A stretch of DNA of 64,000 nt, from NCBI GenBank assembly GCA_963815585.1, contig CAWFHJ010000020.1, positions 88,673 through 152,672 of the forward strand. The letters are read 5' to 3'. The DNA comes from an uncultured Actinomycetota bacterium. GTDB lineage: Bacteria > Actinomycetota > Actinomycetes > Propionibacteriales > Nocardioidaceae. Shown piece by piece: positions 1 through 64,000 of the stretch. Positions within the stretch are counted from its first letter, which is position 1. The number at the start of each line of letters is the position of its first letter. The notes beneath the pieces were generated by a model. It was not told the DNA's origin and did not search any database. It worked only from the letters and a program-made list of their open reading frames with translations. Made by a program: the position numbers and the translations under genes.

Positions 1-165
1 CCCAGTGCACCGTTCGGTGCGTGGAAGAAGTTATCACCCGGTCGGGGCCGATCTCGAATCGGTTCCGGACCGGGGCGCGCCACCTGCTCAGGTGTGCCCG
101 CGCCGCTCGCCGACGCCTAACGTCGACTGTTCGACCTGTGCCCACCACCCAAGGAGGAGTCGCGA

Positions 166-867
166 GTGCCCGTTCTCCAGAAGGTCGCCGCGAACGCGTG
201 GCGCGACATCGCTGGGGAGGTGGCCACGCCTCTCTCGCCCACCGACCGCCTGCTGGTCGTGAGCGCGCATCCCGACGACGAGACCATCGGCGCAGGGCGG
301 CTGATCGCGGGACACCGGGGACCGGTGAAGGCGGTCACGCTGACCGCCGGGGAGCGGTGTCTCCCCGACCCGGGTGTCGACGTCGACGACATGCGCTGGC
401 GGCGGCTGGCCGAGTGGCGCTCGGCCGTGGGGATGCTCGGCGCGGAGCCCCTGGAGGCCCAGCGCTGGCCGGACGGGCGGTTGGCGGAGGGCGTGGACGA
501 GGTCGTCCTCCTGCTGGCCGACCTGCTGGCCGAGTTCGACGTCGTCGCCTCTCTCTGGAGGCACGACCCGCACCCGGACCATCAAGCGGCGGGCCGCGCC
601 GCCGCGAAGGCCGCATCGGCGACCGGCGTGCGGATGCTCGAGTTCCCGGTGTGGGCGCCGTACTGGACCTCGCCGACGGAGCTCGTCGATCTCGGCTACG
701 CGGTCGACGTCGTCGCCTGCACGCCGCTCGACGACCAACGTCGCCAGCTGGCGCTGCAGGAGTACGCCTCGCAGATCCAGCCTCATCTCCCCGGCTGGGA
801 GCCGGTGGTGCCGGCGGAGATGCTGGAGCGGCACGGACGTCAGCTGCTGATGAGCGCTCGACCCTGA
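166..867 (+). CDS. PIG-L/LmbE family deacetylase
   Basis: AHPDDE and HPDH metal-binding motifs; AGGAGG RBS upstream of GTG 166. Confidence 0.9.
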   Translation: MPVLQKVAANAWRDIAGEVATPLSPTDRLLVVSAHPDDETIGAGRLIAGHRGPVKAVTLTAGERCLPDPGVDVDDMRWRRLAEWRSAVGMLGAEPLEAQRWPDGRLAEGVDEVVLLLADLLAEFDVVASLWRHDPHPDHQAAGRAAAKAASATGVRMLEFPVWAPYWTSPTELVDLGYAVDVVACTPLDDQRRQLALQEYASQIQPHLPGWEPVVPAEMLERHGRQLLMSARP

Positions 868-1433
868 TGCGACACACAGATTTCGAGAGTCTGTACCAGA
901 GCGACCCGGACCCGTTCCAGGTGGCGACGAGCTGGTACGAGAGACGCAAGGAAGCCGTGCTGCTCGCCGGCCTCGCCAGCAGCCGCTACTCGACGGCCTG
1001 GGATGCCGCCTGCGGTACCGGTCACCTGTCATGGGCGCTGACCGGTCGCTGTGACCTGGTGCTCGCCACGGACTCGTCGGCAACGGCCGTGGCACTCACC
1101 GAGCAGAGGACGGCGGACTCGCCGGGCGTGCGCTGCTCGGTCTCCCGGCTTCCGGATCGCGCCGCGGGGGCTGACCAGGCCGAGCTGACGGTGGTCTCCG
1201 AGGTTCTGTACTACCTCCCGGACGAGGCACGGGCCCGGACGCTGGCGATGCTGGCGGACCAGCGGGGAGAGCTGGTCTGCGCCCATTGGCGGCACCACCC
1301 CGACGACGCCTACCTGAGCGGCGAAGCGGCCAACGAGGAGCTCGACAAGGAGCTGACGGCTGCCGGCTGGACGACGGCCTGGCGGCACGATGACACGGAC
1401 TTCGTGATGGCCGGCTGGCGGTGCGGACCGTGA
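867..1433 (+). CDS. NodS-like SAM-dependent methyltransferase
   Basis: ATG 867 overlaps the upstream stop (TGATG); DPF...SWYERRK and DAACGTG motif I. Confidence 0.85.
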   Translation: MRHTDFESLYQSDPDPFQVATSWYERRKEAVLLAGLASSRYSTAWDAACGTGHLSWALTGRCDLVLATDSSATAVALTEQRTADSPGVRCSVSRLPDRAAGADQAELTVVSEVLYYLPDEARARTLAMLADQRGELVCAHWRHHPDDAYLSGEAANEELDKELTAAGWTTAWRHDDTDFVMAGWRCGP

Positions 1434-2405
1434 CGCGGTCGTACGACGTGCTCCCCCCGCCGCTGTCGCTTCCACGCGATCCCGAGCGGCACGACGCAGG
1501 GCCGGCGTCCCAGCGGTCGGCGATCCTCGCCCTGGCAGCGGGGACCGCCGCCGATGCGGCATGGGGACCGCTCCTGGAGTACCTGATCGCCCTGGGACGC
1601 ACCGACGTCCCGCTCGCCCGGCTGACCGAGGGACACGTCGACGCGATGCGCATCCTGCACCAGGCCGGCAGCGCACCCGTCCCTGACGCGGCGTACGCGG
1701 TGTGGGCGTCGCGTTCGCAGGCCACGGGCCTCGCCGGGCGACGCGACGGCCGCATGTGGGTGCTCGACGGAACACTGCGGTTCGCCTCGGGAGCCGGTGT
1801 CGTCGACCGCGCACTCGTCCCCGTGTGGCTGGACACCGGGACGCATGTCCTGCTCGACCTCGAGGTGAAGGACTGGACCTTCGACACCGGGCTCTGGCGC
1901 ACCCGGGCCATGGAGCAGAGCCGCTCGCACCAGGTGTCCCTGTCGGGCCACCGGGTCGAGGCCGCCGAGGTCGGGCAACCGGACTTCTACCTCGACCGAC
2001 CGGGATTCTTCCCCGGCGGTGCCGGGGTCGCGGCAGTGTGGACCGGCGGTGCTGGTCGGGTCGTCGACCTGCTCTCCCGGGCGGTCCCGGAGGCGCGCCG
2101 GACCGAGGCGCAGGTTGCCCGCTTCGGTCGTGCCCGCATCGACCTGGCGACCGCCGCCGCCGTGGTACGGGACAGCGCCCCGCGCCTTGCGGACGGACCG
2201 GTCGAGCAGCTGCGGATCACCTCGACGTACGTCCGGTCGGGAGTCGCCCAGGCCGTCCGTCGCATCGCTGGGTGAGGCGCGCACCCTGGCCGGACCTGCC
2301 GGACTCGCGCTCGACGAGGACCTGACCCGCGCCATCGACGACCTGAGCCTGTTCGTGGCCCAGCACAACGAGGATGCCGATGCCGCGTGGGTGGGCGGCC
2401 TGTGA
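1430..2405 (+). pseudogene. Acyl-CoA dehydrogenase-like protein, frameshifted at GGG 2270-2272
   Basis: LARLTEGHVDA, LDGTLRFASGA and RTRAMEQSRS motifs; stop at 2273-2275, but the C-terminus (EARTLAGPAG...DDLSLFVAQH) continues in the +1 frame to TGA 2405, which overlaps the next start. Confidence 0.75.
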
Positions 2406-3136
2406 CCGAGGTGGTGGTGGCCATCCCGGCGCACGACGAGGTCGCCGAGATCGGTCCCTGTCTCGACCACGTCGCACGTGCCGTGGCGCAGGCGACCGAG
2501 AGTGGTGCCTGCACCCGGGTGTCGATCGTCGTCGCGAGTCATCGCTGCACCGACGAGACCGCCGAGCGGGCCGAGGCGGTCCTCGCCGACGTACCGGGCG
2601 AGCACCGCGTGCTGCGCGACCAGACCTCCCGCTCCGTCGGTCAGGTGCGTAGCGGCATGGTGGTCGAGATGGTCGGGCACACCACGTCCCCGCCGGACGA
2701 GGTCTGGCTGCTGAGCACCGACGCCGACTCGCACGTTCCCCCCACCTGGATCACCGGGATGCTCAGCGGGGCGCGAGACCGAGGGGCGGTTGCTGCGGCG
2801 GGCCTGGTCTCGCTCCGCGACTGGCTGGCACCGGCACCGGCTCGCGCCCGCTACGCGGCGATCATCGAGGCGGGACTCGCGCCGACCGGCCATGCGCACG
2901 TCTACGGCGCCAACCTGGCCGTCCGTCTCGACGCGTACCTGCGAGTGGGCGGATTCCGCGACGTGCACGCCGAGGACCAGGACCTCGTGGATCGGCTGCG
3001 CGCCGCCGGCGAGCCGGTGGCAGCCCTCTCCACCCCGGTGGTGAGCACGTCCGCACGACACGACGGTCGCGCCGAGGGTGGACTGTCCGCGCTTCTCGGC
3101 CGGCTGGTGCTCCCGGCCGTGGCCGAGCTGGGCTAG
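2402..3136 (+). CDS. Glycosyltransferase family 2
   Basis: VAIPAHDE, STDADS (DxD), GANL, GGF and EDQDL motifs; GTGA overlap with the upstream gene. Confidence 0.9.
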   Translation: MTEVVVAIPAHDEVAEIGPCLDHVARAVAQATESGACTRVSIVVASHRCTDETAERAEAVLADVPGEHRVLRDQTSRSVGQVRSGMVVEMVGHTTSPPDEVWLLSTDADSHVPPTWITGMLSGARDRGAVAAAGLVSLRDWLAPAPARARYAAIIEAGLAPTGHAHVYGANLAVRLDAYLRVGGFRDVHAEDQDLVDRLRAAGEPVAALSTPVVSTSARHDGRAEGGLSALLGRLVLPAVAELG

Positions 3137-3954
3137 GCGCCGGCCACCTTGCGCTGGGCGGCGGCGTCGGGCTCGTCCTGTGCCTTCGCGTCGGCCTCGG
3201 CCTGGCGGGCGATCTCGGTGGCGTCGACCTGGTGACCCGAGGAGGTGACGCCGGTCTGGGTGAGGTCGATGGTCCGCACCGTACGACGGGCAGCGGGCTT
3301 GGAGACGTACGTCGGCAGGGTGAGGGGCAGCGGGTCCCAGAGCGAGCCGTCGTCCTCAGCCTCGGGCGGGAGCGGGACTGCGACGGTCTCGCCGGCGGTC
3401 TCGACAGGCTCGACCAGCGAGGACGTCTCGACAGGCTCGACCAGCGAGGAGGTCTCGACAGGCTCGACCAGCGAGGACGTCTCGACAGGCTCCACCAGCG
3501 AGGACGTCTCGACGGGCCCAACGACCGGGGGAGCAGCGGCGCGGCGACGCACCGGGGCAGCCCTGCGCACCATCAGCCGGCACATCACCAGCCAGGTCAC
3601 GACCAGCACGCCGGGGATGGCGGGCGTCCAGGCGGGCAGGTAGGCGAGGTAGGCCGCGACGCCGGTGCCGGCGGTCACCAGCAGCAGCAGGCCGAGCACG
3701 CGGCGACGGCGACGGGCAGGGCTCGACGGCTGGCGCGTACGACGCGTGCGCGGTCCGGCAGGCTCGGCCACGGCCGGCGGGGTCAGCAGCGCCTTCATCG
3801 TGGCGGGGGTCCGCTCGAGCACGCGCATGGTCTCGGAGAAGCTGTCGACGGGACGGCTGGCCGCGATCTCCTCGTGGTGCCGCAGCGCCTTCGGGATGAG
3901 GTAGGCAGCCCACCCGACGGCGAGCACGACGAAGATCAGTCCGGACAGGTCCAC
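3133..3954 (-). CDS. GlpR/SepX-like membrane protein (cell division associated)
   Basis: N-terminal TM segment then ...FSETMRVL, RRRRR-TM pair, disordered region with WDPLPLTLPTYVSKPAARRTVRTIDL; sits next to GNAT/moeA as in other actinobacteria; start reassigned to GTG 3954. Confidence 0.75.
   Translation of the reverse strand: MDLSGLIFVVLAVGWAAYLIPKALRHHEEIAASRPVDSFSETMRVLERTPATMKALLTPPAVAEPAGPRTRRTRQPSSPARRRRRVLGLLLLVTAGTGVAAYLAYLPAWTPAIPGVLVVTWLVMCRLMVRRAAPVRRRAAAPPVVGPVETSSLVEPVETSSLVEPVETSSLVEPVETSSLVEPVETAGETVAVPLPPEAEDDGSLWDPLPLTLPTYVSKPAARRTVRTIDLTQTGVTSSGHQVDATEIARQAEADAKAQDEPDAAAQRKVAGA
3397..3513. repeat. 27-bp tandem repeat (4 units plus a partial) of the REP-like motif GTCTCGACAGGCTCGACC, in frame in the CDS, encoding (SSLVEPVET)x4
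   Basis: Units start at 3398, 3425, 3452, 3479 and 3506. Confidence 0.95.
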
Positions 3955-4037
3955 GGCACGAGGGTAGGAGCGCCGGACCGTCGCGCCCCGCAGCCGGGGC
4001 GGTGTGTCGCAGAGAGACTCGTGTGACTGGTGAGGTC

Positions 4038-4619
4038 TCAGCCCTCGAGCCGCTTCAGGATCCCGCCCGGGACCTCCTCCACGGTGACCGCGAACAGCCG
4101 GTGGTCGCGCCAGTCGCCGTCGATGTGGAGGTAGCGCGGCGCGAAGCCGAACTCCCGGATGCCGAGCTTCTCGACCACGCGCAGCGACGCGGTGTTCTCG
4201 GGCCGGATCGCGACCTCGATCCGGTGCAGCCGGGCGATGAACAGGCAGTGGTCGATCGCCATCCCCACGGCCCGCGTGGTGATCCCGCGGCCGGCGTACG
4301 CCTGGTCGATCCAGTATCCGATCGAGCCGAACTGGGCGGAGCCCCGGACCACGTTGTTGACGGTCACCTGGCCGACCAGCCGGCCCTCGATCTCGATCAC
4401 GAACGGCATCGACTGACCCGCCGCAGCCAGCCGGTCGGAGTGCCGCACCATCGAGCCGAACGTGCGCGGCGGGTGGGTGCCCACCGGCGACGTGGCGTCC
4501 CACGGCCGGAGCCAGTCGCGGTTGCGCTCACGAGCGTCGCGCCAGTCCTTGCGGTCGCGGCGGCGCAGCGGGCGCAGCACCACGTCCTGGGAGCGGAGCA
4601 CCACCGGCCAGGCGTTCAT
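4038..4619 (-). CDS. RimJ/RimL family GNAT N-acetyltransferase
   Basis: IGYWIDQAYAGRG, LHRIEVAIRPENTASLRVVEKLG. Confidence 0.9.
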   Translation of the reverse strand: MNAWPVVLRSQDVVLRPLRRRDRKDWRDARERNRDWLRPWDATSPVGTHPPRTFGSMVRHSDRLAAAGQSMPFVIEIEGRLVGQVTVNNVVRGSAQFGSIGYWIDQAYAGRGITTRAVGMAIDHCLFIARLHRIEVAIRPENTASLRVVEKLGIREFGFAPRYLHIDGDWRDHRLFAVTVEEVPGGILKRLEG

Positions 4620-4636
4620 GCGGTCGGCGGGGGCGG

Positions 4637-5119
4637 TCAGTGGTCGCTCCCCACGATCTGTTCCACCGCGTGCACGAGCAGCGGCTCGAGGACGGCGAGC
4701 CCGTCCTTCACGCCGCCGCGCGAGCCGGGCAGGTTGACCACGAGCGCGTGGCGGTGCACACCGGCAAGTCCGCGTGAGAGTGCCGCCGTCGGCACACCCT
4801 TGGCCATGCCGTGCGCCCGGATCGCCTCCGCGATGCCCGGCACCTGCCGGTCGAGCAGCTCCGCGGTGACCTCGGGGGTCAGGTCCGTCGGGGTCAGGCC
4901 GGTGCCTCCGGTGGTGACCACCAGGCGGGCGCCGGAGGAGGCCGCCAGCCGGATCGCCTGGCCGACAGGTTCGCCGTCGGAGACCACGGTCGGGCCGGTG
5001 ACGTCGAAGCCGAGCCCGGTCAGCGACTCCACGATCAACGGCCCCGTGGTGTCGTCGTACACCCCGGCCGCGGCGCGGTTGGAGGCGACCACCACGGTCG
5101 CCCTGAGCGGCTCAGCCAC
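4637..5119 (-). CDS. MogA/MoaB molybdenum cofactor biosynthesis protein
   Basis: [22 protein letters not shown] motifs. Confidence 0.92.
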
Positions 5120-5582
5120 GTGTCCACTCCCCGCTCTTGCCGCCGGACTTGGTCTCCACCCGGACGTCGCTGATCACGCCCGACTTGTCAACCGCCTTGA
5201 CCATGTCGAACACGGTGAGCGCGGCCACGGACACCGCCGTCAGCGCCTCCATCTCCACGCCGGTGCGGTCGGTCGTGCGCACGGTGGCGCGGATCTCGAC
5301 CGCGTCGTCGGTGACCTCCAGGTCGACGGTGACGCCCGAGAGCGACAGCGGGTGGCACAGCGGCACCAGGTCGGGCGTGCGCTTGGCCGCCATGATCCCG
5401 GCCACGCGAGCCACCGCGAGCGCGTCGCCCTTGGGTACGTCGCCCGAGCGGAGCAGCGCCACCACCTGCGGGCTGACCAGCACCCGTCCGGTCGCGACCG
5501 CCTCGCGCGCGGTCACGTCCTTGCCCGAGACGTCGACCATCCGGGCGGCGCCGGACTCGTCGACGTGGGTGAGGCCCTCCAT
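5112..5582 (-). CDS. moaC: Cyclic pyranopterin monophosphate synthase MoaC
   Basis: [42 protein letters not shown]. Confidence 0.97.
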
Positions 5583-6820
5583 CAGAACTCCCGGTCCAGC
5601 AGCAGCACCGGCACCGGCTGACCCGGCGCCACCGTGGTCTGCTGCTCGGCCAGCACCACCAGGGCGTTGGCCTCGGAGAGGTCGCCGACCAGGTGTGATC
5701 CGTGGCCGCCGACCGGGGTGACCTTCGCGCCCTCGCGGCCGACCTCGTAGCGGGCGCGGACGAACTGCCGCTTGCCCTGGAACGACTGCAGCGGTGCGGT
5801 CGTGACCGCCCGCATCATCGGCCGCGACAGCACGCTGCGGCCCATCATCTTGCGGAGTGCCGGCAGCACGAACACCTCGAAGGAGACGTACGACGACACC
5901 GGGTTGCCGGGCAGCGTGAAGATCGGGGTGCTGTCCTCGCCGACGAAGCCGAAGCCCTGCGGCTTGCCGGGCTGCATCGCGACCTCCTCGAACTGCACGG
6001 TGCCCTGCTCCTGAAGCACTTCCTTGACCACGTCGTACGCGCCCTTGCTGACGCCGCCGCTGGTCACCACCACGTCGGCTCGCACCAGCTGGTCGCTCAA
6101 CGCCTCGGCGAAGCCCTCACGGTCGTCGCGGACGATGCCCACGCGGTAGGCGATGGCACCGGCAGCGCGCGCGGCTGCGGCCAGCATGTAGGAGTTGCCG
6201 TCGTAGATCGAGTCGCGGCCGAGCTTCTCCCCCGGCTCGCGGAGCTCGTCGCCGGTCGACATCACCACCACCCGCGGACGCGGGCGGGAGGCCACCCGGG
6301 AGGTGCCGACGGAGGCGAGCAACCCGATCTGCCGGGGACCGATCAGGTCACCCTCGCTGACCAGCCGGTCGCCCCGCTTGACGTCCTCGCCTGCGCGCCG
6401 GATGTGCTGGCCCATCTCGGGCGCCTGCTCGATGAGCACCTTGGAGGTGCCGCCGTCGGTCCACTCGACCGGCACGACCGCGTCGCAGCCCTGCGGGATC
6501 GGGGCGCCGGTCATGATCCGCACCGCGGTGCCCGGCGACATCGCCAGGACCGAGGAGGAGCCGGCCGCGATCTCCCCCACCACCGGCAGGTGCACGGGGC
6601 GCTGCTCGCTGGCCTCGGCCACGTCGCGGTGCACCACGGCGTAGCCGTCCATGCCGGAGTTGTCGAACGACGGCAGCGGCATCGTCGCCAGCACGTCCTC
6701 GGCGATCGGCAGCCCCATCACCTCCAGCAGCGGCTGGTCGTACGCCGGCAGGGTGTCGATGGAGTCGAGGATCCGCTTGAGGTGTTCGTCGACAGAGGTC
6801 AGCGGAGTCTCGGAAGGCAT
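5582..6820 (-). CDS. moeA: Gephyrin-like molybdotransferase MoeA/Glp
   Basis: [52 protein letters not shown]. Confidence 0.95.
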
Positions 6821-6845
6821 GCTCCGAGCCTACGACCCGGCAGGG

Positions 6846-8225
6846 TCACTGCTGCCGCAGCACCGTGCCGGACGCGATCCGGCCGTGGCCGTCCGGCGCG
6901 TCGAGGGTGACCTCGCCGACCACGGAGACGCCCTCACCGAAGGTCCAGTCGCCGTGCACCACCAGCGACTCCGCCTCCTTCAGGGACGGGGCGCCGGAGG
7001 GGAAGCGCTTGTCGAACTCACCGACCAGCGCGTAGGGCTTGCCCAGCTCGACGTACGGCGCGTGCTCCGGTCCCATGTCCATCACGAAGTCGCTGCCGAG
7101 GTCGTAGACGTCGGAGCGGATCAGCAGCAGCTGGCTGGTGTTCTTCACCGGCACGAACCGGTCGCGCGTGACCTCGATCAGCTGCGCGCCCTCGAACACC
7201 TCGATCGCGGCACCCATGGCGGTCTCGATCTGGATCACCTCGGGGCTTCGCGGGTCGCTCGGGTCAGTGTGCTTCTCGTTGCGGATCAGGGGCAGCCCGA
7301 GGATGCCGTCGCGCCGGTCGAGCTCGGTGCGCATCGCCTCGAGGTCGAACCAGATGTTGTTGGTGGAGGAGTACTTGTGCCGGCTCAGGTCGGTCAGCGC
7401 AGCCTGGTCCTCGGGCAGCGTCTGGGCGGTCTCGCGCAGCACGATCCGGCCGTCGTTGACGCGCGTGGCGAAGTGTCCGCCCTTCTTGTCGTTGGCGTCG
7501 CGGCGCACGGCCTCGATCGCGAACGGTGCACCGGACTGGGCGAACCAGCCGGCCACCCGGGCATCAGGCACGGCGCCGAGGTTGTCGGCGTTGGCGACGA
7601 ACACCCGCCGGAACCCGGCGTCGATCAGCTTGTCGAGGAGTCCGGTGCCCCGCAACGCGGTGTAGAGGTCACCGTGTCCGGGCGGACACCACTCGAGCGC
7701 CGGGTCGATCGTCCAGCTCACCGGCTCGAGGTTGTCGGCCCGGATCTTCGGCTCCTTGTTCTGCAGGAACTCCAGCGGCAGTCCCTCGACGGCGAGGTCC
7801 TGGTAGCGACCCAACGCCGCGAGCGTGTCGGCCGAGGTGCGGAACGAGTTCATGAAGATCAGCGGCAGCGGGGCGTCGTACTCGCGGCGGAGGTGGAGCA
7901 CCTGCCGGGCGATGATGTCGAGGAACGACAGGCCGCGGCGTACGCACAGCAGGGACTTCGCGCGGTCCAGACCCATCGAGGTGCCGAGACCCCCGTTGAG
8001 CTTGATCACCGCGGTGGCCCGGATCGCGTCGGCCGCCGTCTCGTCGGAGACCTCGACGTCGGCCAGTGCGTCCACCTCGATCGGCTCGATCGTGGACTCC
8101 GGGATCATCCCGGTCTCGCCGTGCTGGATCAATCGGTAGTAGTGCGCGAAGACGTCGATCGCCGTCTCGTCCACACCGGCGTCCGCCATCTTCTTGCGGC
8201 ACATCGCCAGGCCCTTGTCCTTCAT
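6846..8225 (-). CDS. UTP--glucose-1-phosphate uridylyltransferase, eukaryote-like (UDPGP) fold
   Basis: KLNGGLGTSMG...KS, WCPPGHGD, KKGGH, ETAMGAAI, RFVPVK; start ATG 8225. Confidence 0.92.
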   Translation of the reverse strand: MKDKGLAMCRKKMADAGVDETAIDVFAHYYRLIQHGETGMIPESTIEPIEVDALADVEVSDETAADAIRATAVIKLNGGLGTSMGLDRAKSLLCVRRGLSFLDIIARQVLHLRREYDAPLPLIFMNSFRTSADTLAALGRYQDLAVEGLPLEFLQNKEPKIRADNLEPVSWTIDPALEWCPPGHGDLYTALRGTGLLDKLIDAGFRRVFVANADNLGAVPDARVAGWFAQSGAPFAIEAVRRDANDKKGGHFATRVNDGRIVLRETAQTLPEDQAALTDLSRHKYSSTNNIWFDLEAMRTELDRRDGILGLPLIRNEKHTDPSDPRSPEVIQIETAMGAAIEVFEGAQLIEVTRDRFVPVKNTSQLLLIRSDVYDLGSDFVMDMGPEHAPYVELGKPYALVGEFDKRFPSGAPSLKEAESLVVHGDWTFGEGVSVVGEVTLDAPDGHGRIASGTVLRQQ

Positions 8226-8248
8226 GACTCCGATCGTAGGCTTGCCGG

Positions 8249-8845
8249 GTGAGCGTGAACATGTCGGCCGCCAAGCTCGCGCTCCGCGACCAGCTCGTGA
8301 CGGCGCGCGGCCGGGTCCCGGTGCCGGTCCTCTCGGAGCAGGCGCGGTCGGTTGCGGACCACCTCCTGGCCGCTCCGGAGGTACGCCGGGCAGCCACTGT
8401 GGCGGCGTACGTCTCGGTCGGGAGGGAGCCCGGCACGGGTCCTCTGCTGGCCGCTCTCGAGGCCGCCGGCAAGCGGGTGATCCTGCCGCTGCTGCAGCCC
8501 GACAACGACCTCGACTGGGCGCTCTACCGCGGCCCCGACTCCCTGGTGCCGGCCCGCCGCGGCCTGCTGGAGCCCGTCGGAACGCCCCTCGGCGCGGACG
8601 CCGTCGGCACCGCCGACGTGGTGATCGTGCCGGGCCTCGCAGTCGACCGCACCGGCCTGCGCCTCGGCCGCGGAGGCGGCTCCTACGACCGCGCACTCGG
8701 ACGGGTGCCGGTCGGCACCTTCACCTGCGTCGTGCTGCACGCCAGCGAGGTGCGCGACGAAGTCCCCGCCGACCCCCACGACCGCCAGGTGACCGCCGTC
8801 GTCACCGAGGACGGCGTGGTGAGGTTCCGGCGGACGATGAGCTAG
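8249..8845 (+). CDS. 5-formyltetrahydrofolate cyclo-ligase
   Basis: VPGLAVDRTGLRLGRGGGSYDR motif. Confidence 0.93.
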   Translation: MSVNMSAAKLALRDQLVTARGRVPVPVLSEQARSVADHLLAAPEVRRAATVAAYVSVGREPGTGPLLAALEAAGKRVILPLLQPDNDLDWALYRGPDSLVPARRGLLEPVGTPLGADAVGTADVVIVPGLAVDRTGLRLGRGGGSYDRALGRVPVGTFTCVVLHASEVRDEVPADPHDRQVTAVVTEDGVVRFRRTMS

Positions 8846-8870
8846 CGGGGGTGGAGGGCAGGACCCGGGC

Positions 8871-8958
8871 GATTTACCACGTTCACGTGGTAACTCGCCG
8901 CTTCGCACGGGAGATCTGGCTGGCGAAGCGGAGAACTACCACGTGAACGTGGTAAATC
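8871..8958. repeat. 88-bp nested palindrome with 22-bp perfect inverted arms
   Basis: GATTTACCACGTTCACGTGGTA (8871-8892) pairs with TACCACGTGAACGTGGTAAATC (8937-8958); inner CCGCTTCGC/GCGAAGCGG; lies between convergent genes. Confidence 0.9.
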
Positions 8959-8965
8959 CAGAGAC

Positions 8966-11549
8966 TCACCCACCCTCCCCCGGCTCCAGCACCAGCGTGT
9001 CCTCGGTCGCCTTGCGCACGGCGTCGGGCGTGGAGGGCCAGGCAGTGGTCTCGCCGCGCAGCCACAGGTCGACCTGGTCGACGTAGTGGTCGCCGAAGGC
9101 GTGGCCGGACTGCCCGGCCAGGTTGACCCAGCGGCTGCGGTCCAGGTTGCCGACGTCGACCACCATCCGCATCGCGGGCGCGTTGGTGACGGCATAGCCC
9201 ACCCGCGGGTCCCAGGCCGTGGCGTCGACGGCGCCCGTGCCGCCGGGCGACCCGTGGCCGTGACGGTCGAACAGCGCGCCGACCAGCCAGTTGCCGTTGC
9301 TGAACGTCGGGCGGTCCAGCCGCAGCTGGTGCAGGTGGCCCCAGGTCCAGCGCTTCGGGTAGCGCGACTGCAGGCGCACCAGCTCGTCGCGGGCCTCCCG
9401 CATCGCCTTGCCGAGGATCACGTCGCGGTTCTCCACCTCGCCGCTGGTCTCCACGTCGTCCCACCACGGGCTGTCCGGCTGCTGCAGCAGCTGGGCCATC
9501 ACCGCCATCCAGCGCGAGCTGCCGTCGGGCCACAGCGACTCCCGGAGCTGGTCGTGGAAGGTCAGCTCGAGGACCTTGCGCCAGACCGCGTTGAAGTACG
9601 CCGCCGATGCGGAGTCCGCGGGCTGCGCGTAGTCCCAGCCGGACAGGAGCTGCTGGCCGCTCGCGTAGTACGCCGAGGGCAGCAGCACGTCGAGCAGGTA
9701 GGGCACCAGCACCGGGCCCATCGGGTTGCGGGTGTCTGCCTGGATCGCGGTCATGTCCGCGACCCGCAGCTTCGACCCGTCCGCGACCCGCTGCCGGAGC
9801 AGCCGGTGGATCCGGTCGCTGCGGTAGCCGTAGTCCCACCAGTCCGCGAGCCGGTAGGGGTAGTCCGGACCGGTCACTGCCTGGTTGGCCGCGACGATCA
9901 CCCCGGACGCCGGGTTGAGCTCGGTCGGCAGTGCCGTGGCCGGCACCACCTTGCCGGACCAGTCCTGCGACTTCTTCCAGCCCGCGGCCGGGTAGTCGCC
10001 GGTGTGGCCCACCTTGCGGATCGGCACCGCACCCGTGGCCTGGTAGCCGATGTTGCCGAGGTTGTCGGCGTAGACGAGGCTCGTCGCCGGTGCGCTCAGG
10101 TCGGCCGCTGCGGACCGGAAGCTCGCCCAGTCGCCGGCCCGGTTCATCGCCAGCAGCGCGTCGGCCGAGCGGCCCGGTGTCGCGGCCGCCCACTGGACGG
10201 CGACCGCGTAGCCGTTGCCACGGGCGGGCGCGTCAGGTCGGGGCCGGAGCGTTGGCGCCGACGCTGGACAGCTCGCGGGAGACGTCGGAGACCAGCGGCC
10301 CGTGCCGGGTCGACCGGACCGTGATCAGCCTGGATTCGCCGCCGGCGATCCGGACCCTCTCGTCGCGCTCCTGCAGCGGGACCTGCTGGTCGTCGTAGAG
10401 GTAGTCCTTCCCGCTCACCTTCTCCAGGTAGAGGTCCACGGTGTCGGCCTGGAGGTTGGTCATCCCCCACGCGATGTCGTCGTTGTGGCCCATCGCGATG
10501 CCGGGGAAGCCGGCCCAGCTGAAGCCGGAGACGTCGTAGGGGCAGGACTCGTCGACGTTCCGGCAGTGCAGGCCCATCTGGTAGAGCGCGCCGGGCTGGC
10601 CGACGTCGAGGTGCGGGTCGTTGGCGAGCAGCGGCTTGCCGGTGGTGGTCAGCGCCCCCGACACCACCCAGCCGTTGCTGCCGAGCCCGTCGCCGCTGCC
10701 CACCGCCGTCGGCATCGCCCGCGTCGCCCTGGCCGCCCGGTCCAGGGGTCCGAGCATCGCCCGGGTCAGTCGCGGGGTGGTGGCGCGAGGCGCGGCTCGC
10801 GGGGCCTGCTCGGCGTCCACGACCGGTGCGCGCTCGTCGTACGGGTACGACGGGTAGAGCTCGGCGATCTGCGCAGGATCGCGGTCGACCGAGAGCCGGG
10901 CGCGCGCGATCTCGTCGTCGAGGTTGCCGGCGAGGTTCCACGCCATCGACTTCAGCCAGGCCAGGGAGTCGACCGGCGTCCACGGCTCCGGTCGGTAGTC
11001 GACGTCGACGGCGAGCACGGTGTACTCGAGCGACGCCCCCGCGCCGGAGTGCGAGGAGAGCCAGGCGTTGACGCCGTCGCTGAACGAGTCGAGCGACTCG
11101 CGGGCCTCGGCCGACAGCAGCAGGTACTCCTTCTCGGCCGTGCGGTACCAGCCCAGCGTCCGGGCAGTCATGTCGCTCTCGAGGGTGCGTGCGCCGAACA
11201 GCTCGCTGAGTCGCCCGGCGCTCAGGTGCCGCCGGTAGTCCATCTGCCAGAACCGGTCCTGCGCCTGCACGAAGCCCTGCGCGTAGAACAGGTCGTGGCT
11301 GGTGCCGGCGTAGATCTGCGGCACCCCGTGCGCGCCGCGCAGCACCTGCACGGTGTCGTCGAGCCCCTTGAGCTGCAGGTCACCGCTGGTCTGCGGCAGC
11401 GGGCGACGGACCACGATCGTGCCCGCGATCAGGGCGAGCACCAGGAGCAGGACCACGCCGGCGACTCCGTAGACGGTGTAGCGCGCCGGCGTCGGCCAGT
11501 CCCGGAACCGGTCGCGGTCGGGAGCAGCAGACGGGGTCACGCGGAGCAT
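8966..11549 (-). pseudogene. Penicillin acylase family (Ntn hydrolase) gene split by a frameshift near 10235-10245
   Basis: N-half: AQDRFWQMDYRR, GSNGWVV (catalytic Ser), LLANDPHL; stops at 10233. The C-half (DAPARGNGYAVAVQW...NLAGQSGH) runs in another frame to 8966. Span 2584 bp = 3n+1. Confidence 0.85.
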
Positions 11550-11568
11550 TCTGCCGGGCCGGGTATGG

Positions 11569-11595
11569 TTGGCACTCGAAGGCGCTGAGTGCCAG
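11569..11595. promoter_or_regulatory. CIRCE-like HrcA operator
   Basis: TTGGCACTC-N9-GAGTGCCAG versus consensus TTAGCACTC-N9-GAGTGCTAA, 28 bp upstream of the FmdB-family gene. Confidence 0.85.
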
Positions 11596-11622
11596 TCGCC
11601 TGATCCGACGGCGGAGGACCGG

Positions 11623-11976
11623 GTGCCGACCTATCAGTACGCCTGCACCGAGTGCGGACACTTCTTCGAGCAGTTCCAGAGCTTCACCGACGACGCACTG
11701 ACCGAGTGCCCCACGTGCAGCGGCAAGCTGCGCAAGGTGTTCAACGCCGTCGGCGTCGTCTTCAAGGGCTCGGGCTTCTACCGCACCGACAGCCGCTCCG
11801 ACACTCGCTCCGACACTCGCTCCGAGAGCGGCAGCAACGGCTCGGGCACGTCGGAGAAGTCCGGCGGCTCCACGGAGAAGACGCCCTCGACCGAGAAGTC
11901 GTCCACCTCGGAGAAGAAGTCGTCCACCAGCGACTCCTCGTCCTCGTCCTCGTCAGGCACTGCCGCAGCGTCCTGA
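11623..11976 (+). CDS. FmdB family zinc-ribbon protein with Ser/Thr-rich tail (Rv0991c/Ruc-like)
   Basis: MPTYQYACTECG...CPTCSG...VVFKGSGFYRTDSR; GGAGG RBS. Confidence 0.93.
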   Translation: MPTYQYACTECGHFFEQFQSFTDDALTECPTCSGKLRKVFNAVGVVFKGSGFYRTDSRSDTRSDTRSESGSNGSGTSEKSGGSTEKTPSTEKSSTSEKKSSTSDSSSSSSSGTAAAS

Positions 11977-12042
11977 CCTGCGGGTTCGTGCCGCCTGTGG
12001 ATGACCGACGCTGACGGTGCCCGCGCGTCCTAGCGTCGGCGC

Positions 12043-12675
12043 ATGCCGTTGCTCAGCCACCTGCCCGGTCAGGTACGCCGCCGGGTGCTCGTCCACCGCC
12101 GCCCGCTCGCGGCCCTGCTCGCCGGTCTCGCCGCGCTGGCGGCGCTGCGGGCGACCCAGCCGCCCGACCCGGCGACAACCGGGGTCTGGACCGCCGCGAC
12201 CGACCTGCCCGCGGGCCGGGTGCTGGCCTATGACGACCTGCGACGCGCGCCGTACCCACCTGACGCCGTGCCGGCCGGCGCCCTTGCCGAACCGGCGGCC
12301 GCGGTGGGTCGCACACTGGCGGCCCCGGTGCGTCGCGGCGCTGCCCTGACCGACCTGAGTGTGGTCGCGCGACCTCTCACGGCCGGCTATCCCGGGCGCG
12401 TCGCGACCCCGGTGCGGCTCGCGGACGCGGCGGTGGTCGACCTGCTGCGCGTCGGCGACCTGGTCGACCTGGTGCTCGCCGACCCGCAGGGCCGCACCGC
12501 TCCGCGCACGCTGGCCTCACGGGTGGCCGTGATCGCGATCCCGCGCCCTCGGGCGAGCCTCGACGACGTCGGTCTGCCGGGCCGGTTGGTGCTGCTGGCG
12601 GTGCCCGAGGCCGAGGCCGCCGAGGTGTCGGCAGCCGGTCTCTCGGGTGCTCTGACCGTCACGTTCACCCACTAG
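12043..12675 (+). CDS. SAF/RcpC-CpaB domain protein
   Basis: AATDLPAGRVL, LRVGDLVDLV; usual position between fmdB and mscL. Confidence 0.8.
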   Translation: MPLLSHLPGQVRRRVLVHRRPLAALLAGLAALAALRATQPPDPATTGVWTAATDLPAGRVLAYDDLRRAPYPPDAVPAGALAEPAAAVGRTLAAPVRRGAALTDLSVVARPLTAGYPGRVATPVRLADAAVVDLLRVGDLVDLVLADPQGRTAPRTLASRVAVIAIPRPRASLDDVGLPGRLVLLAVPEAEAAEVSAAGLSGALTVTFTH

Positions 12676-12739
12676 GGTGTGGGCCGTCCGACATCGACAC
12701 GGGAGAAGGCCGCGCGCGGATTCCCGGGAGGAGCAGGTC

Positions 12740-13105
12740 ATGGAAGGCTTCAAGAACTTCGTCCTACGGGGCAATCTCGTCGAGCTGGCAGTCGCGTTCG
12801 TCATGGGGCTCGCGTTCGCCGCGGTGGTCACGGCCACCGTCACGATCATCATGGACATCATCGGCAAGGTCGGCGGCACACCCGACTTCAGCTCCTACAC
12901 ACCGGGTGGCGTCCACATCGGTGCCTGGCTCACGGCCGTGGTCGCGTTCCTGATCATGGCGGCGGTCGTCTACTTCCTGATCGTGAAGCCCTACACGGTC
13001 GCCAAGGAGCGTTTCTTCCCGACCGAGCAGCCCGGAGAGCCCGCGGACGTGGCGCTGCTCACCGAGATCCGCGACCTGCTCGCGTCGGGCCGCAGCCAGG
13101 CCTGA
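12740..13105 (+). CDS. mscL: Large-conductance mechanosensitive channel
   Basis: FKNFVLRGNLVELAVAFVMG, LLTEIRDLL. Confidence 0.96.
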   Translation: MEGFKNFVLRGNLVELAVAFVMGLAFAAVVTATVTIIMDIIGKVGGTPDFSSYTPGGVHIGAWLTAVVAFLIMAAVVYFLIVKPYTVAKERFFPTEQPGEPADVALLTEIRDLLASGRSQA

Positions 13106-14231
13106 CCTTCGGCTCAGCCGTGGTGCGGCGGCACCTGCGCCCGCAACCAGGCGTCGCCGTCCACGGCGGGCTGGTCGGAGTCACGGTCGTCGGCGGTCTG
13201 CTCGGGCAGGACGTCACCGAACACCTCGGCCAGCCGCTTCGCACGCGCGGCCCGCTCCTCGGGGGTGAGCCCGGGTAGGCGGGTGCTCGGCTGCTGGACG
13301 GCTCGTCGCTCATGACGACTGCTGCACGCTCCCGGTCGCGCCACGAGTCGAACCAGTCCACGCCGAACTTCGGACGGGTCGCCGCCCAGCCCGTCTGCGC
13401 GCTGAAGTGCTCGGAGCAGATCCGCAGCGACCGGCTCAGCGGCTCGATCCGTGGCCCGGCGAGCCGGCGCAGCACCGGGCCGAGGTAGCCGGTGCGGTCG
13501 ACCCCGGCGGCCTCCGCGAACCCGGCCAGCACGTCGCGGCGTCGTACCGGTTCGGCGCCCACGTTGTAGACCCCGCTCGACGCGTGCAGCGCGGCCAGCA
13601 CGGCCGGGCCCAGGTCGTCGGTGTGCACGAGGTGCGACCAGGCGTCGGGCCGACCGATGCCCACCGGCCGGCCCTGGCGTACGGCGCGCAGCTGGAAGTC
13701 GGTCAGCCGGTCGTCACCGACGATCGTGCCGAACCGGAGCACCACGCCGACCCGGGGGCCGCTCGCGTAGTCCTGCACGTGCGACTCGGCGACGGCCACC
13801 GGCTCGGTCGCGTGCGTGATGTCGATCGGGTTCTGCTCGGTGACCCAGTCCTCGCCGTGGTCGGCGTAGACGAAGGAGACGCTCTCCTGCACCAGCCTCC
13901 GGACACCGGCCTGGTGCGCCGCGGCGACCACGTTGCCGACGCCGCGGGTGCGAAGCCGGTCGTTGACCTTCCAGGTCCAGGGCAGGGCGGCGGCGTAGCC
14001 GATCGGGATGTGCGTGGCCAGGTTCACGACCGCCTCGCACCCGTCGTACAGCCGGGTCAGGGAGTCGACGTCGAAGAGGTCCGCGGGCTGCGGCACGGCA
14101 CCCAGGTCGCGCATGCAGGCGGCGCCGTCGTCGTCGCGCGCCATCGCCACGACCTCGTGCCCCGCGTCGATCAGGGAGCGGACGGCACCCCGGCCAAGAA
14201 CGCCGGTGGCGCCGGTGACGGCTACGCGCAT
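13059..14231 (-). CDS. NAD-dependent epimerase/dehydratase (3' end doubtful, probably about 13310)
   Basis: MRVAVTGATGVLG Rossmann motif, VVNLATHIP, LRFG; the tail after about 13310 looks out of frame and overlaps mscL. Confidence 0.8.
   Translation of the reverse strand: MRVAVTGATGVLGRGAVRSLIDAGHEVVAMARDDDGAACMRDLGAVPQPADLFDVDSLTRLYDGCEAVVNLATHIPIGYAAALPWTWKVNDRLRTRGVGNVVAAAHQAGVRRLVQESVSFVYADHGEDWVTEQNPIDITHATEPVAVAESHVQDYASGPRVGVVLRFGTIVGDDRLTDFQLRAVRQGRPVGIGRPDAWSHLVHTDDLGPAVLAALHASSGVYNVGAEPVRRRDVLAGFAEAAGVDRTGYLGPVLRRLAGPRIEPLSRSLRICSEHFSAQTGWAATRPKFGVDWFDSWRDRERAAVVMSDEPSSSRAPAYPGSPPRSGPRVRSGWPRCSVTSCPSRPPTTVTPTSPPWTATPGCGRRCRRTTAEPKVRPGCGPTRAGRGSR
13114..13344 (-). CDS. Small conserved-type hypothetical protein (start uncertain)
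   Basis: RLAEVFGDVLPEQTADDRD...AWLRAQVPPHHG resembles the small protein usually convergent on mscL; the probable ATG at 13313 is out of frame. Confidence 0.6.
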   Translation of the reverse strand: MARPGACSSRHERRAVQQPSTRLPGLTPEERAARAKRLAEVFGDVLPEQTADDRDSDQPAVDGDAWLRAQVPPHHG

Positions 14232-14434
14232 CAGGCTATCTTCCGATAACGAACGCATAACGAGCAAACTCACGCGTCACAACTTGGAAGAGCCGCACAA
14301 CTTTGCAAGGGCCTGGCACGCGCCACGGGCGGACCGATCGGCTCACGATGTACCGCAATGAGGCATTTGCGGGGTCAGACCAGCGTGATCGGTCCGTCCG
14401 CAGGGCTCAGCCCCGGACTCGACGACCGGGCGGG

Positions 14435-15631
14435 CTAGGCGCAGAGGCCGTTCTCGGCGGCGATCCGGTCGCGCTCGTCGGAGGTGATCGTCTCGCCGCT
14501 CTTGAGCTTGAGCGTCCCCGCCGCGGCGGCGGTGGCGGGCGCCTTCGACAGCGGGCTGGTCTTCGTGCCCGGGGTGTTGTCGGAGGCCTTGACCACCTCG
14601 CCGGTGAACTTGGGTCCGAGCTGCTGGTCGCGACGGATCTGCTGCCACAGGCCGGCAGCGTCAGGGCTGAGCTGGAGCCGGTTGTTGTCCGGCGGGTAGG
14701 GCTCGAACGGCGCGGTGACGAACGTGATGTTGTCCAACCCGACGTTCTTCAGCGAGGTGCCGAGCGAGGCCAGCGCCTTCAGGTGCGCGAACCCCGGGTC
14801 GGTGGTCAGCGACTTGGTGGCGGCGTCGAGGAACCGCACCAGCTTCACCGGGTTGGCGAGGGTGCCGGCCGAGACCGCCTTGTTGATCATCCCGGCGATG
14901 AACGTCTGCTGCCGCTTCATCCGGCCGATGTCACCGTTGGCGGAGATCCCGTGCCGTACCCGCACGTAGTCGAGGGCCTGGTCGCCGGTGACGTTGTAGG
15001 TGCCGGCCGCGAGGTGGATGTTGCCGACCGTGTCGTCGACCTCCGACGGCACGCAGACCTTCACGCCGCCGAGCGCGTCGACCATCTTCTTGAAGCCGTT
15101 GAAGTCCACCACCACGAAGTGGTCGATGAACACCTTCGTGATCGACTCGACGGTCTTGATGGTGCAGGCCGGCCCGCCCACCTCGTACGCCGCGTTGAAC
15201 TGGGTCAGGCCACCGGCGACGGTGCCGTTGCCGTCCTTCTTCGTGCAGGTCGGCCGTTCCACCATCGTGTCCCGCGGGATGCTCACGCCGTACGCACGGC
15301 TGCGGTCCTTCGAGAGGTGCAGCAGGATCGTGGTGTCCGACAGGCCCGGGGTCTCGCCGGCCACGTGGTTGCCCTTGCCCTTGCGGGTGTCCGACCCCAT
15401 CACCAGCACGTTGAGCGCACGCTTCGGGCCCGTGTCGAGCCGCTGCGGGCGGTCCCTGCCGAGGCTCTTGGTCACGTCGAGCTGGGTGATGTTGCCCTCG
15501 AACCGCTTGTAGAAGTAGACGCCGACGGCGCCGAGCACGAGCGACACCGAGAGCACCCCGACAAGCACACGGACCCCGATCTTGCGCGCGCGCGATGGTT
15601 CGGCGCGGCGCTTCGGGGTGTGCTCGGACAA
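14435..15631 (-). CDS. LCP (LytR-CpsA-Psr) family cell-wall ligase
   Basis: N-terminal TM, LVMGSDTR, SDT, SIPRD, ALDYVRVRH, DIGRMKRQQ. Confidence 0.95.
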   Translation of the reverse strand: MSEHTPKRRAEPSRARKIGVRVLVGVLSVSLVLGAVGVYFYKRFEGNITQLDVTKSLGRDRPQRLDTGPKRALNVLVMGSDTRKGKGNHVAGETPGLSDTTILLHLSKDRSRAYGVSIPRDTMVERPTCTKKDGNGTVAGGLTQFNAAYEVGGPACTIKTVESITKVFIDHFVVVDFNGFKKMVDALGGVKVCVPSEVDDTVGNIHLAAGTYNVTGDQALDYVRVRHGISANGDIGRMKRQQTFIAGMINKAVSAGTLANPVKLVRFLDAATKSLTTDPGFAHLKALASLGTSLKNVGLDNITFVTAPFEPYPPDNNRLQLSPDAAGLWQQIRRDQQLGPKFTGEVVKASDNTPGTKTSPLSKAPATAAAAGTLKLKSGETITSDERDRIAAENGLCA

Positions 15632-15772
15632 AGGACGGACCTCGGGTAGAGCCCATTCTTTTCACGGGCAACACGTCTGTGGGCACCCCCATTGTGCGGT
15701 GCTGGACTGCCAGACTCCAATCGGACAGGTGTGAAGCGTGCCCGTCCTGGGGTCGGGCCGAGGGGGTGCGTT

Positions 15773-16840
15773 GTGATCAAGTACCTCGGTTCCAAGCGCC
15801 TGCTGGTGCCGGTGCTGGGCCGGATCGCGAGCGCCGTCGGAGCGCGGACCGCGGTCGACCTGTTCACGGGCACCACACGCGTCGCACAGGAGTTCAAGAG
15901 GCGCGGGCTCGAGGTCACCGCCGTCGACGTCGCGACCTACGCCGAGGTGCTGGCCCGCTGCTACGTCGCCACTGACGCCCGCGCCGTCGACCAGGACCGG
16001 CTCGCGGAGGCGCTGGGTCGGCTGAACGGGCTCCCCGGACGCCGCGGCTACGTGACCCGCACGTTCTGCGAGGACGCCCGCTACTTCCGTCCGGAGAACG
16101 GCCGCCGGATCGACGCCGTCCGCGACGCGATCGAGGAGTACGACGAGGCGCTGCGGCCGCTGCTGCTGACGTCCCTGCTCCTCGCCGCCGACCGGGTGGA
16201 CTCCACGACCGGGCTGCAGATGGCCTACCTCAAGCAGTGGGCGCCGCGGGCCGCCAAGCCGCTGACCCTGGTCGCACCGGCCCTGGTCGACGGCACCGGC
16301 ACGGCGCTGCTCGGCGACGCGACGACGCTGGTCGACGACCTCCCGGTGACGGACCTGGCCTATCTCGACCCGCCGTACAACCAGCACCGCTACTTCACGA
16401 ACTACCACGTCTGGGAGACCCTGGTCCGCTGGGACCGCCCCGATCACTACGGCATCGCGTGCAAGCGGGCCGACGCCCGCGACCCGGTCACCAAGTCGGT
16501 GTTCAACTACCGGGGCTCGATGCCCGAGGCGCTGCGCTCGTTGATCGCGCGCACCCGCGCCGAGGTGGTCGTCGCGTCGTACAACGACGAGAGCTGGGTG
16601 CGCCCGGAGGAGATCACGACCGCTCTCGCAGAGGCGGGACACGAGAGGGTCGAGGTGATCGGCTTCGACAGCAAGCGCTACGTCGGCGCGCAGATCGGCA
16701 TCCACAACCTCCGCGGCGAACGGGTCGGCGAGGTCAGCCACCTGCGCAACACGGAGTTCCTGTTCGTGGCGGGTCCCGGGGACAAGGTCGACGCCGCGGT
16801 CGCGGCGGCACGCGGCAGCGCCCCGGTCGCCACCGGCTAA
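15773..16840 (+). CDS. Orphan N6-adenine DNA methyltransferase (D12/FokI-M-like)
   Basis: IKYLGSK, DLFTGT (motif I), YLDPPY (motif IV); start GTG 15773. Confidence 0.9.
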   Translation: MIKYLGSKRLLVPVLGRIASAVGARTAVDLFTGTTRVAQEFKRRGLEVTAVDVATYAEVLARCYVATDARAVDQDRLAEALGRLNGLPGRRGYVTRTFCEDARYFRPENGRRIDAVRDAIEEYDEALRPLLLTSLLLAADRVDSTTGLQMAYLKQWAPRAAKPLTLVAPALVDGTGTALLGDATTLVDDLPVTDLAYLDPPYNQHRYFTNYHVWETLVRWDRPDHYGIACKRADARDPVTKSVFNYRGSMPEALRSLIARTRAEVVVASYNDESWVRPEEITTALAEAGHERVEVIGFDSKRYVGAQIGIHNLRGERVGEVSHLRNTEFLFVAGPGDKVDAAVAAARGSAPVATG

Positions 16841-16851
16841 TCTGGCCCGCG

Positions 16852-16924
16852 GCCCCAGTAGCTCAGTGGATAGAGCAGCCGCCTCCTAAGCGAAAGGTCG
16901 CCAGTTCGACTCTGGCCTGGGGCA
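16852..16924 (+). tRNA. tRNA-Arg (anticodon CCT)
   Basis: GCCCCAG/CTGGGGC acceptor stem, GCTC/GAGC D-stem, loop CTCCTAA, GCCAG-TTCGACT-CTGGC T-arm; no encoded CCA. Confidence 0.93.
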
Positions 16925-16943
16925 CCGCCCCGCGCTGCCTGGT

Positions 16944-17454
16944 GCTCGAGCCTGTCGAGAGCTCACCAGGTCTCGACACCCGCTCGCTGGCGCTCGCTGC
17001 TCGACCACCAGCTCCCGGCGCTCGAGCCTGTCGAGAGCTCACCAGGTCTCGACACCCGCCCACCAGCTCCCGGCGCTCGAGCCTGTCGAGAGCTCACCAG
17101 GTCTCGACACCCGCTCGCTGGCGCTCGCTGCTCGACCACCAGCTCCCGGCGCTCGAGCCTGTCGAGAGCTCACCAGGTCTCGACACCCGCTCGCTGGCGC
17201 TCGCTGCTCGACCACCAGCTCCCGGCGCTCGAGCCTGTCGAGCGCTCACCAGGTCCCGACACCCGCCCACCAGCTCCCGGCGCTCGAGCCTGTCGAGCGC
17301 TCACCAGGTCTCGACACCCGCTCGCTGGCGCTCGCTGCTCGACCACCAGCTCCCGGCGCTCGCTGCTCGACCACCAGCTCACCAGGTCTCGACACCCGCT
17401 CGCTGGCGCTCGCTGCTCGACCACCAGCTCCCGGCGGTCGAGCCTGTCGAGACC
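16944..17454. repeat. BIME-like mosaic array of 76-bp and 55-bp units built from alternately oriented REP-like motifs
   Basis: Units start at 16944 (76), 17020 (55), 17075 (76), 17151 (76), 17227 (55), 17282 (76), then rearranged partials; ends with GGTCGAGCCTGTCGAGACC. Confidence 0.95.
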
Positions 17455-17509
17455 CCTCCGACCGGTGGGCCCTCGGTTGGCCACTGGACGGAGATGAGGC
17501 TACCCTCCG

Positions 17510-17528
17510 TTAGGTAAGCCTTACCTGA
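17510..17528. promoter_or_regulatory. IdeR/DtxR iron box
   Basis: TTAGGTAAGCCTTACCTGA versus consensus TTAGGTTAGGCTAACCTAA, 2 bp before the efeU ATG. Confidence 0.9.
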
Positions 17529-17530
17529 CG

Positions 17531-18409
17531 ATGGAGCGGGACGTGTTCGGCAACTACCTGATCGGTCTGCGCGAGGGTCTCGAGGCCAGCCTCGTCGTCG
17601 TGATCCTGATCGCCTACCTGGTCAAGACGGACCGCCGACGGCTGCTGCCCCGGATCTGGGCCGGTGTCGCGGTCGCGGTGCTGGTCTCGCTCGCGTTCGG
17701 CGCGCTGCTGACCTACGGGCCGCGGCGGCTGACGTTCGAGGCCCAGGAGGCGATCGGCGGCATCCTCTCCCTGGTCGCCGTCGGCTTCGTGACCTGGATG
17801 GTCTTCTGGATGGCGCGCTCCGCGCGCGGCCTGTCCGGTGACCTCAGGGCCGGTGTCGACCGGGCCGCTGACGCGGGTCGCGCCAGCCTGGCGGTGGTGG
17901 CGATGCTCGCGGTCGGGCGCGAGGGTCTCGAGACCGCGCTGTTCCTCTGGGCAGCGACCGAGGCCGCCAGTGGCGGCGGCTCGGCGACCCGGCCGCTCCT
18001 GGGCGCGTTCCTCGGCCTCCTCACCGCCGTGGTGATGGGTTTCCTGTTCTACAAGGGCGTCCTCAAGATCAACCTCTCCAAGTTCTTCGCCTGGACCGGC
18101 GTGATCCTGATCGTGGTCGCCGCCGGCGTGCTCGCGTACGGCGTGCACGACCTCCAGGAGGCGGGCATCCTCCCGGGCCTGAACAGCCTCGCCTTCGACG
18201 TCACCGCCCAGATCCCGCCCGGCTCCTGGTACGGCACGCTGCTCAAGGGCACCCTCAACTTCTCGCCGGCCACCACGTGGCTCCAGGCGGGCGCGTGGAT
18301 CGCCTACGTCGTGCCGACCCTCACGCTCTTCCTGCGCGCAATCCGGAGCGGCAGCCGGCCGGCCACCCCCGCTCCCGCCACCGCACCGCAGCCCGCGTCC
18401 GGGCGCTGA
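17531..18409 (+). CDS. efeU: FTR1/EfeU iron permease
   Basis: Two REGLE motifs and multiple TM segments. Confidence 0.95.
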   Translation: MERDVFGNYLIGLREGLEASLVVVILIAYLVKTDRRRLLPRIWAGVAVAVLVSLAFGALLTYGPRRLTFEAQEAIGGILSLVAVGFVTWMVFWMARSARGLSGDLRAGVDRAADAGRASLAVVAMLAVGREGLETALFLWAATEAASGGGSATRPLLGAFLGLLTAVVMGFLFYKGVLKINLSKFFAWTGVILIVVAAGVLAYGVHDLQEAGILPGLNSLAFDVTAQIPPGSWYGTLLKGTLNFSPATTWLQAGAWIAYVVPTLTLFLRAIRSGSRPATPAPATAPQPASGR

Positions 18410-18423
18410 CGAAAGGCTCCTTC

Positions 18424-19584
18424 GTGCACCCCGCGCGCACCCTCCCGACCCTGCTCGCACTCACGCTGCTGACCGGCGCGTGCTCCCTGACCGAGTCCAA
18501 CAAGGACTCCTCGAAGGGCAGCCGCACGATCGCGGTCACCTCCAGTGACGATGCCTGCGAGCTCTCCAGTGACACCGCGCCCGCCGGGAACCTCGTCTTC
18601 AACGTCGAGAACACCGGCAGCAGCGTGACCGAGTTCTACGTGTACGCCGCCGACGGCAAGCGGATCGTCGCCGAGGTCGAGAACGTCGGACCGGGCCTGA
18701 AGCGGCAGCTCGTGGTCCGCGCCCCCAAGGGCACCTACCGGGCGGCGTGCAAGCCGGGCATGAAGGGCGACGGCATTCGCAAGGACTTCACGGTCACGCA
18801 GTCGAAGGAGGGCGACAAGATCAAGGGCCTCGACCAGGCGGCGCTCGAGCAGTCGACGAACCAGTACGCCGCCTACGTGCGCACCGAGTCGAAGGACCTG
18901 CTGGCCAAGACCGAGACGTTCGTCGCGCTCTACAAGGCCGGCAAGGACGAAGAGGCCCGCGCGCTCTACCCGGTGGCACGCGTGCACTGGGAGCGGATCG
19001 AGACCGTCGCCGAGTCGTTCGGCGACCTCGACCCGCGGATGGACCTCCGCGAGGCCGACCTCACCGATGGTCAGAGGTGGACCGGGTGGCACCGGATCGA
19101 GAAGGACCTGTGGCCGCCGTCGAGCTACACCGCGCTCAGCACACCCGAGCGCGCCACCATCGCCGACCGGCTGCTGGCCGACACCCACACGCTCGACACG
19201 CGGGTCACGAAGCTGACCTACACGGTCGACCAGATCGGCAACGGCGCGAAGAGCCTGCTCGACGAGGTGGCGACCGGCAAGGTGACCGGCGAGGAGGAGG
19301 TCTGGTCGCACACCGACCTCTACGACTTCCAGGCCAACGTCGACGGCGCCAAGCAGGCGTTCGAGGGTCTGGTGCCGTTGCTCGAGGTCAAGGACCCGGA
19401 GCTGGTCGAGACCCTGGACGCCCGGTTCGACGCGCTGCAGGCGCTGCTCGACGAGCACCGCGCGGGCAAGGAGGGATTCGTCTCCTACACCCAGCTGACC
19501 AAGCCGCAGGTCAAGCAGCTCAGCGACGCCGTCAACGCGCTGTCCGAGCCGCTGTCGCGGATGACCGGCGCCGTCACGCTGTGA
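18424..19584 (+). CDS. efeO: EfeO iron-uptake lipoprotein (cupredoxin plus M75 domain)
   Basis: Lipobox LTGAC, ACKPGM, WERIETVAESFGDLD, GWHRIEKDLW, EEEVWSHTDL. Confidence 0.94.
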   Translation: MHPARTLPTLLALTLLTGACSLTESNKDSSKGSRTIAVTSSDDACELSSDTAPAGNLVFNVENTGSSVTEFYVYAADGKRIVAEVENVGPGLKRQLVVRAPKGTYRAACKPGMKGDGIRKDFTVTQSKEGDKIKGLDQAALEQSTNQYAAYVRTESKDLLAKTETFVALYKAGKDEEARALYPVARVHWERIETVAESFGDLDPRMDLREADLTDGQRWTGWHRIEKDLWPPSSYTALSTPERATIADRLLADTHTLDTRVTKLTYTVDQIGNGAKSLLDEVATGKVTGEEEVWSHTDLYDFQANVDGAKQAFEGLVPLLEVKDPELVETLDARFDALQALLDEHRAGKEGFVSYTQLTKPQVKQLSDAVNALSEPLSRMTGAVTL

Positions 19585-20855
19585 GCCCGGACGCACCGCG
19601 CGGCGGGGGGATGAGCCGCCGCCGGATGCTCGGCGTGGCCGGAGCCGGAGCGGCGGTCGGCGCGGCCGGCATCGGCGGGTTCGCCGTCGCCCAGGCAGAC
19701 GGCGCGTCCGCGGACACGACGGGTGACAACGCGTTCGCGTTCCACGGCGGTCACCAGGCCGGCATCGTCACACCGGCCCAGGACCGGCTGCACTTCGCAG
19801 CGTTCGACGTCACCACGTCATCCCGCGAGGAGCTGGTCGGCCTGCTCCAGGCATGGACCCGGGCAGCCGTCGAGTTGACCCGCGGGGACCAGGTCGGGAG
19901 CGGCGCGCCGGCGTCGTACGACCTGCCGCCGGCCGACACCGGAGAGGCGATCGGACTGCCTCCGAGCGGGCTGACCCTGACCTTCGGCTTCGGGCCGACG
20001 TTGTTCCGCAAGGACGGCAAGAACCGCTTCGGCCTCGCCGACAAGCAGCCGGCCGCACTCCGTCGCCTCCCACACTTCCCGGCCGACAACCTCGACCCCG
20101 AGCGCAGCGACGGCGACCTGTGCGTCCAGGCCTGTGCCGACGACCCGCAGGTGGCGGTGCACGCGATCCGCAACCTCTCCCGGATCGCCTTCGGCACGGC
20201 CGCCCTGCGCTGGGCCCAGCTCGGCTTCGGGCGCACCTCGTCCACGTCCACCCAGCAGGCCACCCCGCGCAACCTCTTCGGCTTCAAGGACGGCACCAAC
20301 AACCTCAAGGCCGAGGACCGCCGGGGCATCGACGAGTTCGTCTGGGTGCGGGACGGCGACGACGACGCAGCCGCCTGGCTGACCGGCGGCTCCTACCTGG
20401 TCGCCCGCCGGATCAGCATGCAGATCGAGCCCTGGGACCGCACCAGCCTGCACGAGCAGGAGAACCTGGTCGGCCGCGACCGGGACGAGGGGGCCCCGCT
20501 CTCCGGCGGCACGGAGTTCACCCAGCCCGACTTCGGCCTCGCCGGCCGCGACGGCCCGCTGGTGCCGATCGACTCCCACGTGCGGCTCGCCCACCCGAAG
20601 CAGAACCACGGCGTGCAGATGCTGCGCCGCGGCTACAACTTCACCGACGGCAACAACTCGCTGGGCCGGCTCGACGCCGGACTCTTCTTCATCGCCTACG
20701 TGCGCGACCCGGACCGGCACTACATTCCGATGCAGACCCGGCTCTCGCGCCACGACGGTCTGATGGAGTACCTCCAGCACACCGGATCGGGACTGTTCGC
20801 CGTCCCCGCCGGGGTCCGACCGGGCTCTTACCTCGGTCAGGCGCTCTTCGCCTGA
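19581..20855 (+). CDS. efeB: Tat-exported Dyp-type peroxidase/deferrochelatase
   Basis: SRRRML Tat motif, HQAGIVTP, FGFKDGTNN, SHVRLAHP, LRRGYNF. Confidence 0.95.
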   Translation: MSPDAPRGGGMSRRRMLGVAGAGAAVGAAGIGGFAVAQADGASADTTGDNAFAFHGGHQAGIVTPAQDRLHFAAFDVTTSSREELVGLLQAWTRAAVELTRGDQVGSGAPASYDLPPADTGEAIGLPPSGLTLTFGFGPTLFRKDGKNRFGLADKQPAALRRLPHFPADNLDPERSDGDLCVQACADDPQVAVHAIRNLSRIAFGTAALRWAQLGFGRTSSTSTQQATPRNLFGFKDGTNNLKAEDRRGIDEFVWVRDGDDDAAAWLTGGSYLVARRISMQIEPWDRTSLHEQENLVGRDRDEGAPLSGGTEFTQPDFGLAGRDGPLVPIDSHVRLAHPKQNHGVQMLRRGYNFTDGNNSLGRLDAGLFFIAYVRDPDRHYIPMQTRLSRHDGLMEYLQHTGSGLFAVPAGVRPGSYLGQALFA

Positions 20856-20974
20856 ACGACACGCCTGTAACTCTCTGATTATTTTCACTTCAGTCACACG
20901 AGTGCTCAAATTTCCTGCATACTCCGGTGCAGTCACAGCCGACAAATCGGTCACGCACAAGGAGACACGCCGGC

Positions 20975-22285
20975 ATGCGCACTCGGATTTCCTTCCCCCG
21001 CCGCACCCCTCAGCGGCTGGTCCGCGGCCTCGCCGTGCTCGGCCTGGCGAGCGCCCTGGCGCTCCCGGCGGTCGCCCAGGCGACCACACCGCCCGAGGAC
21101 CGGTCGACGCCTCCGCCGAACGTGACCTTCCCGGTGGCGCTCTCCGCCAACCCGGTCGACGCCCACACCTACGTCTCCGGCCGACACCTCGGCACCGAGA
21201 TCAACGCCGCCTGCGGCACCGTGGTCAAGGCCACGACGCCGGGCACCGTGCGGATCCGCACCGACCAGCGCTGGGCCGGCAAGGCACTGGTCAAGGTCTT
21301 CACCACGCAGTACCGGCTGACCACCTACTACGCCTACCTCGACCGGATCGACGTCAGCGACAACCAGATCGTCCAGGCCGGCCAGCCGATCGGCACGGTC
21401 GGCGACCTGGGTGACGCCAAGCGCTGCCAGCTGGGCTTCCAGGTGCGCAACGACGCCGGCCGCACGATCTACAACCCTTCCGGCTTCCTCAACACGTACG
21501 TCGGCGCGAAGGTCCCGGTGACCCAGCTCTTCGGCAACAAGGGGTTCCGGCTCGCGAGCCTCAACGTGCTCGGCGCCAGCCACACCAAGAGGCCCGGCGG
21601 AGACGCGGGCAGCCGCTATCCCGGCTACACGACGCGCACCCCGAAGGCGATCAAGGTCCTCGACGACAACGCCGTCGACGTGGTCGGTCTGCAGGAGTTC
21701 CAGCACCCGCAGCACGAGCTGTTCCAGAAGCTCGCCGGCAAGCGGTACGGCGTCTACCCGGCCAAGCGGGACGTGGACACCGAGAACGCGATCGCCTGGC
21801 GGCTCTCGTCCTTCGACCTGGTCGAGGCGCACCGGTTCGACGTCACCTACTTCAACGGCAGCACCCGCAAGATGCCGTACCTCCTGCTGCGGCAGCGCTC
21901 GACCGGCTACACGGCGTGGTTCATCAACGTCCACAACCCGGCGAACACCTACAAGTACAAGCACCAGGAGAAGTACCGCGCCAAGGCGATCGCCGCCGAG
22001 CGCGAGCTGGTGATCAAGCTGCGCGGCACCGGCCGCCCGGTCTTCCTGACCGGCGACCTGAACGACCGCGAGGCCGCGTTCTGCCCGCTCACGGCCGGCA
22101 AGCTGATGCTGGCGCCGCAGAGCGTCCCGAGCATGACCTGCGCCCCGCCTGCCAACCCCTGGATCGACTGGATCCTCGGCGCCGGCCAGACCCGGTTCAC
22201 GACGTACACCCGGGACTGGACGATCAGGGACCGCAACATCACCGACCACCCGTTGGTGCTCAGCCAGACCTACCTGGCCGAGTGA
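20975..22285 (+). CDS. Secreted fusion: degenerate M23 peptidase-like domain plus endonuclease/exonuclease/phosphatase domain
   Basis: Signal peptide; M23-like HLGTE/YAYL/GQPIGTVG/QLGF; EEP motifs LNVLG, GLQE, TGDLND, IDWI, DHP; AAGGAG RBS. Confidence 0.8.
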   Translation: MRTRISFPRRTPQRLVRGLAVLGLASALALPAVAQATTPPEDRSTPPPNVTFPVALSANPVDAHTYVSGRHLGTEINAACGTVVKATTPGTVRIRTDQRWAGKALVKVFTTQYRLTTYYAYLDRIDVSDNQIVQAGQPIGTVGDLGDAKRCQLGFQVRNDAGRTIYNPSGFLNTYVGAKVPVTQLFGNKGFRLASLNVLGASHTKRPGGDAGSRYPGYTTRTPKAIKVLDDNAVDVVGLQEFQHPQHELFQKLAGKRYGVYPAKRDVDTENAIAWRLSSFDLVEAHRFDVTYFNGSTRKMPYLLLRQRSTGYTAWFINVHNPANTYKYKHQEKYRAKAIAAERELVIKLRGTGRPVFLTGDLNDREAAFCPLTAGKLMLAPQSVPSMTCAPPANPWIDWILGAGQTRFTTYTRDWTIRDRNITDHPLVLSQTYLAE

Positions 22286-22294
22286 CGGGCGCGC

Positions 22295-23479
22295 TCAGCG
22301 CACGTCGAACCTGATCCCGGCGTCGACCAGGCGCCGGGTCAGGTGCTCGCCCATCGCGACCGCGGTGGTCACCTGGCCGGCGGTCGGCGGGTTGTCGTCG
22401 AAGGCCAGGCTCAGCGCCGACTCGGCGAGCATCTTCGCGGTCTCGGTGTAGCCGGGGTCGCCGCCGGAGACGCGGGTGTGCACGGTGGTGCCGCCGGCCT
22501 CGCCGACGAAGTCGACGGTGAACCAGGACTTGTCGCGACGTGACTCGGACGGTCCGTCGCCGGGCTTGATCCGGGACTGGAGCGCCTTGCGCAGCGGCGG
22601 CACTTGGGCGCCCACCATCACGACGCCGGCGCCGAGCACCGTCCCGGCGACGTAGGGCAGCGTCTTGAAGCCGGCGTAGTGCGAGTAGCGGAAGTCCGGG
22701 CCGTAGCGCTCGAGCGCGGCACCGGAGCGAGCCACCACGAACGGGTCGATGGTCGGCAGCGGCAGCAGCCAGAAGCCGAGCTCGCGGTCCCGGTGCGGCT
22801 TGCCTGCCACGGCCCGCGCCTTGCGGCCACCGGCCGGCTTGCCCTCCTTCTTGCGTCGCGCCTGCATCGCGCTGCGCATGTGCCCCGCTCGTGAGAAGGC
22901 GGTCAGCGCGGAGTGGAAGGTGCCGCCGGAGAACTGCGCCCCGGCCCGTACGACGCCGCGCAGCCGCACGGGCTGGCCCTCGGGCAGCGCGAGCACGGTG
23001 TGCCGGGCGCCGAGGTCGTGCGGGATCGAGTCGAAGCCGCACGCGTGCACCAGCCGGGCGCCCGTGGCGACGGCACGGTCGTGGTGCTCGACGTACATCC
23101 GGTCCACGAACTCGGGCTCGCCGGTGAGGTCGACGTAGTCGGTGCCGGCGTCCGCGCACGCGGCCACCAGGGGCCCGCCGTACAACAGGTAGGGCCCGAC
23201 GGTGCTGATCACGACGCGCGTGGACCGGGCGAGGTCGGCCAGCGACGTCTCGTCCCCGGAGTCAGCCTCGACCAGCGGCAGGTCGGCCAGCGCGGGGTCG
23301 ATCGCGACGAGCCGCGACCGCACCTCCTCGAGCCGGCCGCGGTTGCGCCCGGCCAGGGCCCAGCGGCAGCCGTCGGGGGCGTGGCGGGCGAGGTACTCGG
23401 CCGTGAGCGCACCGGTGAAGCCGGTCGCCCCCAGCAGCACGACGTCGTAGGGGCGCTGGTCTCGCGGGATCTCGGTCAC
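22295..23479 (-). CDS. Saccharopine dehydrogenase-like oxidoreductase (trans-acting enoyl reductase family)
   Basis: LLGATGFTG, TVGPY, YVDLTGE, CGFDSIPHD, GDPGYTET. Confidence 0.9.
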   Translation of the reverse strand: MTEIPRDQRPYDVVLLGATGFTGALTAEYLARHAPDGCRWALAGRNRGRLEEVRSRLVAIDPALADLPLVEADSGDETSLADLARSTRVVISTVGPYLLYGGPLVAACADAGTDYVDLTGEPEFVDRMYVEHHDRAVATGARLVHACGFDSIPHDLGARHTVLALPEGQPVRLRGVVRAGAQFSGGTFHSALTAFSRAGHMRSAMQARRKKEGKPAGGRKARAVAGKPHRDRELGFWLLPLPTIDPFVVARSGAALERYGPDFRYSHYAGFKTLPYVAGTVLGAGVVMVGAQVPPLRKALQSRIKPGDGPSESRRDKSWFTVDFVGEAGGTTVHTRVSGGDPGYTETAKMLAESALSLAFDDNPPTAGQVTTAVAMGEHLTRRLVDAGIRFDVR

Positions 23480-23537
23480 GGGAGCCACTCTGCCGGTAGT
23501 GCGGGAACCATCCCAGCCCCGTCCGCGTCGGAGCCCC

Positions 23538-25481
23538 ATGAGGAAGGTCACGAAGATCGGTGCTGGGAGCGGACTGACAGCGGTGGGACTCACCGCCCTG
23601 GTGGCGTCGGGGGTGCTGTCCGCGAGTGCCGCGCTCGTGGTCACCGATCCGGTGGCGCCGCCGGCGAGCGCGGAGGCCGGGCTCACCGCCTTCGACTCCT
23701 GCGACCAGCTGCTGACCTGGTATCGCGAGCAGGGGCTGCGCAAGGTCGGCGCCTACGGCTGGGACGGCAACCGCCCGATCTACTACGCGATGGAGGACAG
23801 CGTCTCCGGCACCTCCGAGCTTCGGTCGGCGGCGCCGTCGTCCACCGACGTCGCCGTCGGCAGCTCGGCCACCGGGACGAACACCCAGGAGGCCGGGGTC
23901 GACGAGCCCGACCGGGCCAAGACCAACGGGACCCTGCTGGTGCGGGTGGTCGAGCACAGCGTGCTGCTCAGCGACGTGAGCGGCGACCAGCCGAAGGCGC
24001 TGGCGTCGTACGCGCTCCCGGACACGATGTACGACGCCGAGGTGCTGCTGGTCGGTGACCGCGTGGTCGTGACGGCGACGGGTCCCGTGGCGTACGGCGG
24101 GCCGGTGAGCGACTGGGGCGGCGTGCGGCGCTCCACCATCTCCCGCGCCACGGGCAGCCGGGTGCTGGTGCTCGACGTGTCCGACCCCGGTCGTCCGACG
24201 CTCGTCTCGGACCGCACCTTCTCCGGCACCGTGCTCTCGGCCCGGCAGTACGGCGGCACGGTGCGGCTGGTGACGCAGACGCCCGCGCCTTCGCTTCGCT
24301 TCGTGTTCCCCACCGACGACGACAACCGTCGCCACGCGGAGGCGAAGAATCGAGCCGTCGTCCGGAACAGCACCCTGGCGGACTGGCTGCCGTCGGTCAC
24401 CTCGGCGGCCGACGGCAGGCAGCGGCTGGTGGCGTGCGACCAGGTGCTGCACCCCGTGCACGGCTCGGGCGTCGGCACGATCGCCGTTGTCGGCTTCGAC
24501 GTGGACACCCCTGACGACCGCTCGAGCGTCGCGGTGACCGCGGGCGGTGACACCGTCTACTCCTCGACCGACCGGCTGTACGTCGCGACCACGGACTACT
24601 CCGACGGCCTGCTGAACCGGCTCGGCTCGCGGATCGTCGGCAAGCGCGCCCAGCCGGTCGCCCGCACCGACGTGCACGCGTTCGACCTGCGAGGCACCGG
24701 GGCGTCGTACACGGCCAGCGGCAGCGTCCGCGGCGTGCTCAAGGACCGCTGGTCGATGGACGAGTACGACGGGCACCTGCGGCTGGCGATCGCCACCGGG
24801 TCGCCGTTCACGACCGGTGACGGCGCGAACCGTTCGGGTGCCAACGCGATCGTGACGTTCGCCCGCGACGGCGGCCGACTGGTCGAGTCCGGGCGCGTGG
24901 CGGGGCTCGGCAGGGGCGAGGAGATCAAGGCGGTGCGCTGGTTCGACGACCTGGCCGTCGTGGTGACCTTCCGCCAGATGGACCCGCTCTACACCGTGGA
25001 CCTCTCCGACCCGGGCCACCCGCGACTGATGGGCGAGCTCAAGATCCCCGGCTTCTCCGGCTACCTGCACCCGATCGGCCACGACCGGCTGCTCGGCGTC
25101 GGCGTCGACGCGGACAGCCACGGTCGTGCGCTCGGCGCGCAGGTGTCGGTGTTCGACATCTCCGACCTCGCACGCCCGGTGCAGGTGGACCGCCACGCCT
25201 ACGGACCCCAGAGCAACCTCGCGGCGACCGACGACCCGCGCGGCTTCACCTGGATCCCGGGTGCCGACGGGGCCGGGGTCGGCTGGACACAGGTGCAGGA
25301 CTACGACGAGGCCAACAGCTTCCAGCTCTCCCGGATCGCGACCGACACGGCAGGTCACCTCAGCCTGTCCACGACCCACCTGCGCACGACCGACGCCTGG
25401 AACGGTGGCCGGGTGCTGCCGCTGCCGGGTGACCGGGTGCTGCTGGTGGCGGGGTCGACGGCGACGATCCTCCCGGGCTGA
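23538..25481 (+). CDS. Secreted beta-propeller domain protein (Beta_propel family)
   Basis: Signal peptide; TNTQEAGVDEPDRAKTNG, WSMDEYDGHLR, VVTFRQMDPLYTVDL, ELKIPGFSGYLHP. Confidence 0.88.
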   Translation: MRKVTKIGAGSGLTAVGLTALVASGVLSASAALVVTDPVAPPASAEAGLTAFDSCDQLLTWYREQGLRKVGAYGWDGNRPIYYAMEDSVSGTSELRSAAPSSTDVAVGSSATGTNTQEAGVDEPDRAKTNGTLLVRVVEHSVLLSDVSGDQPKALASYALPDTMYDAEVLLVGDRVVVTATGPVAYGGPVSDWGGVRRSTISRATGSRVLVLDVSDPGRPTLVSDRTFSGTVLSARQYGGTVRLVTQTPAPSLRFVFPTDDDNRRHAEAKNRAVVRNSTLADWLPSVTSAADGRQRLVACDQVLHPVHGSGVGTIAVVGFDVDTPDDRSSVAVTAGGDTVYSSTDRLYVATTDYSDGLLNRLGSRIVGKRAQPVARTDVHAFDLRGTGASYTASGSVRGVLKDRWSMDEYDGHLRLAIATGSPFTTGDGANRSGANAIVTFARDGGRLVESGRVAGLGRGEEIKAVRWFDDLAVVVTFRQMDPLYTVDLSDPGHPRLMGELKIPGFSGYLHPIGHDRLLGVGVDADSHGRALGAQVSVFDISDLARPVQVDRHAYGPQSNLAATDDPRGFTWIPGADGAGVGWTQVQDYDEANSFQLSRIATDTAGHLSLSTTHLRTTDAWNGGRVLPLPGDRVLLVAGSTATILPG

Positions 25482-25546
25482 CCGCCGGGCCGATCATCGG
25501 GCCGATCATCGGGCGGGAATGCCGCCGCCCGTCGTACGCTCGGGGC

Positions 25547-25813
25547 ATGTGCCGGAACATCCGTCCCCTCCACAACTTCGAGCCGCCCGCCACGCGCGAC
25601 GAGATGCACGCCGCGGCGGTGCAGTACGTCCGCAAGATCAGTGGCACGACCAAGCCGAGCCTGGCCAACCAGGAGGCGTTCGACCGGGCCGTGCTCGAGA
25701 TCGCCGCGTCGACCCGCACGCTGCTGGCCGAGCTGACCACCAACGCCCCGCCCAAGGACCGCGACGTCGAGGCCGCCAAGCGGCGGGCCCGCGCCGAGGC
25801 GCGCTACGCGTGA
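25547..25813 (+). CDS. DUF2277 family protein
   Basis: MCRNIRPLHNFEPPAT...AAVQYVRKISG. Confidence 0.9.
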   Translation: MCRNIRPLHNFEPPATRDEMHAAAVQYVRKISGTTKPSLANQEAFDRAVLEIAASTRTLLAELTTNAPPKDRDVEAAKRRARAEARYA

Positions 25814-26637
25814 ACCCTGCGGACGTCCTCGGCGGCCGGCTGGTCGTGCTCACCGGTGCCGGTCTCTCGACCGACTCCGGCATCCCCGACTACCGCGGGC
25901 CGGGTGCACCGGTACGGATGCCGATGACCTACCAGGAGTTCGTCGCCGGGCCGGACTCGCAGCAGCGCTACTGGGCCCGTGCGCACGTCGGCTGGTCGCG
26001 GATGCGGCGGGCCGAGCCCAACGCCGGCCACCACGCGCTCGCCCGCCTCGACGCGCTGGGCAAGGTCGGGCTGCTGGTCACGCAGAACGTCGACGGCCTG
26101 CACGAACGCGCCGGCTCGCAGTCCGTGGTCGCCCTGCACGGCCGGATCTCCGACGTGGTGTGCATCGACTGCCGGCGCGTGGTCGGCCGGTCCTCCGTCC
26201 AGGCCCGGATGACCGACCTCAACCCCGGCTGGGCCCGCAGGCACGCCGAGGCGCTCGCGCGCCCCGACGGTGACGTCGCCCTCGAGGAGACCGCCGGCTT
26301 CGTGGTCCCCGCCTGCGAGGACTGCGGCGGCCGGCTCAAGCCCGACGTGGTCTTCTTCGGCGAGAACGTCCCCAAGGACCGCGTCGCCCGGGTCCACGCC
26401 GCCCTCGACGACGCCGACGCCCTGCTCGTCGCGGGCTCGTCGCTGACGGTGATGTCCGGCCTGCGCTTCGTGCGCTACGCCGCCAAGGCCGGGATGCCCG
26501 TGGTGATCGTCAACCGTGGCGTGACCCGGGGCGACGACCTCGCGACGTACAAGGTCGAGGAGGGCTGCAGCGAGTTCCTCAGCGGGCTGGTGGAGACCCA
26601 CTCCCCGAGCGAAGCTGCCTCGTCCCTCAGGGTGTAG
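25810..26637 (+). CDS. NAD-dependent protein deacylase (sirtuin)
   Basis: GAGLSTDSGIPDYRG, TQNVDGLH, HG, two CxxC, KPDVVFFGE. Confidence 0.95.
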   Translation: MNPADVLGGRLVVLTGAGLSTDSGIPDYRGPGAPVRMPMTYQEFVAGPDSQQRYWARAHVGWSRMRRAEPNAGHHALARLDALGKVGLLVTQNVDGLHERAGSQSVVALHGRISDVVCIDCRRVVGRSSVQARMTDLNPGWARRHAEALARPDGDVALEETAGFVVPACEDCGGRLKPDVVFFGENVPKDRVARVHAALDDADALLVAGSSLTVMSGLRFVRYAAKAGMPVVIVNRGVTRGDDLATYKVEEGCSEFLSGLVETHSPSEAASSLRV

Positions 26638-26687
26638 CGCGCGGGAAGAGGGTGGACACCACGGAACCGCGGTGTCTGGACCCGTGC

Positions 26688-27377
26688 TCAGACCCGCTTC
26701 ACGAAGATGTGCTCGGCGGCATCAGGAAGCACCTCGGCGGTCTCGCCGCCCGCACCGACCAGGATGCCCTCCTCGCTGGCGACCGCACTGACCACGGCAC
26801 CCGGCAGCGCGCCGACGCGGCGCAGCGCGCGCATCAACGACTCGTCCTTCTGCATCTCCTCGGAGATCCGGCGCACCCGCACCAGCACCGGCTCGGTCAT
26901 CGTGCCCATCGCGAGCAGCGGCTCGACACCCTCCATGAACTCCTCGCCGCCAGGGCTCTCCCCGAGCTCGCCGAGGCCCGGGATCGGGTTGCCGTACGGC
27001 GACTCCGTGGGATGACCGAGCAGCTCGATCAGCCGGCGCTCGACGCTCTCCGAGATCACGTGCTCCCAGCGGCACGCCTCCTCGTGGACCAGCTCCCACT
27101 CCAGGCCGATCACGTCGCTGAGCAGGCGCTCGGCCAGCCGGTGCTTGCGCATCACGCGGGTGGCCATGCCGAGCCCGTCGTCGGTGAGCTGGAGGTGGCG
27201 GTCACCCTCGACCGTGACCAGGCCGTCGCGCTCCATCCGGGCCACCGTCTGGCTGACCGTCGGACCACTCTGGTGCAGGCGCTCGGCGATCCGGGCCCGC
27301 AGCGGGACGATGCCCTCCTCGACCAGCTCGTAGATGGTGCGGAGGTACATCTCGGTGGTGTCGATCAGGTCGCTCAC
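26688..27377 (-). CDS. ideR: IdeR/DtxR iron-dependent regulator
   Basis: DTTEMYLRTIYEL, RARIAERL, VMRKHRLAERLL, EACRWEHV, SPYGNPIPGL. Confidence 0.93.
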   Translation of the reverse strand: MSDLIDTTEMYLRTIYELVEEGIVPLRARIAERLHQSGPTVSQTVARMERDGLVTVEGDRHLQLTDDGLGMATRVMRKHRLAERLLSDVIGLEWELVHEEACRWEHVISESVERRLIELLGHPTESPYGNPIPGLGELGESPGGEEFMEGVEPLLAMGTMTEPVLVRVRRISEEMQKDESLMRALRRVGALPGAVVSAVASEEGILVGAGGETAEVLPDAAEHIFVKRV

Positions 27378-27448
27378 CCACCCATTGTTGCCGACCCCCC
27401 TCGGGCTGGTGAAATGGTGGGGACCCGCCCGTCCCTCCGAGGAGTCCC

Positions 27449-28261
27449 ATGACCGCCGCCCTGGCCGACCAGGTGATCGTGCCGGCCCGCTACAACGGTC
27501 CCGCCCGCTCGGGCAACGGGGGCTACGTCAGCGGCCTGCTGGCCCACGAGCTGCGCCCGGACCACACGGTCGCGGGCGACAACGAGGAGGTCGCGGTCGC
27601 CGTGTCGTTGCGCCAGCCGCCTCCCCTCGACGTACCACTCCACGTCGCCCGCGAGGAGCCCGGCACCGCCGCGCTCACGTTCGGCGGCGCCGTGATCGCG
27701 CACGCCCAGGTGGTGCCGGCCGAGATCGAGCCGGTCGCCCCGGTGCGGTACGACGAAGCCGCGGCGGCGTCCGTGCACTACCCCGGCCACACCTCGCACC
27801 CCTTCCCCACCTGCTTCGCCTGCGGCACCGACCGGCCCGACGGCCTTCGGATCTTTCCCGGACCGGTCTCCCCCACCGCAGACGGTCACACCGTCGTCGC
27901 CGCGCCCTGGACGCCGGCGGCCGACGTCGCTGCGGACTTCCACGAGTACGACGAGCCAGGGCAGCGGGCCTGCCTCGCGGCGACCTGGGCCGCGCTCGAC
28001 TGCATCGGCGGCTGGGCCGGCGACCTCGGTGAGCGGCTGATGGTCCTCGGCCGGATGACTGCCGTCGTCGACGACCTCCCGCTGGTCGGCGAACCCCACG
28101 TGGTGATGGGACAGGCCCTCGGCCAGCAGGGCCGCAAGACGTTCACCGCCAGCACTCTCTACGACCCCGACGGCCGGATCGTCGGTCGCGCCGAGCACGT
28201 CTGGGTCGCCGTCGACCCCGACGTCTTCAACCAGCTGCTCACCGACCAGGAGAACGCGTGA
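27449..28261 (+). CDS. Double hotdog-fold/thioesterase-like hypothetical protein
   Basis: RYNGPARSGNGGY, HPFPTCFACG, WAALDC. Confidence 0.6.
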   Translation: MTAALADQVIVPARYNGPARSGNGGYVSGLLAHELRPDHTVAGDNEEVAVAVSLRQPPPLDVPLHVAREEPGTAALTFGGAVIAHAQVVPAEIEPVAPVRYDEAAAASVHYPGHTSHPFPTCFACGTDRPDGLRIFPGPVSPTADGHTVVAAPWTPAADVAADFHEYDEPGQRACLAATWAALDCIGGWAGDLGERLMVLGRMTAVVDDLPLVGEPHVVMGQALGQQGRKTFTASTLYDPDGRIVGRAEHVWVAVDPDVFNQLLTDQENA

Positions 28262-29802
28262 CGAACCCGTGGTGGCGCGACGCCGTCTGCTACCAGCTCT
28301 ACATCCGCAGCTTCGCCGACCACGACGGTGACGGGAAGGGTGACCTGAAGGGGATCACCGACCACCTCGACCACCTGGTCGACCTCGGCGTCGACGCGCT
28401 GTGGCTGAACCCGTTCTACCCGTCGCCGCAGAACGACCACGGCTACGACGTGAGCGACTTCCGCGACGTGGAGCCGGCGTACGGCACCCTCGACGACTTC
28501 GACACCCTGCTCGCGGCCGCGCACGAGCGGGGGCTCAAGCTGCTCGCCGACATCGTGCCCAACCACACCTCCAGCGAGCACCCCTGGTTCCAGGAGGCGC
28601 TGGAGTCGACGCCGGGCAGTCCCGCGCGAGACCGTTACGTCTTCCGGCCGGGACGTGGACCCGGCGGCGCCGAGCCTCCGAACAACTGGCTGTCCGCCTT
28701 CGGTGGCCCCGCCTGGGAGCGGGTGCCCGACGGTGAGTGGTACCTCCACATGTTCGACGTCACCCAGCCCGACCTCAACTGGCGCAACCCGGAGATCCCC
28801 GCGGACTTCGAGAAGACCCTGCGGTTCTGGCTGGACCGGGGGGTCGACGGCTTCCGGGTCGACGTCGCGCACGCGCTGTTCAAGGCGGAAGGGCTGCCCG
28901 ACGTGCCCGACCCCGAGCGGTGCCTCGACGGCAGCCAGCTGGACACCCCGATGTGGGAGCAGCCCGAGGGGCACGACGTGTTCCGGCGGTGGCGCCAGAT
29001 CCTGGCCGACTACGACGGCGACCGGATGGCCGTCGGCGAGGCCTGGTGCCCGACCCCGGCCCGTACGGCGCTCTACGTGCGGCCCGACGAGCTCCAGCAG
29101 ACGTTCAACTTCCACTGGCTGCTGGCGACGTGGTCGGCGCGCTCGTTCCGCGAGGCGATCGACACCACCCTGACCTCGCTGGCCGAGGTCGGTGCCCGCG
29201 CGACCTGGGTGCTGTCCAACCACGACGTGGTCCGGCACCCGACGCGGTACGGCGGTGGCGACGCAGGTCGGTCACGTGCCCGCGCGGCCACGCTGGCGAT
29301 GCTCGCGCTGCCCGGCTCGTCGTACCTCTACCAGGGCGAGGAGCTCGGCCTCGAACAGGTGGACGTCCCGGGCGAGCACCGGCAGGACCCGGAGTACCTC
29401 CACGGTCGTGGCGAGGGTCGCGACGGCTGCCGGGTGCCGATCCCGTGGTCCGGCGACGCACCGCCCTACGCCTTCGGGCCCGGCGACGGCCAGCCCTGGC
29501 TGCCGCAGCCCGCCGACTGGGCGCCGGTGACCGTCGCGGCCGAGCAGGCCGACCCGCACTCGACGATCGCGTTCTACCGGGCGGCTCTGGCCGCGCGCAC
29601 CGCCCAGCTCGCGGAGGGCTGGGAGGACGACCTGACCTGGCTCGACCTCGGCGAGGAGGTGCTCGCCTTCCGACGTGGTCGAGTCACGGTCGTCGTCAAC
29701 TGCGGCGACGATGCGATCGACCTGCCCAGCGGCGAGGTCGTGGTCGCCACCGAGGACCTCGACGGCACGCTGCACGCGAACGCCGGGGTCTGGCTTCGCT
29801 GA
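28258..29802 (+). CDS. GH13 alpha-glucosidase
   Basis: DIVPNH, GFRVDVA, GEAW, SNHD, YQGEELG, RDGCRVP. Confidence 0.95.
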   Translation: MTNPWWRDAVCYQLYIRSFADHDGDGKGDLKGITDHLDHLVDLGVDALWLNPFYPSPQNDHGYDVSDFRDVEPAYGTLDDFDTLLAAAHERGLKLLADIVPNHTSSEHPWFQEALESTPGSPARDRYVFRPGRGPGGAEPPNNWLSAFGGPAWERVPDGEWYLHMFDVTQPDLNWRNPEIPADFEKTLRFWLDRGVDGFRVDVAHALFKAEGLPDVPDPERCLDGSQLDTPMWEQPEGHDVFRRWRQILADYDGDRMAVGEAWCPTPARTALYVRPDELQQTFNFHWLLATWSARSFREAIDTTLTSLAEVGARATWVLSNHDVVRHPTRYGGGDAGRSRARAATLAMLALPGSSYLYQGEELGLEQVDVPGEHRQDPEYLHGRGEGRDGCRVPIPWSGDAPPYAFGPGDGQPWLPQPADWAPVTVAAEQADPHSTIAFYRAALAARTAQLAEGWEDDLTWLDLGEEVLAFRRGRVTVVVNCGDDAIDLPSGEVVVATEDLDGTLHANAGVWLR

Positions 29803-29809
29803 GCCGGGC

Positions 29810-30424
29810 CTACCGATCGGGGTAGATGCGCTGGGGCCCGAGGACGTAGTTGCCCGTGATCAGCCCGTCGCGGAAGCCGTCGTCGATGTGCGTCGTGCTG
29901 TTGTCCCCGACGTCGTTGGCGACGGAGGCCGCTCCCACCCGGATCCACGGGGCGTCGTGGATGCACGCGATCGGCACGTGCATCACCATGCGCAGCCCCG
30001 TGGCGTCCCGGATCGCCGTCGCCCCCGTGCAGGGGACCGGCTTCAAGGAGTCCTCGTTGTGCGCCGAGACATCGCCCGTGACGACGTCAGGCTCGACGAA
30101 CCCCGTTGAAAACGTCAAGTGGCGCTTCGACTTGGTGTGGATGGTGAAGCCGGCGCTCCAGTTGTGGTGCTCGTCGGTGCGCATGGCAGCGAAGCGCAGG
30201 GCCAGCTTCACGCGCTTGGGTCCGTAGTGGATCCGCACGACGGTGATGTCCTCGCGGTCCATCGCCGGGTCGACCTCGAAGTGGTTGTCCGGCGGCAGGC
30301 TCAGGTTCGAGTCCTGTGCCGCGTCCTGGTGCACCACCTCGTCGGCCGTGGCCGCCACCGGTGTGAGCGTCACACCCAGCACGGCGCAGACGACGGCCGA
30401 CACGAGATCGGATCTGCTGGCCAT
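29810..30424 (-). CDS. Secreted hypothetical protein (paralog of 30491-31111)
   Basis: Signal peptide ...ATA-DE; HxD..D, two Cys, RVGA motif; GGAG RBS. Confidence 0.75.
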   Translation of the reverse strand: MASRSDLVSAVVCAVLGVTLTPVAATADEVVHQDAAQDSNLSLPPDNHFEVDPAMDREDITVVRIHYGPKRVKLALRFAAMRTDEHHNWSAGFTIHTKSKRHLTFSTGFVEPDVVTGDVSAHNEDSLKPVPCTGATAIRDATGLRMVMHVPIACIHDAPWIRVGAASVANDVGDNSTTHIDDGFRDGLITGNYVLGPQRIYPDR

Positions 30425-30490
30425 GAGACTCCCCGCGTGACGGTGACGTGGCGCCGACGGTACGTCGTCGACGCCACAACCACCAGAGGA

Positions 30491-31111
30491 TCAGTTGCGC
30501 TTGATCCGCGGGCTCATCGTGAGGTCGTCGCCGAGGCCGTTCTTCTGGGAGTCGTCGGCGAAGTCCTCGACCCGGTAACCGGAGTCCTCGGATTCGTCCG
30601 GCACGAAGCTGAGGTTGTCCACGCCGGCGCCCACCCGGACATAGCTCGGCGTGCTCAGGCAGCCCACCGGCACCTGGACCAGCACGTTGCGGTTGACGTA
30701 GTCCACCGTGTGCGTGAGCGAGCACCTCACACCGGGGCCACTGGCCTTCATCAGCTGCCAGTCGCCCTTGCGGTTCTCCTGGCCGAGGTACCCGCTGAGG
30801 ATGAAGTGCTTGCCCTCGTTGGTGTTGATGAACCAGATCGCGCTGAGCGAGTTGGACCTGTCCACCTTCATCTCGGCGAACGTGAGCCGGGTCTTGAGGT
30901 ACTTCTGGCCCACCGCGACACCGAGTCGCGTGACGTCGATGTTGGTGTGGTCCGGTGCTGCCACCGTGTTGTCCTGGGCGTCGAAGGTGACCATGTCACC
31001 GGTCGGGTCGGAGTGGACGTAGGAGCCGGCGAACGAGGCGGCAGGCGCCAGCGTGACGGCAGCCACCACGGCGGCAGCGAGCAGGGCGGGACGACGGAAA
31101 GAGACGGACAT
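30491..31111 (-). CDS. Secreted hypothetical protein (paralog of 29810-30424)
   Basis: Signal peptide ...SFA-GS; HSDPTGD, two Cys, RVGA motif. Confidence 0.75.
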   Translation of the reverse strand: MSVSFRRPALLAAAVVAAVTLAPAASFAGSYVHSDPTGDMVTFDAQDNTVAAPDHTNIDVTRLGVAVGQKYLKTRLTFAEMKVDRSNSLSAIWFINTNEGKHFILSGYLGQENRKGDWQLMKASGPGVRCSLTHTVDYVNRNVLVQVPVGCLSTPSYVRVGAGVDNLSFVPDESEDSGYRVEDFADDSQKNGLGDDLTMSPRIKRN

Positions 31112-31234
31112 GGGGATCCCCCGGGATCTTCAGCGACGAGCGCTGGTCGAGGTGCGCCCGAGTGGCGCACGGGGGAACCCTAGGGCCGGTCTGGACCGGA
31201 CCGTGGGCGAATGCCGCGGATGCACCCTTCCGGG

Positions 31235-31678
31235 TCAGTCCCCCAGCGTCTTGTTGTAGCGGGCGAGCGCGGTCACGAACGCATCCAGCTCGCCGTCGGT
31301 CCAGCCGGACAGCCGCTCGTCGAGCAGCTTGCGCCGCGACCGCGACGTGTCCGCGAGCCGGCGCCGACCCTCGTCGGTCACCCCCAGGGTCATCGCCCGA
31401 CCGTCAGCCGGGTCCGGTGTGCGCTCGACGAATCCGAGGTCCACCAGCTGCTGCACCTGGCGGCTGATCGCACCCTTGTCGATCCCGAACTCCTCGACCA
31501 GCGTCGAGGCCCGCTTCGGACCGCTCTCGGCGACGTTGGCCAGGATGAAGTACGCCGCCGGCTGCAGCTCTTCGTGCACCTCGCGGGCGCGCTCCATCAC
31601 CCTCCGACGGATCCGCCGGATCAGGGTGCCCATCTCCAGCTCGAGCTGGTTGACGAGGTGTGCCTTGTCGTCGGTCAT
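31235..31678 (-). CDS. MarR family regulator
   Basis: IDKGAISRQVQQL, ERTPDPADGRA. Confidence 0.92.
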   Translation of the reverse strand: MTDDKAHLVNQLELEMGTLIRRIRRRVMERAREVHEELQPAAYFILANVAESGPKRASTLVEEFGIDKGAISRQVQQLVDLGFVERTPDPADGRAMTLGVTDEGRRRLADTSRSRRKLLDERLSGWTDGELDAFVTALARYNKTLGD

Positions 31679-33300
31679 CGCGGGGAGCCCTCGGTGGCCG
31701 GCTCGGGGACGACCTCGTCCTCGCGCTGGATGGTGGTCCGCAGCGGGACCTCCTTGATGAACAGCACGCAGAGCAGGGCCACGACCGCGAACGGCACGGC
31801 GATCAGGAACAGGTGCCCGGTCGCATCACCGAACGCGCCCTCGAAGACCGCACGGATCGGGCCGGGCAGGGTGGACAGGTCGGGGATCTGGTGGCTGCTG
31901 TGCGCGTCCTCGGAGACCCCCATCGACGCGAGCTTGTCGGTCACCGTCGAGGCGACCTGGGTGCTCAGCACCGCGCCCAGGGCGCTGACGCCGATCGAGC
32001 CACCCATCGAGCGGAAGAACGACACCACCGAGCTGGCGGCGCCCATGTCGCTCTGCGCGGTGTTGTTCTGCACGGCGAGGACCAGGTTCTGCATGGTGGC
32101 GCCGAGACCGAGGCCCATCACGGCCATCGAGGCGCCGACGTACACGAGCGGCGTGGACGCGTCGATCCGGGACAGCAGCGCAAGGCCGACGATGACCGTG
32201 GCCATGCCGCCGACCAGGTAGCGCTTCCAGACCCCCGTGCTGGAGATGATCCGGCCGGTCACGATGCTCGAGACCAGCAGGCCGCCGACCATCGAGATCG
32301 ACATCAGCCCGGCGTGGGTCGGGCTCATGCCACGGGCGAGCTGGAAGTACTGCGAGAGGTAGACGGTCGAGCCGAACATCGCGACACCGACCATGATCGA
32401 GGCGGCCGTCGCCAGGGACGTGGTGCGGTCCCGGAAGAGGCGCATCGGGATCACCGGCTCGCGGGCGACCTTCATCTCGACGTACACCGCGGCGGCGAGC
32501 ACGGCGAGCCCGGCGGCCACCAGCAGGCCGGAGGTGGCGGAGAGCCAGTCGAAGTGCTGGCCGGCCAGGGAGACCCAGACCAGGAGGAAGGAGACGCCGG
32601 CGACCAGCAGGGTGGCACCGAGGTAGTCGATGTGCACCTCACGCTTGATGACCGGCAGGTGCAGCGTCTTCTGCAGTACGACGAACGCGAGCGCCGCGAC
32701 CGGGATGCCGATGAAGAAGCACCAGCGCCAGCCGATCGAGTCCACGACCAGGCCACCGATGAGCGGACCGCTGACCGTGGCCAGCGCGAACGTCGCGCCG
32801 ATGTAGCCGCTGTAGCGACCCCGCTCGCGCGGGCTCACCATCGAGGCGATCACGACCTGCACGAGGGCGGTCAGGCCACCGACGCCGAGGCCCTGGATCG
32901 CGCGGGCGCCGATCAGCACGCCCATGTTGGGCGCGAACCCGGCCACCAGCGAGCCGGCCACGAAGATCACCAGCGCGGACTGCACGAGGACCTTCTTGTC
33001 GAACTGGTCGGACAGCTTGCCCCAGACCGGTGTCGACGCGGTCATCGTGAGCAGCGTGGCGACGACCACCCAGGTGTAGCCGGACTGGCTGCCCTGGAGG
33101 TCGGTGATGATCCGCGGGAGGGCGTTGGACACCACGGTGCTGGACAGCATCGCGACGAACATCGCGAGGAGGAGGCCGCTGAGCGCCTCGAGCACCTCGC
33201 GGTGCGACATCTGCCCGGAGCTCTCGACAGGGGAAGCGTCGAGGACGGCGGTGCCGGCGGTGGACTGGTGGGACACGGAAGCTCGATTCACGGTCGTCAT
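31675..33300 (-). CDS. MFS drug efflux transporter (EmrB/QacA, DHA2)
   Basis: 14-TM pattern, WGKLSDQFDKK, RERGRYSG, WRWCFFI. Confidence 0.93.
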   Translation of the reverse strand: MTTVNRASVSHQSTAGTAVLDASPVESSGQMSHREVLEALSGLLLAMFVAMLSSTVVSNALPRIITDLQGSQSGYTWVVVATLLTMTASTPVWGKLSDQFDKKVLVQSALVIFVAGSLVAGFAPNMGVLIGARAIQGLGVGGLTALVQVVIASMVSPRERGRYSGYIGATFALATVSGPLIGGLVVDSIGWRWCFFIGIPVAALAFVVLQKTLHLPVIKREVHIDYLGATLLVAGVSFLLVWVSLAGQHFDWLSATSGLLVAAGLAVLAAAVYVEMKVAREPVIPMRLFRDRTTSLATAASIMVGVAMFGSTVYLSQYFQLARGMSPTHAGLMSISMVGGLLVSSIVTGRIISSTGVWKRYLVGGMATVIVGLALLSRIDASTPLVYVGASMAVMGLGLGATMQNLVLAVQNNTAQSDMGAASSVVSFFRSMGGSIGVSALGAVLSTQVASTVTDKLASMGVSEDAHSSHQIPDLSTLPGPIRAVFEGAFGDATGHLFLIAVPFAVVALLCVLFIKEVPLRTTIQREDEVVPEPATEGSPR

Positions 33301-33393
33301 AAGGTTGACGTCGGCAACTATATTCCCCGTGCTCTCCCGCGTCGACTTTCGGCGGGGTCGGCTGCGTCACATCCTCCCCGGCGACAGATGCAG

Positions 33394-33640
33394 CGACCCG
33401 CAGGCGGGGCCTTGATGGGCCCTGCACCGGTGGATAGGCCGGTCGCCTGCGGGTCGGGTGACTGCTTCTGGATTCGCCAGCAGCGCCTGCACGGCTCTCG
33501 TCGTGGACGGGGCTGGCTGGTGTGCTGCTAGCGGGCAGCCACCTCACGCATCCGATAAGAACTCATTCTTCGGACCACCTCCTTTCCCGTGTACGACGAG
33601 CGTAGGCCGACGCCGGGCCGCCAACAAGAGCTTTTCGAAT
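33394..33640 (-). ncRNA. Candidate structured RNA carrying a 12-codon sORF
   Basis: GAAAGGAGGTG SD, sORF 33566-33528, long-range GGUGGCUGC/GCAGUCACC pairing, terminal 13-bp stem with two internal hairpins. Confidence 0.6.
33528..33566 (-). CDS. sORF MSSYRMREVAAR (12 aa)
   Basis: ATG 33566 to TAG 33528, preceded by the full anti-SD complement AAAGGAGGTG (33576-33585). Confidence 0.6.
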   Translation of the reverse strand: MSSYRMREVAAR

Positions 33641-33658
33641 GGCTGCCATCATCGGCTG

Positions 33659-34915
33659 GTGGCGAAGTCTCGGTGGCGACTGCTCTCCACCGTCGCCACC
33701 GACATCCGGCCGCTGCGCGTCTCCGCGCCGTTCCGCCGGCTCTGGTTCGGCAACTCGGTCGCCCAGCTCGGCCAGCAGATGACCGCGGTGACGATCGCGA
33801 TCCAGGTCTACGCGATCACGCACAGCTCCTTCGCCGTCGGCGTGGTCGGCGCCTGTGCGCTGGTGCCGCTGGTCGGCTTCGGTCTGTACGGCGGCGCGGT
33901 GGCCGACGCGATGGACCGCCGCAAGCTCGCGCTCGGCGCGTCCTCGCTCGCGTGGGTGTGCTCGATCGCCCTTGCTGCACAGGGTTTCCTGCACAACACG
34001 CACGTCGGCGTGCTCTACGCGCTGGTCGCTCTGCAGTCGGTGGCGTTCGCCTTGAACAGTCCTGCGCGCAACGCGATGATCGCTCGGCTGCTTCCCCGCG
34101 ATCTGCTCCCTGCTGCGTCTGCGCTGAACATGGCGTCGTTCAACCTCGGGTTCACCCTGGGCCCGATGTTCGGTGCACTTGCCGTGAAGTTCGGTGGCTT
34201 CGGCACGGCGTACGCGATCGACGTGGTGACCTTCACGGCCGCGATGTACGCCCTCCTCCGGCTGCCGCCGATGCCGCCCGAGGACGGCAGCCCGCGGCCC
34301 GGGCTCAAGGCCGTGATCGACGGGCTGCGCTACCTGCGCTCGTCACCCAACGTGCGGATGACGTTCGTCGTCGACCTCTGCGCGATGGTGCTCGCGCAGC
34401 CGCGCGCGCTGTTCCCGGCGATGGCGGCCAAGGTGTACGGCGGCGGCGCCGCGACGGTCGGCGTGCTGCAGGCGGCCCCGGCGTTCGGGTCGCTGCTGGC
34501 GTTCCTGGTCTCCGGCTGGATCAGCCGGGTGCGCCTGCAGGGGGCCGCGGTGGTGATCGCGGTCCTGGGCTACGGGCTGGCCGTCGGCTCGGTCGGGATC
34601 ACCTCGATGCTCTGGATCGGCGCGATCGGGCTGGCGTTCTCCGGCGCCTGCGACATGGTGAGCGCGGCGTACCGCTCGACGATCCTGCAGGTCGCCGCCC
34701 CCGACCAGATGCGCGGTCGCCTCCAGGGCGTGTTCATCGTGGTCGTCGCGGGCGGCCCACGAGCCGGCGACTTCCTGGCCGGCTCCGCCGGCGACCTCAT
34801 CGGCGAGCGCCTCGCCCTGGTCCTCGGTGGTCTCGCCTGCGTCGCCGGCGTCCTCCTCGCCGTGCTCCGCTGGCCCGGCTTCCTCCGGTACGACGCCCGC
34901 CGCCCCACGCCCTGA
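33659..34915 (+). CDS. MFS transporter (EntS/MFS_3-like)
   Basis: FRRLW, GAVADAMDRRK, 12 TM segments, MRGRLQGVFIVVVAGGPR. Confidence 0.9.
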   Translation: MAKSRWRLLSTVATDIRPLRVSAPFRRLWFGNSVAQLGQQMTAVTIAIQVYAITHSSFAVGVVGACALVPLVGFGLYGGAVADAMDRRKLALGASSLAWVCSIALAAQGFLHNTHVGVLYALVALQSVAFALNSPARNAMIARLLPRDLLPAASALNMASFNLGFTLGPMFGALAVKFGGFGTAYAIDVVTFTAAMYALLRLPPMPPEDGSPRPGLKAVIDGLRYLRSSPNVRMTFVVDLCAMVLAQPRALFPAMAAKVYGGGAATVGVLQAAPAFGSLLAFLVSGWISRVRLQGAAVVIAVLGYGLAVGSVGITSMLWIGAIGLAFSGACDMVSAAYRSTILQVAAPDQMRGRLQGVFIVVVAGGPRAGDFLAGSAGDLIGERLALVLGGLACVAGVLLAVLRWPGFLRYDARRPTP

Positions 34916-34987
34916 CGGGGATAGTCCCGGCCATTTGACACCTGCCAGGCGCGTCATGAGGTGCCGTTTGGCCGGGACTACCCCCGA

Positions 34988-36982
34988 TCAGCCCACGACA
35001 GCAGCAGCGAACTGCGCGTTGTAGAGGCGCGCGTAGGCACCGTCGGCGGCAAGCAGGGACTCGTGGGTGCCCTGCTCGACGATCGCGCCGTCCTCCATCA
35101 CCAGGATCAGGTCGGCGTCGCGGATCGTGGACAGCCGGTGGGCGATCACGAAGGACGTCCGGTCGGAGCGCAGCGCGGCCATCGCCTGCTGCACGAGCAG
35201 CTCCGTGCGCGTGTCCACCGACGACGTCGCCTCGTCCAGGATCAGCAGCGCTGGGGCGGTCAGGAAGGCGCGGGCAATTGTGACCAGCTGGCGCTCACCG
35301 GCAGAGAGGTTCGAGCCGTCCTCGTCGATCACCGTGTCGTAGCCGTCGGGCAACGAGTGCACGAAGCGGTCCACGAACGTCGCCCGTGCGGCGGCCAGGA
35401 TCTCCTCCTCGGTGGCGTCCGGACGGCCGTAGGCGATGTTGTCGCGGATCGAGCCGCCGAACAGCCAGGTGTCCTGCAGCACCATCCCGATCTGCCCGCG
35501 CAGCGCCTCTCGCGGCATCGCGGTGATGTCGACGCCGTCGATCGTGATCCGGCCGGCGCCGATCTCGTAGAACCGCATCACCAGGTTGACCAGCGTGGTC
35601 TTGCCGGCGCCGGTCGGGCCGACGATCGCCACGGTCTGCCCGGGGCTCGCCACCAGCGACAGGTCCTCGATCAGCGGCCGCTCCTCGTCGTAGGAGAAGG
35701 AGACGTGCTCGAACGCCACCTCCCCCCGTCGTACGGCGGGCGCACCCGTCGGCGCGGGGTCGGCCGGCTCCTCGTCGGCGTCGAGCAGCTCGAAGACGCG
35801 CTCGGCCGACGCGACGCCGGACTGGAGCAGGTTCATCATCGAGGCGACCGTGGTCAGCGGCTGGGTGAACTGGCGGGTGTACTGCACGAACGCCTGCACG
35901 TCACCCAGTGACAAGGACCCGCTCGAGACCCGCAGCGCGCCGACGACGGCGATCACGACGTAGTTGATGTTCCCGATGAACATCATCGTCGGCATGATCA
36001 GCCCGGAGACGAACTGGGCACCGAAGCTCACCCGGAACAGCTCGTCGTTCTGCTCCGCGAACGTGCGCTCCACCTCACCCTGACGGTTGTAGACCTTGAC
36101 CAGCGCGTGGCCGGAGAAGGCCTCCTCGATCTGACCGTTGAGCTGGCCGGTGCGGCGCCACTGCTGGATGAACTGGCCCTGCGAGCGCTTCATGATCGCC
36201 CGCGTGACGTAGATCGAGATCGGCACCGAGACCAGCGCGATCACCGCGAGCAGCGGCGAGATCCAGATCATCATCGCGAGCACCGCGACGACCGTCATCA
36301 GCGACGTCATCAGCTGGCTCATCGTCTGCTGCAGCGTCTGGCTGACGTTGTCGATGTCGTTGGTGACGCGGCTCAGCAGCTCGCCGCGCGGCGAGCGGTC
36401 GAAGTAGCCGAGCGGCAGCCGGTTGATCTTGTCCTCGACGTCCTGGCGCATCCGCCGGACAGTGTTCTGGACGACGCCGTTGAGCACGTAGCCCTGCACC
36501 CAGCCGAGCAGCGACGCGGCGGCGTAGACCGCGAGCACCAGCAGCAGCACGTCGCCGACGGCGCCGAAGTCGACACCGCGGCCAGGGACCACGTGGTCCA
36601 TCGAGGACAGCAACGTGGCGAGCTTGTCCTCGCCGCGGTCACGGAGGTCCTGGACGGCCTGCGCCTGGGTGACCCCTGCCGGCAGGTTGCGGCTGAACAG
36701 GCCCGAGAACACCAGGTCGGTCGCGTGGCCGAGGATGCGGGGGCCCGTCGACATCATCGCGACGCTGGCCACACCGAGCACGACGACCCAGATCGCGCGG
36801 GCGCGGTCGGGGCGCATCCGCGCGACCAGACGCTTGGCGGACGGCCCGAAGGTCATCGCCTTCTGGCCGACCATCCCGCCGCCCATCGGGCCGCGTCCGG
36901 GTCCGCCGGGGCCGGCCTCGATCCGCTCGGTGGCCTTGAACCCGGCCTGGGGCTTGGGAGCGCTGCTCGTCTGCTCGCTCAT
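34988..36982 (-). CDS. ABC exporter ATP-binding/permease subunit
   Basis: TMD plus GPTGAGKT, LSAGERQ, ILDEATSSVD, IAHRLST. Confidence 0.96.
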   Translation of the reverse strand: MSEQTSSAPKPQAGFKATERIEAGPGGPGRGPMGGGMVGQKAMTFGPSAKRLVARMRPDRARAIWVVVLGVASVAMMSTGPRILGHATDLVFSGLFSRNLPAGVTQAQAVQDLRDRGEDKLATLLSSMDHVVPGRGVDFGAVGDVLLLVLAVYAAASLLGWVQGYVLNGVVQNTVRRMRQDVEDKINRLPLGYFDRSPRGELLSRVTNDIDNVSQTLQQTMSQLMTSLMTVVAVLAMMIWISPLLAVIALVSVPISIYVTRAIMKRSQGQFIQQWRRTGQLNGQIEEAFSGHALVKVYNRQGEVERTFAEQNDELFRVSFGAQFVSGLIMPTMMFIGNINYVVIAVVGALRVSSGSLSLGDVQAFVQYTRQFTQPLTTVASMMNLLQSGVASAERVFELLDADEEPADPAPTGAPAVRRGEVAFEHVSFSYDEERPLIEDLSLVASPGQTVAIVGPTGAGKTTLVNLVMRFYEIGAGRITIDGVDITAMPREALRGQIGMVLQDTWLFGGSIRDNIAYGRPDATEEEILAAARATFVDRFVHSLPDGYDTVIDEDGSNLSAGERQLVTIARAFLTAPALLILDEATSSVDTRTELLVQQAMAALRSDRTSFVIAHRLSTIRDADLILVMEDGAIVEQGTHESLLAADGAYARLYNAQFAAAVVG

Positions 36983-38715
36983 GCCGCCTCCTCCGCGCTC
37001 ATCTGGGAGCTGACGATCTCCTGGTAGGTCTCGCAGTCCGCCAGCAGCTCGTGGTGGGTGCCGCGGCCGACCACGCGCCCGTCCTCGAGCACGATGATCA
37101 TGTCGGCGTCGATGATCGTGGTGACCCGCTGCGCGACGATCAGCACGGTCGCGTCGGTCGTGGTCGGCTTGAGCGCGGCGCGCAGCCGGGCGTCGGTGGC
37201 GAGGTCGAGCGCCGAGAACGAGTCGTCGAACAGGTAGATCCCCGGCCGGCGGATCAGCGCCCGCGCGATCGCCAGCCGCTGCTTCTGGCCGCCGGAGAAG
37301 TTGGTGCCGCCCTGCGCCACCGTCGCGTCCAGGCCCTCGGGCATCGCTTCCACGAAGTCCCGGGCCTGCGCCACCTCCAGCGCCGCCCAGATCTCCTCCT
37401 CGGTGGCCGCGGGCCGACCGTGCAGGAGGTTGCTGCGGATCGTGCCGGAGAAGAGGTACGCCGTCTGCGGCACCAGCCCGAGCTGTTCCCAGAGCAGTTC
37501 CGGGTCGAGGCGTCGTACGTCGGTGCCGCCCACCTGGACGCTGCCGTCGGTGGCGTCGAAGAGCCGGGGCACCAGGTTGACCAGGGTGGACTTGCCGGCG
37601 CCCGTGGAGCCGATCACGGCGATGGTCTGGCCGGGGCGGGCGGAGAGCGAGATGTCGTGCAGAACCGGCTCGTCGGCGCCCGGGTAGGAGAACGTCACGT
37701 GCTGCAGGTCGAGCCAGCCGCGGCGGTCGGGGTCGGGCGTCTCCGGCACCTCGGGAGGTACGACGGAGGAGCGCGTGTCGAGCACCTCGCCGATCCGGTC
37801 GCCGCAGACCGAGGCCCGCGGCACCATCATCAGCATGAACGTCGCCATCATCACCGACATCAGGATCTGCATCAGGTAGGACAGGAACGCGGTCAGTGCG
37901 CCGACCTGCATCTGGCCGCTGTCGACGCGATGCCCGCCGAACCAGATCACCGCGACGCTGGAGACGTTCACGACCAGCATCACCAGCGGGAACATGGTCG
38001 CCATCCAGCGCCCGGCCTTCACGGCGACCTCGGTGAGGTCGTCGTTGGCGGTGCCGAACCGGCGGGCCTCGAAGGGCTCCCGCACGAACGCACGCACGAC
38101 ACGGATGCCGGTGATCTGCTCACGCAGCACGCGGTTGACCTCGTCGATCCGGGACTGCATCTTGCGGAAGTTCGGCACCATCCGGCTGACCACGAAGCCG
38201 ACGCTCAGGAACAACGCCGGCACCACGACAGCCAGGATCCAGCCGAGCCCGACGTCCTCGCGCAGCGCCATCACCACGCCGCCGACCATCATGATCGGCG
38301 CCGAGACGGCGATCGTGCAGGCCATCAGGACCAGCATCTGCACCTGCTGCACGTCGTTCGTCGTACGCGTGATCAGCGACGGCGCCCCGAAGTCCTGGAC
38401 CTCGCGCGTGGAGAACGTGCCGACCCGATGGAACAGCTCCGCGCGCACGTCGCGGCCGAACGACATCGCCGTCCGCGCGCCGAACCAGACCGCGGTGACC
38501 GAGCAGACGATCTGCACCAGCGAGACCGCCAGCATCATGCCGCCGGTGCGCACGATGTAGCCGGTGTCGCCGACGGTGATGCCCTTGTCGATGATGTCCG
38601 CGTTGAGGCTGGGCAGGTAGAGCATCGCGACGACGCCGACGAACTGCAGGACGACGACCGCGGTCAGGTAGGTGCGGTACGGCGCCAGCCGTTCGCGCAG
38701 GAGCGAGACGAGCAT
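36979..38715 (-). CDS. ABC exporter ATP-binding/permease subunit (heterodimer partner)
   Basis: TMD plus GSTGAGKS, FSGGQKQR, LFDDSFSALD, AQR (degenerate site). Confidence 0.96.
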   Translation of the reverse strand: MLVSLLRERLAPYRTYLTAVVVLQFVGVVAMLYLPSLNADIIDKGITVGDTGYIVRTGGMMLAVSLVQIVCSVTAVWFGARTAMSFGRDVRAELFHRVGTFSTREVQDFGAPSLITRTTNDVQQVQMLVLMACTIAVSAPIMMVGGVVMALREDVGLGWILAVVVPALFLSVGFVVSRMVPNFRKMQSRIDEVNRVLREQITGIRVVRAFVREPFEARRFGTANDDLTEVAVKAGRWMATMFPLVMLVVNVSSVAVIWFGGHRVDSGQMQVGALTAFLSYLMQILMSVMMATFMLMMVPRASVCGDRIGEVLDTRSSVVPPEVPETPDPDRRGWLDLQHVTFSYPGADEPVLHDISLSARPGQTIAVIGSTGAGKSTLVNLVPRLFDATDGSVQVGGTDVRRLDPELLWEQLGLVPQTAYLFSGTIRSNLLHGRPAATEEEIWAALEVAQARDFVEAMPEGLDATVAQGGTNFSGGQKQRLAIARALIRRPGIYLFDDSFSALDLATDARLRAALKPTTTDATVLIVAQRVTTIIDADMIIVLEDGRVVGRGTHHELLADCETYQEIVSSQMSAEEAA

Positions 38716-38716
38716 G

Positions 38717-39334
38717 TCAGTCCTTTCCCCGTGTGGATCGCGGAGTGGCCCGCACCCCGTCGAGCATCACGTCGGCGACCTCGTCGGGAGTCAGCAGGTA
38801 GTCGGCGTGGGCGCCGGGATGGCGTTGGCCGAGCACCAGGCTCCGCAGCACCGCGGCGGCGATCTCGGGCTCGACGCTGAGCTCGCCGCGGTGCGGCTCG
38901 AACAGCTCGACGAGCCCGGACATCAGCGCCCGGTTCGCATCGATCATGAACTGCGGCGGCCTGCCGGGCGAATGAGTTTTGTCATGCACCCAGACCCCGC
39001 GCATCGCCATCATCACCGCCATCACCCGCTGTGAGCGCTCGAGCAGGTGGTCGGCCGTGCGGACGATCTTCGACCGCAGGTCGGGGGCACCCTCGAGGGC
39101 GGCGTGGAGCTCGGCGAGCTCGACCTCGGGGTCGAGCGTCTGCTCCGCGGCAGCCGTCCAGAGCGCGGCCTTGTCGGGGAAGACCCGGAAGATCGTGCCC
39201 TCGGCGATCCCGGCGGCCTCCGCGATCTGGCGGGTGGAGACATCGCTGCCGTGCTCGAGCAGCAGCGGCACGACGACGCCGACGATCGCCTTGCGGCGTT
39301 CGTCGGCGGACATCGGGGCGGCACGCGGGGTCAT
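38717..39334 (-). CDS. TetR/AcrR family regulator
   Basis: STRQIAEAAGIAEGTIFRVFPDK; ATG 39334, probably leaderless (CATACT -10 just upstream). Confidence 0.92.
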   Translation of the reverse strand: MTPRAAPMSADERRKAIVGVVVPLLLEHGSDVSTRQIAEAAGIAEGTIFRVFPDKAALWTAAAEQTLDPEVELAELHAALEGAPDLRSKIVRTADHLLERSQRVMAVMMAMRGVWVHDKTHSPGRPPQFMIDANRALMSGLVELFEPHRGELSVEPEIAAAVLRSLVLGQRHPGAHADYLLTPDEVADVMLDGVRATPRSTRGKD

Positions 39335-39347
39335 CCGTCGAGTATGA

Positions 39348-39367
39348 ATGAGTGAGCGCTCACTCAT
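39348..39367. promoter_or_regulatory. Perfect 20-bp palindrome, probable TetR operator
   Basis: ATGAGTGAGCGCTCACTCAT immediately upstream of the tetR-ABC operon. Confidence 0.8.
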
Positions 39368-39398
39368 CAAGTGCTTTCTCGATCTTCCGGTGCGCGTC

Positions 39399-39473
39399 GT
39401 TTCCCCACAGTTGTTGGGAAATGGCACGGAACTTCACGAATCTCGTGCAGTTCCGGGACAAGTGTGGGGAAAC
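39399..39473. repeat. 75-bp nested hairpin (possible terminator or palindromic element)
   Basis: GTTTCCCCACA/TGTGGGGAAAC arms; inner GGAACT-CACGA/TCGTG-AGTTCC. Confidence 0.75.
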
Positions 39474-39507
39474 CGCAGCCCCCGGGAACCCGCAAGCTGG
39501 CACCCCG

Positions 39508-40161
39508 TCACGGGGCAAGCCGATCCACCACCCAGCCGTCGCCGTCACGCGCGTAGCGCAGCCGGTCGTGCATCCGACCGCGCCTGCCCTGCCAGAACTC
39601 CACGGTCTCCGGGTGCACGACGTAGCCGCCCCAGCTCGGCGGGCACGGCACGTCTCCCCCGTCGAACCGCTGCTCCGCGGCGTCGTACGCCGCCTGGAGC
39701 GCGGCCTGCCCGGAGACCACCGACGACTGGGCGGCCGGCGACACCGAGGCCCACGCGCCGATCTGGGAGGGCCGCGGCCGGTCGGCGAAGTACGCCTCCG
39801 ACACCTCGCGCGCGACCTGCGCCGCCGTGCCGTCGACGCGCACCTGGCGCTCGAGGTCGTGCCAGGGGAGCAGCAGCGAGCAGGCCGGGGTGGCCGCGAG
39901 GTCGGATGCCTTCTGCGAGGCGTAGTTGGTGAAGAACACGAACCCGTCCTCGTCGTACCCCTTCAGCAGCACCATCCGCGACGACGGCCGGCCCTCGGCC
40001 GACACCGTCGAGACCACCATCGCGTTGGGCTCGCCGATGCCGGCGTCGACGGCGTCGTCGAACCAGCGGCCGAACATGGTGACCGGGTCGTCGGCCAGGT
40101 CGGACTCCGACAGTCCGCGGTCGGCGTACTCGTGACGGAGGCTGCGCAGGTCGGTACCCAT
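39508..40161 (-). CDS. pdxH: Pyridoxamine 5'-phosphate oxidase
   Basis: EPNAMVVST, RMVLLKG, FFTNYASQK, VEFWQGR..RMHDR, RLAP. Confidence 0.96.
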   Translation of the reverse strand: MGTDLRSLRHEYADRGLSESDLADDPVTMFGRWFDDAVDAGIGEPNAMVVSTVSAEGRPSSRMVLLKGYDEDGFVFFTNYASQKASDLAATPACSLLLPWHDLERQVRVDGTAAQVAREVSEAYFADRPRPSQIGAWASVSPAAQSSVVSGQAALQAAYDAAEQRFDGGDVPCPPSWGGYVVHPETVEFWQGRRGRMHDRLRYARDGDGWVVDRLAP

Positions 40162-40233
40162 GTCGCCGAGCGTATGACGACTGACACAATGCCGAGGCTG
40201 GGCCGAACGTGCCCGGCCATGAAGGAGCGGAAC

Positions 40234-41340
40234 ATGACCGAGGTGCACCACGGACTCGAGGGCGTGGTCGCGTTCGAGACCGAGATCGCCGAGCCGGACA
40301 AGGAAGGCTCGGCCCTCCGTTACCGCGGTGTCGACATCGAGGAGATCGTCGGCCGGGTTCCGTTCGAGAAGGTGTGGGGGCTGCTGATCGACGGCAGCTA
40401 CGACCCGGGCCTGCCCCCCGCCGAGCCCTACAACATCCCGATCCACACCGGTGACGTCCGCGCCGACGTCCAGGCCGGTGTGGCGATGCTCGCCCCGCAG
40501 CTGGGCATGAAGCAGACCTACGACATCAGCGACGACGAGGCGCGCACCGACCTGAGCCGGGTCGCCGTGATGGTGCTCTCGTACGCCGCCCAGGCGGCGC
40601 GCGGTCTCGGCCAGCCGATCGTGCCGCAGCGCGAGGTGGACAAGGGCGCCACGCTCGCTGAGCGGTTCCTGATCCGGTGGAAGGACGACCCGGATCCCAA
40701 GCACGTCAAGGCGATCGACGCCTACTGGTCGTCCGCGGCCGAGCACGGCATGAACGCCTCCACGTTCACCGCGCGCGTCATCACCTCGACCGGCGCTGAC
40801 GTCGCGGCCGCCTTCTCGGGAGCGATCGGCGCGATGAGCGGCCCGCTCCACGGCGGCGCCCCGTCCCGCGTCCTGCACATGATCGAGGAGGTCGAGAAGT
40901 CCGGCGACGCGGCCGGCTACGTCAAGGGCCTGCTCGACAACGGCGAGCGGCTGATGGGCTTCGGCCACCGGGTCTACCGCGCCGAGGACCCGCGCGCCCG
41001 TGTGCTGCGCCGTACGGCGAAGGAGCTCGACGCGCCTCGCTACGAGGTCGCCGAGGCACTCGAGAAGGCGGCGCTCAAGGAGCTCAAGGAGCGGCGTCCC
41101 GACCGGGTGCTCGAGACCAACGTGGAGTTCTGGGCGGCGATCGTCCTCGACTTCGCCGAGGTGCCGCCGACCATGTTCACCTCGATGTTCACGTGTGCAC
41201 GCACGGCCGGCTGGTCGGCGCACATCCTCGAGCAGAAGCGCACCGGTCGGCTGATCCGGCCCTCCGCGATCTACACCGGCCCGGCCGAGCGCAAGGCCAG
41301 CGAGGTCAATGGCTGGGACGACGCCTGGGGCAAGGACTAG
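40234..41340 (+). CDS. citA: Citrate synthase 2
   Basis: GLEGVVAFETEIAEPD, AEHGMNAST, GPLHGGA, MGFGHRVY, NVEF. Confidence 0.96.
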   Translation: MTEVHHGLEGVVAFETEIAEPDKEGSALRYRGVDIEEIVGRVPFEKVWGLLIDGSYDPGLPPAEPYNIPIHTGDVRADVQAGVAMLAPQLGMKQTYDISDDEARTDLSRVAVMVLSYAAQAARGLGQPIVPQREVDKGATLAERFLIRWKDDPDPKHVKAIDAYWSSAAEHGMNASTFTARVITSTGADVAAAFSGAIGAMSGPLHGGAPSRVLHMIEEVEKSGDAAGYVKGLLDNGERLMGFGHRVYRAEDPRARVLRRTAKELDAPRYEVAEALEKAALKELKERRPDRVLETNVEFWAAIVLDFAEVPPTMFTSMFTCARTAGWSAHILEQKRTGRLIRPSAIYTGPAERKASEVNGWDDAWGKD

Positions 41341-41432
41341 GGCGGGACGGACGTCCAGACCACTCCCCGGCGAGCGTCGGCTGGCATTGGCGCGAGACCA
41401 AGCCGACGGTGCCCTGCCTGGCGTTCTTCGTG

Positions 41433-41510
41433 TTCATCGCGCTCGCGGAGCGGGTGACGGGAAGGCACCTCGGCGCGTTCTTCGACGCCTGGCTCCTACA
41501 CCCCGCACAT
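41433..41510 (+). pseudogene. Remnant of an M1 aminopeptidase C-terminus
   Basis: FIALAERVTGRHLGAFFDAWLLHPAHP resembles the end of actinobacterial M1 peptidases; no 5' part or start codon. Confidence 0.55.
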
Positions 41511-41536
41511 CCGCGCCGCCGAGGCCCGCTGACCGG

Positions 41537-41646
41537 GGTCTCGACAAGCTCGACCGCCGCGAGTCTCGACAAGCTCGACCGCCCGGGGTCTCGACAAGCT
41601 CGACCGCCCGAGTCTCGACAAGCTCGAGCGCCGGAGTCTCGAAACC
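41537..41646. repeat. Four tandem copies plus a partial of the REP-like motif GTCTCGACAAGCTCGACC, 24-25 bp period
   Basis: Copies at about 41537, 41562, 41587 and 41611; between convergent citA and GNAT genes. Confidence 0.93.
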
Positions 41647-41650
41647 TCCG

Positions 41651-42136
41651 TCAGCTGACTCGGGGCGTGAGGCGGCGCGCGAAGCAGCGGGACAGCGCCG
41701 CTTCTCGGTAGTAGCCGAACCCCGGGATCTCGGAGTAGCCCGACGACTCGTACATCGCGATCGCCTCGGGCTGACGCAGGCCCGTCTCGAGCACGATCAC
41801 CTCGATGCCGGCTGCTGCCGCCGTCTGCTCGAGGTGCGCCAGCATCTGCCGGGCCAGACCCTGGCCGCGATGGTCGGCGACCACGTACATCCGCTTGATC
41901 TCCGCGGTCTCCGTGGCGCCGTGCGCCTCGACGTCCGAGCGGCGTCGCCAGGCACCGGTCGCGACCGGGGTGCGCCCGTCGTACCCCACGAAGAAGGCGC
42001 CGTCCGGCTCCTCGAAGTAGCCGGCCGGGATCGGGGTGTCGTCCCGGCTTCCGTAGCGCGTCACGTACTCCTCCTGCACCTGCTCGACCAGCAGGGCCGC
42101 GTCGGGGTGCGTGATCGGGCGCGGGTGGATCTGCAC
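41651..42136 (-). CDS. GNAT family N-acetyltransferase
   Basis: AEIKRMYV...RGQGLAR, LETGLRQPEAIAMYESSGY. Confidence 0.9.
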   Translation of the reverse strand: MQIHPRPITHPDAALLVEQVQEEYVTRYGSRDDTPIPAGYFEEPDGAFFVGYDGRTPVATGAWRRRSDVEAHGATETAEIKRMYVVADHRGQGLARQMLAHLEQTAAAAGIEVIVLETGLRQPEAIAMYESSGYSEIPGFGYYREAALSRCFARRLTPRVS

Positions 42137-42188
42137 GGCCGCAGCCTGCCACGGGCTGGACCGGTGCCGCGCGGAGACTCCCTGCTGA

Positions 42189-43322
<1,134 letters not shown>

Positions 43323-43337
43323 GCCCGGACGAACGGC

Positions 43338-43481
43338 TCAGCCGTGCACGCTGGACGCCACGGCCGTGGCGTCCAGCGATATCACCAGGCTGAGAATCAT
43401 CAGGAGCAGTGCGAGGGACAACGCCACCGCACGACCGTTGAGGCGGTTGCCCAGGTGCTTGATGACCGAGGTCAGGTCCAC
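43338..43481 (-). CDS. 47-aa small membrane protein
   Basis: GGAAGGGAG RBS, GTG 43481; MDLTSVIKHLGNRLNGR followed by one hydrophobic helix. Confidence 0.6.
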   Translation of the reverse strand: MDLTSVIKHLGNRLNGRAVALSLALLLMILSLVISLDATAVASSVHG

Positions 43482-43705
43482 GGTGCAGGCTCCCTTCCGT
43501 CTCGCGGGTGTGACTCCATGCTGAGGGCCGTTTCCGAGCCTGGGCAATAGTTCGTCCGGGGCTGACTTTTTGCAGTGCACAAAGATGCAATTGTGGCCGC
43601 GAGCTCCGGTCGAGACAGGGCCGACAGGGACACGCGGGACAAAGCGGACATCGGGCAACAACGCCTGGCCGGGAAGAAGCGGGAGCCGGCGGAGGTTGGC
43701 TCCGC

Positions 43706-44074
43706 ATGACCCGTGAGCAGAAGATCCCGGACGCGTCCCACCCGATCACCGTCGAGCCGGCCGGCCAGCACGTGCGCGTGCTCGTCGGCGACACGCTGAT
43801 CGGCGAGTCCGACAACGCGCTGACCCTGCAGGAGGCGTCCTACCCGGCCGTGCTCTACGTGCCGGTCGAGGACCTCGACCAGTCGCTGCTGTCGACCACC
43901 GACACCTCGACGTACTGCCCGTTCAAGGGGGACGCGTCGTACTACGCGATCACCACCGACGACGTGACCGTCGACGACGCGGGCTGGTACTACCCGGACC
44001 CGTACGACGCCGTGTCGCCGATCGCGAACCACGTGGCGTTCTACCCCGACCGCGCCACCGTCGTCACGAGCTGA
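43706..44074 (+). CDS. DUF427 family protein
   Basis: LQEASYPAVLYVP, TYCPFKGDASYY, AGWYYPDP, HVAFYP. Confidence 0.93.
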   Translation: MTREQKIPDASHPITVEPAGQHVRVLVGDTLIGESDNALTLQEASYPAVLYVPVEDLDQSLLSTTDTSTYCPFKGDASYYAITTDDVTVDDAGWYYPDPYDAVSPIANHVAFYPDRATVVTS

Positions 44075-44094
44075 CCGCCGCAGAACGTTGGGGC

Positions 44095-44589
44095 TCAGCC
44101 GACTGCGGCGCTGATCGCGTCGAACGCCCGGCGGCCGAAGGCGACCAGCCGGATCTCCTCGACCTCGGTCGGGGTGCTGCGGAGGGTGTCGACGGCGGCC
44201 GCGACCGCGTCGTCGTAGGGCCAGCCGTAGGCGCCGGCGGACACCAGCGGGAAGGCGAGCGTGCGTGCGCCGATCTCGTCGGCGACGTGGAGCGCGTTGG
44301 CGTAGCAGGAGGTCAGCAGCGCGCGGTCCTTCTGGCCACGGTTCCAGTCGGGGCCGACCACGTGGATCACCCACCGGGCGAGCATCTCCCCCGCGGTCGT
44401 CCACCCGGCCTCGCCGGTCTCCAGCCCGTCGGGGAACCGTCGCCGGCAGTCCGCCAGCACCTCAGGGCCGCCGGCACGATGGATGGCCCCGTCCACCCCG
44501 CCGCCGCCCCGCATCATCGAGTTGGCGGCGTTCACCACGGCGTCGACGTCCTGCTCGGTGATGTCGCCCTCGACGACCGTGAGGTTCAC
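44095..44589 (-). CDS. Macro domain O-acetyl-ADP-ribose deacetylase (YmdB-like)
   Basis: GDITEQDVDAVVNAAN, GGGGVDGAIHRAGG, VIHVVGP, AFPLVSAGAYG. Confidence 0.95.
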   Translation of the reverse strand: MNLTVVEGDITEQDVDAVVNAANSMMRGGGGVDGAIHRAGGPEVLADCRRRFPDGLETGEAGWTTAGEMLARWVIHVVGPDWNRGQKDRALLTSCYANALHVADEIGARTLAFPLVSAGAYGWPYDDAVAAAVDTLRSTPTEVEEIRLVAFGRRAFDAISAAVG

Positions 44590-45629
44590 GGGCCCTTCCG
44601 CCGACGGGCGGCACGGGTCAGCGACTCGGGCGACGTGTTCAGCAGCCGCAGCACCGCCTTCTCCATCGCGGCCTGCCGCTTCTCGGGGTCGCGGTGCTTG
44701 CGCTCCAGGGCGGCCGCGATCGTGACGCCGTCCTCGTAGAGGTCGATCACCCGCGGGTCGACGTAGGAGTTGCGGGCGATCGTCGGGGTGTTGCCGAGGA
44801 ACTCGGCCACCTCCTTCATCGCGCCGCTGATGGCTCGCTTGCGCGAGGCCTTGGTGTCACCCGGCTCGTCACTCGCGGCCAGCGCAGCGGCGGCGAGCAC
44901 CGTCGCGTGCCAGGTGCGGAAGTCCTTCGCGGTGAGCTCGTCTCCGACGCTCTCGCGGAGATAGTCGTTGACCGTGGAGGCGTCGAGGTCCGACCAGCGC
45001 TTGACGTCCTTGTACGCCATCAGCCGGTCGCTGCCGCCACGCCGCCGCCGCATCGTCTCCACCGCCGCCACGGCCAGCCCGTCGTCGATCTCGATCCGGT
45101 GCTCGACGCCTGACTTGCCGACGAAGTCGAAGACCAGGACGTTGCCCTGCCGGGTCACGTGCCGCCGCTCCAGGGTGGTCAGCCCGAACGACTCCCCCTC
45201 GGCGGAGTAGGCGTCGCTGCCGATCCGGAAGTACCCCAGGTCCAGGAGGCGTACGGCGGTCGCGGCCGCCCGCTCCTTGCTCATGCCGTCCTCGCTGAGG
45301 TGCTCGGCCAGGGCCAGCCGGGCCCTCGGCAGCCGCTTCGCGACCTTCGTGACCCGCGCGAACTTCAGCTCGTCGCGCTTGGCCCGCCAGTCCGGGTGGT
45401 ACAGGTACTGGCGCCGACCGGCGTCGTCGACACCCACCGCCTGGATGTGGCCGTTGGCCGCCGGGCAGATCCAGACGTCCTGCCACGCGGGCGGGATCAC
45501 GAGCGCCTTGATCCGCTCCACCTGCGGCTTGTCGAGACGGTCACCCTTCTCGTCGAGGTAGACGAAGCCCTTGCCCGCGCGACGGCGGGTCCAGCCCTTG
45601 TCGTTGGGCGAGACGTTGCGCAGCCGCAT
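44586..45629 (-). CDS. DNA topoisomerase IB (poxvirus-like bacterial type)
   Basis: IPPAWQDVWIC, GRRQYLYH, FRIG, GKSG, KDFRTW, LGNT, SYV catalytic pentad. Confidence 0.95.
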   Translation of the reverse strand: MRLRNVSPNDKGWTRRRAGKGFVYLDEKGDRLDKPQVERIKALVIPPAWQDVWICPAANGHIQAVGVDDAGRRQYLYHPDWRAKRDELKFARVTKVAKRLPRARLALAEHLSEDGMSKERAAATAVRLLDLGYFRIGSDAYSAEGESFGLTTLERRHVTRQGNVLVFDFVGKSGVEHRIEIDDGLAVAAVETMRRRRGGSDRLMAYKDVKRWSDLDASTVNDYLRESVGDELTAKDFRTWHATVLAAAALAASDEPGDTKASRKRAISGAMKEVAEFLGNTPTIARNSYVDPRVIDLYEDGVTIAAALERKHRDPEKRQAAMEKAVLRLLNTSPESLTRAARRRKGP

Positions 45630-46576
45630 CAGCGGCGCGCCCGCCGGCGCGCGATCGCGCCCATCGCGACGAGGCCCACGGCGATCGCGCCGAGCACCGC
45701 CCAGAACGGTCCTTGCCCGGTGTCGTCCACCGGTCCATCCTCTCGGGGCGCCACCGACGTGTCATCCGCCCGCGAGGGTGAGGGCGACGGGCCGAGCGGC
45801 GCCGTGAGGTGCGTCGGAATCACGATCTGCAGCACCCGCGAGTGGTCCCCCTCGGTGCCGATCCGGATCCGGCCGCCGGGTCCGACCGAGATCGACTCCC
45901 CCTGTCGCTGCGCCGGGAGCGGGAAGCTCCCGAGCCGGCGGAAGTCCGGGATCGTGTAGAGCGCCGCTGAGAAGTAGCCGCGCACCACGGCATGCCTGCC
46001 GTCGCGCAGCACCGCCCCGTCGGTGGCGGTGAGCCCGAGGGTGGTGACCCGCCGCAGCCGGTTCGGGCGGTCGGCGCGCAGCCGTCGCGGGGCCGCGAAG
46101 ACGACCGCGCTCAGCGGGGCCTTGGTGACGATGTAGAGCCTGCCGGCCGGCCCGATCAGGAGGGTCTCGGCGTCGTGGGGCCCGTCCGGGTAGACGAGGT
46201 GGTACGCCGGGACGTCGACCGTGCGGTCACCACGACCGACCGGCACGCGGCGCACCACGACGTCGCGGCGCCGCACGAGGTTGTCCCCGATGTCACCGAC
46301 CCAGACCATCCCCGGCCGGCGCGCGGGCGCCATCGCCTCGGCGTCGTCGGACTCCCCGTAGCGCGTGGTGCCCACCGTGCGCCCGGACCGGTCCACGACA
46401 TAGACGATGCCGGCGTCGCCCGAGTCGTTCGAGGTCGCCATCAGCCCGTGACCGAGGTCGACCAGGGCACTCGACTCATTGATCCGGGAGTCCTGGAAGC
46501 TGAAGACGGTGACCGGGTCGCCGGCACCGGTCAGCCCCAGCGACGCGACCAGCAGCGAGGTCGCGATCAGGTTCAC
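45629..46576 (-). CDS. Secreted, C-terminally anchored hypothetical protein (beta-propeller/phytase-esterase-like)
   Basis: Signal peptide; ESSAL, NDSGD, DAEAM, GDIGDN, DAETL, IVTK, TDG, QGESI; C-terminal TM segment plus RRRARR. Confidence 0.75.
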   Translation of the reverse strand: MNLIATSLLVASLGLTGAGDPVTVFSFQDSRINESSALVDLGHGLMATSNDSGDAGIVYVVDRSGRTVGTTRYGESDDAEAMAPARRPGMVWVGDIGDNLVRRRDVVVRRVPVGRGDRTVDVPAYHLVYPDGPHDAETLLIGPAGRLYIVTKAPLSAVVFAAPRRLRADRPNRLRRVTTLGLTATDGAVLRDGRHAVVRGYFSAALYTIPDFRRLGSFPLPAQRQGESISVGPGGRIRIGTEGDHSRVLQIVIPTHLTAPLGPSPSPSRADDTSVAPREDGPVDDTGQGPFWAVLGAIAVGLVAMGAIARRRARR

Positions 46577-47772
46577 GCGAGGAGCTCGGCGAGCCTGGGC
46601 GTGACGCGCCAGGTCGCGGTGAGGTCGTCGTACTCCGCGCGTGCCTGTGGCTTCGGCTCGGTGCCCGTGCGCAGCGCGCGGAGCAGGGTGTTGCGCGGCG
46701 TGTGCTCGCTGCCGACGAATTCGACGACGTCCACCCGGTAGCCGTGCAGCCTCAGCAGCGACGCCCGGAGCGCGTCGGTCAGGGTGTCGGCCAGCCGCTC
46801 GCGCAGGATGCCGTCGCGGGTCAGCGCGGAGTACGGCGCCGGGGTGGGTGCGCGTCGCAGCTGGGCGGCGATGTCGTGGTGGCAGCACGGGGCGGCGAGC
46901 ACGAGCCGGGCGTCCCAGCCCACCGCGCGGGCCAGCGCGTCGTCGGTCGCGGTGTCGCAGGCGTGGAGCGCCAGCACCACCTCGGGGGCGGGATCGACGA
47001 CCGCGTCGGCGATGCCGCCCTGCACGAACGTGGCGTCCACCCCGAGCCGAGCGGCGACGGCGTCCCCGTGGGACAGGGACTGTGCCTTGGTGTCGACGCC
47101 GGTCAGGCGCACGGGGACGCCGCGGCCGGTCAGGTAGGCCTGCGCGGCGAACGTGAGGTAGGCGTTGCCACAGCCGAGGTCGACCACCCGCAGCGGGTCG
47201 TCGACCGTGGGTGTGCGCAGCTTGCCGCTCTCGATCGCCCCGGTGACGGACTGGTCGAGCAGGCGCAGGAACTCCTCCACCTGGCGGTACTTCGCCTGCC
47301 GCGACGGCTTCACCCGTCCGGACTCGTCGGCGATGTCGAGCACGCGAAGCACCGGGTGGTCCTCGGCAAGCAGGCGTGGCTTGGTCCGGTCGTGGCTGCG
47401 GTCGGCGGTCTCGGCGTCGTCGGCGCGAGGTGCGGAGTGGACGACGGCCTCGAGCTTCTTGGTGACCCGGAGCTGGTGGGTCTCGGTGGCGGTGTCCACG
47501 TGCCAGTTGCCGAACGGCTCGTCCAGCAGCGCGTCGACGGCGTCGCGGGCGGGCACACCCGGCCCGTGGTTGGCGGTGAACGCCTGCGTCTCGTCGTACG
47601 TCACGACCTGGAGCTGGCGACCGGCCTTGAGGTCGACGTACCTCAGCTCGGCGCGGCGCCACCGGGGGTGTTCGCCCTTCTGCCTGCCGGACGCGACGGC
47701 ACGCACCAGGACCTGGTCGTCGAGCAGCAGGCCCCGCATCCGGGCCAGCGCCCGCAGCAGCGGCTCGCTCAC
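46573..47772 (-). CDS. SAM-dependent methyltransferase (Methyltransf_32-like)
   Basis: KYRQVEEF, VVDLGCGNAYLTF, ALHACDTATD, APCCH. Confidence 0.9.
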   Translation of the reverse strand: MSEPLLRALARMRGLLLDDQVLVRAVASGRQKGEHPRWRRAELRYVDLKAGRQLQVVTYDETQAFTANHGPGVPARDAVDALLDEPFGNWHVDTATETHQLRVTKKLEAVVHSAPRADDAETADRSHDRTKPRLLAEDHPVLRVLDIADESGRVKPSRQAKYRQVEEFLRLLDQSVTGAIESGKLRTPTVDDPLRVVDLGCGNAYLTFAAQAYLTGRGVPVRLTGVDTKAQSLSHGDAVAARLGVDATFVQGGIADAVVDPAPEVVLALHACDTATDDALARAVGWDARLVLAAPCCHHDIAAQLRRAPTPAPYSALTRDGILRERLADTLTDALRASLLRLHGYRVDVVEFVGSEHTPRNTLLRALRTGTEPKPQARAEYDDLTATWRVTPRLAELLA

Positions 47773-47855
47773 TTGACCAGGGCGGCAACCACCGCGATCA
47801 GGATCAACCCACCGAGCGCGCACGGGATGACGAGGCGTCGGTAGCGGGGATTCAT
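47769..47855 (-). CDS. 28-aa hydrophobic peptide MNPRYRRLVIPCALGGLILIAVVAALVK (not in the ORF track)
   Basis: ATG 47855; its TGA overlaps the methyltransferase GTG; TACGCT -10-like hexamer 6 nt upstream. Confidence 0.6.
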   Translation of the reverse strand: MNPRYRRLVIPCALGGLILIAVVAALVK

Positions 47856-47980
47856 GAGCCCAGCGTATTTCCTCGGACCTGCCCGGGTGGGGGTAGTGCA
47901 GAACGGGATCCCGGCGCAGACTGGCAGGGACGTCGCACGCGACCGTCGCGCGCGCTACTTCTCTCTCGGAGCTTGGTGCC

Positions 47981-48634
47981 ATGACTCGCACTCCAGAGCA
48001 CATGCCGGTCCTCTCCCGAGGTCGCCACCGCAACGCGCGCCAGGGCGCGTGCTTCATGGAGATGGCGTCCTACCTCGCCGGGGAGAAGTGGTCCGACCAC
48101 CCGCCGTGCACCCACTCCCTGCTGGCGTCGATGGCTCGCGGGGTCAACGACCTGCTCGGCGACGACTCACGGGCCCGCATCGCCTGGCTGATCCCCGACG
48201 TGGTCGGCCTCGACACCGACGACCCGCGCAGCCACGCCTGGATCGCGCGCGAGGCGGCACTGGCAGCCCTGCCGCTCGCGCCGGAGGCCCGGCAGCGGGT
48301 GGCTGCGGTGGGACTGATCCACTGCGAACGCCACCTGGCCGGCCTCGGCGAGCCGGACATCGACCCGCGGAGCCGGCGCGCGCTCGACAACGCGCCGCAC
48401 GCGCGCGACTGGGCCAAGGACTTCGTCACGCTCGGCACCGCCGACCGGCGCAGCTTCGCCAAGCGCAGTGCGCCGGCGATCCTCGAGTCCGCACTGGCCG
48501 GGATCGGCGAGTCCACCGCGTCCGACCGCAGCGAGGTGCTGATCTCGCTCCTCGAGCGCACGGTCGTGCTCTGCCGCGAGCGGTTCGGCACCACCAGGGT
48601 CGCGACCGGCGACCTGCCGCTGTCCGTGGGCTAG
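47981..48634 (+). CDS. Conserved-type hypothetical protein
   Basis: LSRGRH...GACFMEMASYLAGEKWSDHPPCTH..LA..AR.VND; coding-like GC3. Confidence 0.75.
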   Translation: MTRTPEHMPVLSRGRHRNARQGACFMEMASYLAGEKWSDHPPCTHSLLASMARGVNDLLGDDSRARIAWLIPDVVGLDTDDPRSHAWIAREAALAALPLAPEARQRVAAVGLIHCERHLAGLGEPDIDPRSRRALDNAPHARDWAKDFVTLGTADRRSFAKRSAPAILESALAGIGESTASDRSEVLISLLERTVVLCRERFGTTRVATGDLPLSVG

Positions 48635-48643
48635 CGGCCGCCC

Positions 48644-49939
48644 TCAGGCGGCCAGAGCCTCGTCGGTGGTCTCCTCGGTTTCCACCCGGTGGCCCGGCCA
48701 CCGGAGCTGGTTGCGAGTCAGCCCACCGAAGATCAGCACCGCCAGACAGACCCCGACCACGGACATCGCGCCGCCGCCGATCAGCGTCCAGCGGGCCCCG
48801 AACGTGGCACCGACCCAGCCGACGACGGGCGCCCCGAGCGGGGTGCCGCCCATCACCACCATCATGTAGAGCGCCATCACGCGGCCGCGCATCGAGGGAC
48901 TGACGCTGAGCTGCACGGTGGTGTTCGCCGAGTTGAGCATGGTCAGCAACGAGAGTCCGAGCACCGGGGTGAGCGCGGCGAAGGTGAGGTACGACGGCAT
49001 CAGGCCGAGCACGATCTCCACCATCCCGAAGGCCAGGCCGGCGAGCACCACGAGCCGCAGCCGAGGCTTGCCGACGCGGCGGGCGCCGAGCAGGGCGCCC
49101 GTGAGGGAGCCGATCGCGAGGGTGGTGCCGAGCAGGCCGTACTCGCTGGAGCCCTTGTCGAAGACCTGGGTGGCCATCAGGGCCGAGGTCATCTGGAAGT
49201 TCATGCCGAAGGTGCCGGCGAAGAACACCGCCACCAGGATCAGCTTGAGGTCGGGCCGGCTGCGCACGTAGCGGATGCCGTCGCGGATCATGCCCTTGCC
49301 GCGAGGGGCCCGCTCGATCGGCGTCAGCTCGTCGGTGTGCATCACCTGCAGGGCACCGATCACGGCCAGGTAGCTGAACGCGTTGATCAGGATCACCAGG
49401 CCGGTGGCGCCGACGCCGGAGCCGAGGGCGGCGATCATGAAGCCGGAGAGCGCCGGGCCGATCACCCGGGCGAGGTTGAACGACGCCGAGTTGAGGCCGA
49501 CGGCGTTGGACAGGTCGTCGTGGCCGACCATCTCGCTGACGAACGACTGCCGCGCGGGGGCGTCGAACGCGGCGCCGATGCCGAACGTGAAGGCGACCGC
49601 GAAGACCATCCAGGACTCCACGACGCCGGTGACGGCCAGCACGCCGAGCAGCACGCCGGTGACGGCGAGCCAGGCCTGGCTGACCTGGAGCAGCCGACGC
49701 TTGGGGAACCGGTCAGCGACCAGTCCGGCGTACGGCGAGAGCAGCAGGATCGGCAGGAACTGGAGGCCGGTCGTGATCCCGAGAGCAGTGCTCGCGCTGG
49801 CGGCGCTGCCGTGGTGGAGCTGGAGGACCAGCCAGTCCTGGGCGACGCGTTGCATCCAGGTGCCGGTGTTCGAGACGACGCCGCCCGCGGCGTAGAGCCG
49901 GTAGTTGCGGTTGCGGAGGGCACGGAAGGTGGGGCTCAT
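48644..49939 (-). CDS. MFS transporter (MFS_3/DUF894-like)
   Basis: FRALRNRNYRL, GTWMQRVAQDWLV, ADRFPKRR, MRGRVMALY. Confidence 0.92.
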   Translation of the reverse strand: MSPTFRALRNRNYRLYAAGGVVSNTGTWMQRVAQDWLVLQLHHGSAASASTALGITTGLQFLPILLLSPYAGLVADRFPKRRLLQVSQAWLAVTGVLLGVLAVTGVVESWMVFAVAFTFGIGAAFDAPARQSFVSEMVGHDDLSNAVGLNSASFNLARVIGPALSGFMIAALGSGVGATGLVILINAFSYLAVIGALQVMHTDELTPIERAPRGKGMIRDGIRYVRSRPDLKLILVAVFFAGTFGMNFQMTSALMATQVFDKGSSEYGLLGTTLAIGSLTGALLGARRVGKPRLRLVVLAGLAFGMVEIVLGLMPSYLTFAALTPVLGLSLLTMLNSANTTVQLSVSPSMRGRVMALYMMVVMGGTPLGAPVVGWVGATFGARWTLIGGGAMSVVGVCLAVLIFGGLTRNQLRWPGHRVETEETTDEALAA

Positions 49940-49994
49940 CGCTTTTCGGGGTCCCCCCACGAGCGCGAGCGAAGCGAGTGGTCGAGTGGGGTGT

Positions 49995-50447
49995 TCAATC
50001 TGAGGTCGCGATCCTTTCGAGAATGGGGGCCGCCTCACGGAGGACGGCGCGTTCGGCGGGGGTGAGCTGGCGGAGCCGCTGAGCCAGCCAGACATCGCGG
50101 CGGCGACGGTCAGCGAGGACCATCTCCTTGCCGCGCTCGCTGAGGCTGACCAGCACGAGGCGCTTGTCGGTCTCGTCGGAACGGCGGACGACGTAGCCGT
50201 CGTCGGCCAGGCAGTTGATCGTGCGGGTCATCGACGGCGGCCGGACGCGTTCGTGCTCGGCGAGCTGGCCGACGGTGCACTCCCCCTTGCGGTACATCGC
50301 GCCGAGCACGGTCATCTGGCCGATGCTCAGCTCGTTGTCGGGGTGCCGCTCGTTGGCGAGACGCCGACGCAGCCGCATGACCGAGTAGCGGAGCTCGGCC
50401 GCGAGGCCGGTGTCCGTGCGCGCTGCGCGTTCGATCGTGGGAGCCAT
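49995..50447 (-). CDS. MarR family regulator
   Basis: LAEHERVRPPSMTRTINCL, DETDKRLVLVSL. Confidence 0.92.
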   Translation of the reverse strand: MAPTIERAARTDTGLAAELRYSVMRLRRRLANERHPDNELSIGQMTVLGAMYRKGECTVGQLAEHERVRPPSMTRTINCLADDGYVVRRSDETDKRLVLVSLSERGKEMVLADRRRRDVWLAQRLRQLTPAERAVLREAAPILERIATSD

Positions 50448-50450
50448 GTG

Positions 50451-50478
50451 CTTAGCATAACTCATTACCTATGCTAAG
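50451..50478. promoter_or_regulatory. Inverted repeat, probable MarR operator
   Basis: CTTAGCATA-N10-TATGCTAAG directly upstream of the marR ATG; AT-rich. Confidence 0.75.
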
Positions 50479-50497
50479 TATTTCCCGAGAGCCCGGT

Positions 50498-50537
50498 GAT
50501 CGAGCTTGTCGAGATCTGGGTCTCGACAGGCTCGACC
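50498..50537. repeat. Inverted doublet of the REP-like motif
   Basis: GATCGAGCTTGTCGAGATC-TG-GGTCTCGACAGGCTCGACC. Confidence 0.85.
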
Positions 50538-50546
50538 GTTGAGATC

Positions 50547-51980
50547 TCAGGTGAGCAGCGCCCGGACCGGGTCGATCGCGAAGTAGACCACGAACAGCGC
50601 CGCGACCAGCCACATCAGCGGGTGCACGAGGCCGGCCTTGCCGAGCACCAGCTTGATCAGCACGTAGGCGACGAACCCGGCGCCGATGCCGACGGAGATG
50701 GAGTACGTGAACGGCATCAGCACGATCGTGAGGAACGCCGGGATCGCGATCTCCAGGTCGTCCCAGTCGATGCCACGGACCTGCTGCATCATCAGGAAGC
50801 CGACCAGCACCAGGGCCGGCACCGCTGCTTCGCTCGGGATCACGTTGACCAGCGGCGCCAGCACCATCGAGAGCAGGAACAGCACGCCGGTGACCACGGA
50901 GGCCAGGCCGGTGCGGGCACCTTCCCCGACGCCCGACGCGGACTCGATGTACGACGTGTTGGACGAGACGCCCGCCGCGCCACCGGCGGCAGCCGCGAGC
51001 GAGTCGACGATCAGGATCCGCTGGGTGTTCGGCGGCATGCCCTCCTTGTCGAGAAGGCCGGCCTCGGCGCCGATCGCGGTCATCGTGCCCATCGTGTCGA
51101 AGAAGTCCGCCAGCATCAGCGTGAACACCAGCAGCACGGCGGTGACCACCCCCGCCGACTGGAACGAGCCCAGCAGGTTGAACGTGCCCAGGGTGTCGAG
51201 GTGCGGGGTGGAGAAGACGTCGGTGGGGAGCTTCGGCACGTTGAGGTTCCAGCCGACCGGGTTGACCTTGTCGCCGTCGACCTGCGGGCCGATCTTGGCG
51301 ATCGACTCGATGATGATCGCGATCACGGTGCTGGCGACGATCGAGATCAGGATCGCGCCCTTGACCTTGCGCACGTAGAGGGCGACGACGAGGACCAGCC
51401 CGATCGCGAACACGACCACCGGCCAGCCGTTGAGGAAGCCGTCGGTGCCCAGCTGGACGGGGACCGGCCCGGTGCCCGTGCGCCGTACGAAACCGGCGTC
51501 GACGAAGCCGATCAGCGCGATGAACAGGCCGATGCCGACCGAGATCGCGAGCTTGAGCTGGGCGGGTACGGCGTGGAAGACCGCGGTCCGGAAGCCGGTC
51601 AGCACCAGGATCAGGATCAGGATCCCCTCGATCACGACCAGGCCCATCGCGTCGGCCCAGGTCATCTGAGAGGCGATGGAGAACGCGACGAACGCGTTCA
51701 GGCCGAGCCCGGTGGCGAGCGCGAGCGGGAAGTTCGCGAACACGCCCATCAGGATCGTGAGAACGCCCGCCACGAGCGCCGTACCCGCCGCGATCGCCTC
51801 GAAGCTGCCCAGGAACTTGCCGTCGATGTCCTTCGCGGGCCCGAGGATGATCGGGTTGAGCACGATGATGTAGGCCATCGTGAAGAACGTGACGACCCCG
51901 CCACGCACCTCGGTGGCCACCGTCGAGCCGCGTTCACTGATCTTGAAGAAGGAGTCCACGGCGGGAATCCAAGCAGACAT
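50547..51980 (-). CDS. NCS2/AzgA family purine permease
   Basis: EVRGGVVTFFTMAYII, LATGLGLNAF, DFFDTMGT, YIESASG, PFTYSI. Confidence 0.94.
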   Translation of the reverse strand: MSAWIPAVDSFFKISERGSTVATEVRGGVVTFFTMAYIIVLNPIILGPAKDIDGKFLGSFEAIAAGTALVAGVLTILMGVFANFPLALATGLGLNAFVAFSIASQMTWADAMGLVVIEGILILILVLTGFRTAVFHAVPAQLKLAISVGIGLFIALIGFVDAGFVRRTGTGPVPVQLGTDGFLNGWPVVVFAIGLVLVVALYVRKVKGAILISIVASTVIAIIIESIAKIGPQVDGDKVNPVGWNLNVPKLPTDVFSTPHLDTLGTFNLLGSFQSAGVVTAVLLVFTLMLADFFDTMGTMTAIGAEAGLLDKEGMPPNTQRILIVDSLAAAAGGAAGVSSNTSYIESASGVGEGARTGLASVVTGVLFLLSMVLAPLVNVIPSEAAVPALVLVGFLMMQQVRGIDWDDLEIAIPAFLTIVLMPFTYSISVGIGAGFVAYVLIKLVLGKAGLVHPLMWLVAALFVVYFAIDPVRALLT

Positions 51981-52037
51981 TTGTCACGCCGCCTGCACCG
52001 GTCCCGGCTGGCGGATGGCTCGGGATAGATTTGCGCC

Positions 52038-52355
52038 GTGTCCACGCCCGAGGAGCAGCCGAAGACCCACGAGATCGGCAAGCGCACCTACATCGTGGCG
52101 GACGTCGAACCCCTGGACGTCGACGGCACGCGCACCGTCGCGGTGGGCACCGCGCTGTGGCTGATCGGCTTCCTGATGCTGCTGCCGTTCTACGGCCGGC
52201 TCAAGGAGGACGACCACCTGTGGTGGATGTGGACCTGCCTGGCGGGGTTCGGTCTGGGTCTGTTCGGCTGGGACTACTGCCGGAGGCGCCGGAAGGCCCG
52301 GCTCGAGCGGCTGGCCCGTCGTACGGTGCCGGGGAAGCGCGCGGCTCAGGGCTGA
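52038..52355 (+). CDS. DUF2530 family membrane protein
   Basis: PLDVD...GTALW...WTCLAGFGLGLFG. Confidence 0.85.
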   Translation: MSTPEEQPKTHEIGKRTYIVADVEPLDVDGTRTVAVGTALWLIGFLMLLPFYGRLKEDDHLWWMWTCLAGFGLGLFGWDYCRRRRKARLERLARRTVPGKRAAQG

Positions 52356-52383
52356 GCCGGGGGGGTCGAATCCCGGCAAGCCC

Positions 52384-53214
52384 TCAGAACTGCTCGAGGT
52401 CGTCCCGGCTGACGGTGTCGAAGCTCGGGTCGGGCACCGGCACAGGCAGCTGCTTCTTGCGCAGCTGGGCCTCGGAGTGGGCGCCGCAGCCGTGACCGAG
52501 GGCGACCACGCGGCCGTCGTCGTTGGCGTACTCGTTGGCGCAGACCCCGAAGGTCAGGGACAGCGGTCCAGCCAGCCGGACCAGGAAGCCGCAGGCGGAG
52601 CAGGCGTGCGGCGCCTGCTGGGAGATCGCCGAGTCGGGACCCTGCTCGCCGTCGTACCACCGGTCGGCGGCGAGCTCGCGGCCCTCCAGGGAGAGCACCC
52701 GGGCCCGGCCGAGGCCGAGCTCGTCGCCGACCTCGCGGATGGCGCGGCCGTCGACGGCCTCGCCCAGGATGTCGTCGGGGGCGTCGTCGCCCGGGTCGCC
52801 GGAGAGGTACGCCGGCGACAGCCGCTCGTCGTCCTCGTCGGTCGGCAGGATGTCGCCCGGTGACAGGTCGCCGGGCTGGATGCGCTCGCGGTAGGGCACC
52901 CACGGGGGCGCGGTGATCGAGCCCTCGCCCGGCAGCAGCACGATCTCGTCGATCGTCACCTCGTCGTGGCCCTCGGCGTGCGCGACGGTGACCGCCCAGC
53001 GCCAGCCGGGGTAGCCGGACTGCGTGCAGCCGAACCACTGCGTGACGGCGTGCTCGCCCTCGCTCACGAAGCCCTGCGGCTCGCCGACCACGTCGGCGCC
53101 CACCTGCTCCACGAGCGCGGCACGCGCTTCGTCGACCGCGCGGGTCAGAATGGGGTCAGCGCCCGCGAGCGAAGGGCCCCCGGACGTGCCTGGGTGGTCG
53201 GCAGTGCTGATCAC
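52384..53214 (-). CDS. DUF3027 family protein
   Basis: GYPGWRWAVTV, LLPG...APPWVPY..R..PGDL, CxxC, FGVCANE, GCGAHSE. Confidence 0.9.
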   Translation of the reverse strand: MISTADHPGTSGGPSLAGADPILTRAVDEARAALVEQVGADVVGEPQGFVSEGEHAVTQWFGCTQSGYPGWRWAVTVAHAEGHDEVTIDEIVLLPGEGSITAPPWVPYRERIQPGDLSPGDILPTDEDDERLSPAYLSGDPGDDAPDDILGEAVDGRAIREVGDELGLGRARVLSLEGRELAADRWYDGEQGPDSAISQQAPHACSACGFLVRLAGPLSLTFGVCANEYANDDGRVVALGHGCGAHSEAQLRKKQLPVPVPDPSFDTVSRDDLEQF

Positions 53215-53311
53215 GGCGGGAAGTCTACGGGAGGCGCTCACCGTTTCCGACGGCTCACCGCCCCGGCGGGTGGCGACGGCGTGGCGCGGGTGGACTTGGC
53301 AGGATGGTGCC

Positions 53312-54700
53312 GTGGATCCCGAGACCGCCCCGCACCCCGACCAGGGGGAGCAGGACACGTCCGGCCCGACCGACGAGACCGGCGCCGGGCGTGGCCGTCG
53401 CGCCCTGCGCGCCACCGGGCGCGGCGTCGCGGCGACCGGCCGCGCCAGCAAGCGGGCAGCCACCGGCACGTTCCAGCGGGCCCGCCGCGCGTCCCACGCG
53501 CAGGGGGCCGGCGGTTCCGGCCTCTCGCGGCTGATCGAGCTCCACGCGTTCAACGCGGCGGGCGACGCGGCGGTCGCGATCTCGCTGGCCGGCACCATCT
53601 TCTTCGCCGATCCCGGCAGCGCCCGAGGTCCGGTGGCCCTGTTCCTGGCTCTCACCATGCTTCCGTTCGCGGTCGTCGCACCGCTGATCGGCCCGTTCCT
53701 CGACCGTTTCTCCCACGGCCGCCGCTGGGCGATCGGCGGCACGTTCGCCGTCCGCAGCCTGTGCTGCCTGGTCGCCGCCGACGCGATCGCCTCCGACTCG
53801 GTGCTGTTGTACCCCGCCGTGCTCGGCTGTCTGGTCTCCTCCAAGGCGTACGGCGTCGCGCGTGCCGCGACCGTGCCCCGCCTGATGCCGGCCGACCTGA
53901 GCCTGGTCAAGGCGAACAGCCGGATCTCGCTGGCCGGCCTGGTCGGCGCCGCCATCTCCGGTCCGCTGGCAGCCGGGGCGGCGTACTTCGGGGGGCAGTG
54001 GTCGCTGCGCTACGCGTTCCTGGTGTTCGCGGCCGGCACCATCCTCGCGATCCTGCTGCCGGCCGCCTCCGACGCCAGCGCCGGCGAGCAGCAGGTCACG
54101 CTGACCCACGCCAAGCAGCGGTTCCAGCTGCCCGCCACGATCGTGTTCGCGCTGCGTTGCAACGCCGGGCTGCGGATGCTGTCCGGCTTCCTGACCATGT
54201 ACATGGCCTTCCTGCTGACCCAGAATCCCCTGCCCGGCTTCGAGAACAAGCGCACCCTGCTGCTCGTGCTGGTGATCGGCGCCGCGGGTCTGGGCAACGC
54301 CGTCGGCATCGGGCTCGGCAGCCTGCTGCGCCGGGTCAACCCGGTGGGCACCGTCGTCTTCGTGCTGCTCGCCGACGCCGCGATGGCGCTCGTGTGCGCG
54401 CTGTTCTACGGACTGCTGACCGCGATGCTGCTCGGCCTCACCGTCGGCGTCGCGCAGGCGCTCGGCAAGGTCTCGCTCGACGCGCTGATCCAGCGCGACA
54501 TCCCCGAGCAGGTCCGCACGTCCGGCTTCGCCCGCTCCGAGACGCTGCTCCAGCTGTCCTGGGTGCTCGGCGGCTTCATCGGGATCGGGCTGCCGCTGAT
54601 CCCCGAGGTGGGTCTGGGCGTGCTGGCGGCGCTGATGGTCGCCTGGACAGCGTTCGTCCTCCTCAACCGTCCGGGACGGGCGCCGCGCGTCGCGACCTGA
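53312..54700 (+). CDS. MFS transporter (Rv0876c-like)
   Basis: SGLSRLIELHA, TMLPFAVVAPLIGP.LDR, SKAYGV, ARSET.LQL.WV.GG. Confidence 0.88.
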   Translation: MDPETAPHPDQGEQDTSGPTDETGAGRGRRALRATGRGVAATGRASKRAATGTFQRARRASHAQGAGGSGLSRLIELHAFNAAGDAAVAISLAGTIFFADPGSARGPVALFLALTMLPFAVVAPLIGPFLDRFSHGRRWAIGGTFAVRSLCCLVAADAIASDSVLLYPAVLGCLVSSKAYGVARAATVPRLMPADLSLVKANSRISLAGLVGAAISGPLAAGAAYFGGQWSLRYAFLVFAAGTILAILLPAASDASAGEQQVTLTHAKQRFQLPATIVFALRCNAGLRMLSGFLTMYMAFLLTQNPLPGFENKRTLLLVLVIGAAGLGNAVGIGLGSLLRRVNPVGTVVFVLLADAAMALVCALFYGLLTAMLLGLTVGVAQALGKVSLDALIQRDIPEQVRTSGFARSETLLQLSWVLGGFIGIGLPLIPEVGLGVLAALMVAWTAFVLLNRPGRAPRVAT

Positions 54701-54721
54701 GCCGGTCGCGCGCTGCCGCCC

Positions 54722-55117
54722 TCAGAGCTCCAGCTCGTCGGCCAGCCCACGCAGGAGCTTCGCGGTCGGCTTCGCGGTGCGTGCCTCGGGGCGTCGTCCG
54801 CCGCGGTAGGTCTGCTCGACACCCTCGAGGAGCTTGATCAGGTCCTCGACGATCCCGACCATGTCCTCGGGGTTCTTGCGCTGGGCGGCGCGCTGGTTGG
54901 CGGTCACCGAGGCAGGCGCCTCGAGCACCCGCACCTGCAGTGCCTGGTCGCCGCGGCGGCCCTGGGCGATGCCGAACTCGACCCGGGAGCCGGGCTTGAG
55001 CGACGGGGTGCCGGTCGGCAGCGCGGAGGCGTTGACGTAGACGTCCTCGCCCTCCTCACGGGAGAGGAAGCCGAAGCCCTTCTCCGCGTCGTACCACTTG
55101 ACCTTTCCGGTGGGCAC
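54722..55117 (-). CDS. Cold-shock domain protein (CspB-like, with C-terminal extension)
   Basis: MPTGKVKWYDAEKGFGFL; start GTG 55117. Confidence 0.93.
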   Translation of the reverse strand: MPTGKVKWYDAEKGFGFLSREEGEDVYVNASALPTGTPSLKPGSRVEFGIAQGRRGDQALQVRVLEAPASVTANQRAAQRKNPEDMVGIVEDLIKLLEGVEQTYRGGRRPEARTAKPTAKLLRGLADELEL

Positions 55118-55202
55118 AGCTGACCTCTTCGCGCTCGGGTGGGTGCCCCGGACCCGGGGCGGCGCACCATCGTACGTCGAGGCGCAGCGCGACCACACAC
55201 CC

Positions 55203-56624
55203 TTATCGGTAGCGCTCCGGGTCGTCCAGCAGCTCGTTCATGGCACCGGAACGGAAGCCGAGCGGATCGACGTCCGCCTCGCCGAAACCGGCATCGCGCA
55301 CGGCGGCCAGCACAGCGTCGTCGACGCGGTCGACGAGGCCGCGGTCGACCTCGATCCGGGCCGCGTCACCGAGGTCGCGGACGCGCACGTTGCGAGCCTC
55401 CGGCAGGTGCTGACGTACGGCGGCCTCGGCGCGCTCGACCCGCGCCAGCCGGTGCGGCGTGATCTCCACGCCGTAGGCGATCCGGGAGCTCAGGCAGGCC
55501 GCGGCCGGCTTGTCCCAGGTCGGCAGGTCCCACGCCAGCGAGGCCGCCCGGACCTGGTCCTTGGTGAACCCCGCGTCGAGCAGTGGCGTCACCGCCCCGC
55601 GGTCCGCGGCCGCCTGGATGCCCGGCCGGAAGCCGGCCCGGGCGTCGTCGGCGTTGGTGCCGGTGGCGACCGCGTCATAGCCGTGCTCGCGCGCCAGCGG
55701 CGCGAGCACGTCGAGCAGCTCGGACTTGCAGAACGCGCACCGGTCTCCGGCGTTCGCGACGTAGCCCTCGCGCGCCAGCTCGTCGGTCTCCGGCGTGAAC
55801 ACCGCGACGCCCAGATCATGCGCGAACGCCAGTGCCGGTTCGCGCTCCGACAGCGGCAGCGATCCGGAGTACGCGGTGGCGGCAGCGACGTTGGCCGGGC
55901 CGAGGGTGCGCGCCGCCGCGGCGAGCAGGAACGCGCTGTCCGTGCCGCCGGAGAACGCGACGAGCAACCTGGGGTGCCGGCGCAGCTCGGTCTCCAGCGC
56001 GGCCAGCCGGGTCTCCAGCAGGTGGCCCTCGAGCCACGCGGGAAACTCCGTCAGGTCCTCCAGTACGACGTGCGTGCCCGCAGCACGCAGCTCCGCCTCC
56101 GTGCACCCCCCGGTCAGCACCGAGACGCTCGTGGTCCCGGCGGCCAGCGCGCCCTCGACGTCGTGCACGTGGTCGCCGACGTAGATCTGGGCGCCCTGCG
56201 CGCGCAGCACGTCGCCCTTGCCCGGACCCCAGACCCAGCCCTCGACGTGGTCGACGTCGAGCCCGAGGTGGTCGACGTGCAGCTGGGCGTTGGGCGTGTG
56301 CTTGCCGGTCACCAGCAGCACCCGGCCGTGCTCGCGTCGTACGGCGGCGATCGCGTCGTGGGCGCCCGGGAAAGCCGGCGTCGGCAGCACCGCGGTGCCG
56401 GGGTAGATCGCGCGGAACCGGTCCCCCGCCGGGCCGACCGCGTCCTCGGCGAGGTGGTCGCGCAGCAGGTGGTCGAGCGGCGGCCCGAGGCGGGCGGTCA
56501 TCGACTCGGTCGGGAACGTGATGCCGAGCTCCGCGCCGAGCACCTCGAGCGTCGCCGCGAACCCGGCACGGGTGTCGATCAGGGTCATGTCGAGGTCGAA
56601 CCCGACCACCAGCTGATCTGCCAC
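55203..56624 (-). CDS. HAD hydrolase fused to a LarE-like PP-loop sulfur transferase
   Basis: N-terminal FDLDMTL, VTGK, YVGDHVHD; C-terminal AFSGGTDS, RCAFCK, GTNADD, RPG, DKPAAACLSSR, RVR, ARIEV; single 473-aa ORF. Confidence 0.88.
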   Translation of the reverse strand: MADQLVVGFDLDMTLIDTRAGFAATLEVLGAELGITFPTESMTARLGPPLDHLLRDHLAEDAVGPAGDRFRAIYPGTAVLPTPAFPGAHDAIAAVRREHGRVLLVTGKHTPNAQLHVDHLGLDVDHVEGWVWGPGKGDVLRAQGAQIYVGDHVHDVEGALAAGTTSVSVLTGGCTEAELRAAGTHVVLEDLTEFPAWLEGHLLETRLAALETELRRHPRLLVAFSGGTDSAFLLAAAARTLGPANVAAATAYSGSLPLSEREPALAFAHDLGVAVFTPETDELAREGYVANAGDRCAFCKSELLDVLAPLAREHGYDAVATGTNADDARAGFRPGIQAAADRGAVTPLLDAGFTKDQVRAASLAWDLPTWDKPAAACLSSRIAYGVEITPHRLARVERAEAAVRQHLPEARNVRVRDLGDAARIEVDRGLVDRVDDAVLAAVRDAGFGEADVDPLGFRSGAMNELLDDPERYR

Positions 56625-56670
56625 GCCTCCAGCGTACGAAGGCTGCGCGACGACTGCGACAGTGGTCCGC

Positions 56671-57132
56671 ATGTCCGACACCTGGTGGCACGTCGCGCTC
56701 GCGGTGCTGGGCGCGCTGGTGCTGGTCTGGCTGCTGTTCGTGCTCGCGCTCATCGTGGTGAGACCGAAGGACGGCCTGCTCCGCGAGAGCCTGCGGATCC
56801 TGCCGGACCTGGTGCGGATGCTGACCCGGCTCGCGCGCGACCCCGACCTTCCGCGCGGGGTGCGGGTGCGGCTGGCGCTGCTGGTCGGCTACCTCGCGCT
56901 GCCGATCGACCTGGTGCCGGACTTCGTGCCGGTGCTCGGGTACGCCGACGACGCGATCGTGGTGGTCCTCGTGCTCCGCTCCGTCGTACGTCGGGTCGGC
57001 GTGGAGCCGTTGCGCGCGCACTGGCCGGGCACCGGCGACGGCTTCGCCACTCTGTGCCGGCTGGCCGGACTCAGCCCTGGTGCACCGGCAGCGACCGAGG
57101 AGCGACCGGGGTCGACACCACCAGCGAGCTGA
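56671..57132 (+). CDS. DUF1232 (YkvA) family protein
   Basis: YLALPIDLVPDFVPVLGYADD. Confidence 0.92.
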   Translation: MSDTWWHVALAVLGALVLVWLLFVLALIVVRPKDGLLRESLRILPDLVRMLTRLARDPDLPRGVRVRLALLVGYLALPIDLVPDFVPVLGYADDAIVVVLVLRSVVRRVGVEPLRAHWPGTGDGFATLCRLAGLSPGAPAATEERPGSTPPAS

Positions 57133-57235
57133 TCGTCTGGCCGTGCATCAGGAACTTGTCGAGGGTGTCCTCGAGCTCCTGGATCGTCGCCGCGTGCACC
57201 GTGACCAGGAAGCCGTCCTCGCCGGTGATCCGGAT
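57071..57235 (-). pseudogene. C-terminal remnant of an Lrp/AsnC family regulator
   Basis: RITGEDGFLVTVHAATIQELEDTLDKFLMHGQTISSLVVSTPVAPRSLP; the N-terminal HTH is absent. Confidence 0.7.
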
Positions 57236-57263
57236 CGCGCCGGACGCATCGGACCGGCGTGCC

Positions 57264-57355
57264 AGATAGTCCGTGACGAAAAGCGCTTGGACCGGGCCCC
57301 CGAGGGCGCTCAACGTCACGGACTATCTCCAGATCGCGCCAAACGTCACGGACTA
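57264..57355. repeat. 15-bp inverted repeat plus a third direct copy of the right arm
   Basis: AGATAGTCCGTGACG (57264-57278) / CGTCACGGACTATCT (57314-57328); AACGTCACGGACTA repeats at 57312 and 57342. Confidence 0.88.
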
Positions 57356-57372
57356 CCCGGCCCCGACCGCGC

Positions 57373-59028
57373 TCAAGGGAGCCGGGCGTTGACCACCCGG
57401 TCGAGCACCTCGAGCGGCAGCGAACCGGAGTCGAGCACGGCCGAGTGGAAGGCCTTGATCTCGAACTTCTCGCCCAGCCGCTCCTCGGCCTCGCGGCGCA
57501 TCCGCTGGATCTCCAGCCGGCCGATCATGTACGACGTGGCCTGGCCGGGCGAGACCACGTAGCGGTCGATCTCCGGACGGACCACGCCCTCGTGCAGCGG
57601 GGTGTTCGCGAGCATGTAGTCCACGGCCTGCTGACGGCTCCAGCCGAGCCCGTGCAGGCCGGTGTCGACGACCAGCCGCGTCGCGCGCATCGAGTCGGCG
57701 GCCAGCATCCCGATCCGGGCGACCTGGCTGTCGTAGAGGCCCATCTCGTCGCTCAGCCGCTCCGAGTACAGCCCCCAGCCCTCGGCGTACGCCGAGTTGT
57801 GGACGTGCCGGCGGAACGTCGGCACCGAGTCGGGCAGCTCGGCGGCGATCGCGAGCTGGAGGTGGTGGCCCGGGATGCCCTCGTGGAACGCCATCGCCTC
57901 GAGCTCGAAGGTGCCCCACGACGACGGGTCGTCGATGTTGATGAAGAACGTGCCACCGCGGCTGCCGTCCTCGGCGGGCGGGAAGTAGAACGCCTTGGCG
58001 CCGGTCATCGTGCCCTCGACCGCGCACGGCGCCTTCGGCACCACCTCGAACCAGTCGCCCATCTCGGCGGCGGCTCGGGCCATCGCGACCTTCGACGCCT
58101 CCACCAGCTGGTCACCGGTGGTGAAGTGCAGCGCCGGGTCGGTCCGCAGCTTCTGGAAGATCTCGTCGAGGTCGTCGGTGCCGACCGTCTCGGGACCGAG
58201 GGCGCGGTACTCGTCGGCGAGTGCGGCCACCTGGGCCAGTCCGACGTCGTGGATCTCCTGCGCGCTGCGACGCGTGGTCGTGAAGTAGCGCAGCGTGCGC
58301 TCGTAGGCGTCGGCGCCGCCCTCCAGCCAGTGCAGGCCGCAGTGCTCGTCGGGACGCGCCTGCGGGAGCACCACGTCGCGCAGCACGTCGCGGTAGTCGG
58401 TCATGCCGGGACGCACGGAGGTCTCGATCGCGGACCGCATCCGGGCACGCCACGCGTCCACGTCGATGCCCTCCGGCGGGTGGAGCGCCGCGAGCATCGG
58501 GTCGTCGTCCAGGTCGCCGGCGAGTGCCTCGTCGAGCTGGGTGATCGTGTCGCGGACCGCGAACGCGGCCGGGGTGCGACCGGACTCGACGCCTTCGCGG
58601 TGCCGGACGGCGAGGTCGCGGTAGTGCTGCCCCACTCCCTCGAGCGTGCCGGCCATCGCGTCGGCGACCTCCGGTGTCGGCAGGTGGAGCATGCCGAGGA
58701 TCAGCGGCATCGAGGTCTGGATCCCGAAGATCGGGTCGGCCCCGAGCTCGGTCAGCCGGGCCTCCTGCAGGTCGGCCTGGGCGGTCGCGTTGGCGATCAG
58801 CACTGCGCGGGTGATCTGCTGCTGCTCGTCGAGCGATGTCGTGTCGAGCGCCTCGGCGCGCGCGGCGAGGTCACGCTGGATCGCGATCGACCGGTCCTCC
58901 GCCGCACGTGACGCGTCCTCGAACCGGCCCTGCTCCGGATAGAACCCGAGCAGGTGCTCCTCGGTCGGGTTGTCGGCGAGGTACGCCGCCCAGTACTCGT
59001 CTGCCAGCGTCTCGATCGTGTCGGTCAC
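57373..59028 (-). CDS. DUF885 family protein
   Basis: AFHEGIPGHHLQ, AYAEGWGLYSE, RLVVDTGLH, EIDRY..PGQATSYMIG. Confidence 0.95.
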   Translation of the reverse strand: MTDTIETLADEYWAAYLADNPTEEHLLGFYPEQGRFEDASRAAEDRSIAIQRDLAARAEALDTTSLDEQQQITRAVLIANATAQADLQEARLTELGADPIFGIQTSMPLILGMLHLPTPEVADAMAGTLEGVGQHYRDLAVRHREGVESGRTPAAFAVRDTITQLDEALAGDLDDDPMLAALHPPEGIDVDAWRARMRSAIETSVRPGMTDYRDVLRDVVLPQARPDEHCGLHWLEGGADAYERTLRYFTTTRRSAQEIHDVGLAQVAALADEYRALGPETVGTDDLDEIFQKLRTDPALHFTTGDQLVEASKVAMARAAAEMGDWFEVVPKAPCAVEGTMTGAKAFYFPPAEDGSRGGTFFINIDDPSSWGTFELEAMAFHEGIPGHHLQLAIAAELPDSVPTFRRHVHNSAYAEGWGLYSERLSDEMGLYDSQVARIGMLAADSMRATRLVVDTGLHGLGWSRQQAVDYMLANTPLHEGVVRPEIDRYVVSPGQATSYMIGRLEIQRMRREAEERLGEKFEIKAFHSAVLDSGSLPLEVLDRVVNARLP

Positions 59029-59055
59029 CCGTGCTCCTCGATTCGTTTGATGCTG

Positions 59056-60237
59056 CTAGGGCTGACGGCCAATGAACTCACTCATTCCAGGAACCGTAAA
59101 CGCGAGCAGCCCGCGCTCCGGCGAGTAGACCAGACCCTTCTTGATGAGTTCGTTTCGCGCAACGGAAAGATCGGAAACACGCCTCTTGCCCATCGCCGTC
59201 ACGAGTTCCGCGATGGGCGCCGGGTTGTCGCCTCCCGTTTCACCCAGAGCACGAAGCAACGCCTTCTGTGCAGGCGTCGCACGCTCCCATCGAGAACGGT
59301 AGAGCCCCTCATCGACTTCTTGCTTCGCGAGTTCGCAACCGACTTGCGCATCGTCCAGGGAGATCGGGCTCCCGACCGCTGAGTCCCAGACATGCTTTCC
59401 TACCGCCTGCAGGAAGTACGGGTAGCCGCCCGCTACGCGCAAGGCTTCATCAAGCGCCTCCGCGTTCCATTGAACACCCTGTTGCTCACCCGGCCCCACA
59501 AGCGCCGCCCGAGCCGCATCGGCGTCCAGCAGTCCGACGGGCCGATAGTCATACAGGCGCTCTGCGTAGCTTGTCGCGTCGGCCATCTGCGCTGGGAGGG
59601 AGGGAAGGCCCGCGCCCACAAACATCAGAGGCAGTGGGTCTGCATGTTGTCCGAGCTGGTGAACAGCCGTGTTGACGGCAGTGAGTTCCTCCGGGCTCGC
59701 CTCCTGAAGCTCGTCAACCAGGATCAGCGTGCCGATGCCGAGCTCACGCGACGTTTCACCCAAGATCTCGAACAAGGCGGCCAGGTCGTCGGCGAATCTC
59801 CCCGAATCGGCCACTCCCTTGATCACATCGACGTCAGCGCCCAGCCCCACCATCCCGGTGGCAGGGTTGAACTTCAACGAAAACGATTGAAATACCCCAA
59901 GTAGACGCTTCATCGCAGGCAATGGATGGCGCCCCGTAGCAGTGCGCATCGCCTTCACGAGAGCGGAACTCAACGCAACAGGAAGATCGGTTCCAGACGA
60001 TACTTCTACTTTTGCCGCGATCCATCCGGAGGCAGACACCTGCGTGAGGAGTTCGTTGAGAAGTACCGTCTTGCCGACTCCATGCAGGCCGTTGAGGATC
60101 CAGCTTCGATCTCCTTCACCGAGTTCATCCGCCTTGCGCTTGACGACCACGAACGACTCCAGAAGAGATTCCCTGCCCGCCAGCACAGGCGGTCGTCGGC
60201 CGGCGCCCGGGCGGTATGGGTTCGCGACAGGGTCCAC
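59056..60237 (-). CDS. AAA+ (AAA_16-like) ATPase with probable C-terminal winged helix; atypical codon usage
   Basis: NPYRPGAG..PPVLAGRE, Walker A GLHGVGKT, Walker B ILVDELQ, GYPYFLQ, LIKKGLVY; many A/T-ending codons. Confidence 0.88.
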   Translation of the reverse strand: MDPVANPYRPGAGRRPPVLAGRESLLESFVVVKRKADELGEGDRSWILNGLHGVGKTVLLNELLTQVSASGWIAAKVEVSSGTDLPVALSSALVKAMRTATGRHPLPAMKRLLGVFQSFSLKFNPATGMVGLGADVDVIKGVADSGRFADDLAALFEILGETSRELGIGTLILVDELQEASPEELTAVNTAVHQLGQHADPLPLMFVGAGLPSLPAQMADATSYAERLYDYRPVGLLDADAARAALVGPGEQQGVQWNAEALDEALRVAGGYPYFLQAVGKHVWDSAVGSPISLDDAQVGCELAKQEVDEGLYRSRWERATPAQKALLRALGETGGDNPAPIAELVTAMGKRRVSDLSVARNELIKKGLVYSPERGLLAFTVPGMSEFIGRQP

Positions 60238-60288
60238 GTGTCAGATCATATCGCTATCTATATGAACTTTCGTTATAGGAAGCGATAA

Positions 60289-61935
<1,647 letters not shown>

Positions 61936-61976
61936 GGACAGTGAACGTACGCCGCCGGGCCGCGCACCGGTACTGG

Positions 61977-62534
61977 TCAGACGGTGGGGCGGAAGACCTG
62001 GAACTGCACGCCGTTGGTGAAGGCGCGGCTCTCGACGAGGGTCAGCTTGACCTTGTCCTCGGCGTCGGAGGGGAACAGCCGGCGGCCGCTGCCCAGGATC
62101 ACCGGGAAGACCATCATCCGCATCTCGTCGACCAGGCCGGCGGCGAGCAGTCCCTGGGTCAGCAACAGGCTCCCGTGCACGATGATCGGGCCGCCGTCAC
62201 CGGCCCTCAGCGCGGCGACGTCCTCGAGGGAGGACAGCACCGTGGTGTCGTGCCACTCGGGGTCGGTGACCGTGCTGGACACGACGTACTTGGGCATCGC
62301 GTTGTAGCCGGCGAAGTACTCCATGCTCGGCCAGACCGGCGCGAACGCCTCGTAGGAGCGGCCGCCCATCAGCATCGCCGACGCCTCCTCCTGCTCGGCG
62401 CCCTTCGGTTCGTAGGCGGCAGGATCGGTCTCGACGTCGAAGGTCCAGCCGGCGTGCCGGTAGCCGGGCTCCCCGCCAGGCGCCTCGGCGACACCGTCGA
62501 GGGAGATGAAGTGGGTGGTGATCAAGGTGCGCAT
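61977..62534 (-). CDS. Dihydrofolate reductase-like (RibD C-terminal) protein
   Basis: [45 protein letters not shown]. Confidence 0.9.
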
Positions 62535-62721
62535 CGGGTGCCTCTCGTCGGTTGCGGTCACTCCACCACGAACGGCGTGGCCCGGCTACGACAGCCACCT
62601 GTCGAACCGACGGTGGACAAATTCCGCAGGATCGTCGAGAAACGTGCCCGTCCAGGGGTAGCGCGTGACCAATGTCCGGGTGGATCGTTACCCGGCGGGG
62701 AGCGGTTACCGGAGGAGAAGC

Positions 62722-64000
62722 ATGTCAAGAGCTCGGATCTTCACACGCGCACGCATCGCCTGGGCGGCCGTCATCGCCGCCCTTCTTGCCTTCTGCCTCG
62801 GCGCCATGCCGGGCACCGCCGCCACGCCCACCTCCGGCACCCTCTCGGCGACGTCCGCGACCGTGACCTGGGGCGGTGGCCCGTTCACGGTGCCCAACCT
62901 GACCGGCACGGCCACCGGCACGCCCGACTGCACGGCCCCGGACTCCTGCGACGACTTCGCGCTCAAGGTCAGCACCACGGCCGCGTTCGGGTCGACCCAC
63001 ATCCTCACCATCGACGTCTCCTGGCCGACCACGGCCGCCGACTTCGACCTGTACGTGCTCGACGCCGCCGGCAACGAGGTCGCCTCGTCGGCCTCCAGCG
63101 CCGACCCGGAAGAGGTCGTGATGCCGCCGACCAGCGGGACCTACACCGTGCGGGTCGTGCCCTACGCCCCGCTCGGCGACTCCTACCAGGCCAAGGCGAC
63201 CCTGCGGACCAAGCCCGTCGACCCGGCTCCGGGCACCACCACCCCGCCGGCGTTCAAGAACTACGCAGCCCCGGCCTCGCTGCCCGACGCCCACAACGCG
63301 GGCGAGCCCTCGATCGGCAACAACTTCAAGACCGGCGCCACGCTCTACCAGTCGTACCTCTCCACCTACAAGGTGACCTTCGACGACACCGTCAGCCCGC
63401 CGGCCGCGACCTGGTCCGACAGCTCGGCCAACGCCACCAACGGCTGTGTGGTCGGCAGCACCCAGAGCCTCGACCCGATCCTGTTCACCGACCACGAGAC
63501 GGGGCGCACCTTCGAGTCCCAGCTCTCGGGCGTGGACTCGCTGACCTGCTACACCGACGACGACGGCCAGACCTGGCTGCCGAGCCAGGGCGGCGGCATC
63601 CCGAGCGGTGTCGACCACCAGACGATCGGCGGCGGCGAGTTCAACGCCAACGGCATCGGCCCGCTGCCGACGTCGACGTACGACAACGCCGTCTACTACT
63701 GCAGCCAGGACATCGCGACGGCGTTCTGCGCGGTGTCCCGTGACGGTGGCACCACGTTCGGCGCCGGCGTCCCGACGTACAGCCTTCTCGACTGCGGCGG
63801 CCTCCACGGCCACGTCAAGGTGGCGCCCGACGGCACCGCCTACCTGCCCAACAAGGGCTGTGGCTCCAACGCCGCGGTCGTGGTCTCCGGGGACAACGGC
63901 ACCTCATGGGCGGTGCACAAGGTGCCCGGCAGCACCCCGAGCGACGCGGACCCGTCCGTCGGCGTCGGCAAGAACGGCACCGTCTACTTCGGCTACGTCG
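62722..64000 (+). CDS. Secreted protein with a PPC-like domain and Asp-box/BNR (sialidase-like propeller) repeats; truncated by the window end
   Basis: GGAGGAG RBS, ATG 62722, signal peptide, DFDLYV...GTYTVRVVPY, TDDDGQTW, SRDGGTTF, SGDNGTSW; open to 64000 and absent from the ORF track. Confidence 0.85.
   Translation, partial: MSRARIFTRARIAWAAVIAALLAFCLGAMPGTAATPTSGTLSATSATVTWGGGPFTVPNLTGTATGTPDCTAPDSCDDFALKVSTTAAFGSTHILTIDVSWPTTAADFDLYVLDAAGNEVASSASSADPEEVVMPPTSGTYTVRVVPYAPLGDSYQAKATLRTKPVDPAPGTTTPPAFKNYAAPASLPDAHNAGEPSIGNNFKTGATLYQSYLSTYKVTFDDTVSPPAATWSDSSANATNGCVVGSTQSLDPILFTDHETGRTFESQLSGVDSLTCYTDDDGQTWLPSQGGGIPSGVDHQTIGGGEFNANGIGPLPTSTYDNAVYYCSQDIATAFCAVSRDGGTTFGAGVPTYSLLDCGGLHGHVKVAPDGTAYLPNKGCGSNAAVVVSGDNGTSWAVHKVPGSTPSDADPSVGVGKNGTVYFGYV

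Follow-up and report, generated by a model that had tools for sequence, protein, structure and literature searches.

On balance, we regard the repeat array at positions 16944 to 17454 of the window, the whole stretch of 64,000 nucleotides that was analysed, as a non-coding cluster that stands on its own and consists of a dispersed repeat, selfish or neutral, whose family would spread in a templated manner. The array requires no function. The repeat, with the motif GGTCTCGACARGCTCGACCACCGG, is the commonest repeat of the genome (top 14-mer family) and occurs in a short form, S, of 24 nt, G-GTCTCGACARGCTCGACC-ACCGG, and in longer forms, L1 and L2, of about 39-41 nt with extra central bases.

The array is real: reading the sequence and running Tandem Repeats Finder both gave units of 76, 55, 76, 76, 55 and 76 bp, followed by partial units. 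The program reported periods of 55, 76, 131 and 207 bp, the last with 2.4 copies at 95% match over 16944-17452, and the higher-order unit of 207 bp is the sum 76+55+76. Each unit is an inverted pair of an S variant and L2, which has 20 extra central bases. Module A, GCTCGAGCCTGTCGAGAGC, is the motif reversed with 2 mismatches, and module B is made up of GGTCTCGACA, CCCGCTCGCTGGCGCTCGCT and GCTCGACC. The two are joined by the linkers TCACCA and ACCAGCTCCCGGC, and the module map reads Arev-/L2+, repeated. The module alternation, constant linkers and unit lengths given in the preliminary description were thereby reproduced, as was the position directly after tRNA-Arg, the 3′ end of which lies 17 nt before the array (Table 1). 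In the window as a whole there were 15 motif matches at ≤2 mismatches against 0.08 expected.

As in a BIME-type cluster or a REPIN doublet, copies alternate in orientation, can pair with each other and are separated by constant linkers. For example, both modules of unit 1 pair into an 8-bp hairpin, TGTCGAGA/TCTCGACA. The surroundings of unit 3 (17066-17146, 81 nt, equivalent to unit 1) gave a DNA fold of -20.1 kcal/mol (z -2.3). The BIME-like clustering in alternating orientation was also seen in two sister arrays, at C7:141955 and C18:26832. Units 5 and 6 have the variant GAGCGCTC in common, and unit 5 additionally carries GGTCCCGAC. The terminal canonical S probably marks the side from which the cluster was founded, still without mutations.

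Table 1. Features of the array, its surroundings and other family members in the window.
Feature	Position	Strand	Evidence
D12-class N6-adenine DNA methyltransferase gene, upstream context	15692..16840	+	Pfam PF02086, E 2.5e-36
tRNA-Arg (anticodon CCT)	16852..16926	+	ARAGORN; Rfam RF00005, 59.8 bits
Whole array: six inverted S-variant/L2 doublets, partial unit, terminal canonical S	16944..17454	.	sequence, TRF, module map
Unit 1, 76 bp: S variant in reverse orientation (GCTCGAGCCTGTCGAGAGC), TCACCA, L2 (GGTCTCGACA-CCCGCTCGCTGGCGCTCGCT-GCTCGACC), ACCAGCTCCCGGC	16944..17019	.	sequence
Unit 2, 55 bp: layout of unit 1 minus 21 bp inside the L2 module	17020..17074	.	sequence, TRF
Units 3 (17075-17150) and 4 (17151-17226), 76 bp each	17075..17226	.	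sequence, TRF
Units 5 (17227-17281, 55 bp) and 6 (17282-17357, 76 bp)	17227..17357	.	sequence
Partial/shuffled unit: L2 3′ half, linker, full L2, linker	17358..17435	.	sequence
Terminal canonical S, GGTCTCGACAGGCTCGACC on the minus strand	17436..17454	-	exact match, 0 mismatches
Palindrome TTAGGTAAGCCTTACCTGA, just 5′ of the FTR1 gene	17510..17528	.	sequence; relatives
FTR1-family iron permease gene, downstream context	17531..18409	+	Pfam PF03239, E 6.3e-62
Other family array, 27-bp period, in frame in a minus-strand membrane-protein ORF, (SSLVEPVET)n	3398..3517	+	
Other family array, 25-bp period, between convergent ORFs	41538..41642	+	
Intergenic REPIN-like doublet, two S copies in inverted arrangement	50498..50537	.	

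The synteny of tRNA-Arg(CCT) and FTR1 is maintained in the congeners G002, G016 and G013, and no motif was found in their tRNA-Arg/FTR1 spacers of about 600, 135 and 205 nt, respectively. The internal variant GCTCTCGACAGGCTCGAGC occurs eight times in the genome, and six of these copies are within the array. This private S variant shows that the array grew in place by tandem duplication. The stepwise duplication proposed earlier is indeed indicated by the shared variants. The array itself can no longer be taken as a sign of mobilisation, since the private variant shows growth in situ instead. In the scenario that we propose, an inverted S/L2 doublet would have entered the spacer after the split from the examined congeners, a landing deduced from the empty spacers, and its S arm would then have gained two point changes. 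Local amplification of the 76-bp doublet is evident as a pattern, and unequal recombination or replication slippage may have been the process behind it. A variant shortened by 21 bp (55 bp) would have arisen first, then a triplet of 76-55-76 (207 bp), next a second copy of this triplet and finally the ragged partial units.

The S family is a distinct family dispersed over the genome, as had been proposed, with 237 exact 18-mer cores, 297 copies at ≤1 mismatch and about 155 loci, far above chance. The 24-nt unit is sharply bounded, its information content falling to about zero at -2 and at +23. A logo built from 124 single copies begins with G-GTCTCGAC and shows no GTAG or GGAG, in agreement with the lack of a REP tetranucleotide noted in the preliminary description. 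At none of the tested boundaries did target-site duplications of ≥3 nt exceed the control level, and the sequence of the S unit has no terminal inverted repeats; identity as a MITE was rejected on these two grounds. A single S with its flanks did not fold (MFE -3.1 kcal/mol, z -0.02 against shuffles), and inverted units folded modestly (z -2.3 to -2.7). The single motif is therefore non-palindromic, and the label "REP-like" stands for inverted pairs but not for the motif itself. Neither the motif, nor its reverse complement, nor its peptide translations were found in the literature searched, and no existing name for the family was found there either, consistent with the earlier designation as unnamed. 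A search by keyword likewise yielded no relevant paper.

An extragenic location, as expected of REPs, did not hold for this family, about a quarter of the loci being inside ORFs. By a local frame test with a random control, 38 of 152 loci were spanned by a same-frame ORF against 56% of random positions, figures that rest on crude, GC3-based gene calls and testing. These loci use only three frames. Inside ORFs, S is translated, for example, as VSTGSTTG, VVEPVET or LDKLDHR. In-gene insertions fall in loops or linkers, as in LeuRS-like and biotin-carboxylase-like genes. Array periods are 24, 27 or 39 nt inside genes and 25 nt in an intergenic array.

S copies were present in 12 of 401 class-wide genomes, and copy number ranged from 0 to 237 across congeners. 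The exact 24-mer was found in named Nocardioides, Marmoricola, Cryobacterium, Leifsonia, Arthrobacter, Pseudarthrobacter, Specibacter and Promicromonospora, and several actinobacterial families have S with identical sequence. An annotated Arthrobacter ABC ATPase (RefSeq CDS) contains a (PSVELVET)n array. The only carrier among 72,556 plasmids was a 754-kb Arthrobacter replicon, and a search of phages gave no convincing match to the motif. Apart from DUF222, the recurrent neighbours in 117 foreign loci belonged to common families only (ABC ATPases, response regulators), and none of these was adjacent to the motif.

A syntenic 15-kb block was compared among relatives. Sites 1, 3 and 4 are common to this genome (G000), G004 and G020, with a decayed copy at site 4 in G020. 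Site 2 is clearly common to G000 and G004 only, G020 having at most a decayed remnant. In G005 and G013, S is missing from sites 1 to 4. Sites 5 and 6 are occupied in G000 alone. In G004, half-repeats have expanded in tandem at sites 2 and 4, and G005 has the 39-nt L form exactly at the S position of the other genomes at sites 2 and 3. The block records insertions of different ages, growth in situ, and S/L allelism at two orthologous sites. At site 4, the alleles with and without S are equal in length; the "insertion" there may be a replacement, or an old copy may have decayed elsewhere. The S/L allelism could alternatively have resulted from repeated site-specific insertion, not conversion.

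The preliminary description had suggested mobilisation in trans, with a RAYT-like or other nuclease gene flanked by the motif as the thing to look for. No Y1_Tnp (PF01797) was detected in this genome and 11 others (8 of the 12 motif-bearing), in a search that did detect the enzyme in 6 of 14 known genomes used as positive controls. The absence of a RAYT from the window thus extends to this genome and seven other motif-bearing ones. Nor was a reverse transcriptase (RVT_1, PF00078) found in the motif-bearing genomes G000, G004, G013, G305 and G418, and templating by a retroelement (retron, DGR or group II intron footprints) was rejected for these five. With no RAYT and no reverse transcriptase in the tested S-bearing genomes, another mechanism is needed. 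Mobilisation in trans stays a proposal: the sole nuclease gene with flanking motif copies was a multi-copy DUF222-HNH gene, and its linkage to the motif is lineage-specific.

S/L copies enter a site in either orientation and leave no target duplication there, whether between genes or, in frame, inside them. They persist for long, build tandem arrays in situ and, at two orthologous sites, switch between S and L. We read these features together as signs that copies spread, and are kept alike, by a templated process resembling break repair or gene conversion, and cut-and-paste or Y1 transposition would not be the mode of spread. The best local enzyme candidate is the DUF222-HNH nuclease family preceded by LexA boxes. 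This mechanism is deduced from static genomes, one per species, in which no transposition or conversion event was seen.

DUF222-HNH (13E12-type) genes are the only high-copy genes of the genome, with 32 loci. At 23 of these, S/L arrays lie 5′ of the gene, all antisense to it. The DUF222 5′ flanks, 2.6% of the genome, contain one third of the family copies, i.e. 94 of 297 against 7.7 expected (12-fold). In the unrelated DUF222 subfamilies A and B, unit-specific DNA meets S exactly at the S 5′ boundary, and a LexA-type box, TCGAAC-N4-GTTCGA, lies between the S/L array and the gene. The type B unit lacks a module on its 3′ side. An intact type B protein of 433 aa is encoded at C31:449293-450591, and a type A example lies in the region C9:68918-69829. 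The linkage was seen in relatives as well. In G013, DUF222 genes of a subfamily only 35% identical are located within S/L mosaics, with modules in the same orientation on both sides. DUF222 genes are also linked to S/L modules in G004 and G020, a single L module precedes the DUF222 gene in G015 and G017, and 7 of 11 DUF222-bearing loci in other named genomes show linkage. Searches with the DUF222-HNH protein gave no related solved structure and no NCBIfam match.

These observations could mean that S/L modules are cis sites of DUF222-HNH, whose SOS-induced cutting, followed by ectopic repair, would spread and homogenise modules and units and leave the tRNA-Arg array as an orphan. By tblastn, the contig holding the window (C20) has no DUF222 match, and the neighbours of the array are the D12 methyltransferase and FTR1 genes, so the array is an orphan. 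We consider this cis-site explanation possible but not probable. It would account for the number of loci with 5′ arrays, their single orientation and enrichment, the exact junction in both subfamilies, the LexA-type box, the linkage in divergent and foreign genes and the high copy number of this one gene family, and S/L switching at orthologous sites fits nuclease-driven conversion. However, DUF222 genes are common in motif-free actinobacteria, and copy numbers of DUF222 and motif are uncorrelated (20/0 in G007, 43/1 in G022, 2/35 in G305). Moreover, 12 DUF222 loci were examined in five motif-bearing genomes from four other genera, of which three belong to other families, and none of these loci adjoined an S/L module. 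The type B unit without a 3′ module also counts against it, and recognition of S or L by these HNH proteins is only putative. The DUF222 linkage is lineage-specific, and the missing correlation and the 12 module-less loci weaken DUF222 as an obligatory partner. The same two observations weigh against the mechanism that we favour, in which this nuclease is the enzyme candidate.

Only tentatively, and with more doubt than conviction, do we suggest that S/L modules and DUF222-HNH genes preceded by an SOS box act as partners, in a nuclease-repeat system that has not been described before and would parallel REP-RAYT with an HNH enzyme. If this were true, damage-induced cutting and ectopic repair would spread modules of 24-39 nt into intergenic DNA and protein loops. 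The modules would be kept homogeneous in each genome, as S in this one and as L at the corresponding sites of a sister species. Such a partnership would build arrays and would give the 13E12 repeat family a mechanism.

In a further explanation, S/L arrays serve as landing pads or neutral sinks for oriented insertion of DUF222-HNH, and the motif moves otherwise, by host recombination or repair or by another factor. The genes within S/L mosaics in G013, flanked by same-orientation modules as if inserted into an array, suggest this, as do the precise junctions that two unrelated subfamilies form with the 5′ boundary of S and the motif expansions without DUF222 linkage in other genera. On the other hand, no pair of empty and filled sites of a DUF222 unit was found, the flanks of the tested unit being non-syntenic in relatives. 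Congeners that are nearly free of S retain one upstream L module, which looks like a part of the unit and not a target. We judge this explanation to be unlikely.

A host function of the array, as a set of protein-binding sites or as hairpins that insulate the iron-regulated FTR1 operon from tRNA-Arg or terminate transcription between them, appears very unlikely. In favour of it, the units form hairpins, and the array separates a tRNA from a promoter whose palindromic operator is conserved. The core of this palindrome, AGG(T/C)AAGCCTTACCT, was found in G002, G016 and G013, and we take its resemblance to an IdeR/DtxR iron box as making it a candidate of that kind. Since these relatives keep the palindrome and lack the array, the array lies outside the conserved promoter-proximal part. 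Against a host function, the same spacer exists in three congeners without the array, and family copies occur anywhere, the interior of ORFs included. No terminator-like or promoter-like consensus was found in 16700-17700. Rfam, at gathering and permissive thresholds, gave only the tRNA and an unrelated sRNA; weak nhaA-I matches (E 0.1) were dismissed. Adjacency to tRNA genes is not enriched (4 tRNAs near motifs against 2.4 expected), and tRNA-linked integration was rejected on this ground. Under the preferred reading of a cluster that needs no function, the array hairpins may still hinder, incidentally, read-through from the tRNA/methylase side into the iron-regulated FTR1 promoter, a predicted effect only. 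A look-up of the exact FTR1 protein, meant for strain comparison, found no identical protein on record.

An assembly artefact, or a chance minisatellite outside any family, is hardly credible: the assembly is a draft of 31 contigs and short-read assemblers can misjudge copies in 55/76-bp arrays, but this array is inside a 203-kb contig with unique flanks, and its motif is found by the hundred in this genome and again in numerous independent assemblies, complete genomes included.

To our knowledge, a good understanding of small dispersed repeats is limited to those with a known RAYT or IS partner. The S family is unusual in being dominant in its genome, short, non-palindromic, free of duplications and written into protein loops. 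The oriented DUF222-HNH linkage of this lineage is a concrete, testable candidate, which could illuminate the role of 13E12/REP13E12 elements in mycobacterial genomics. The variable S arrays in and between genes are useful for typing, generate variation in protein linkers and can mislead short-read assemblers and gene callers.

REP13E12, or the 13E12 repeat, of Mycobacterium tuberculosis has been reported to be DNA-damage-induced and a recombination hot spot (PMC13157036). Multi-copy DUF222+HNH genes (Pfam) preceded by LexA-type boxes are shared with that system, but the genes described here are embedded in S/L mosaics. We found no literature report of 13E12 genes with leader arrays of a short dispersed repeat. 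Mycobacterial MIRU/VNTR loci are, like the S family, actinobacterial dispersed repeats with variable tandem arrays, frame-compatible unit lengths and no known mobiliser. MIRUs are 46-101 bp long and lie mostly between operon genes, whereas the S family has a shorter core, both orientations and inverted doublets; no sequence relation was apparent.

Rickettsia palindromic elements (RPEs) resemble the S family as selfish in-frame insertions that add peptide segments to coding genes, with no transposase known. Their preservation of frame is matched by the 24- and 39-nt units and the in-gene periods of 24, 27 and 39 nt. The two are set apart by description: RPEs are alpha-proteobacterial palindromes of 100-150 bp, and S is actinobacterial, non-palindromic and 24 nt long (L about 39), and its family forms tandem arrays in genes too.

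There are also parallels with REP/BIME and REPIN-RAYT systems ("REPtrons") of E. coli and Pseudomonas. Both consist of short dispersed repeats in hundreds of copies, with alternating clusters, hence hairpin pairing of neighbours, local tandem amplification, a patchy distribution among species and, in this lineage at least, a repeat-flanked nuclease gene. In contrast, a REP folds into a hairpin by virtue of an imperfect palindrome, about 20-40 nt long, and has a 5′ tetranucleotide of the GTAG/GGAG type; a single S has neither. REPs are extragenic, while a quarter of S loci are inside ORFs. REPs have a cognate Y1 (IS200/IS605-type) RAYT, which was absent from the tested motif-bearing genomes; the S-flanked gene encodes an HNH nuclease instead, and the copies next to it are direct rather than inverted.

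The sequence at 16944-17454, between tRNA-Arg(CCT) and the FTR1 iron permease gene, was re-read and agreed exactly with the anatomy first described. Its six units measure, in order, 76, 55, 76, 76, 55 and 76 bp. Each unit runs from GCTCGAGCCTGTCGAGAGC through TCACCA and GGTCTCGACA-CCCGCTCGCTGGCGCTCGCT-GCTCGACC to ACCAGCTCCCGGC, with 21 internal bases missing from the 55-bp units and GAGCGCTC common to units 5 and 6. Tandem Repeats Finder reported periods of 55, 76 and 131 bp and a higher-order period of 207 bp (76+55+76; 2.4 copies, 95% match). The units combine the 24-nt short motif S with L2, one of two long forms (L1 and L2, about 39-41 nt) that carry extra central bases. Inverted S/L2 doublets fold modestly (z -2.3 to -2.7), and this architecture recurs in only two further arrays of the source genome G000 (C7:141955 and C18:26832).

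Features of the window, of its genome and of the syntenic block (plain positions refer to the window, C numbers to contigs of G000; G004, G020, G005 and G013 are relatives of G000)
Feature	Position	Description
Same-family array	3398-3517	four to five 27-bp units
tRNA-Arg(CCT)	16852-16926	array begins 17 bases later
Partial array unit	17358-17435	
Canonical reverse motif copy	17436-17454	array end
Palindrome TTAGGTAAGCCTTACCTGA	17510-17528	directly upstream of FTR1 iron permease gene
Same-family array	41538-41642	intergenic, 25-nt period
Inverted motif pair	50498-50537	
DUF222-HNH gene	C7:102451-104526	
DUF222-HNH gene	C31:449293-450591	
DUF222-HNH gene	C10:618332-619722	
Block site 1		G000, G004, G020: S; G005, G013: none
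Block site 2		G000: S; G004: S + tandem half-repeats; G020: at most decayed remnant; G005: L (39 nt); G013: empty
Block site 3		G000, G004, G020: S; G005: L (39 nt); G013: none, possibly decayed remnant
Block site 4		G000: S; G004: S + tandem half-repeats; G020: decayed S; G005, G013: none
Block sites 5, 6		G000: S; G004, G020, G005, G013: none

The window held 15 matches to GTCTCGACARGCTCGACC with at most 2 mismatches, against 0.08 expected. The genome (4.05 Mb, 71% G+C, 31 contigs) held 237 exact 18-mers, or 297 with at most 1 mismatch, at about 155 loci, 31 of which were multi-copy with up to 13 copies each; the motif is thus not rare outside the window, as expected of the dispersed family first proposed. 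The most frequent 14-mers of the genome were those of the motif. L1 (GGAGGTTTCGAGACGGCGCTGGCGCGCCTCCTCAACCACCG, about 41-50 copies) and L2 (GGTCTCGACACCCGCTCGCTGGCGCTCGCTGCTCGACC, about 14-20 copies) ranked after S. Heads (GGTYTCGA) and tails (CTCRACCACC) are common to L and S, and S looks like an L lacking its central 17-20 bases. In a logo of 124 single copies the unit was sharply bounded at 24 nt, G-GTCTCGACARGCTCGACC-ACCGG, with zero information on either side. Motif copies had no target-site duplication, and a single S unit folded no better than shuffles (z -0.02). Two palindromic words unrelated to the motif were also over-represented, CGTCGTACGACG (14-mers with about 40-64 copies) and CCACGTGAACGTGG (39 copies). 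Near-identical long stretches linked contigs C2 (41.7 kb) and C26 (45.6 kb), C7:332983-358610 and C13, and C10:391246-416989 and C19; these stretches reflect either redundancy in the assembly or genuine large duplications or plasmid copies.

The internal S variant of the array differs from the consensus by two changes. Because six of its eight copies in the genome sit in the array, the array copies descend locally from a single mutated founder and did not arrive repeatedly. The variant shared by units 5 and 6 bears out the stepwise duplication suggested earlier. The tRNA-Arg(CCT)-FTR1 neighbourhood is kept in three congeners, and the motif is absent from their spacers (about 600, 135 and 205 nt). 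The array is lineage-specific and grew in place.

Growth in place was also seen in a 15-kb syntenic block compared among five species, one genome per species, in which G004 and G020 were 83-85% identical to G000. Sites 1-4 are common to G000 and G004, and mostly to G020, so these insertions are older than the divergence of these species. Only G000 has S at sites 5 and 6, and site 6 adjoins a stop codon. In G004, the closest relative (locus L195, C1:73000-88500), the 3′ half of the motif was expanded to three tandem copies at site 2 and five at site 4, both in frame in coding sequence and one of them in a biotin-carboxylase-like linker. These additions are direct evidence of array growth in situ. 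The 39-nt L form of G005 (GGTTTCGAGAC[A/G]CTCGCTGGCGCTCGCTCCTC...) occupies the exact position of S in three other species at site 3 and in two others at site 2. Since two independent sites differ alike between lineages, they call for either gene conversion between dispersed copies or repeated site-directed insertion.

Copies inside genes were recognized, with home-made gene calls, by the same stop-free, high-GC3 frame on both flanks running through the element. By this local test 38 of 152 motif loci lay inside ORFs, compared with 56% of random positions. Their translations use three of the six stop-free frames (VSTGSTTG, LDKLDHR and opposite-strand VVEPVET), and the periods of in-gene arrays (24, 27 and 39 nt) are multiples of three. 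For example, a 24-nt array translates as (VSTGSTTG)x9 and a 27-nt array as (NPTVEPVET)x13, and the 27-bp array of the window is read in frame as (SSLVEPVET)n in a minus-strand membrane-protein ORF. An Arthrobacter replicon annotated in RefSeq has the repeat too, as (PSVELVET)n within an ABC ATPase tail. Hosts include LeuRS-like and biotin-carboxylase-like genes, with the motif in variable loops; at one LeuRS loop site it is present in G000, and decayed in G004 and G010, and the other species have shorter or different sequence there. Upstream of a LeuRS-like gene of G000 (C31:~220300-221039), a stop-free extension translates a mosaic of L-type modules in which VSRRSLGLAPQPSS and RLFCNRLETSGGRG recur, a further module array in a 5′ leader.

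Among 40 relatives, the richest carried 114, 109, 90 and 15 motif copies, compared with 237 in G000; the other 20 congeners had 0-6, and all 16 genomes from the other families of the order had none. Of 401 genomes sampled evenly across the class (175 genera), only 12 had any copy; besides G000, three had at least 10, one of them in another family. The exact 24-mer occurred in named Nocardioides, Marmoricola, Cryobacterium, Leifsonia, Arthrobacter, Pseudarthrobacter, Specibacter and Promicromonospora genomes. Patchiness of this kind, combined with a consensus that is the same in different families, is the signature of lineage-specific bursts that were seeded horizontally. The 24-mer was also found on the contigs of loci L001, L080, L087, L093 (in a MAG labelled Fibrobacteria) and L068 (in a MAG labelled Caldilineales); these bins are assigned to non-actinobacterial phyla, and the contigs are most likely mis-binned actinobacterial ones.

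We read the array as an orphan cluster, amplified locally, from a repeat family that is selfish or neutral, spreads without duplications, is tolerated in protein loops and remodels them, persists across speciation, grows in tandem and is homogenized within lineages. Such features are best matched by a templated break-repair or conversion process.

A nuclease gene flanked by the motif, which the preliminary description proposed to look for, was found in the lineage of G000. The only high-copy genes of G000 are of the DUF222-HNH (13E12-type) family, with 32 loci and two main subfamilies. In type A (about 7-9 copies) PF02720 and PF01844 both exceeded the cut-off; in type B (about 15 copies, the ORF intact in only about 5) PF01844 did so and, in the genome scan, PF02720 as well. 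Motifs lay 5′ of the gene, always antisense, at 23 of the 32 loci, and 94 of the 297 motif copies fell beside these loci, in 2.6% of the genome (7.7 expected). Outward from the type B gene come a perfect LexA-type box, TCGAAC-N4-GTTCGA, immediately before the start codon, about 40 bases peculiar to the unit, and then S, L1, a third module, another S and so forth; all modules have the same orientation, and the array length varies between copies. The 3′ end of type B has no modules and is a hairpin with its stem kept and its loop differing between copies. In both subfamilies the 5′ boundary of S is an exact junction with unit-specific DNA. The type B homologues of G004 and G020 (73% nucleotide identity) have the box and L modules. 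In the motif-rich congener G013, whose DUF222 subfamily is only about 35% identical, an antisense L module lay upstream of a LexA-like box at four of five loci inspected at full length, and an S/L mosaic followed the gene at all five, its modules alternating in orientation much like the array studied here. G015 and G017, nearly free of S, still had a single L-like module, about 95 nt ahead of the DUF222 start codon, and the examined copies of G007, G009, G012 and G022 had no clear module. In other named genomes the motif was upstream and antisense at 7 of 11 DUF222-bearing loci.

REPs were first linked to RAYTs by evidence of this kind. DUF222-HNH is the best candidate enzyme within this lineage, and the oriented, enriched linkage would suit a direct mobilizer. 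However, DUF222 copy number does not track motif number, and none of 12 loci examined in five other motif-bearing genomes (four other genera, three of them in other families) had a nearby module. The link is not general, and direct mobilization by this enzyme seems rather unlikely. The reverse dependence, in which DUF222-HNH units insert at S/L arrays that spread by other means, is itself improbable. That the array serves a host function is very hard to credit, with no terminator-like or promoter-like consensus and no Rfam family fitting the tRNA-Arg/FTR1 spacer.

The palindrome upstream of FTR1 (core AGGYAAGCCTTACCT) is conserved in three congeners as AGG(T/C)AAGCCTTACCT; we take it to resemble an IdeR/DtxR-type iron box. 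Placement of motifs by tRNA genes was considered and rejected: four tRNAs lay within 500 nt of a motif, with 2.4 expected and a random maximum of 6, which is no enrichment. Elsewhere in the window, positions 33388-33592 of the minus strand matched the actinobacterial sRNA Ms_IGR-5 (RF02471) in Rfam over its full length (112 bits).

The search for a Y1 transposase, the partner of classical REPs, turned up no PF01797 in G000 and seven other motif-bearing genomes, four of the seven at least 98% complete, and positive controls were detected. Five motif-bearing genomes had no reverse transcriptase, and the unit has no terminal inverted repeats. Without these and without target duplications, the family is neither a RAYT-type REP, nor a MITE, nor a retro-templated repeat. 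Its likeness to known families is purely descriptive: it is BIME-like in its clustering and RPE-like in its in-frame insertion.

Follow-up and report, generated by a model that had tools for sequence, protein, structure and literature searches.

In the window, by which we mean the whole stretch of 64,000 nucleotides that was analysed, a gap of 358 bp separates the minus-strand gene MFS_1, which is followed on the same strand by a MarR gene, from the divergent plus-strand gene MFS_3 (Table 1). The first-pass annotation of this DNA, made from the sequence alone, had placed in this gap, which it gave as 360 bp between divergent MFS genes, a hidden 12-codon small open reading frame (ORF) preceded by a perfect Shine-Dalgarno (SD) sequence. 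The ATG, the codons, the TAG and the SD were all found where it had put them, and they are kept in relatives. It had also credited the MFS-marR operon with a TATAGT -10 element and an operator of its own, and both a TCGACG-17-TATAGT promoter-like site and the palindrome GTTGCCGACGTCAAC are indeed present. The window was 87% identical over 6.9 kb to two soil contigs (L130 and L223), and Nocardioides ABC-exporter genes were about 83% identical to it. A search for RNA data matching the window organism gave partial matches only, all of them in soil DNA metagenomes.

Scanning the window with cmscan against Rfam 15 placed the ORF within a match to RF02471 (Ms_IGR-5), which scored 112.1 bits against a gathering score of 45 (E = 4e-26) and ran through the full length of the model (positions 1 to 184 of 184). 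Apart from one tRNA, this was the sole family match in the 64 kb. A covariance model of our own, R1, gave 165 bits for the window RNA. We regard the locus as almost certainly a copy of the actinobacterial sRNA Ms_IGR-5 (RF02471) in a Nocardioides-like genome. The first-pass annotation had called it a candidate new peptide/RNA system and had named a hit to an already characterised Rfam family beforehand as refuting this. A family match was obtained, and novelty is ruled out because the RNA matches RF02471 over its full length; the function of that family is, however, uncharacterised in the literature found, which assigns it none and whose coverage stops short of the original 2013 description.

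Table 1. Features of the Ms_IGR-5 locus and its surroundings, in positions of the window and, where given, relative to the A of the start codon (A = +1).
Feature	Position	Strand	Relative to start A	Basis or remark
MarR gene	31235..31678	-		after MFS_1 on the same strand
MFS_1	31675..33300	-		window gene flanking the sRNA gap
Palindromic operator GTTGCCGACGTCAAC of the MFS-marR operon	33318..33304	-		context, outside the RNA
MFS-marR promoter-like site, TCGACG-17-TATAGT	33345..33317	-		context, outside the RNA
Ms_IGR-5 sRNA, ~205 nt; inferred 5' end, A of ACAC at 33592	33388..33592	-		cmscan, match 33592..33388
3' domain: P3, 13-bp stem 33456..33444 with 33406..33394	33394..33456	-		fold and covariation
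H5 hairpin, absent in mycobacteria	33422..33407	-		inside P3
H4 hairpin, loop CCUAUCCA with pseudoknot partner	33443..33426	-		inside P3
H1 3' strand GCAGUCACC	33457..33465	-		fold and homologues
Unpaired joiner AAUCCAGAA, family consensus GAAUYCC	33466..33474	-		conserved, alignments A1-A3
P2 hairpin	33475..33533	-		fold and covariation
P2 3' strand GCUGCUGGCG	33484..33475	-		
P2 5' strand CGCUAGCAGC, with codon 12 and stop codon	33533..33524	-		
12-codon ORF MSSYRMREVAAR, ATG at 33566	33528..33566	-		sequence and homologues
Stop codon TAG	33530..33528	-	+37..+39	
H1 5' strand GGUGGCUGC, codons 8-11	33535..33543	-	+24..+32	stem of the first-pass annotation
P0 3' strand CGUG, codon 7 and first base of codon 8	33545..33548	-	+19..+22	mutual-information scan
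Pseudoknot 5' half GGAUG, codons 5-6	33549..33553	-	+14..+18	pairs with UAUCC, hairpin loop 33436..33432
Full SD 13-mer AAGGAGGTGGTCC	33584..33572	-	-18..-6	single occurrence in 64 kb
Extended SD AAAGGAGGUGGUCC	33572..33585	-		complementary to 16S 3' tail, one G.U
SD AAAGGAGGTG	33585..33576	-		read from sequence
P0 5' strand CACG, pairs with CGUG	33588..33591	-	-25..-22	mutual-information scan
sRNA promoter -10, TACGCT	33604..33599	-		sequence and homologues; 17-nt spacer to -35
sRNA promoter -35, TTGTTG	33627..33622	-		sequence and homologues
A-rich stretch upstream of sRNA promoter	33635..33632	-		
MFS_3, probable GTG start	33659	+		opposite flank of the gap

Ms_IGR-5 was reportedly first described by Li et al. 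in 2013, in M. smegmatis, from a pull-down with a foreign Hfq. The literature found, again with that original 2013 description outside its coverage, makes no mention of the conserved ORF, the maximal SD, or the helix P0 and the pseudoknot described below. In S. lividans, Ms_IGR-5 is among the sRNAs validated by RNA-seq (PMC8079986), and for S. avermitilis both ends of its sRNA transcription unit have been mapped (PMC8780764). Ribosome footprints lie on Ms_IGR-5 in M. abscessus and M. smegmatis; footprints were also found over RNAs that are plainly non-coding, 6C among them, and the paper warns that ribonucleoprotein particles co-sediment with ribosomes (PMC4974804). Searches for the peptide strings in the full-text literature gave irrelevant matches only, and the accessible parts of the eLife 2022 supplements held unrelated proteins only.

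Homologues were collected with two scan patterns. The genome scan used AAGGAGGTGGTCC-N(84-114)-GCAGTCACCCG, leaving the ORF unconstrained, and gave at least 120 loci, while the metagenome scan used GAGGTGGCTGC-N(45-75)-GCAGTCACCCG, leaving the SD, the start and codons 1-7 unconstrained, and gave at least 120 further loci. Among the matches listed, the genome-scan hosts were Mycobacterium, Mycolicibacterium, Nocardioides, Marmoricola, Pseudonocardiaceae, Streptosporangiaceae, Streptomyces, Pseudactinotalea, Ruaniaceae, Motilibacteraceae and Sporichthyaceae, and all named homologues belonged to the Actinomycetota. About 225 homologues were compared (a genome set of 121 sequences and a metagenome set of 105 usable matches), and R1 was built and used to align 101 genome matches (A2) and 100 metagenome matches (A3). 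Both patterns fixed some conserved blocks, so that the search design partly accounts for the invariance of GCAGUCACCCG and, in the genome set, for that of the SD; the invariance of GCAGUCACC is not independent evidence because both patterns fixed this strand. The homologues are also related to each other, and the shuffle and in-frame-stop statistics given below overstate their independence. Nevertheless, relatives with a conserved SD, ORF and stems were found throughout the roughly 225 compared, and these features therefore exceed chance. For the clustering of neighbouring genes, six-frame ORFs were passed through a GC3 filter against spurious high-GC ORFs.

The 3' tail of 16S rRNA reads ...GGAUCACCUCCUUU / GGAUCACCUCC, and the homologues are complementary to it over 11-13 nt. 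Among the matches listed, GGAGGUG(G/A)UC(C/U) was present in every real homologue of the metagenome set, in which the SD had been left unconstrained, and the two variable positions keep the pairing with the tail, one changing a G.U to an A-U and the other a C-G to a U.G pair. A local GUCC/GGAC hairpin around the start codon was considered and set aside, as it showed a one-sided G-C to G.U change only, and the pseudoknot was preferred. The G-to-A variant of the SD is uncompensated in the nearby GGAC (A facing C in three of four cases), and the local hairpin is therefore not the cause of SD conservation.

Among the matches listed, 121/121 genome-set sequences had ATG, GTG or TTG as a start codon 4-7 nt downstream of GGUCC, opening a frame of 12 codons, or of 13 in one of them (L085) through an in-frame CGT insertion, and the ORF was present in 103 of 105 metagenome matches. 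The two exceptions are a chance match lacking the SD (L157) and a homologue with a 1-nt shift (L125). Thus SD, start, exactly 12 codons and stop occur together in all but one real homologue of the roughly 225 compared (matches listed). In 148 distinct versions, the start was ATG in 69, TTG in 53, GTG in 26 and CTG in none, and the stop was TAG in 140, TAA in 7 and TGA in 1. About half of the starts are TTG or GTG, a point that was counted against a translation reading.

The beginning of the frame differs in composition from the rest of the RNA, with 30% G+C in codons 2-4 compared with about 70% elsewhere. Despite this, no in-frame stop was found in codons 2-5 of the 148 versions, whereas 15.5 +/- 2.8 were expected from column shuffles (minimum 7 in 3000; the sequences are related), and the other two frames held 10 and 48 stops over the same codons. 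Codon 4 begins with T in most versions (TTA, TAT, TCT, TCA, TAC and others) and is never TAA, TAG or TGA. Length changes sit in the spacer between SD and start, and within the ORF only the 3-nt insertion of L085 and a 1-nt deletion in L125 were seen. On this comparative evidence, the ORF is under selection to stay open, and the ribosome site and ORF are likely to be functional.

The minimum-free-energy fold of the window RNA (-101 kcal/mol, z = -3.75 against 200 shuffles) contains both stems that had been proposed from the sequence, a 9-bp stem GGUGGCUGC/GCAGUCACC (H1) and a 13-bp stem holding two 5-bp hairpins (P3 with H4 and H5), and the coordinates given for them were right. Of 121 homologues (among the matches listed), 117 have H1 in their minimum-free-energy fold, and about 96% of its cells are paired. 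A covarying pair extends H1; it joins codon 11, at its third base, to the base 5' of GCAG and was G-C 26 times, C-G 18 times and U-A 12 times. The UCACC of the H1 3' strand is shared with the 16S anti-SD region. P2 showed changes on both sides in 6 of 10 pairs across homologues, and P3 was 98.5-99.4% paired, with changes on both sides in 10 of 10 core pairs in A2 and 9 of 13 pairs in A3. The covariation score of the whole structure was reached by 0 of 500 shuffles, again with related sequences, and sliding the partners by 1-3 columns lowered this score 3- to 10-fold and the pairing from 87% to 30-47%. The unpaired joiner GAAUYCC had no partner in the mutual-information scan. It is, together with GCAGUCACC, a candidate base-pairing seed.

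Two further elements are new here. P0 is a 4-bp helix between 5' CAC(G/A) and (C/U)GUG, the fourth pair of which was G-C in 58 and A-U in 28 sequences of A2, and in 40 and 23 of A3, respectively. It takes the forms CACG/CGUG, CACA/UGUG, CGCG/CGCG and CGCA/UGCG, as well as CCGA/UCGG in Streptomyces, and among the matches listed all four pairs were formed in 205 of 225 sequences. An extension of H1 by a U.G and a G-C pair had been considered for this region and was replaced by P0, which covaries. The pseudoknot joins (N)GGA(C/U)(N) to (N)(G/A)UCC(N) in the H4 loop. Its central pair, at the second base of codon 6, was C-G 113 times and U-A 7 times, without exception, among the listed matches of the genome set, and C-G 84 times and U-A 10 times among those of the metagenome set; the neighbouring pair was G-C 33, A-U 23 and U-A 13 times. 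The window is a U-A case, and its closest genome-set relative by ORF among the matches listed (L095) has C-G.

The window RNA agrees with the Rfam consensus in the order of blocks, the P2, P3 and H4 hairpins, the actinobacterial host and the intergenic site, and P2, P3 and H4 of that consensus were all present with covariation. The consensus differs in its first stem, which pairs GGUGGU, the 3' part of the SD, with GCUGCC, while the present data favour H1, P0 and the pseudoknot. Rfam's stem was not favoured, given that codon 11 has, for its third base, a covariation partner elsewhere, in the base 5' of GCAG, and that a G at this codon position would be a mismatch in Rfam's stem.

The sole long unpaired stretch of the fold is A/U-rich, reaches from about -21 to +13 and holds the SD and the start. 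An initiating ribosome covers about this length of mRNA, and in the modelled structure the stretch matches the footprint of one initiating ribosome. As judged from the alignments, it is RNA pairing that fixes the sequence from codon 5 to the stop. The constant spacing between start and structure could stem from the geometry of the RNA instead of from the reading frame. When a ribosome-sized stretch was held unpaired during folding, no conserved alternative structure appeared in the homologues.

Upstream of the RNA, the layout AAA..TTG / ~17 nt / TAnnnT / ~7 nt / ACAC was found at 121/121 genome-set copies (among the matches listed), and A33592 of the ACAC is the exact start of the Rfam model. 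The R1 search found one copy per locus. Neighbouring genes differ between orders. In mycobacteria a class IV aminotransferase gene lies upstream and, in many species, a convergent gene for a fatty-acid-binding-protein-like product lies downstream, a neighbourhood that, from reading the sequences, we take to be the Rv0812/Rv0813c region. A literature search on names of the ncRv0812/0813 type for the M. tuberculosis RNA found no paper, and one on Rv0812/Rv0813c and sRNA led to nothing but an unrelated small ORF that precedes Rv0813c. In Nocardioides, ABC exporter genes lie upstream and often MFS-MarR genes downstream, and Streptomyces has neighbours other than those of mycobacteria or Nocardioides. 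Contigs of 190-227 nt confined to the RNA were found in Streptomyces cultures, whose RNA runs gave contigs covering only the RNA (L101, 3593..3779), in a soil metatranscriptome (190 nt, 3573..3737) and in one mycobacterial RNA run (227 nt), and in relatives the transcripts have their ends just beyond P3. At the M. colombiense locus, Logan contigs were weakly informative, one run having uniform depth throughout.

These observations bear on the idea, raised by the first-pass annotation, of a leader attenuator for drug efflux, in which the RNA would act in cis on the MFS(DHA2)-marR operon and ribosome progress would decide read-through past P3. The RNA does share its strand with the MFS gene, whose start is 88 nt downstream, a U tract is missing at P3 in the window, and the order sRNA, MFS, MarR recurs in at least 14 Nocardioidaceae loci. 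We nevertheless give this reading very little weight, as a promoter-like site and a palindromic operator belong to the MFS gene itself, mycobacteria often have a convergent gene downstream and Streptomyces a different one, the transcripts of relatives stop just past P3, and the constrained folds held no conserved alternative pairing that could serve as an antiterminator. The conserved promoter, the differing neighbours and the discrete transcripts of about 200 nt in relatives lead us to reject the efflux leader as a general mechanism, and such a role is unlikely in the window itself too, where the link between sRNA and efflux genes appears to be one of shared gene order rather than regulation. 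By the same comparisons, Ms_IGR-5 is a stand-alone gene in relatives and most probably also in the window, with its own housekeeping-type promoter, as had also been suggested. A type I toxin-antitoxin-like locus, another of the early suggestions, would share the small ORF, the strong SD and the structured RNA, but we see next to no chance of it: the 12-residue peptide is hydrophilic (charged/polar, with no hydrophobic stretch) and variable at residues 2-4, neither an antisense promoter-like site within the RNA nor an antisense RNA family was found in the window, and the RNA is a single-copy core-genome element conserved across orders.

The remaining readings turn on what the ribosome site and the ORF are for. 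The RNA might be a ribosome decoy or otherwise non-translated; it would then be a regulator or a sponge whose SD-like stretch binds C-rich targets or the 16S tail, and its ORF would be incidental. A complementarity of 11-13 nt exceeds that of an ordinary SD and would slow clearance of the start site, every conserved codon is explained by RNA pairing, and ribosome footprints are not specific to coding RNAs. This is, however, hard to reconcile with a start codon in all but 2 of the 226 matches listed (one of the two being the chance match), with the avoidance of CTG starts despite G+C-rich genomes, with A/U-rich codons 2-5 that hold no in-frame stop where about 15 would be expected, or with a stop kept as TAG, TAA or TGA while the adjacent P2 pairs covary freely, and we consider it rather unlikely. 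Alternatively, the 12-residue peptide could be the functional product, of a small-protein gene or a dual-function sRNA, and the conservation of the ORF in several orders and a C-terminal half of x-T-[RCS]-E-V-[AT]-[AV]-x in nearly all members speak for this. The pattern of variation nevertheless makes it quite improbable. The third positions of codons 8-10 (GAG GUG GCU) never vary, which points to selection at the level of nucleotides rather than amino acids, and the invariant Glu-Val-Ala therefore reflects nucleotides; residue 7 (Arg, Cys or Ser) tracks the partner base in P0, and residue 6 (Thr, Met or Ile) that in the pseudoknot; residues 2-4 and 12 vary freely; and 12 residues are too short to fold alone. 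That SD, start, frame and stop are all kept inside a pseudoknotted fold suggests that the peptide is probably less important than ribosome binding and translation.

The reading that we prefer, with a probability of roughly 55%, is that Ms_IGR-5 is a ribosome-engaging sRNA remodelled by translation. The translation-coupled RNA switch of the first-pass annotation comes closest to it and fits the comparative data best; that translation acts as the switch is a tentative, somewhat doubtful part of this reading. The RNA would form a compact pseudoknotted scaffold, in which P0 would tie the 5' end to codons 7-8 and H1 would tie codons 8-11 to GCAGUCACC, with P2 holding codon 12 and the stop, and P3 forming a 3' domain whose hairpin loop pairs with codons 5-6. 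A single ribosome would dock on the unpaired SD/start stretch and then read the 12 codons, and in reaching the stop it would have to open H1 and P2 as well as P0 and the pseudoknot, whereas the 3' domain would be closed to it by the stop codon. The signal would then be the act of translation and not the peptide. Translation might transiently free the GAAUYCC-GCAGUCACC strand, or might otherwise set the activity or lifetime of the RNA by translational capacity, and target pairing, SD self-inhibition and control of RNA lifetime are conceivable downstream outcomes.

Ms_IGR-5 is among the few sRNAs common to mycobacteria, Streptomyces, Nocardioides, Pseudonocardia and relatives in the Micrococcales. 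Its most conserved elements are a maximal SD, a start, an open 12-codon frame and a stop, and these are built into a covariation-supported pseudoknot around an unpaired stretch one footprint long, all of which points to the ribosome as its partner. If confirmed, this would add a translation-gated RNA to the regulation of a group to which major pathogens and producers of antibiotics belong, and the family-wide ORF, the maximal SD, P0 and the pseudoknot make the RNA experimentally tractable. A bolder proposal, which is speculative and more probably wrong than right, is that Ms_IGR-5 is a dedicated ribosome-engaging RNA across the class Actinomycetes, in which a pseudoknotted scaffold would present a near-perfect 30S docking site, exactly one footprint long, ahead of a 12-codon 'test track'. 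If this were true, translation of the test track could conceivably report on translational capacity, as a sensor or as a timer; or else the RNA might titrate the anti-SD tail and thereby shift translation towards the leaderless mRNAs in which these bacteria are rich. Among characterised riboregulators, neither would have a counterpart.

Several known systems share parts of this design. In the leader-peptide attenuators (ermC, tnaC, trp/his), translation of a short ORF likewise remodels downstream RNA structure, but these depend on a conserved gene downstream in cis and on a choice between terminator and antiterminator hairpins, and Ms_IGR-5 has neither. In the E. coli rpsO/S15 and alpha operon/S4 operators, the ribosome-binding site lies in a loop closed by a pseudoknot, in which the first codons are paired to a hairpin loop, and binding of the 30S subunit is in competition or cooperation with the fold. 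Ms_IGR-5 also has its ribosome-binding site in a pseudoknot-closed loop, whereas the two operators lie ahead of a long gene that they regulate and whose protein product they bind, and in Ms_IGR-5 nothing follows the 12 codons.

The dual-function sRNAs SgrS/SgrT, RNAIII/delta-haemolysin and SR1/SR1P resemble Ms_IGR-5 in being small RNAs with a ribosome-binding site and a short conserved ORF. Their peptides, however, have 26-43 residues or more and are conserved as proteins, while in Ms_IGR-5 RNA pairing fixes the codons, which makes the peptide look like a by-product. Finally, tmRNA is also a stable, structured, ribosome-engaging RNA, with an ORF of about 10-12 codons between pseudoknots and a stop in a hairpin. 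No Rfam match to the tmRNA or tRNA families was obtained in 32800-34200, even at E up to 10, and Ms_IGR-5 differs from tmRNA in having no tRNA-like domain and in carrying an SD and a start codon of its own, so that a ribosome would enter it by normal initiation and not by trans-translation.

Across the whole 64-kb window, a tRNA gene was the sole Rfam match besides the Ms_IGR-5 small RNA (RF02471). For the genes flanking this RNA, we compared window positions 33659-38000 with Nocardioides loci. In many Nocardioides, an ABC exporter gene pair was found directly upstream of the RNA (e.g., contigs L105, L060, and L014), while in the window an MFS_3 gene lies between the ABC exporter genes and the RNA. 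The clustering of efflux genes around Ms_IGR-5 is thus confined to Nocardioidaceae. In the MFS(DHA2)-marR operon, the perfect palindrome GTTGCCGACGTCAAC overlaps the -10 element and the likely transcription start, and it is probably a MarR autoregulatory operator.

Coordinates of the RNA copies and associated features (window positions unless a locus is named)
Feature	Position	Strand	Remark
tRNA gene	16852-16924	+	Rfam match
MFS_3 gene	33659-34915	+
MFS(DHA2)-marR promoter-like site and palindrome	33304-33345	-	TCGACG-17-TATAGT
Rfam first stem	33572-33580, 33534-33539	-	GGUGGU with GCUGCC
L176 copies	1336-1544, 2721-2926	-, +	soil metagenome
L073 weak match	3415-3553	-	28.9 bits
L101 copy	3566-3779		Streptomyces-type
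L125 copy	343-550	+	metagenome

Among the matches listed by the homologue scans, every locus held one strong match to our covariance model R1, except L176, where two inverted copies with identical ORFs are situated about 1.2 kb apart. In L073, an uncultured actinobacterial contig with mycobacterium-like gene order, a weak second match approximately 1.7 kb from the true copy may be the remnant of a paralogue or have arisen by chance. The codon 2-4 stretch of L125 lacks 1 nt, disrupting the reading frame; among the homologues listed by the scans this was observed in L125 alone, and it could reflect a sequencing error or natural loss of the ORF.

Short contigs of the Streptomyces-type copy (RNA runs X49, X50, X51, and X53) were recovered from soil and root metatranscriptomes, and also from culture RNA-seq. 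These contigs suggest that Ms_IGR-5 is abundant in natural communities.

Finally, the first stem of the Rfam consensus clashes with H1 (the stem of codons 8-11), P0 (the 5' end with codons 7-8), and the pseudoknot between codons 5-6 and the 3' hairpin loop. These three pairings were better supported than the Rfam stem, and the curated RF02471 structure may need revision.

Follow-up and report, generated by a model that had tools for sequence, protein, structure and literature searches.

The gene at 55203..56624 on the minus strand raises the question of why a phosphatase should be joined to a sulfur insertase, and of whether the two halves of the protein serve the same pathway. It lies in a window of 64,000 nucleotides (the whole stretch of DNA that was analysed) from an uncultured Actinomycetota bacterium, and it encodes an N-terminal HAD phosphatase domain followed by a domain resembling LarE, the sulfur-inserting enzyme in nickel-pincer cofactor synthesis. 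A sequence-only reading of the window had proposed that the arrangement reflects a coupled dephosphorylation/thiolation step, used for cofactor salvage or proofreading, or otherwise that it belongs to a different thio-nucleotide pathway. Here, we consider whether the fusion is genuine, what each half is likely to do, how the fusion is distributed among relatives, and whether the phosphatase is tied to the cofactor pathway.

The reading frame starts with a GTG at 56624 and runs through 473 codons free of TAA and TGA, encoding an uninterrupted protein of 473 aa plus the stop codon. An alternative, longer reading from an ATG at 56753 is possible; the GTG was preferred because in a protein search the closest homologues (80–94% identity) were all 473 aa long and the remoter ones 471–481 aa. 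Within residues 181–219, no in-frame ATG, GTG or TTG was found, so the junction offers no internal start, which confirms the initial description of a single uninterrupted ORF with complete HAD and LarE motifs. Base composition was equal in the two halves (GC 0.74, GC3 0.92–0.95). In an AlphaFold2 model of the complete protein (pLDDT 89, pTM 0.83), DSSP assigned a continuous helix to residues 191–215 (55980..56054, minus strand; pLDDT ~95–97), which is predicted to lead from the C-terminus of the HAD domain into the first LarE helix. When the full model was searched against the PDB with Foldseek, the matches were single-domain LarE structures only, and none offered a two-domain precedent. Immediately downstream, after an 85-nt gap, lies a cold-shock-domain gene (csp; Pfam CSD; 54722..55117, minus strand), and a promoter and terminator scan of 54500–57300 found nothing. 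The ORF is a genuine single gene joining a phosphatase and LarE.

The C-terminal half (residues ~203–473; 55206..56018, minus strand) was assigned to LarE, a PP-loop ATP pyrophosphatase-type sulfur insertase, from its TIGR00268 and structure matches. It scored 265 bits against the TIGR00268 equivalog of NCBIfam (cut-off, 150 bits) over model positions 3–259 of 259, and it aligned to the solved structures of Lactiplantibacillus plantarum LarE (5udq, E 1e-29) and the M. maripaludis-type 8cnz (E 3e-11); in Foldseek, the C-terminal half of the model superposed on LarE structures with a TM score of ~0.8. The PP-loop SGGTDS (S225–S230; 55935..55952, minus strand), read from the sequence, was invariant in 35 homologues. 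Equally invariant were the motif CAFC (55728..55739, minus strand), whose C296 and C299 are the first two predicted ligands of a [4Fe-4S] cluster, and C377 (55494..55496, minus strand) in WDKPAAACLSSR (AACLSSR), the third predicted ligand. The CAFC motif aligns with CynC of 8cnz and is equivalent to C92/C95 of Thermotoga LarE, while C377 aligns with the third Cys of 8cnz and matches C172 in the Thermotoga stretch WDKPAMACLCSRF, which was taken from primer sequences.

These residues place the fused enzyme close to Thermotoga maritima LarE and the Methanococcus-type 8cnz, which have the same SGGxDS PP-loop, the same CxxC plus distal Cys and the same Ser/Arg/Arg phosphate-binding residues, and which, like the fused LarE, co-occur genomically with LarB and LarC. 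The cluster ligands of Thermotoga LarE are C92, C95 and C172, and the [4Fe-4S] cluster that they hold makes the enzyme catalytic and not sacrificial (PMC9283937). L. plantarum LarE (~32% identity) shares the fold and the substrate-binding residues of the fused LarE, but it consumes a single Cys176, whereas the fused LarE has an Ala at that position, C377 one position past it, and the CxxC pair. S380, R414 and R416 were invariant in 35 fused homologues and align with S180, R212 and R214 of L. plantarum LarE, the proposed holders of the substrate 5'-phosphate (PMC9283937). The alignment of C296, C299 and C377 with 8cnz and Thermotoga LarE thus bears out the suggestion of a CxxC plus third-Cys type for the LarE half, which by this likeness would belong to the [4Fe-4S]-dependent, non-sacrificial class. 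The NCBI label 'sacrificial' is probably wrong for this fused LarE family, because an Ala occupies the C176 position, a Cys follows one residue later, and the CxxC pair is present. Characterised LarE enzymes are single-domain proteins of ~270 aa; in contrast, the fusion adds an N-terminal HAD domain of ~200 aa through the predicted continuous helix.

The N-terminal half (residues 1 to ~198; 56031..56624, minus strand) is a HAD phosphatase domain with a C1 cap, of the COG0546/PtkA-like subfamily according to Pfam and profile matches. The Pfam models HAD_2, HAD, Hydrolase and Hydrolase_like all exceeded their gathering scores over residues 7–195 of 473 (HAD_2: 39.2 bits; cut-off, 23.8). All four HAD catalytic motifs are present, namely D10-x-D12-x-T14, T106, K136 and G150-D151-x3-D155. 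Motif I, GFDLDMTLID (56574..56603, minus strand), which carries the nucleophile D10 and the general acid/base D12, and motif IV, GDHVHD (56160..56177, minus strand), which carries D151 and D155 as read from the sequence, were invariant both in 35 fused proteins and in 8 HAD-only orthologues. D10, D12, T14, K108, K136, G150, D151 and D155 were invariant across the 35 fused proteins, down to 56% identity, and were likewise kept in members at 45% identity. Because the catalytic residues are invariant in the fused proteins, the HAD domain is, to judge by its motifs, catalytically intact and not decaying.

A profile of the HAD family matched PDB structures at E-values from 1e-19 to 1e-9; the core of M. 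tuberculosis PtkA (6f2x), 3mc1, 2ah5 and 3sd7 matched at 1e-17 to 1e-19, and phosphoglycolate phosphatase and BT2127-type pyrophosphatase structures matched more weakly. Orthology to PtkA was rejected, since PtkA was the top match yet scored no better than generic COG0546 structures; PtkA also has an N-terminal disordered domain that the HAD half lacks. The fusion shares its four HAD motifs and the cap signature GPPL...YRxxY with COG0546-type C1-cap HADs at large (PtkA core 6f2x, SP0104 2ah5, 3mc1, 3sd7, phosphoglycolate phosphatases, PpaX and BT2127), and the GPPL and YRxxY cap features were seen in PtkA, 3mc1 and 2ah5. No named or functionally defined NCBIfam equivalog was reached by the HAD half: it scored 42–47 bits (42.5–46.8) against a cut-off of 180 for TIGR01449 (phosphoglycolate phosphatase) and 18–22 bits against a cut-off of 218 for PpaX (NF009804), while the BT2127-type model NF053653 ('inorganic diphosphatase') gave only weak matches below its cut-off.

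The HAD-LarE architecture is undescribed in the literature searched (on LarE with HAD or with fusion), yet it is widespread and already auto-annotated. A protein search retrieved hundreds of clusters of 471–481 aa containing both halves from NCBI, JGI, ENA and Logan, with automatic names varying among LarE, 'HAD hydrolase' and 'gph'. Among 121 GTDB genomes of the same family, 44 carried the complete fusion in frame, 22 a complete LarE alone and 16 the HAD alone; the remainder comprised 12 genomes with fragments or frameshifted copies and 27 with nothing. A survey of the class recovered the fusion in ~54 of 301 genomes belonging to at least 19 families, with carriers in Nocardioides, Marmoricola, Kribbella, Embleya, Pseudofrankia, Sporichthyaceae, Jiangellaceae, Actinopolymorphaceae and Streptosporangiales. 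The survey of the architecture therefore sustains the view of a genuine, conserved HAD-LarE fusion. High-GC genomes are prone to frameshift errors, and an assembly or annotation artefact, in which an overlooked stop codon or a frameshift joins two genes into one, could draw on the split genes in a few relatives (G038 and G079) and on database representatives that are visibly frameshifted; several such translations limit the use of the 50%-identity representative set. Against this, the identical in-frame architecture was present in 3 of the 4 genomes sampled from the same genus as the window genome, in the 44 family and ~54 class genomes, and in 77 fetched loci from independent assemblies, complete chromosomes among them. 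The artefact reading is effectively refuted, and we give it almost no weight.

The position of the gene is also conserved. The gene order DUF3027-MFS-csp-X was kept in 16 of 16 relatives examined, and the slot upstream of csp was occupied by the fusion, by LarE alone, by HAD alone or by a coupled gene pair. The standalone HAD, the standalone LarE and the coupled pair of family f21 are orthologous to the fusion (44–70% identity) and share its DUF3027-MFS-csp synteny, but they are separate or single genes and not one polypeptide. In f21, HAD ends and LarE begins within a GTGA overlap exactly at the fusion point, so that a one-base change would fuse or split such a pair. At LarE-only and HAD-only loci, no remnants of the missing half were detected at E up to 1, and the losses or gains were therefore clean. 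Streptomyces-like genomes have the HAD near a cold-shock gene and no LarE. Fused and unfused states vary inside single genera (g23, g53, g50 and g14); in a tree of the LarE domain, LarE-only rows were dispersed among fused ones with 12 changes over 14 rows, although support was weak and the well-supported branches force only 2–4 changes.

As the sequence-only reading had observed, the window itself contains no larA, larB or larC. A search of the whole genome, which that reading had put forward, recovered two of the three genes: larB and larC overlap as a pair on another contig (C10), with scores of 272 bits for LarB (cut-off, 175) and 198 bits for LarC (cut-off, 90), the latter also matching Ni_insertion at 428 bits, while LarA was absent, with no PF09861 (Lar_N) or NF033504 match in this genome (estimated to be 92.8% complete). 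The neighbours of the pair on C10 are a prephenate dehydratase, a GDT1-family cation transporter and an arginine deiminase. Owing to the overlapping larB-larC pair, we conclude that the canonical cofactor pathway exists in this genome, in which the fused gene is the sole LarE above the cut-off. A canonical larBCE pathway thus largely explains the gene, which would count against a special role for the fusion if the HAD domain were also inactive; from its sequence, however, the HAD domain does not appear inactive.

The same association holds across the family. LarC was present in 42 of the 44 fused genomes and in 20 of the 22 LarE-only genomes, but in 1 of the 16 HAD-only genomes and, across the class, in 0 of 23. 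Canonical LarA uses the phosphorylated cofactor. G008 (a congeneric genome), G060 and G099 each have a LarA above the 460-bit cut-off and no LarE other than the fused one; a LarA above that cut-off also occurs in the LarE-only genomes G017 and G072. LarA-like genes accompanied both the fused (15/44) and the unfused LarE (13/22), and 46 of the 77 LarC-positive family genomes (~60%) had no LarA-like gene at all. Taken together, the comparison says that the fused LarE would make the ordinary cofactor. LarBCE without LarA is already known, and recent work reports two kinds of non-LarA user (PMC13524815): an aldo-keto reductase family, and ornithine cyclodeaminases, which work with a dinucleotide variant. 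The present genome encodes 8 aldo-keto reductases; two were compared with the PDB, where the leading matches included none labelled as the nickel-pincer AKR NphT.

Whether the phosphatase belongs to this pathway can be judged from the genomes in which the two halves occur apart. In 81 LarE-linked HADs, 55 positions were conserved to 90% or more, and every one of them was also kept in 8 HAD-only orthologues from LarC-less genomes; this comparison yielded no fusion-specific residue signature in the HAD domain, although its power to test for the same specificity is limited because the shared residues are partly subfamily-wide (GPPL, YRxxY). HAD-only genomes almost never have larC, yet they keep the conserved residues, so that a pathway-specific substrate appears unlikely; the HAD substrate would exist in cells without the pincer pathway, which argues against pathway-specific dephosphorylation, proofreading and salvage. 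The coupled step originally proposed is disfavoured on the same grounds, with HAD-only orthologues retained in larC-less genomes and LarE-only genomes keeping larC, and the phosphatase seems to ride along independently of LarE. In genomes that have both an orthologous HAD and a LarE, the two nonetheless nearly always form a fusion or a translationally coupled pair (in at least 19 families), and most LarE-only genomes no longer have any HAD orthologue, which is unexpected for a truly housekeeping enzyme. Long-term fusion or coupling, together with the rigid and highly conserved helix of the predicted structure, hints at some benefit of physical linkage, for example the local removal of PPi.

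Taking the observed architecture and motifs together with the pathway context, the distribution and the phyletic pattern, we consider it reasonably probable, though far from assured, that the two domains of this protein act in essence independently of each other, with a general substrate for the HAD half and an origin of the fusion in an ancestral overlap. Independence is suggested because one slot holds the fusion, LarE or HAD, because LarC follows the pattern described above, because the HAD residues are shared between linked and unlinked forms, and because mixed states occur within genera. Cluster binding, catalytic chemistry and the HAD substrate class are inferred. In the LarE half, C296, C299 and C377 would hold a [4Fe-4S] cluster whose non-core sulfide would supply the sulfur that replaces AMP, and by analogy with Thermotoga LarE turnover would be catalytic and non-sacrificial. 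LarC would then insert nickel into the P2TMN product, both LarB and LarC being supplied from the other contig. The HAD half would act on a general cellular phospho-compound and not on a nickel-pincer intermediate, pyrophosphate or a small phosphoester being candidate substrates. The fusion probably arose from an ancestral HAD, LarE, csp string in which the HAD stop and the LarE start overlapped as GTGA, and it has been kept in many actinomycete lineages, with either half lost repeatedly.

The main rival to independent halves would give the linkage a function: the HAD half may be a pyrophosphatase (or a phosphatase of another LarE by-product) tethered to LarE, where it would pull a product-inhibited reaction by hydrolysing the PPi from each of two adenylation steps, a job that the free HAD would do non-specifically. 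LarE is a PP-loop ATP pyrophosphatase and releases PPi (PMC9283937), and HAD-type inorganic pyrophosphatases fall in the same broad subfamily (BT2127-type 3qu2 and others at E ~1e-9), with weak matches to NF053653 in 14 of 18 HAD members and to PpaX in 17 of 18. A role in PPi removal would also fit a HAD that is kept in larC-less genomes, dispensable in LarE-only ones and near-obligately fused or coupled when both are present. However, the PpaX and BT2127 models scored far below their cut-offs and lower than the phosphoglycolate-phosphatase models, and many LarE-only lineages function without the HAD. From these profile scores and genome patterns, we regard by-product removal as unlikely, albeit as an explanation with a substantial minority claim.

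Clearly less probable is a HAD domain that dephosphorylates the pincer nucleotide itself (P2CMN, PCTMN, P2TMN or NPN), whether for proofreading, for salvage or to supply a dephospho cofactor to a LarA-independent enzyme. Its fusion or operon linkage with LarE in many families would be natural under such a role, this genome and 46 of the 77 LarC-positive family genomes lack a LarA-like gene, and the new non-LarA users with their dinucleotide variant make cofactor variants plausible (PMC13524815). It is opposed by the HAD-only orthologues with the same conserved residues, whose 39 genomes lack LarC in 38 cases, by the phosphate-binding residues retained in LarE, by the genomes in which the fused LarE is the sole LarE beside a canonical LarA, a user of the phosphorylated cofactor, and by the occurrence of LarA-like genes with fused and unfused LarE alike. 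The more specific versions of this idea, in which a nucleoside-form nickel-pincer cofactor is made for an undiscovered LarA-independent enzyme of these LarA-less actinomycetes or mis-made intermediates are destroyed, strike us as improbable to a marginally greater degree; if true, the protein would be the first phosphatase-coupled PP-loop sulfur insertase. We hold it very improbable that the LarE-like half has no connection with the nickel-pincer cofactor and serves some other thio-nucleotide or thiolation pathway. Such a role would suit a gene that lies apart from larB and larC in a genome without LarA, but the equivalog score is well over the cut-off, LarC co-occurs in 42 of 44 fused genomes, no second LarE exists in the genome to serve larB-larC, and the substrate-binding residues are conserved. 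This second proposal of the initial reading is accordingly disfavoured by the LarC association, the retained Ser/Arg/Arg residues and the three LarA-containing genomes in which the fusion is the sole LarE.

Public databases already contain the fusion in large numbers and the evidence speaks against a new pathway, and its importance is therefore modest. Its use lies partly in the fused, coupled, LarE-only and HAD-only states found in close relatives, which are natural experiments on what, if anything, a PP-loop sulfur insertase gains from a phosphatase, and partly in flagging the database label 'sacrificial sulfur transferase' as probably wrong for Fe-S-type enzymes. The cofactor-using enzyme in a LarA-less genome is a more interesting question than the fusion: this genome and about 60% of the LarC-positive genomes of its family would make the cofactor without a LarA-like user, which invites a search for new nickel-pincer enzymes in aerobic soil actinomycetes.

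The gene encoding the fusion of an N-terminal HAD phosphatase to a C-terminal LarE (window positions 55203-56624, minus strand, 473 aa) is separated by 38 nt, counted from its GTG start, from the start of a divergent plus-strand gene for a DUF1232 (YkvA-like) membrane protein (56662-57132). The alternative ATG at 56753 would make the two genes overlap head to head, which is an additional reason to prefer the GTG start. Genes for a DUF3027 protein, an MFS transporter, and a cold-shock-domain protein extended at its C terminus by about 60 aa form a string at 52384-55117, and this gene order was kept across Nocardioidaceae, as observed in the window and in the loci of relatives (L015-L030). At one Streptomyces-like locus, the cold-shock and MFS genes of the string adjoin a HAD gene.

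The 476-aa homologues were publicly named ‘ATP-dependent sacrificial sulfur transferase LarE’, ‘Haloacid dehalogenase domain protein hydrolase’, or ‘gph 1’, each of which describes just one half of the fusion; the label ‘sacrificial’ is probably wrong for an enzyme of the CxxC-C type. In two relatives, the fusion was split over two or three frames (genome G038, contig C6, 1456837-1458259; genome G079, contig C3, 84607-86042), and one of these copies contained internal stops; both copies reflect either decay or sequencing errors.

The whole-genome survey recovered larB, larC, and larE from the source genome, and no LarA-like gene was found in the same genome. Among the 121 genomes of aerobic actinomycetes in the family survey, LarC was present in 77, only about 31 of which had any LarA-like match, and true LarA was found in 5 genomes. 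Contig C9 of the source genome carries a group of three aldo-keto reductase genes spanning no more than 8 kb (41626-49555; L119, L121, and L125); their best PDB matches were ordinary NADPH-dependent enzymes (DepB and AKR13B2), with no sign of the nickel-pincer type among those matches. The larB and larC genes are located on contig C10 (560000-576000, locus L008, at about 5762-9139 of the locus), where the two have a single base in common, at position 7594. A prephenate dehydratase gene is the upstream neighbour of the pair, and genes for a GDT1/UPF0016-family divalent-cation transporter and an arginine deiminase follow downstream; the transporter, adjoining the nickel-insertion gene, might be a source of the metal.
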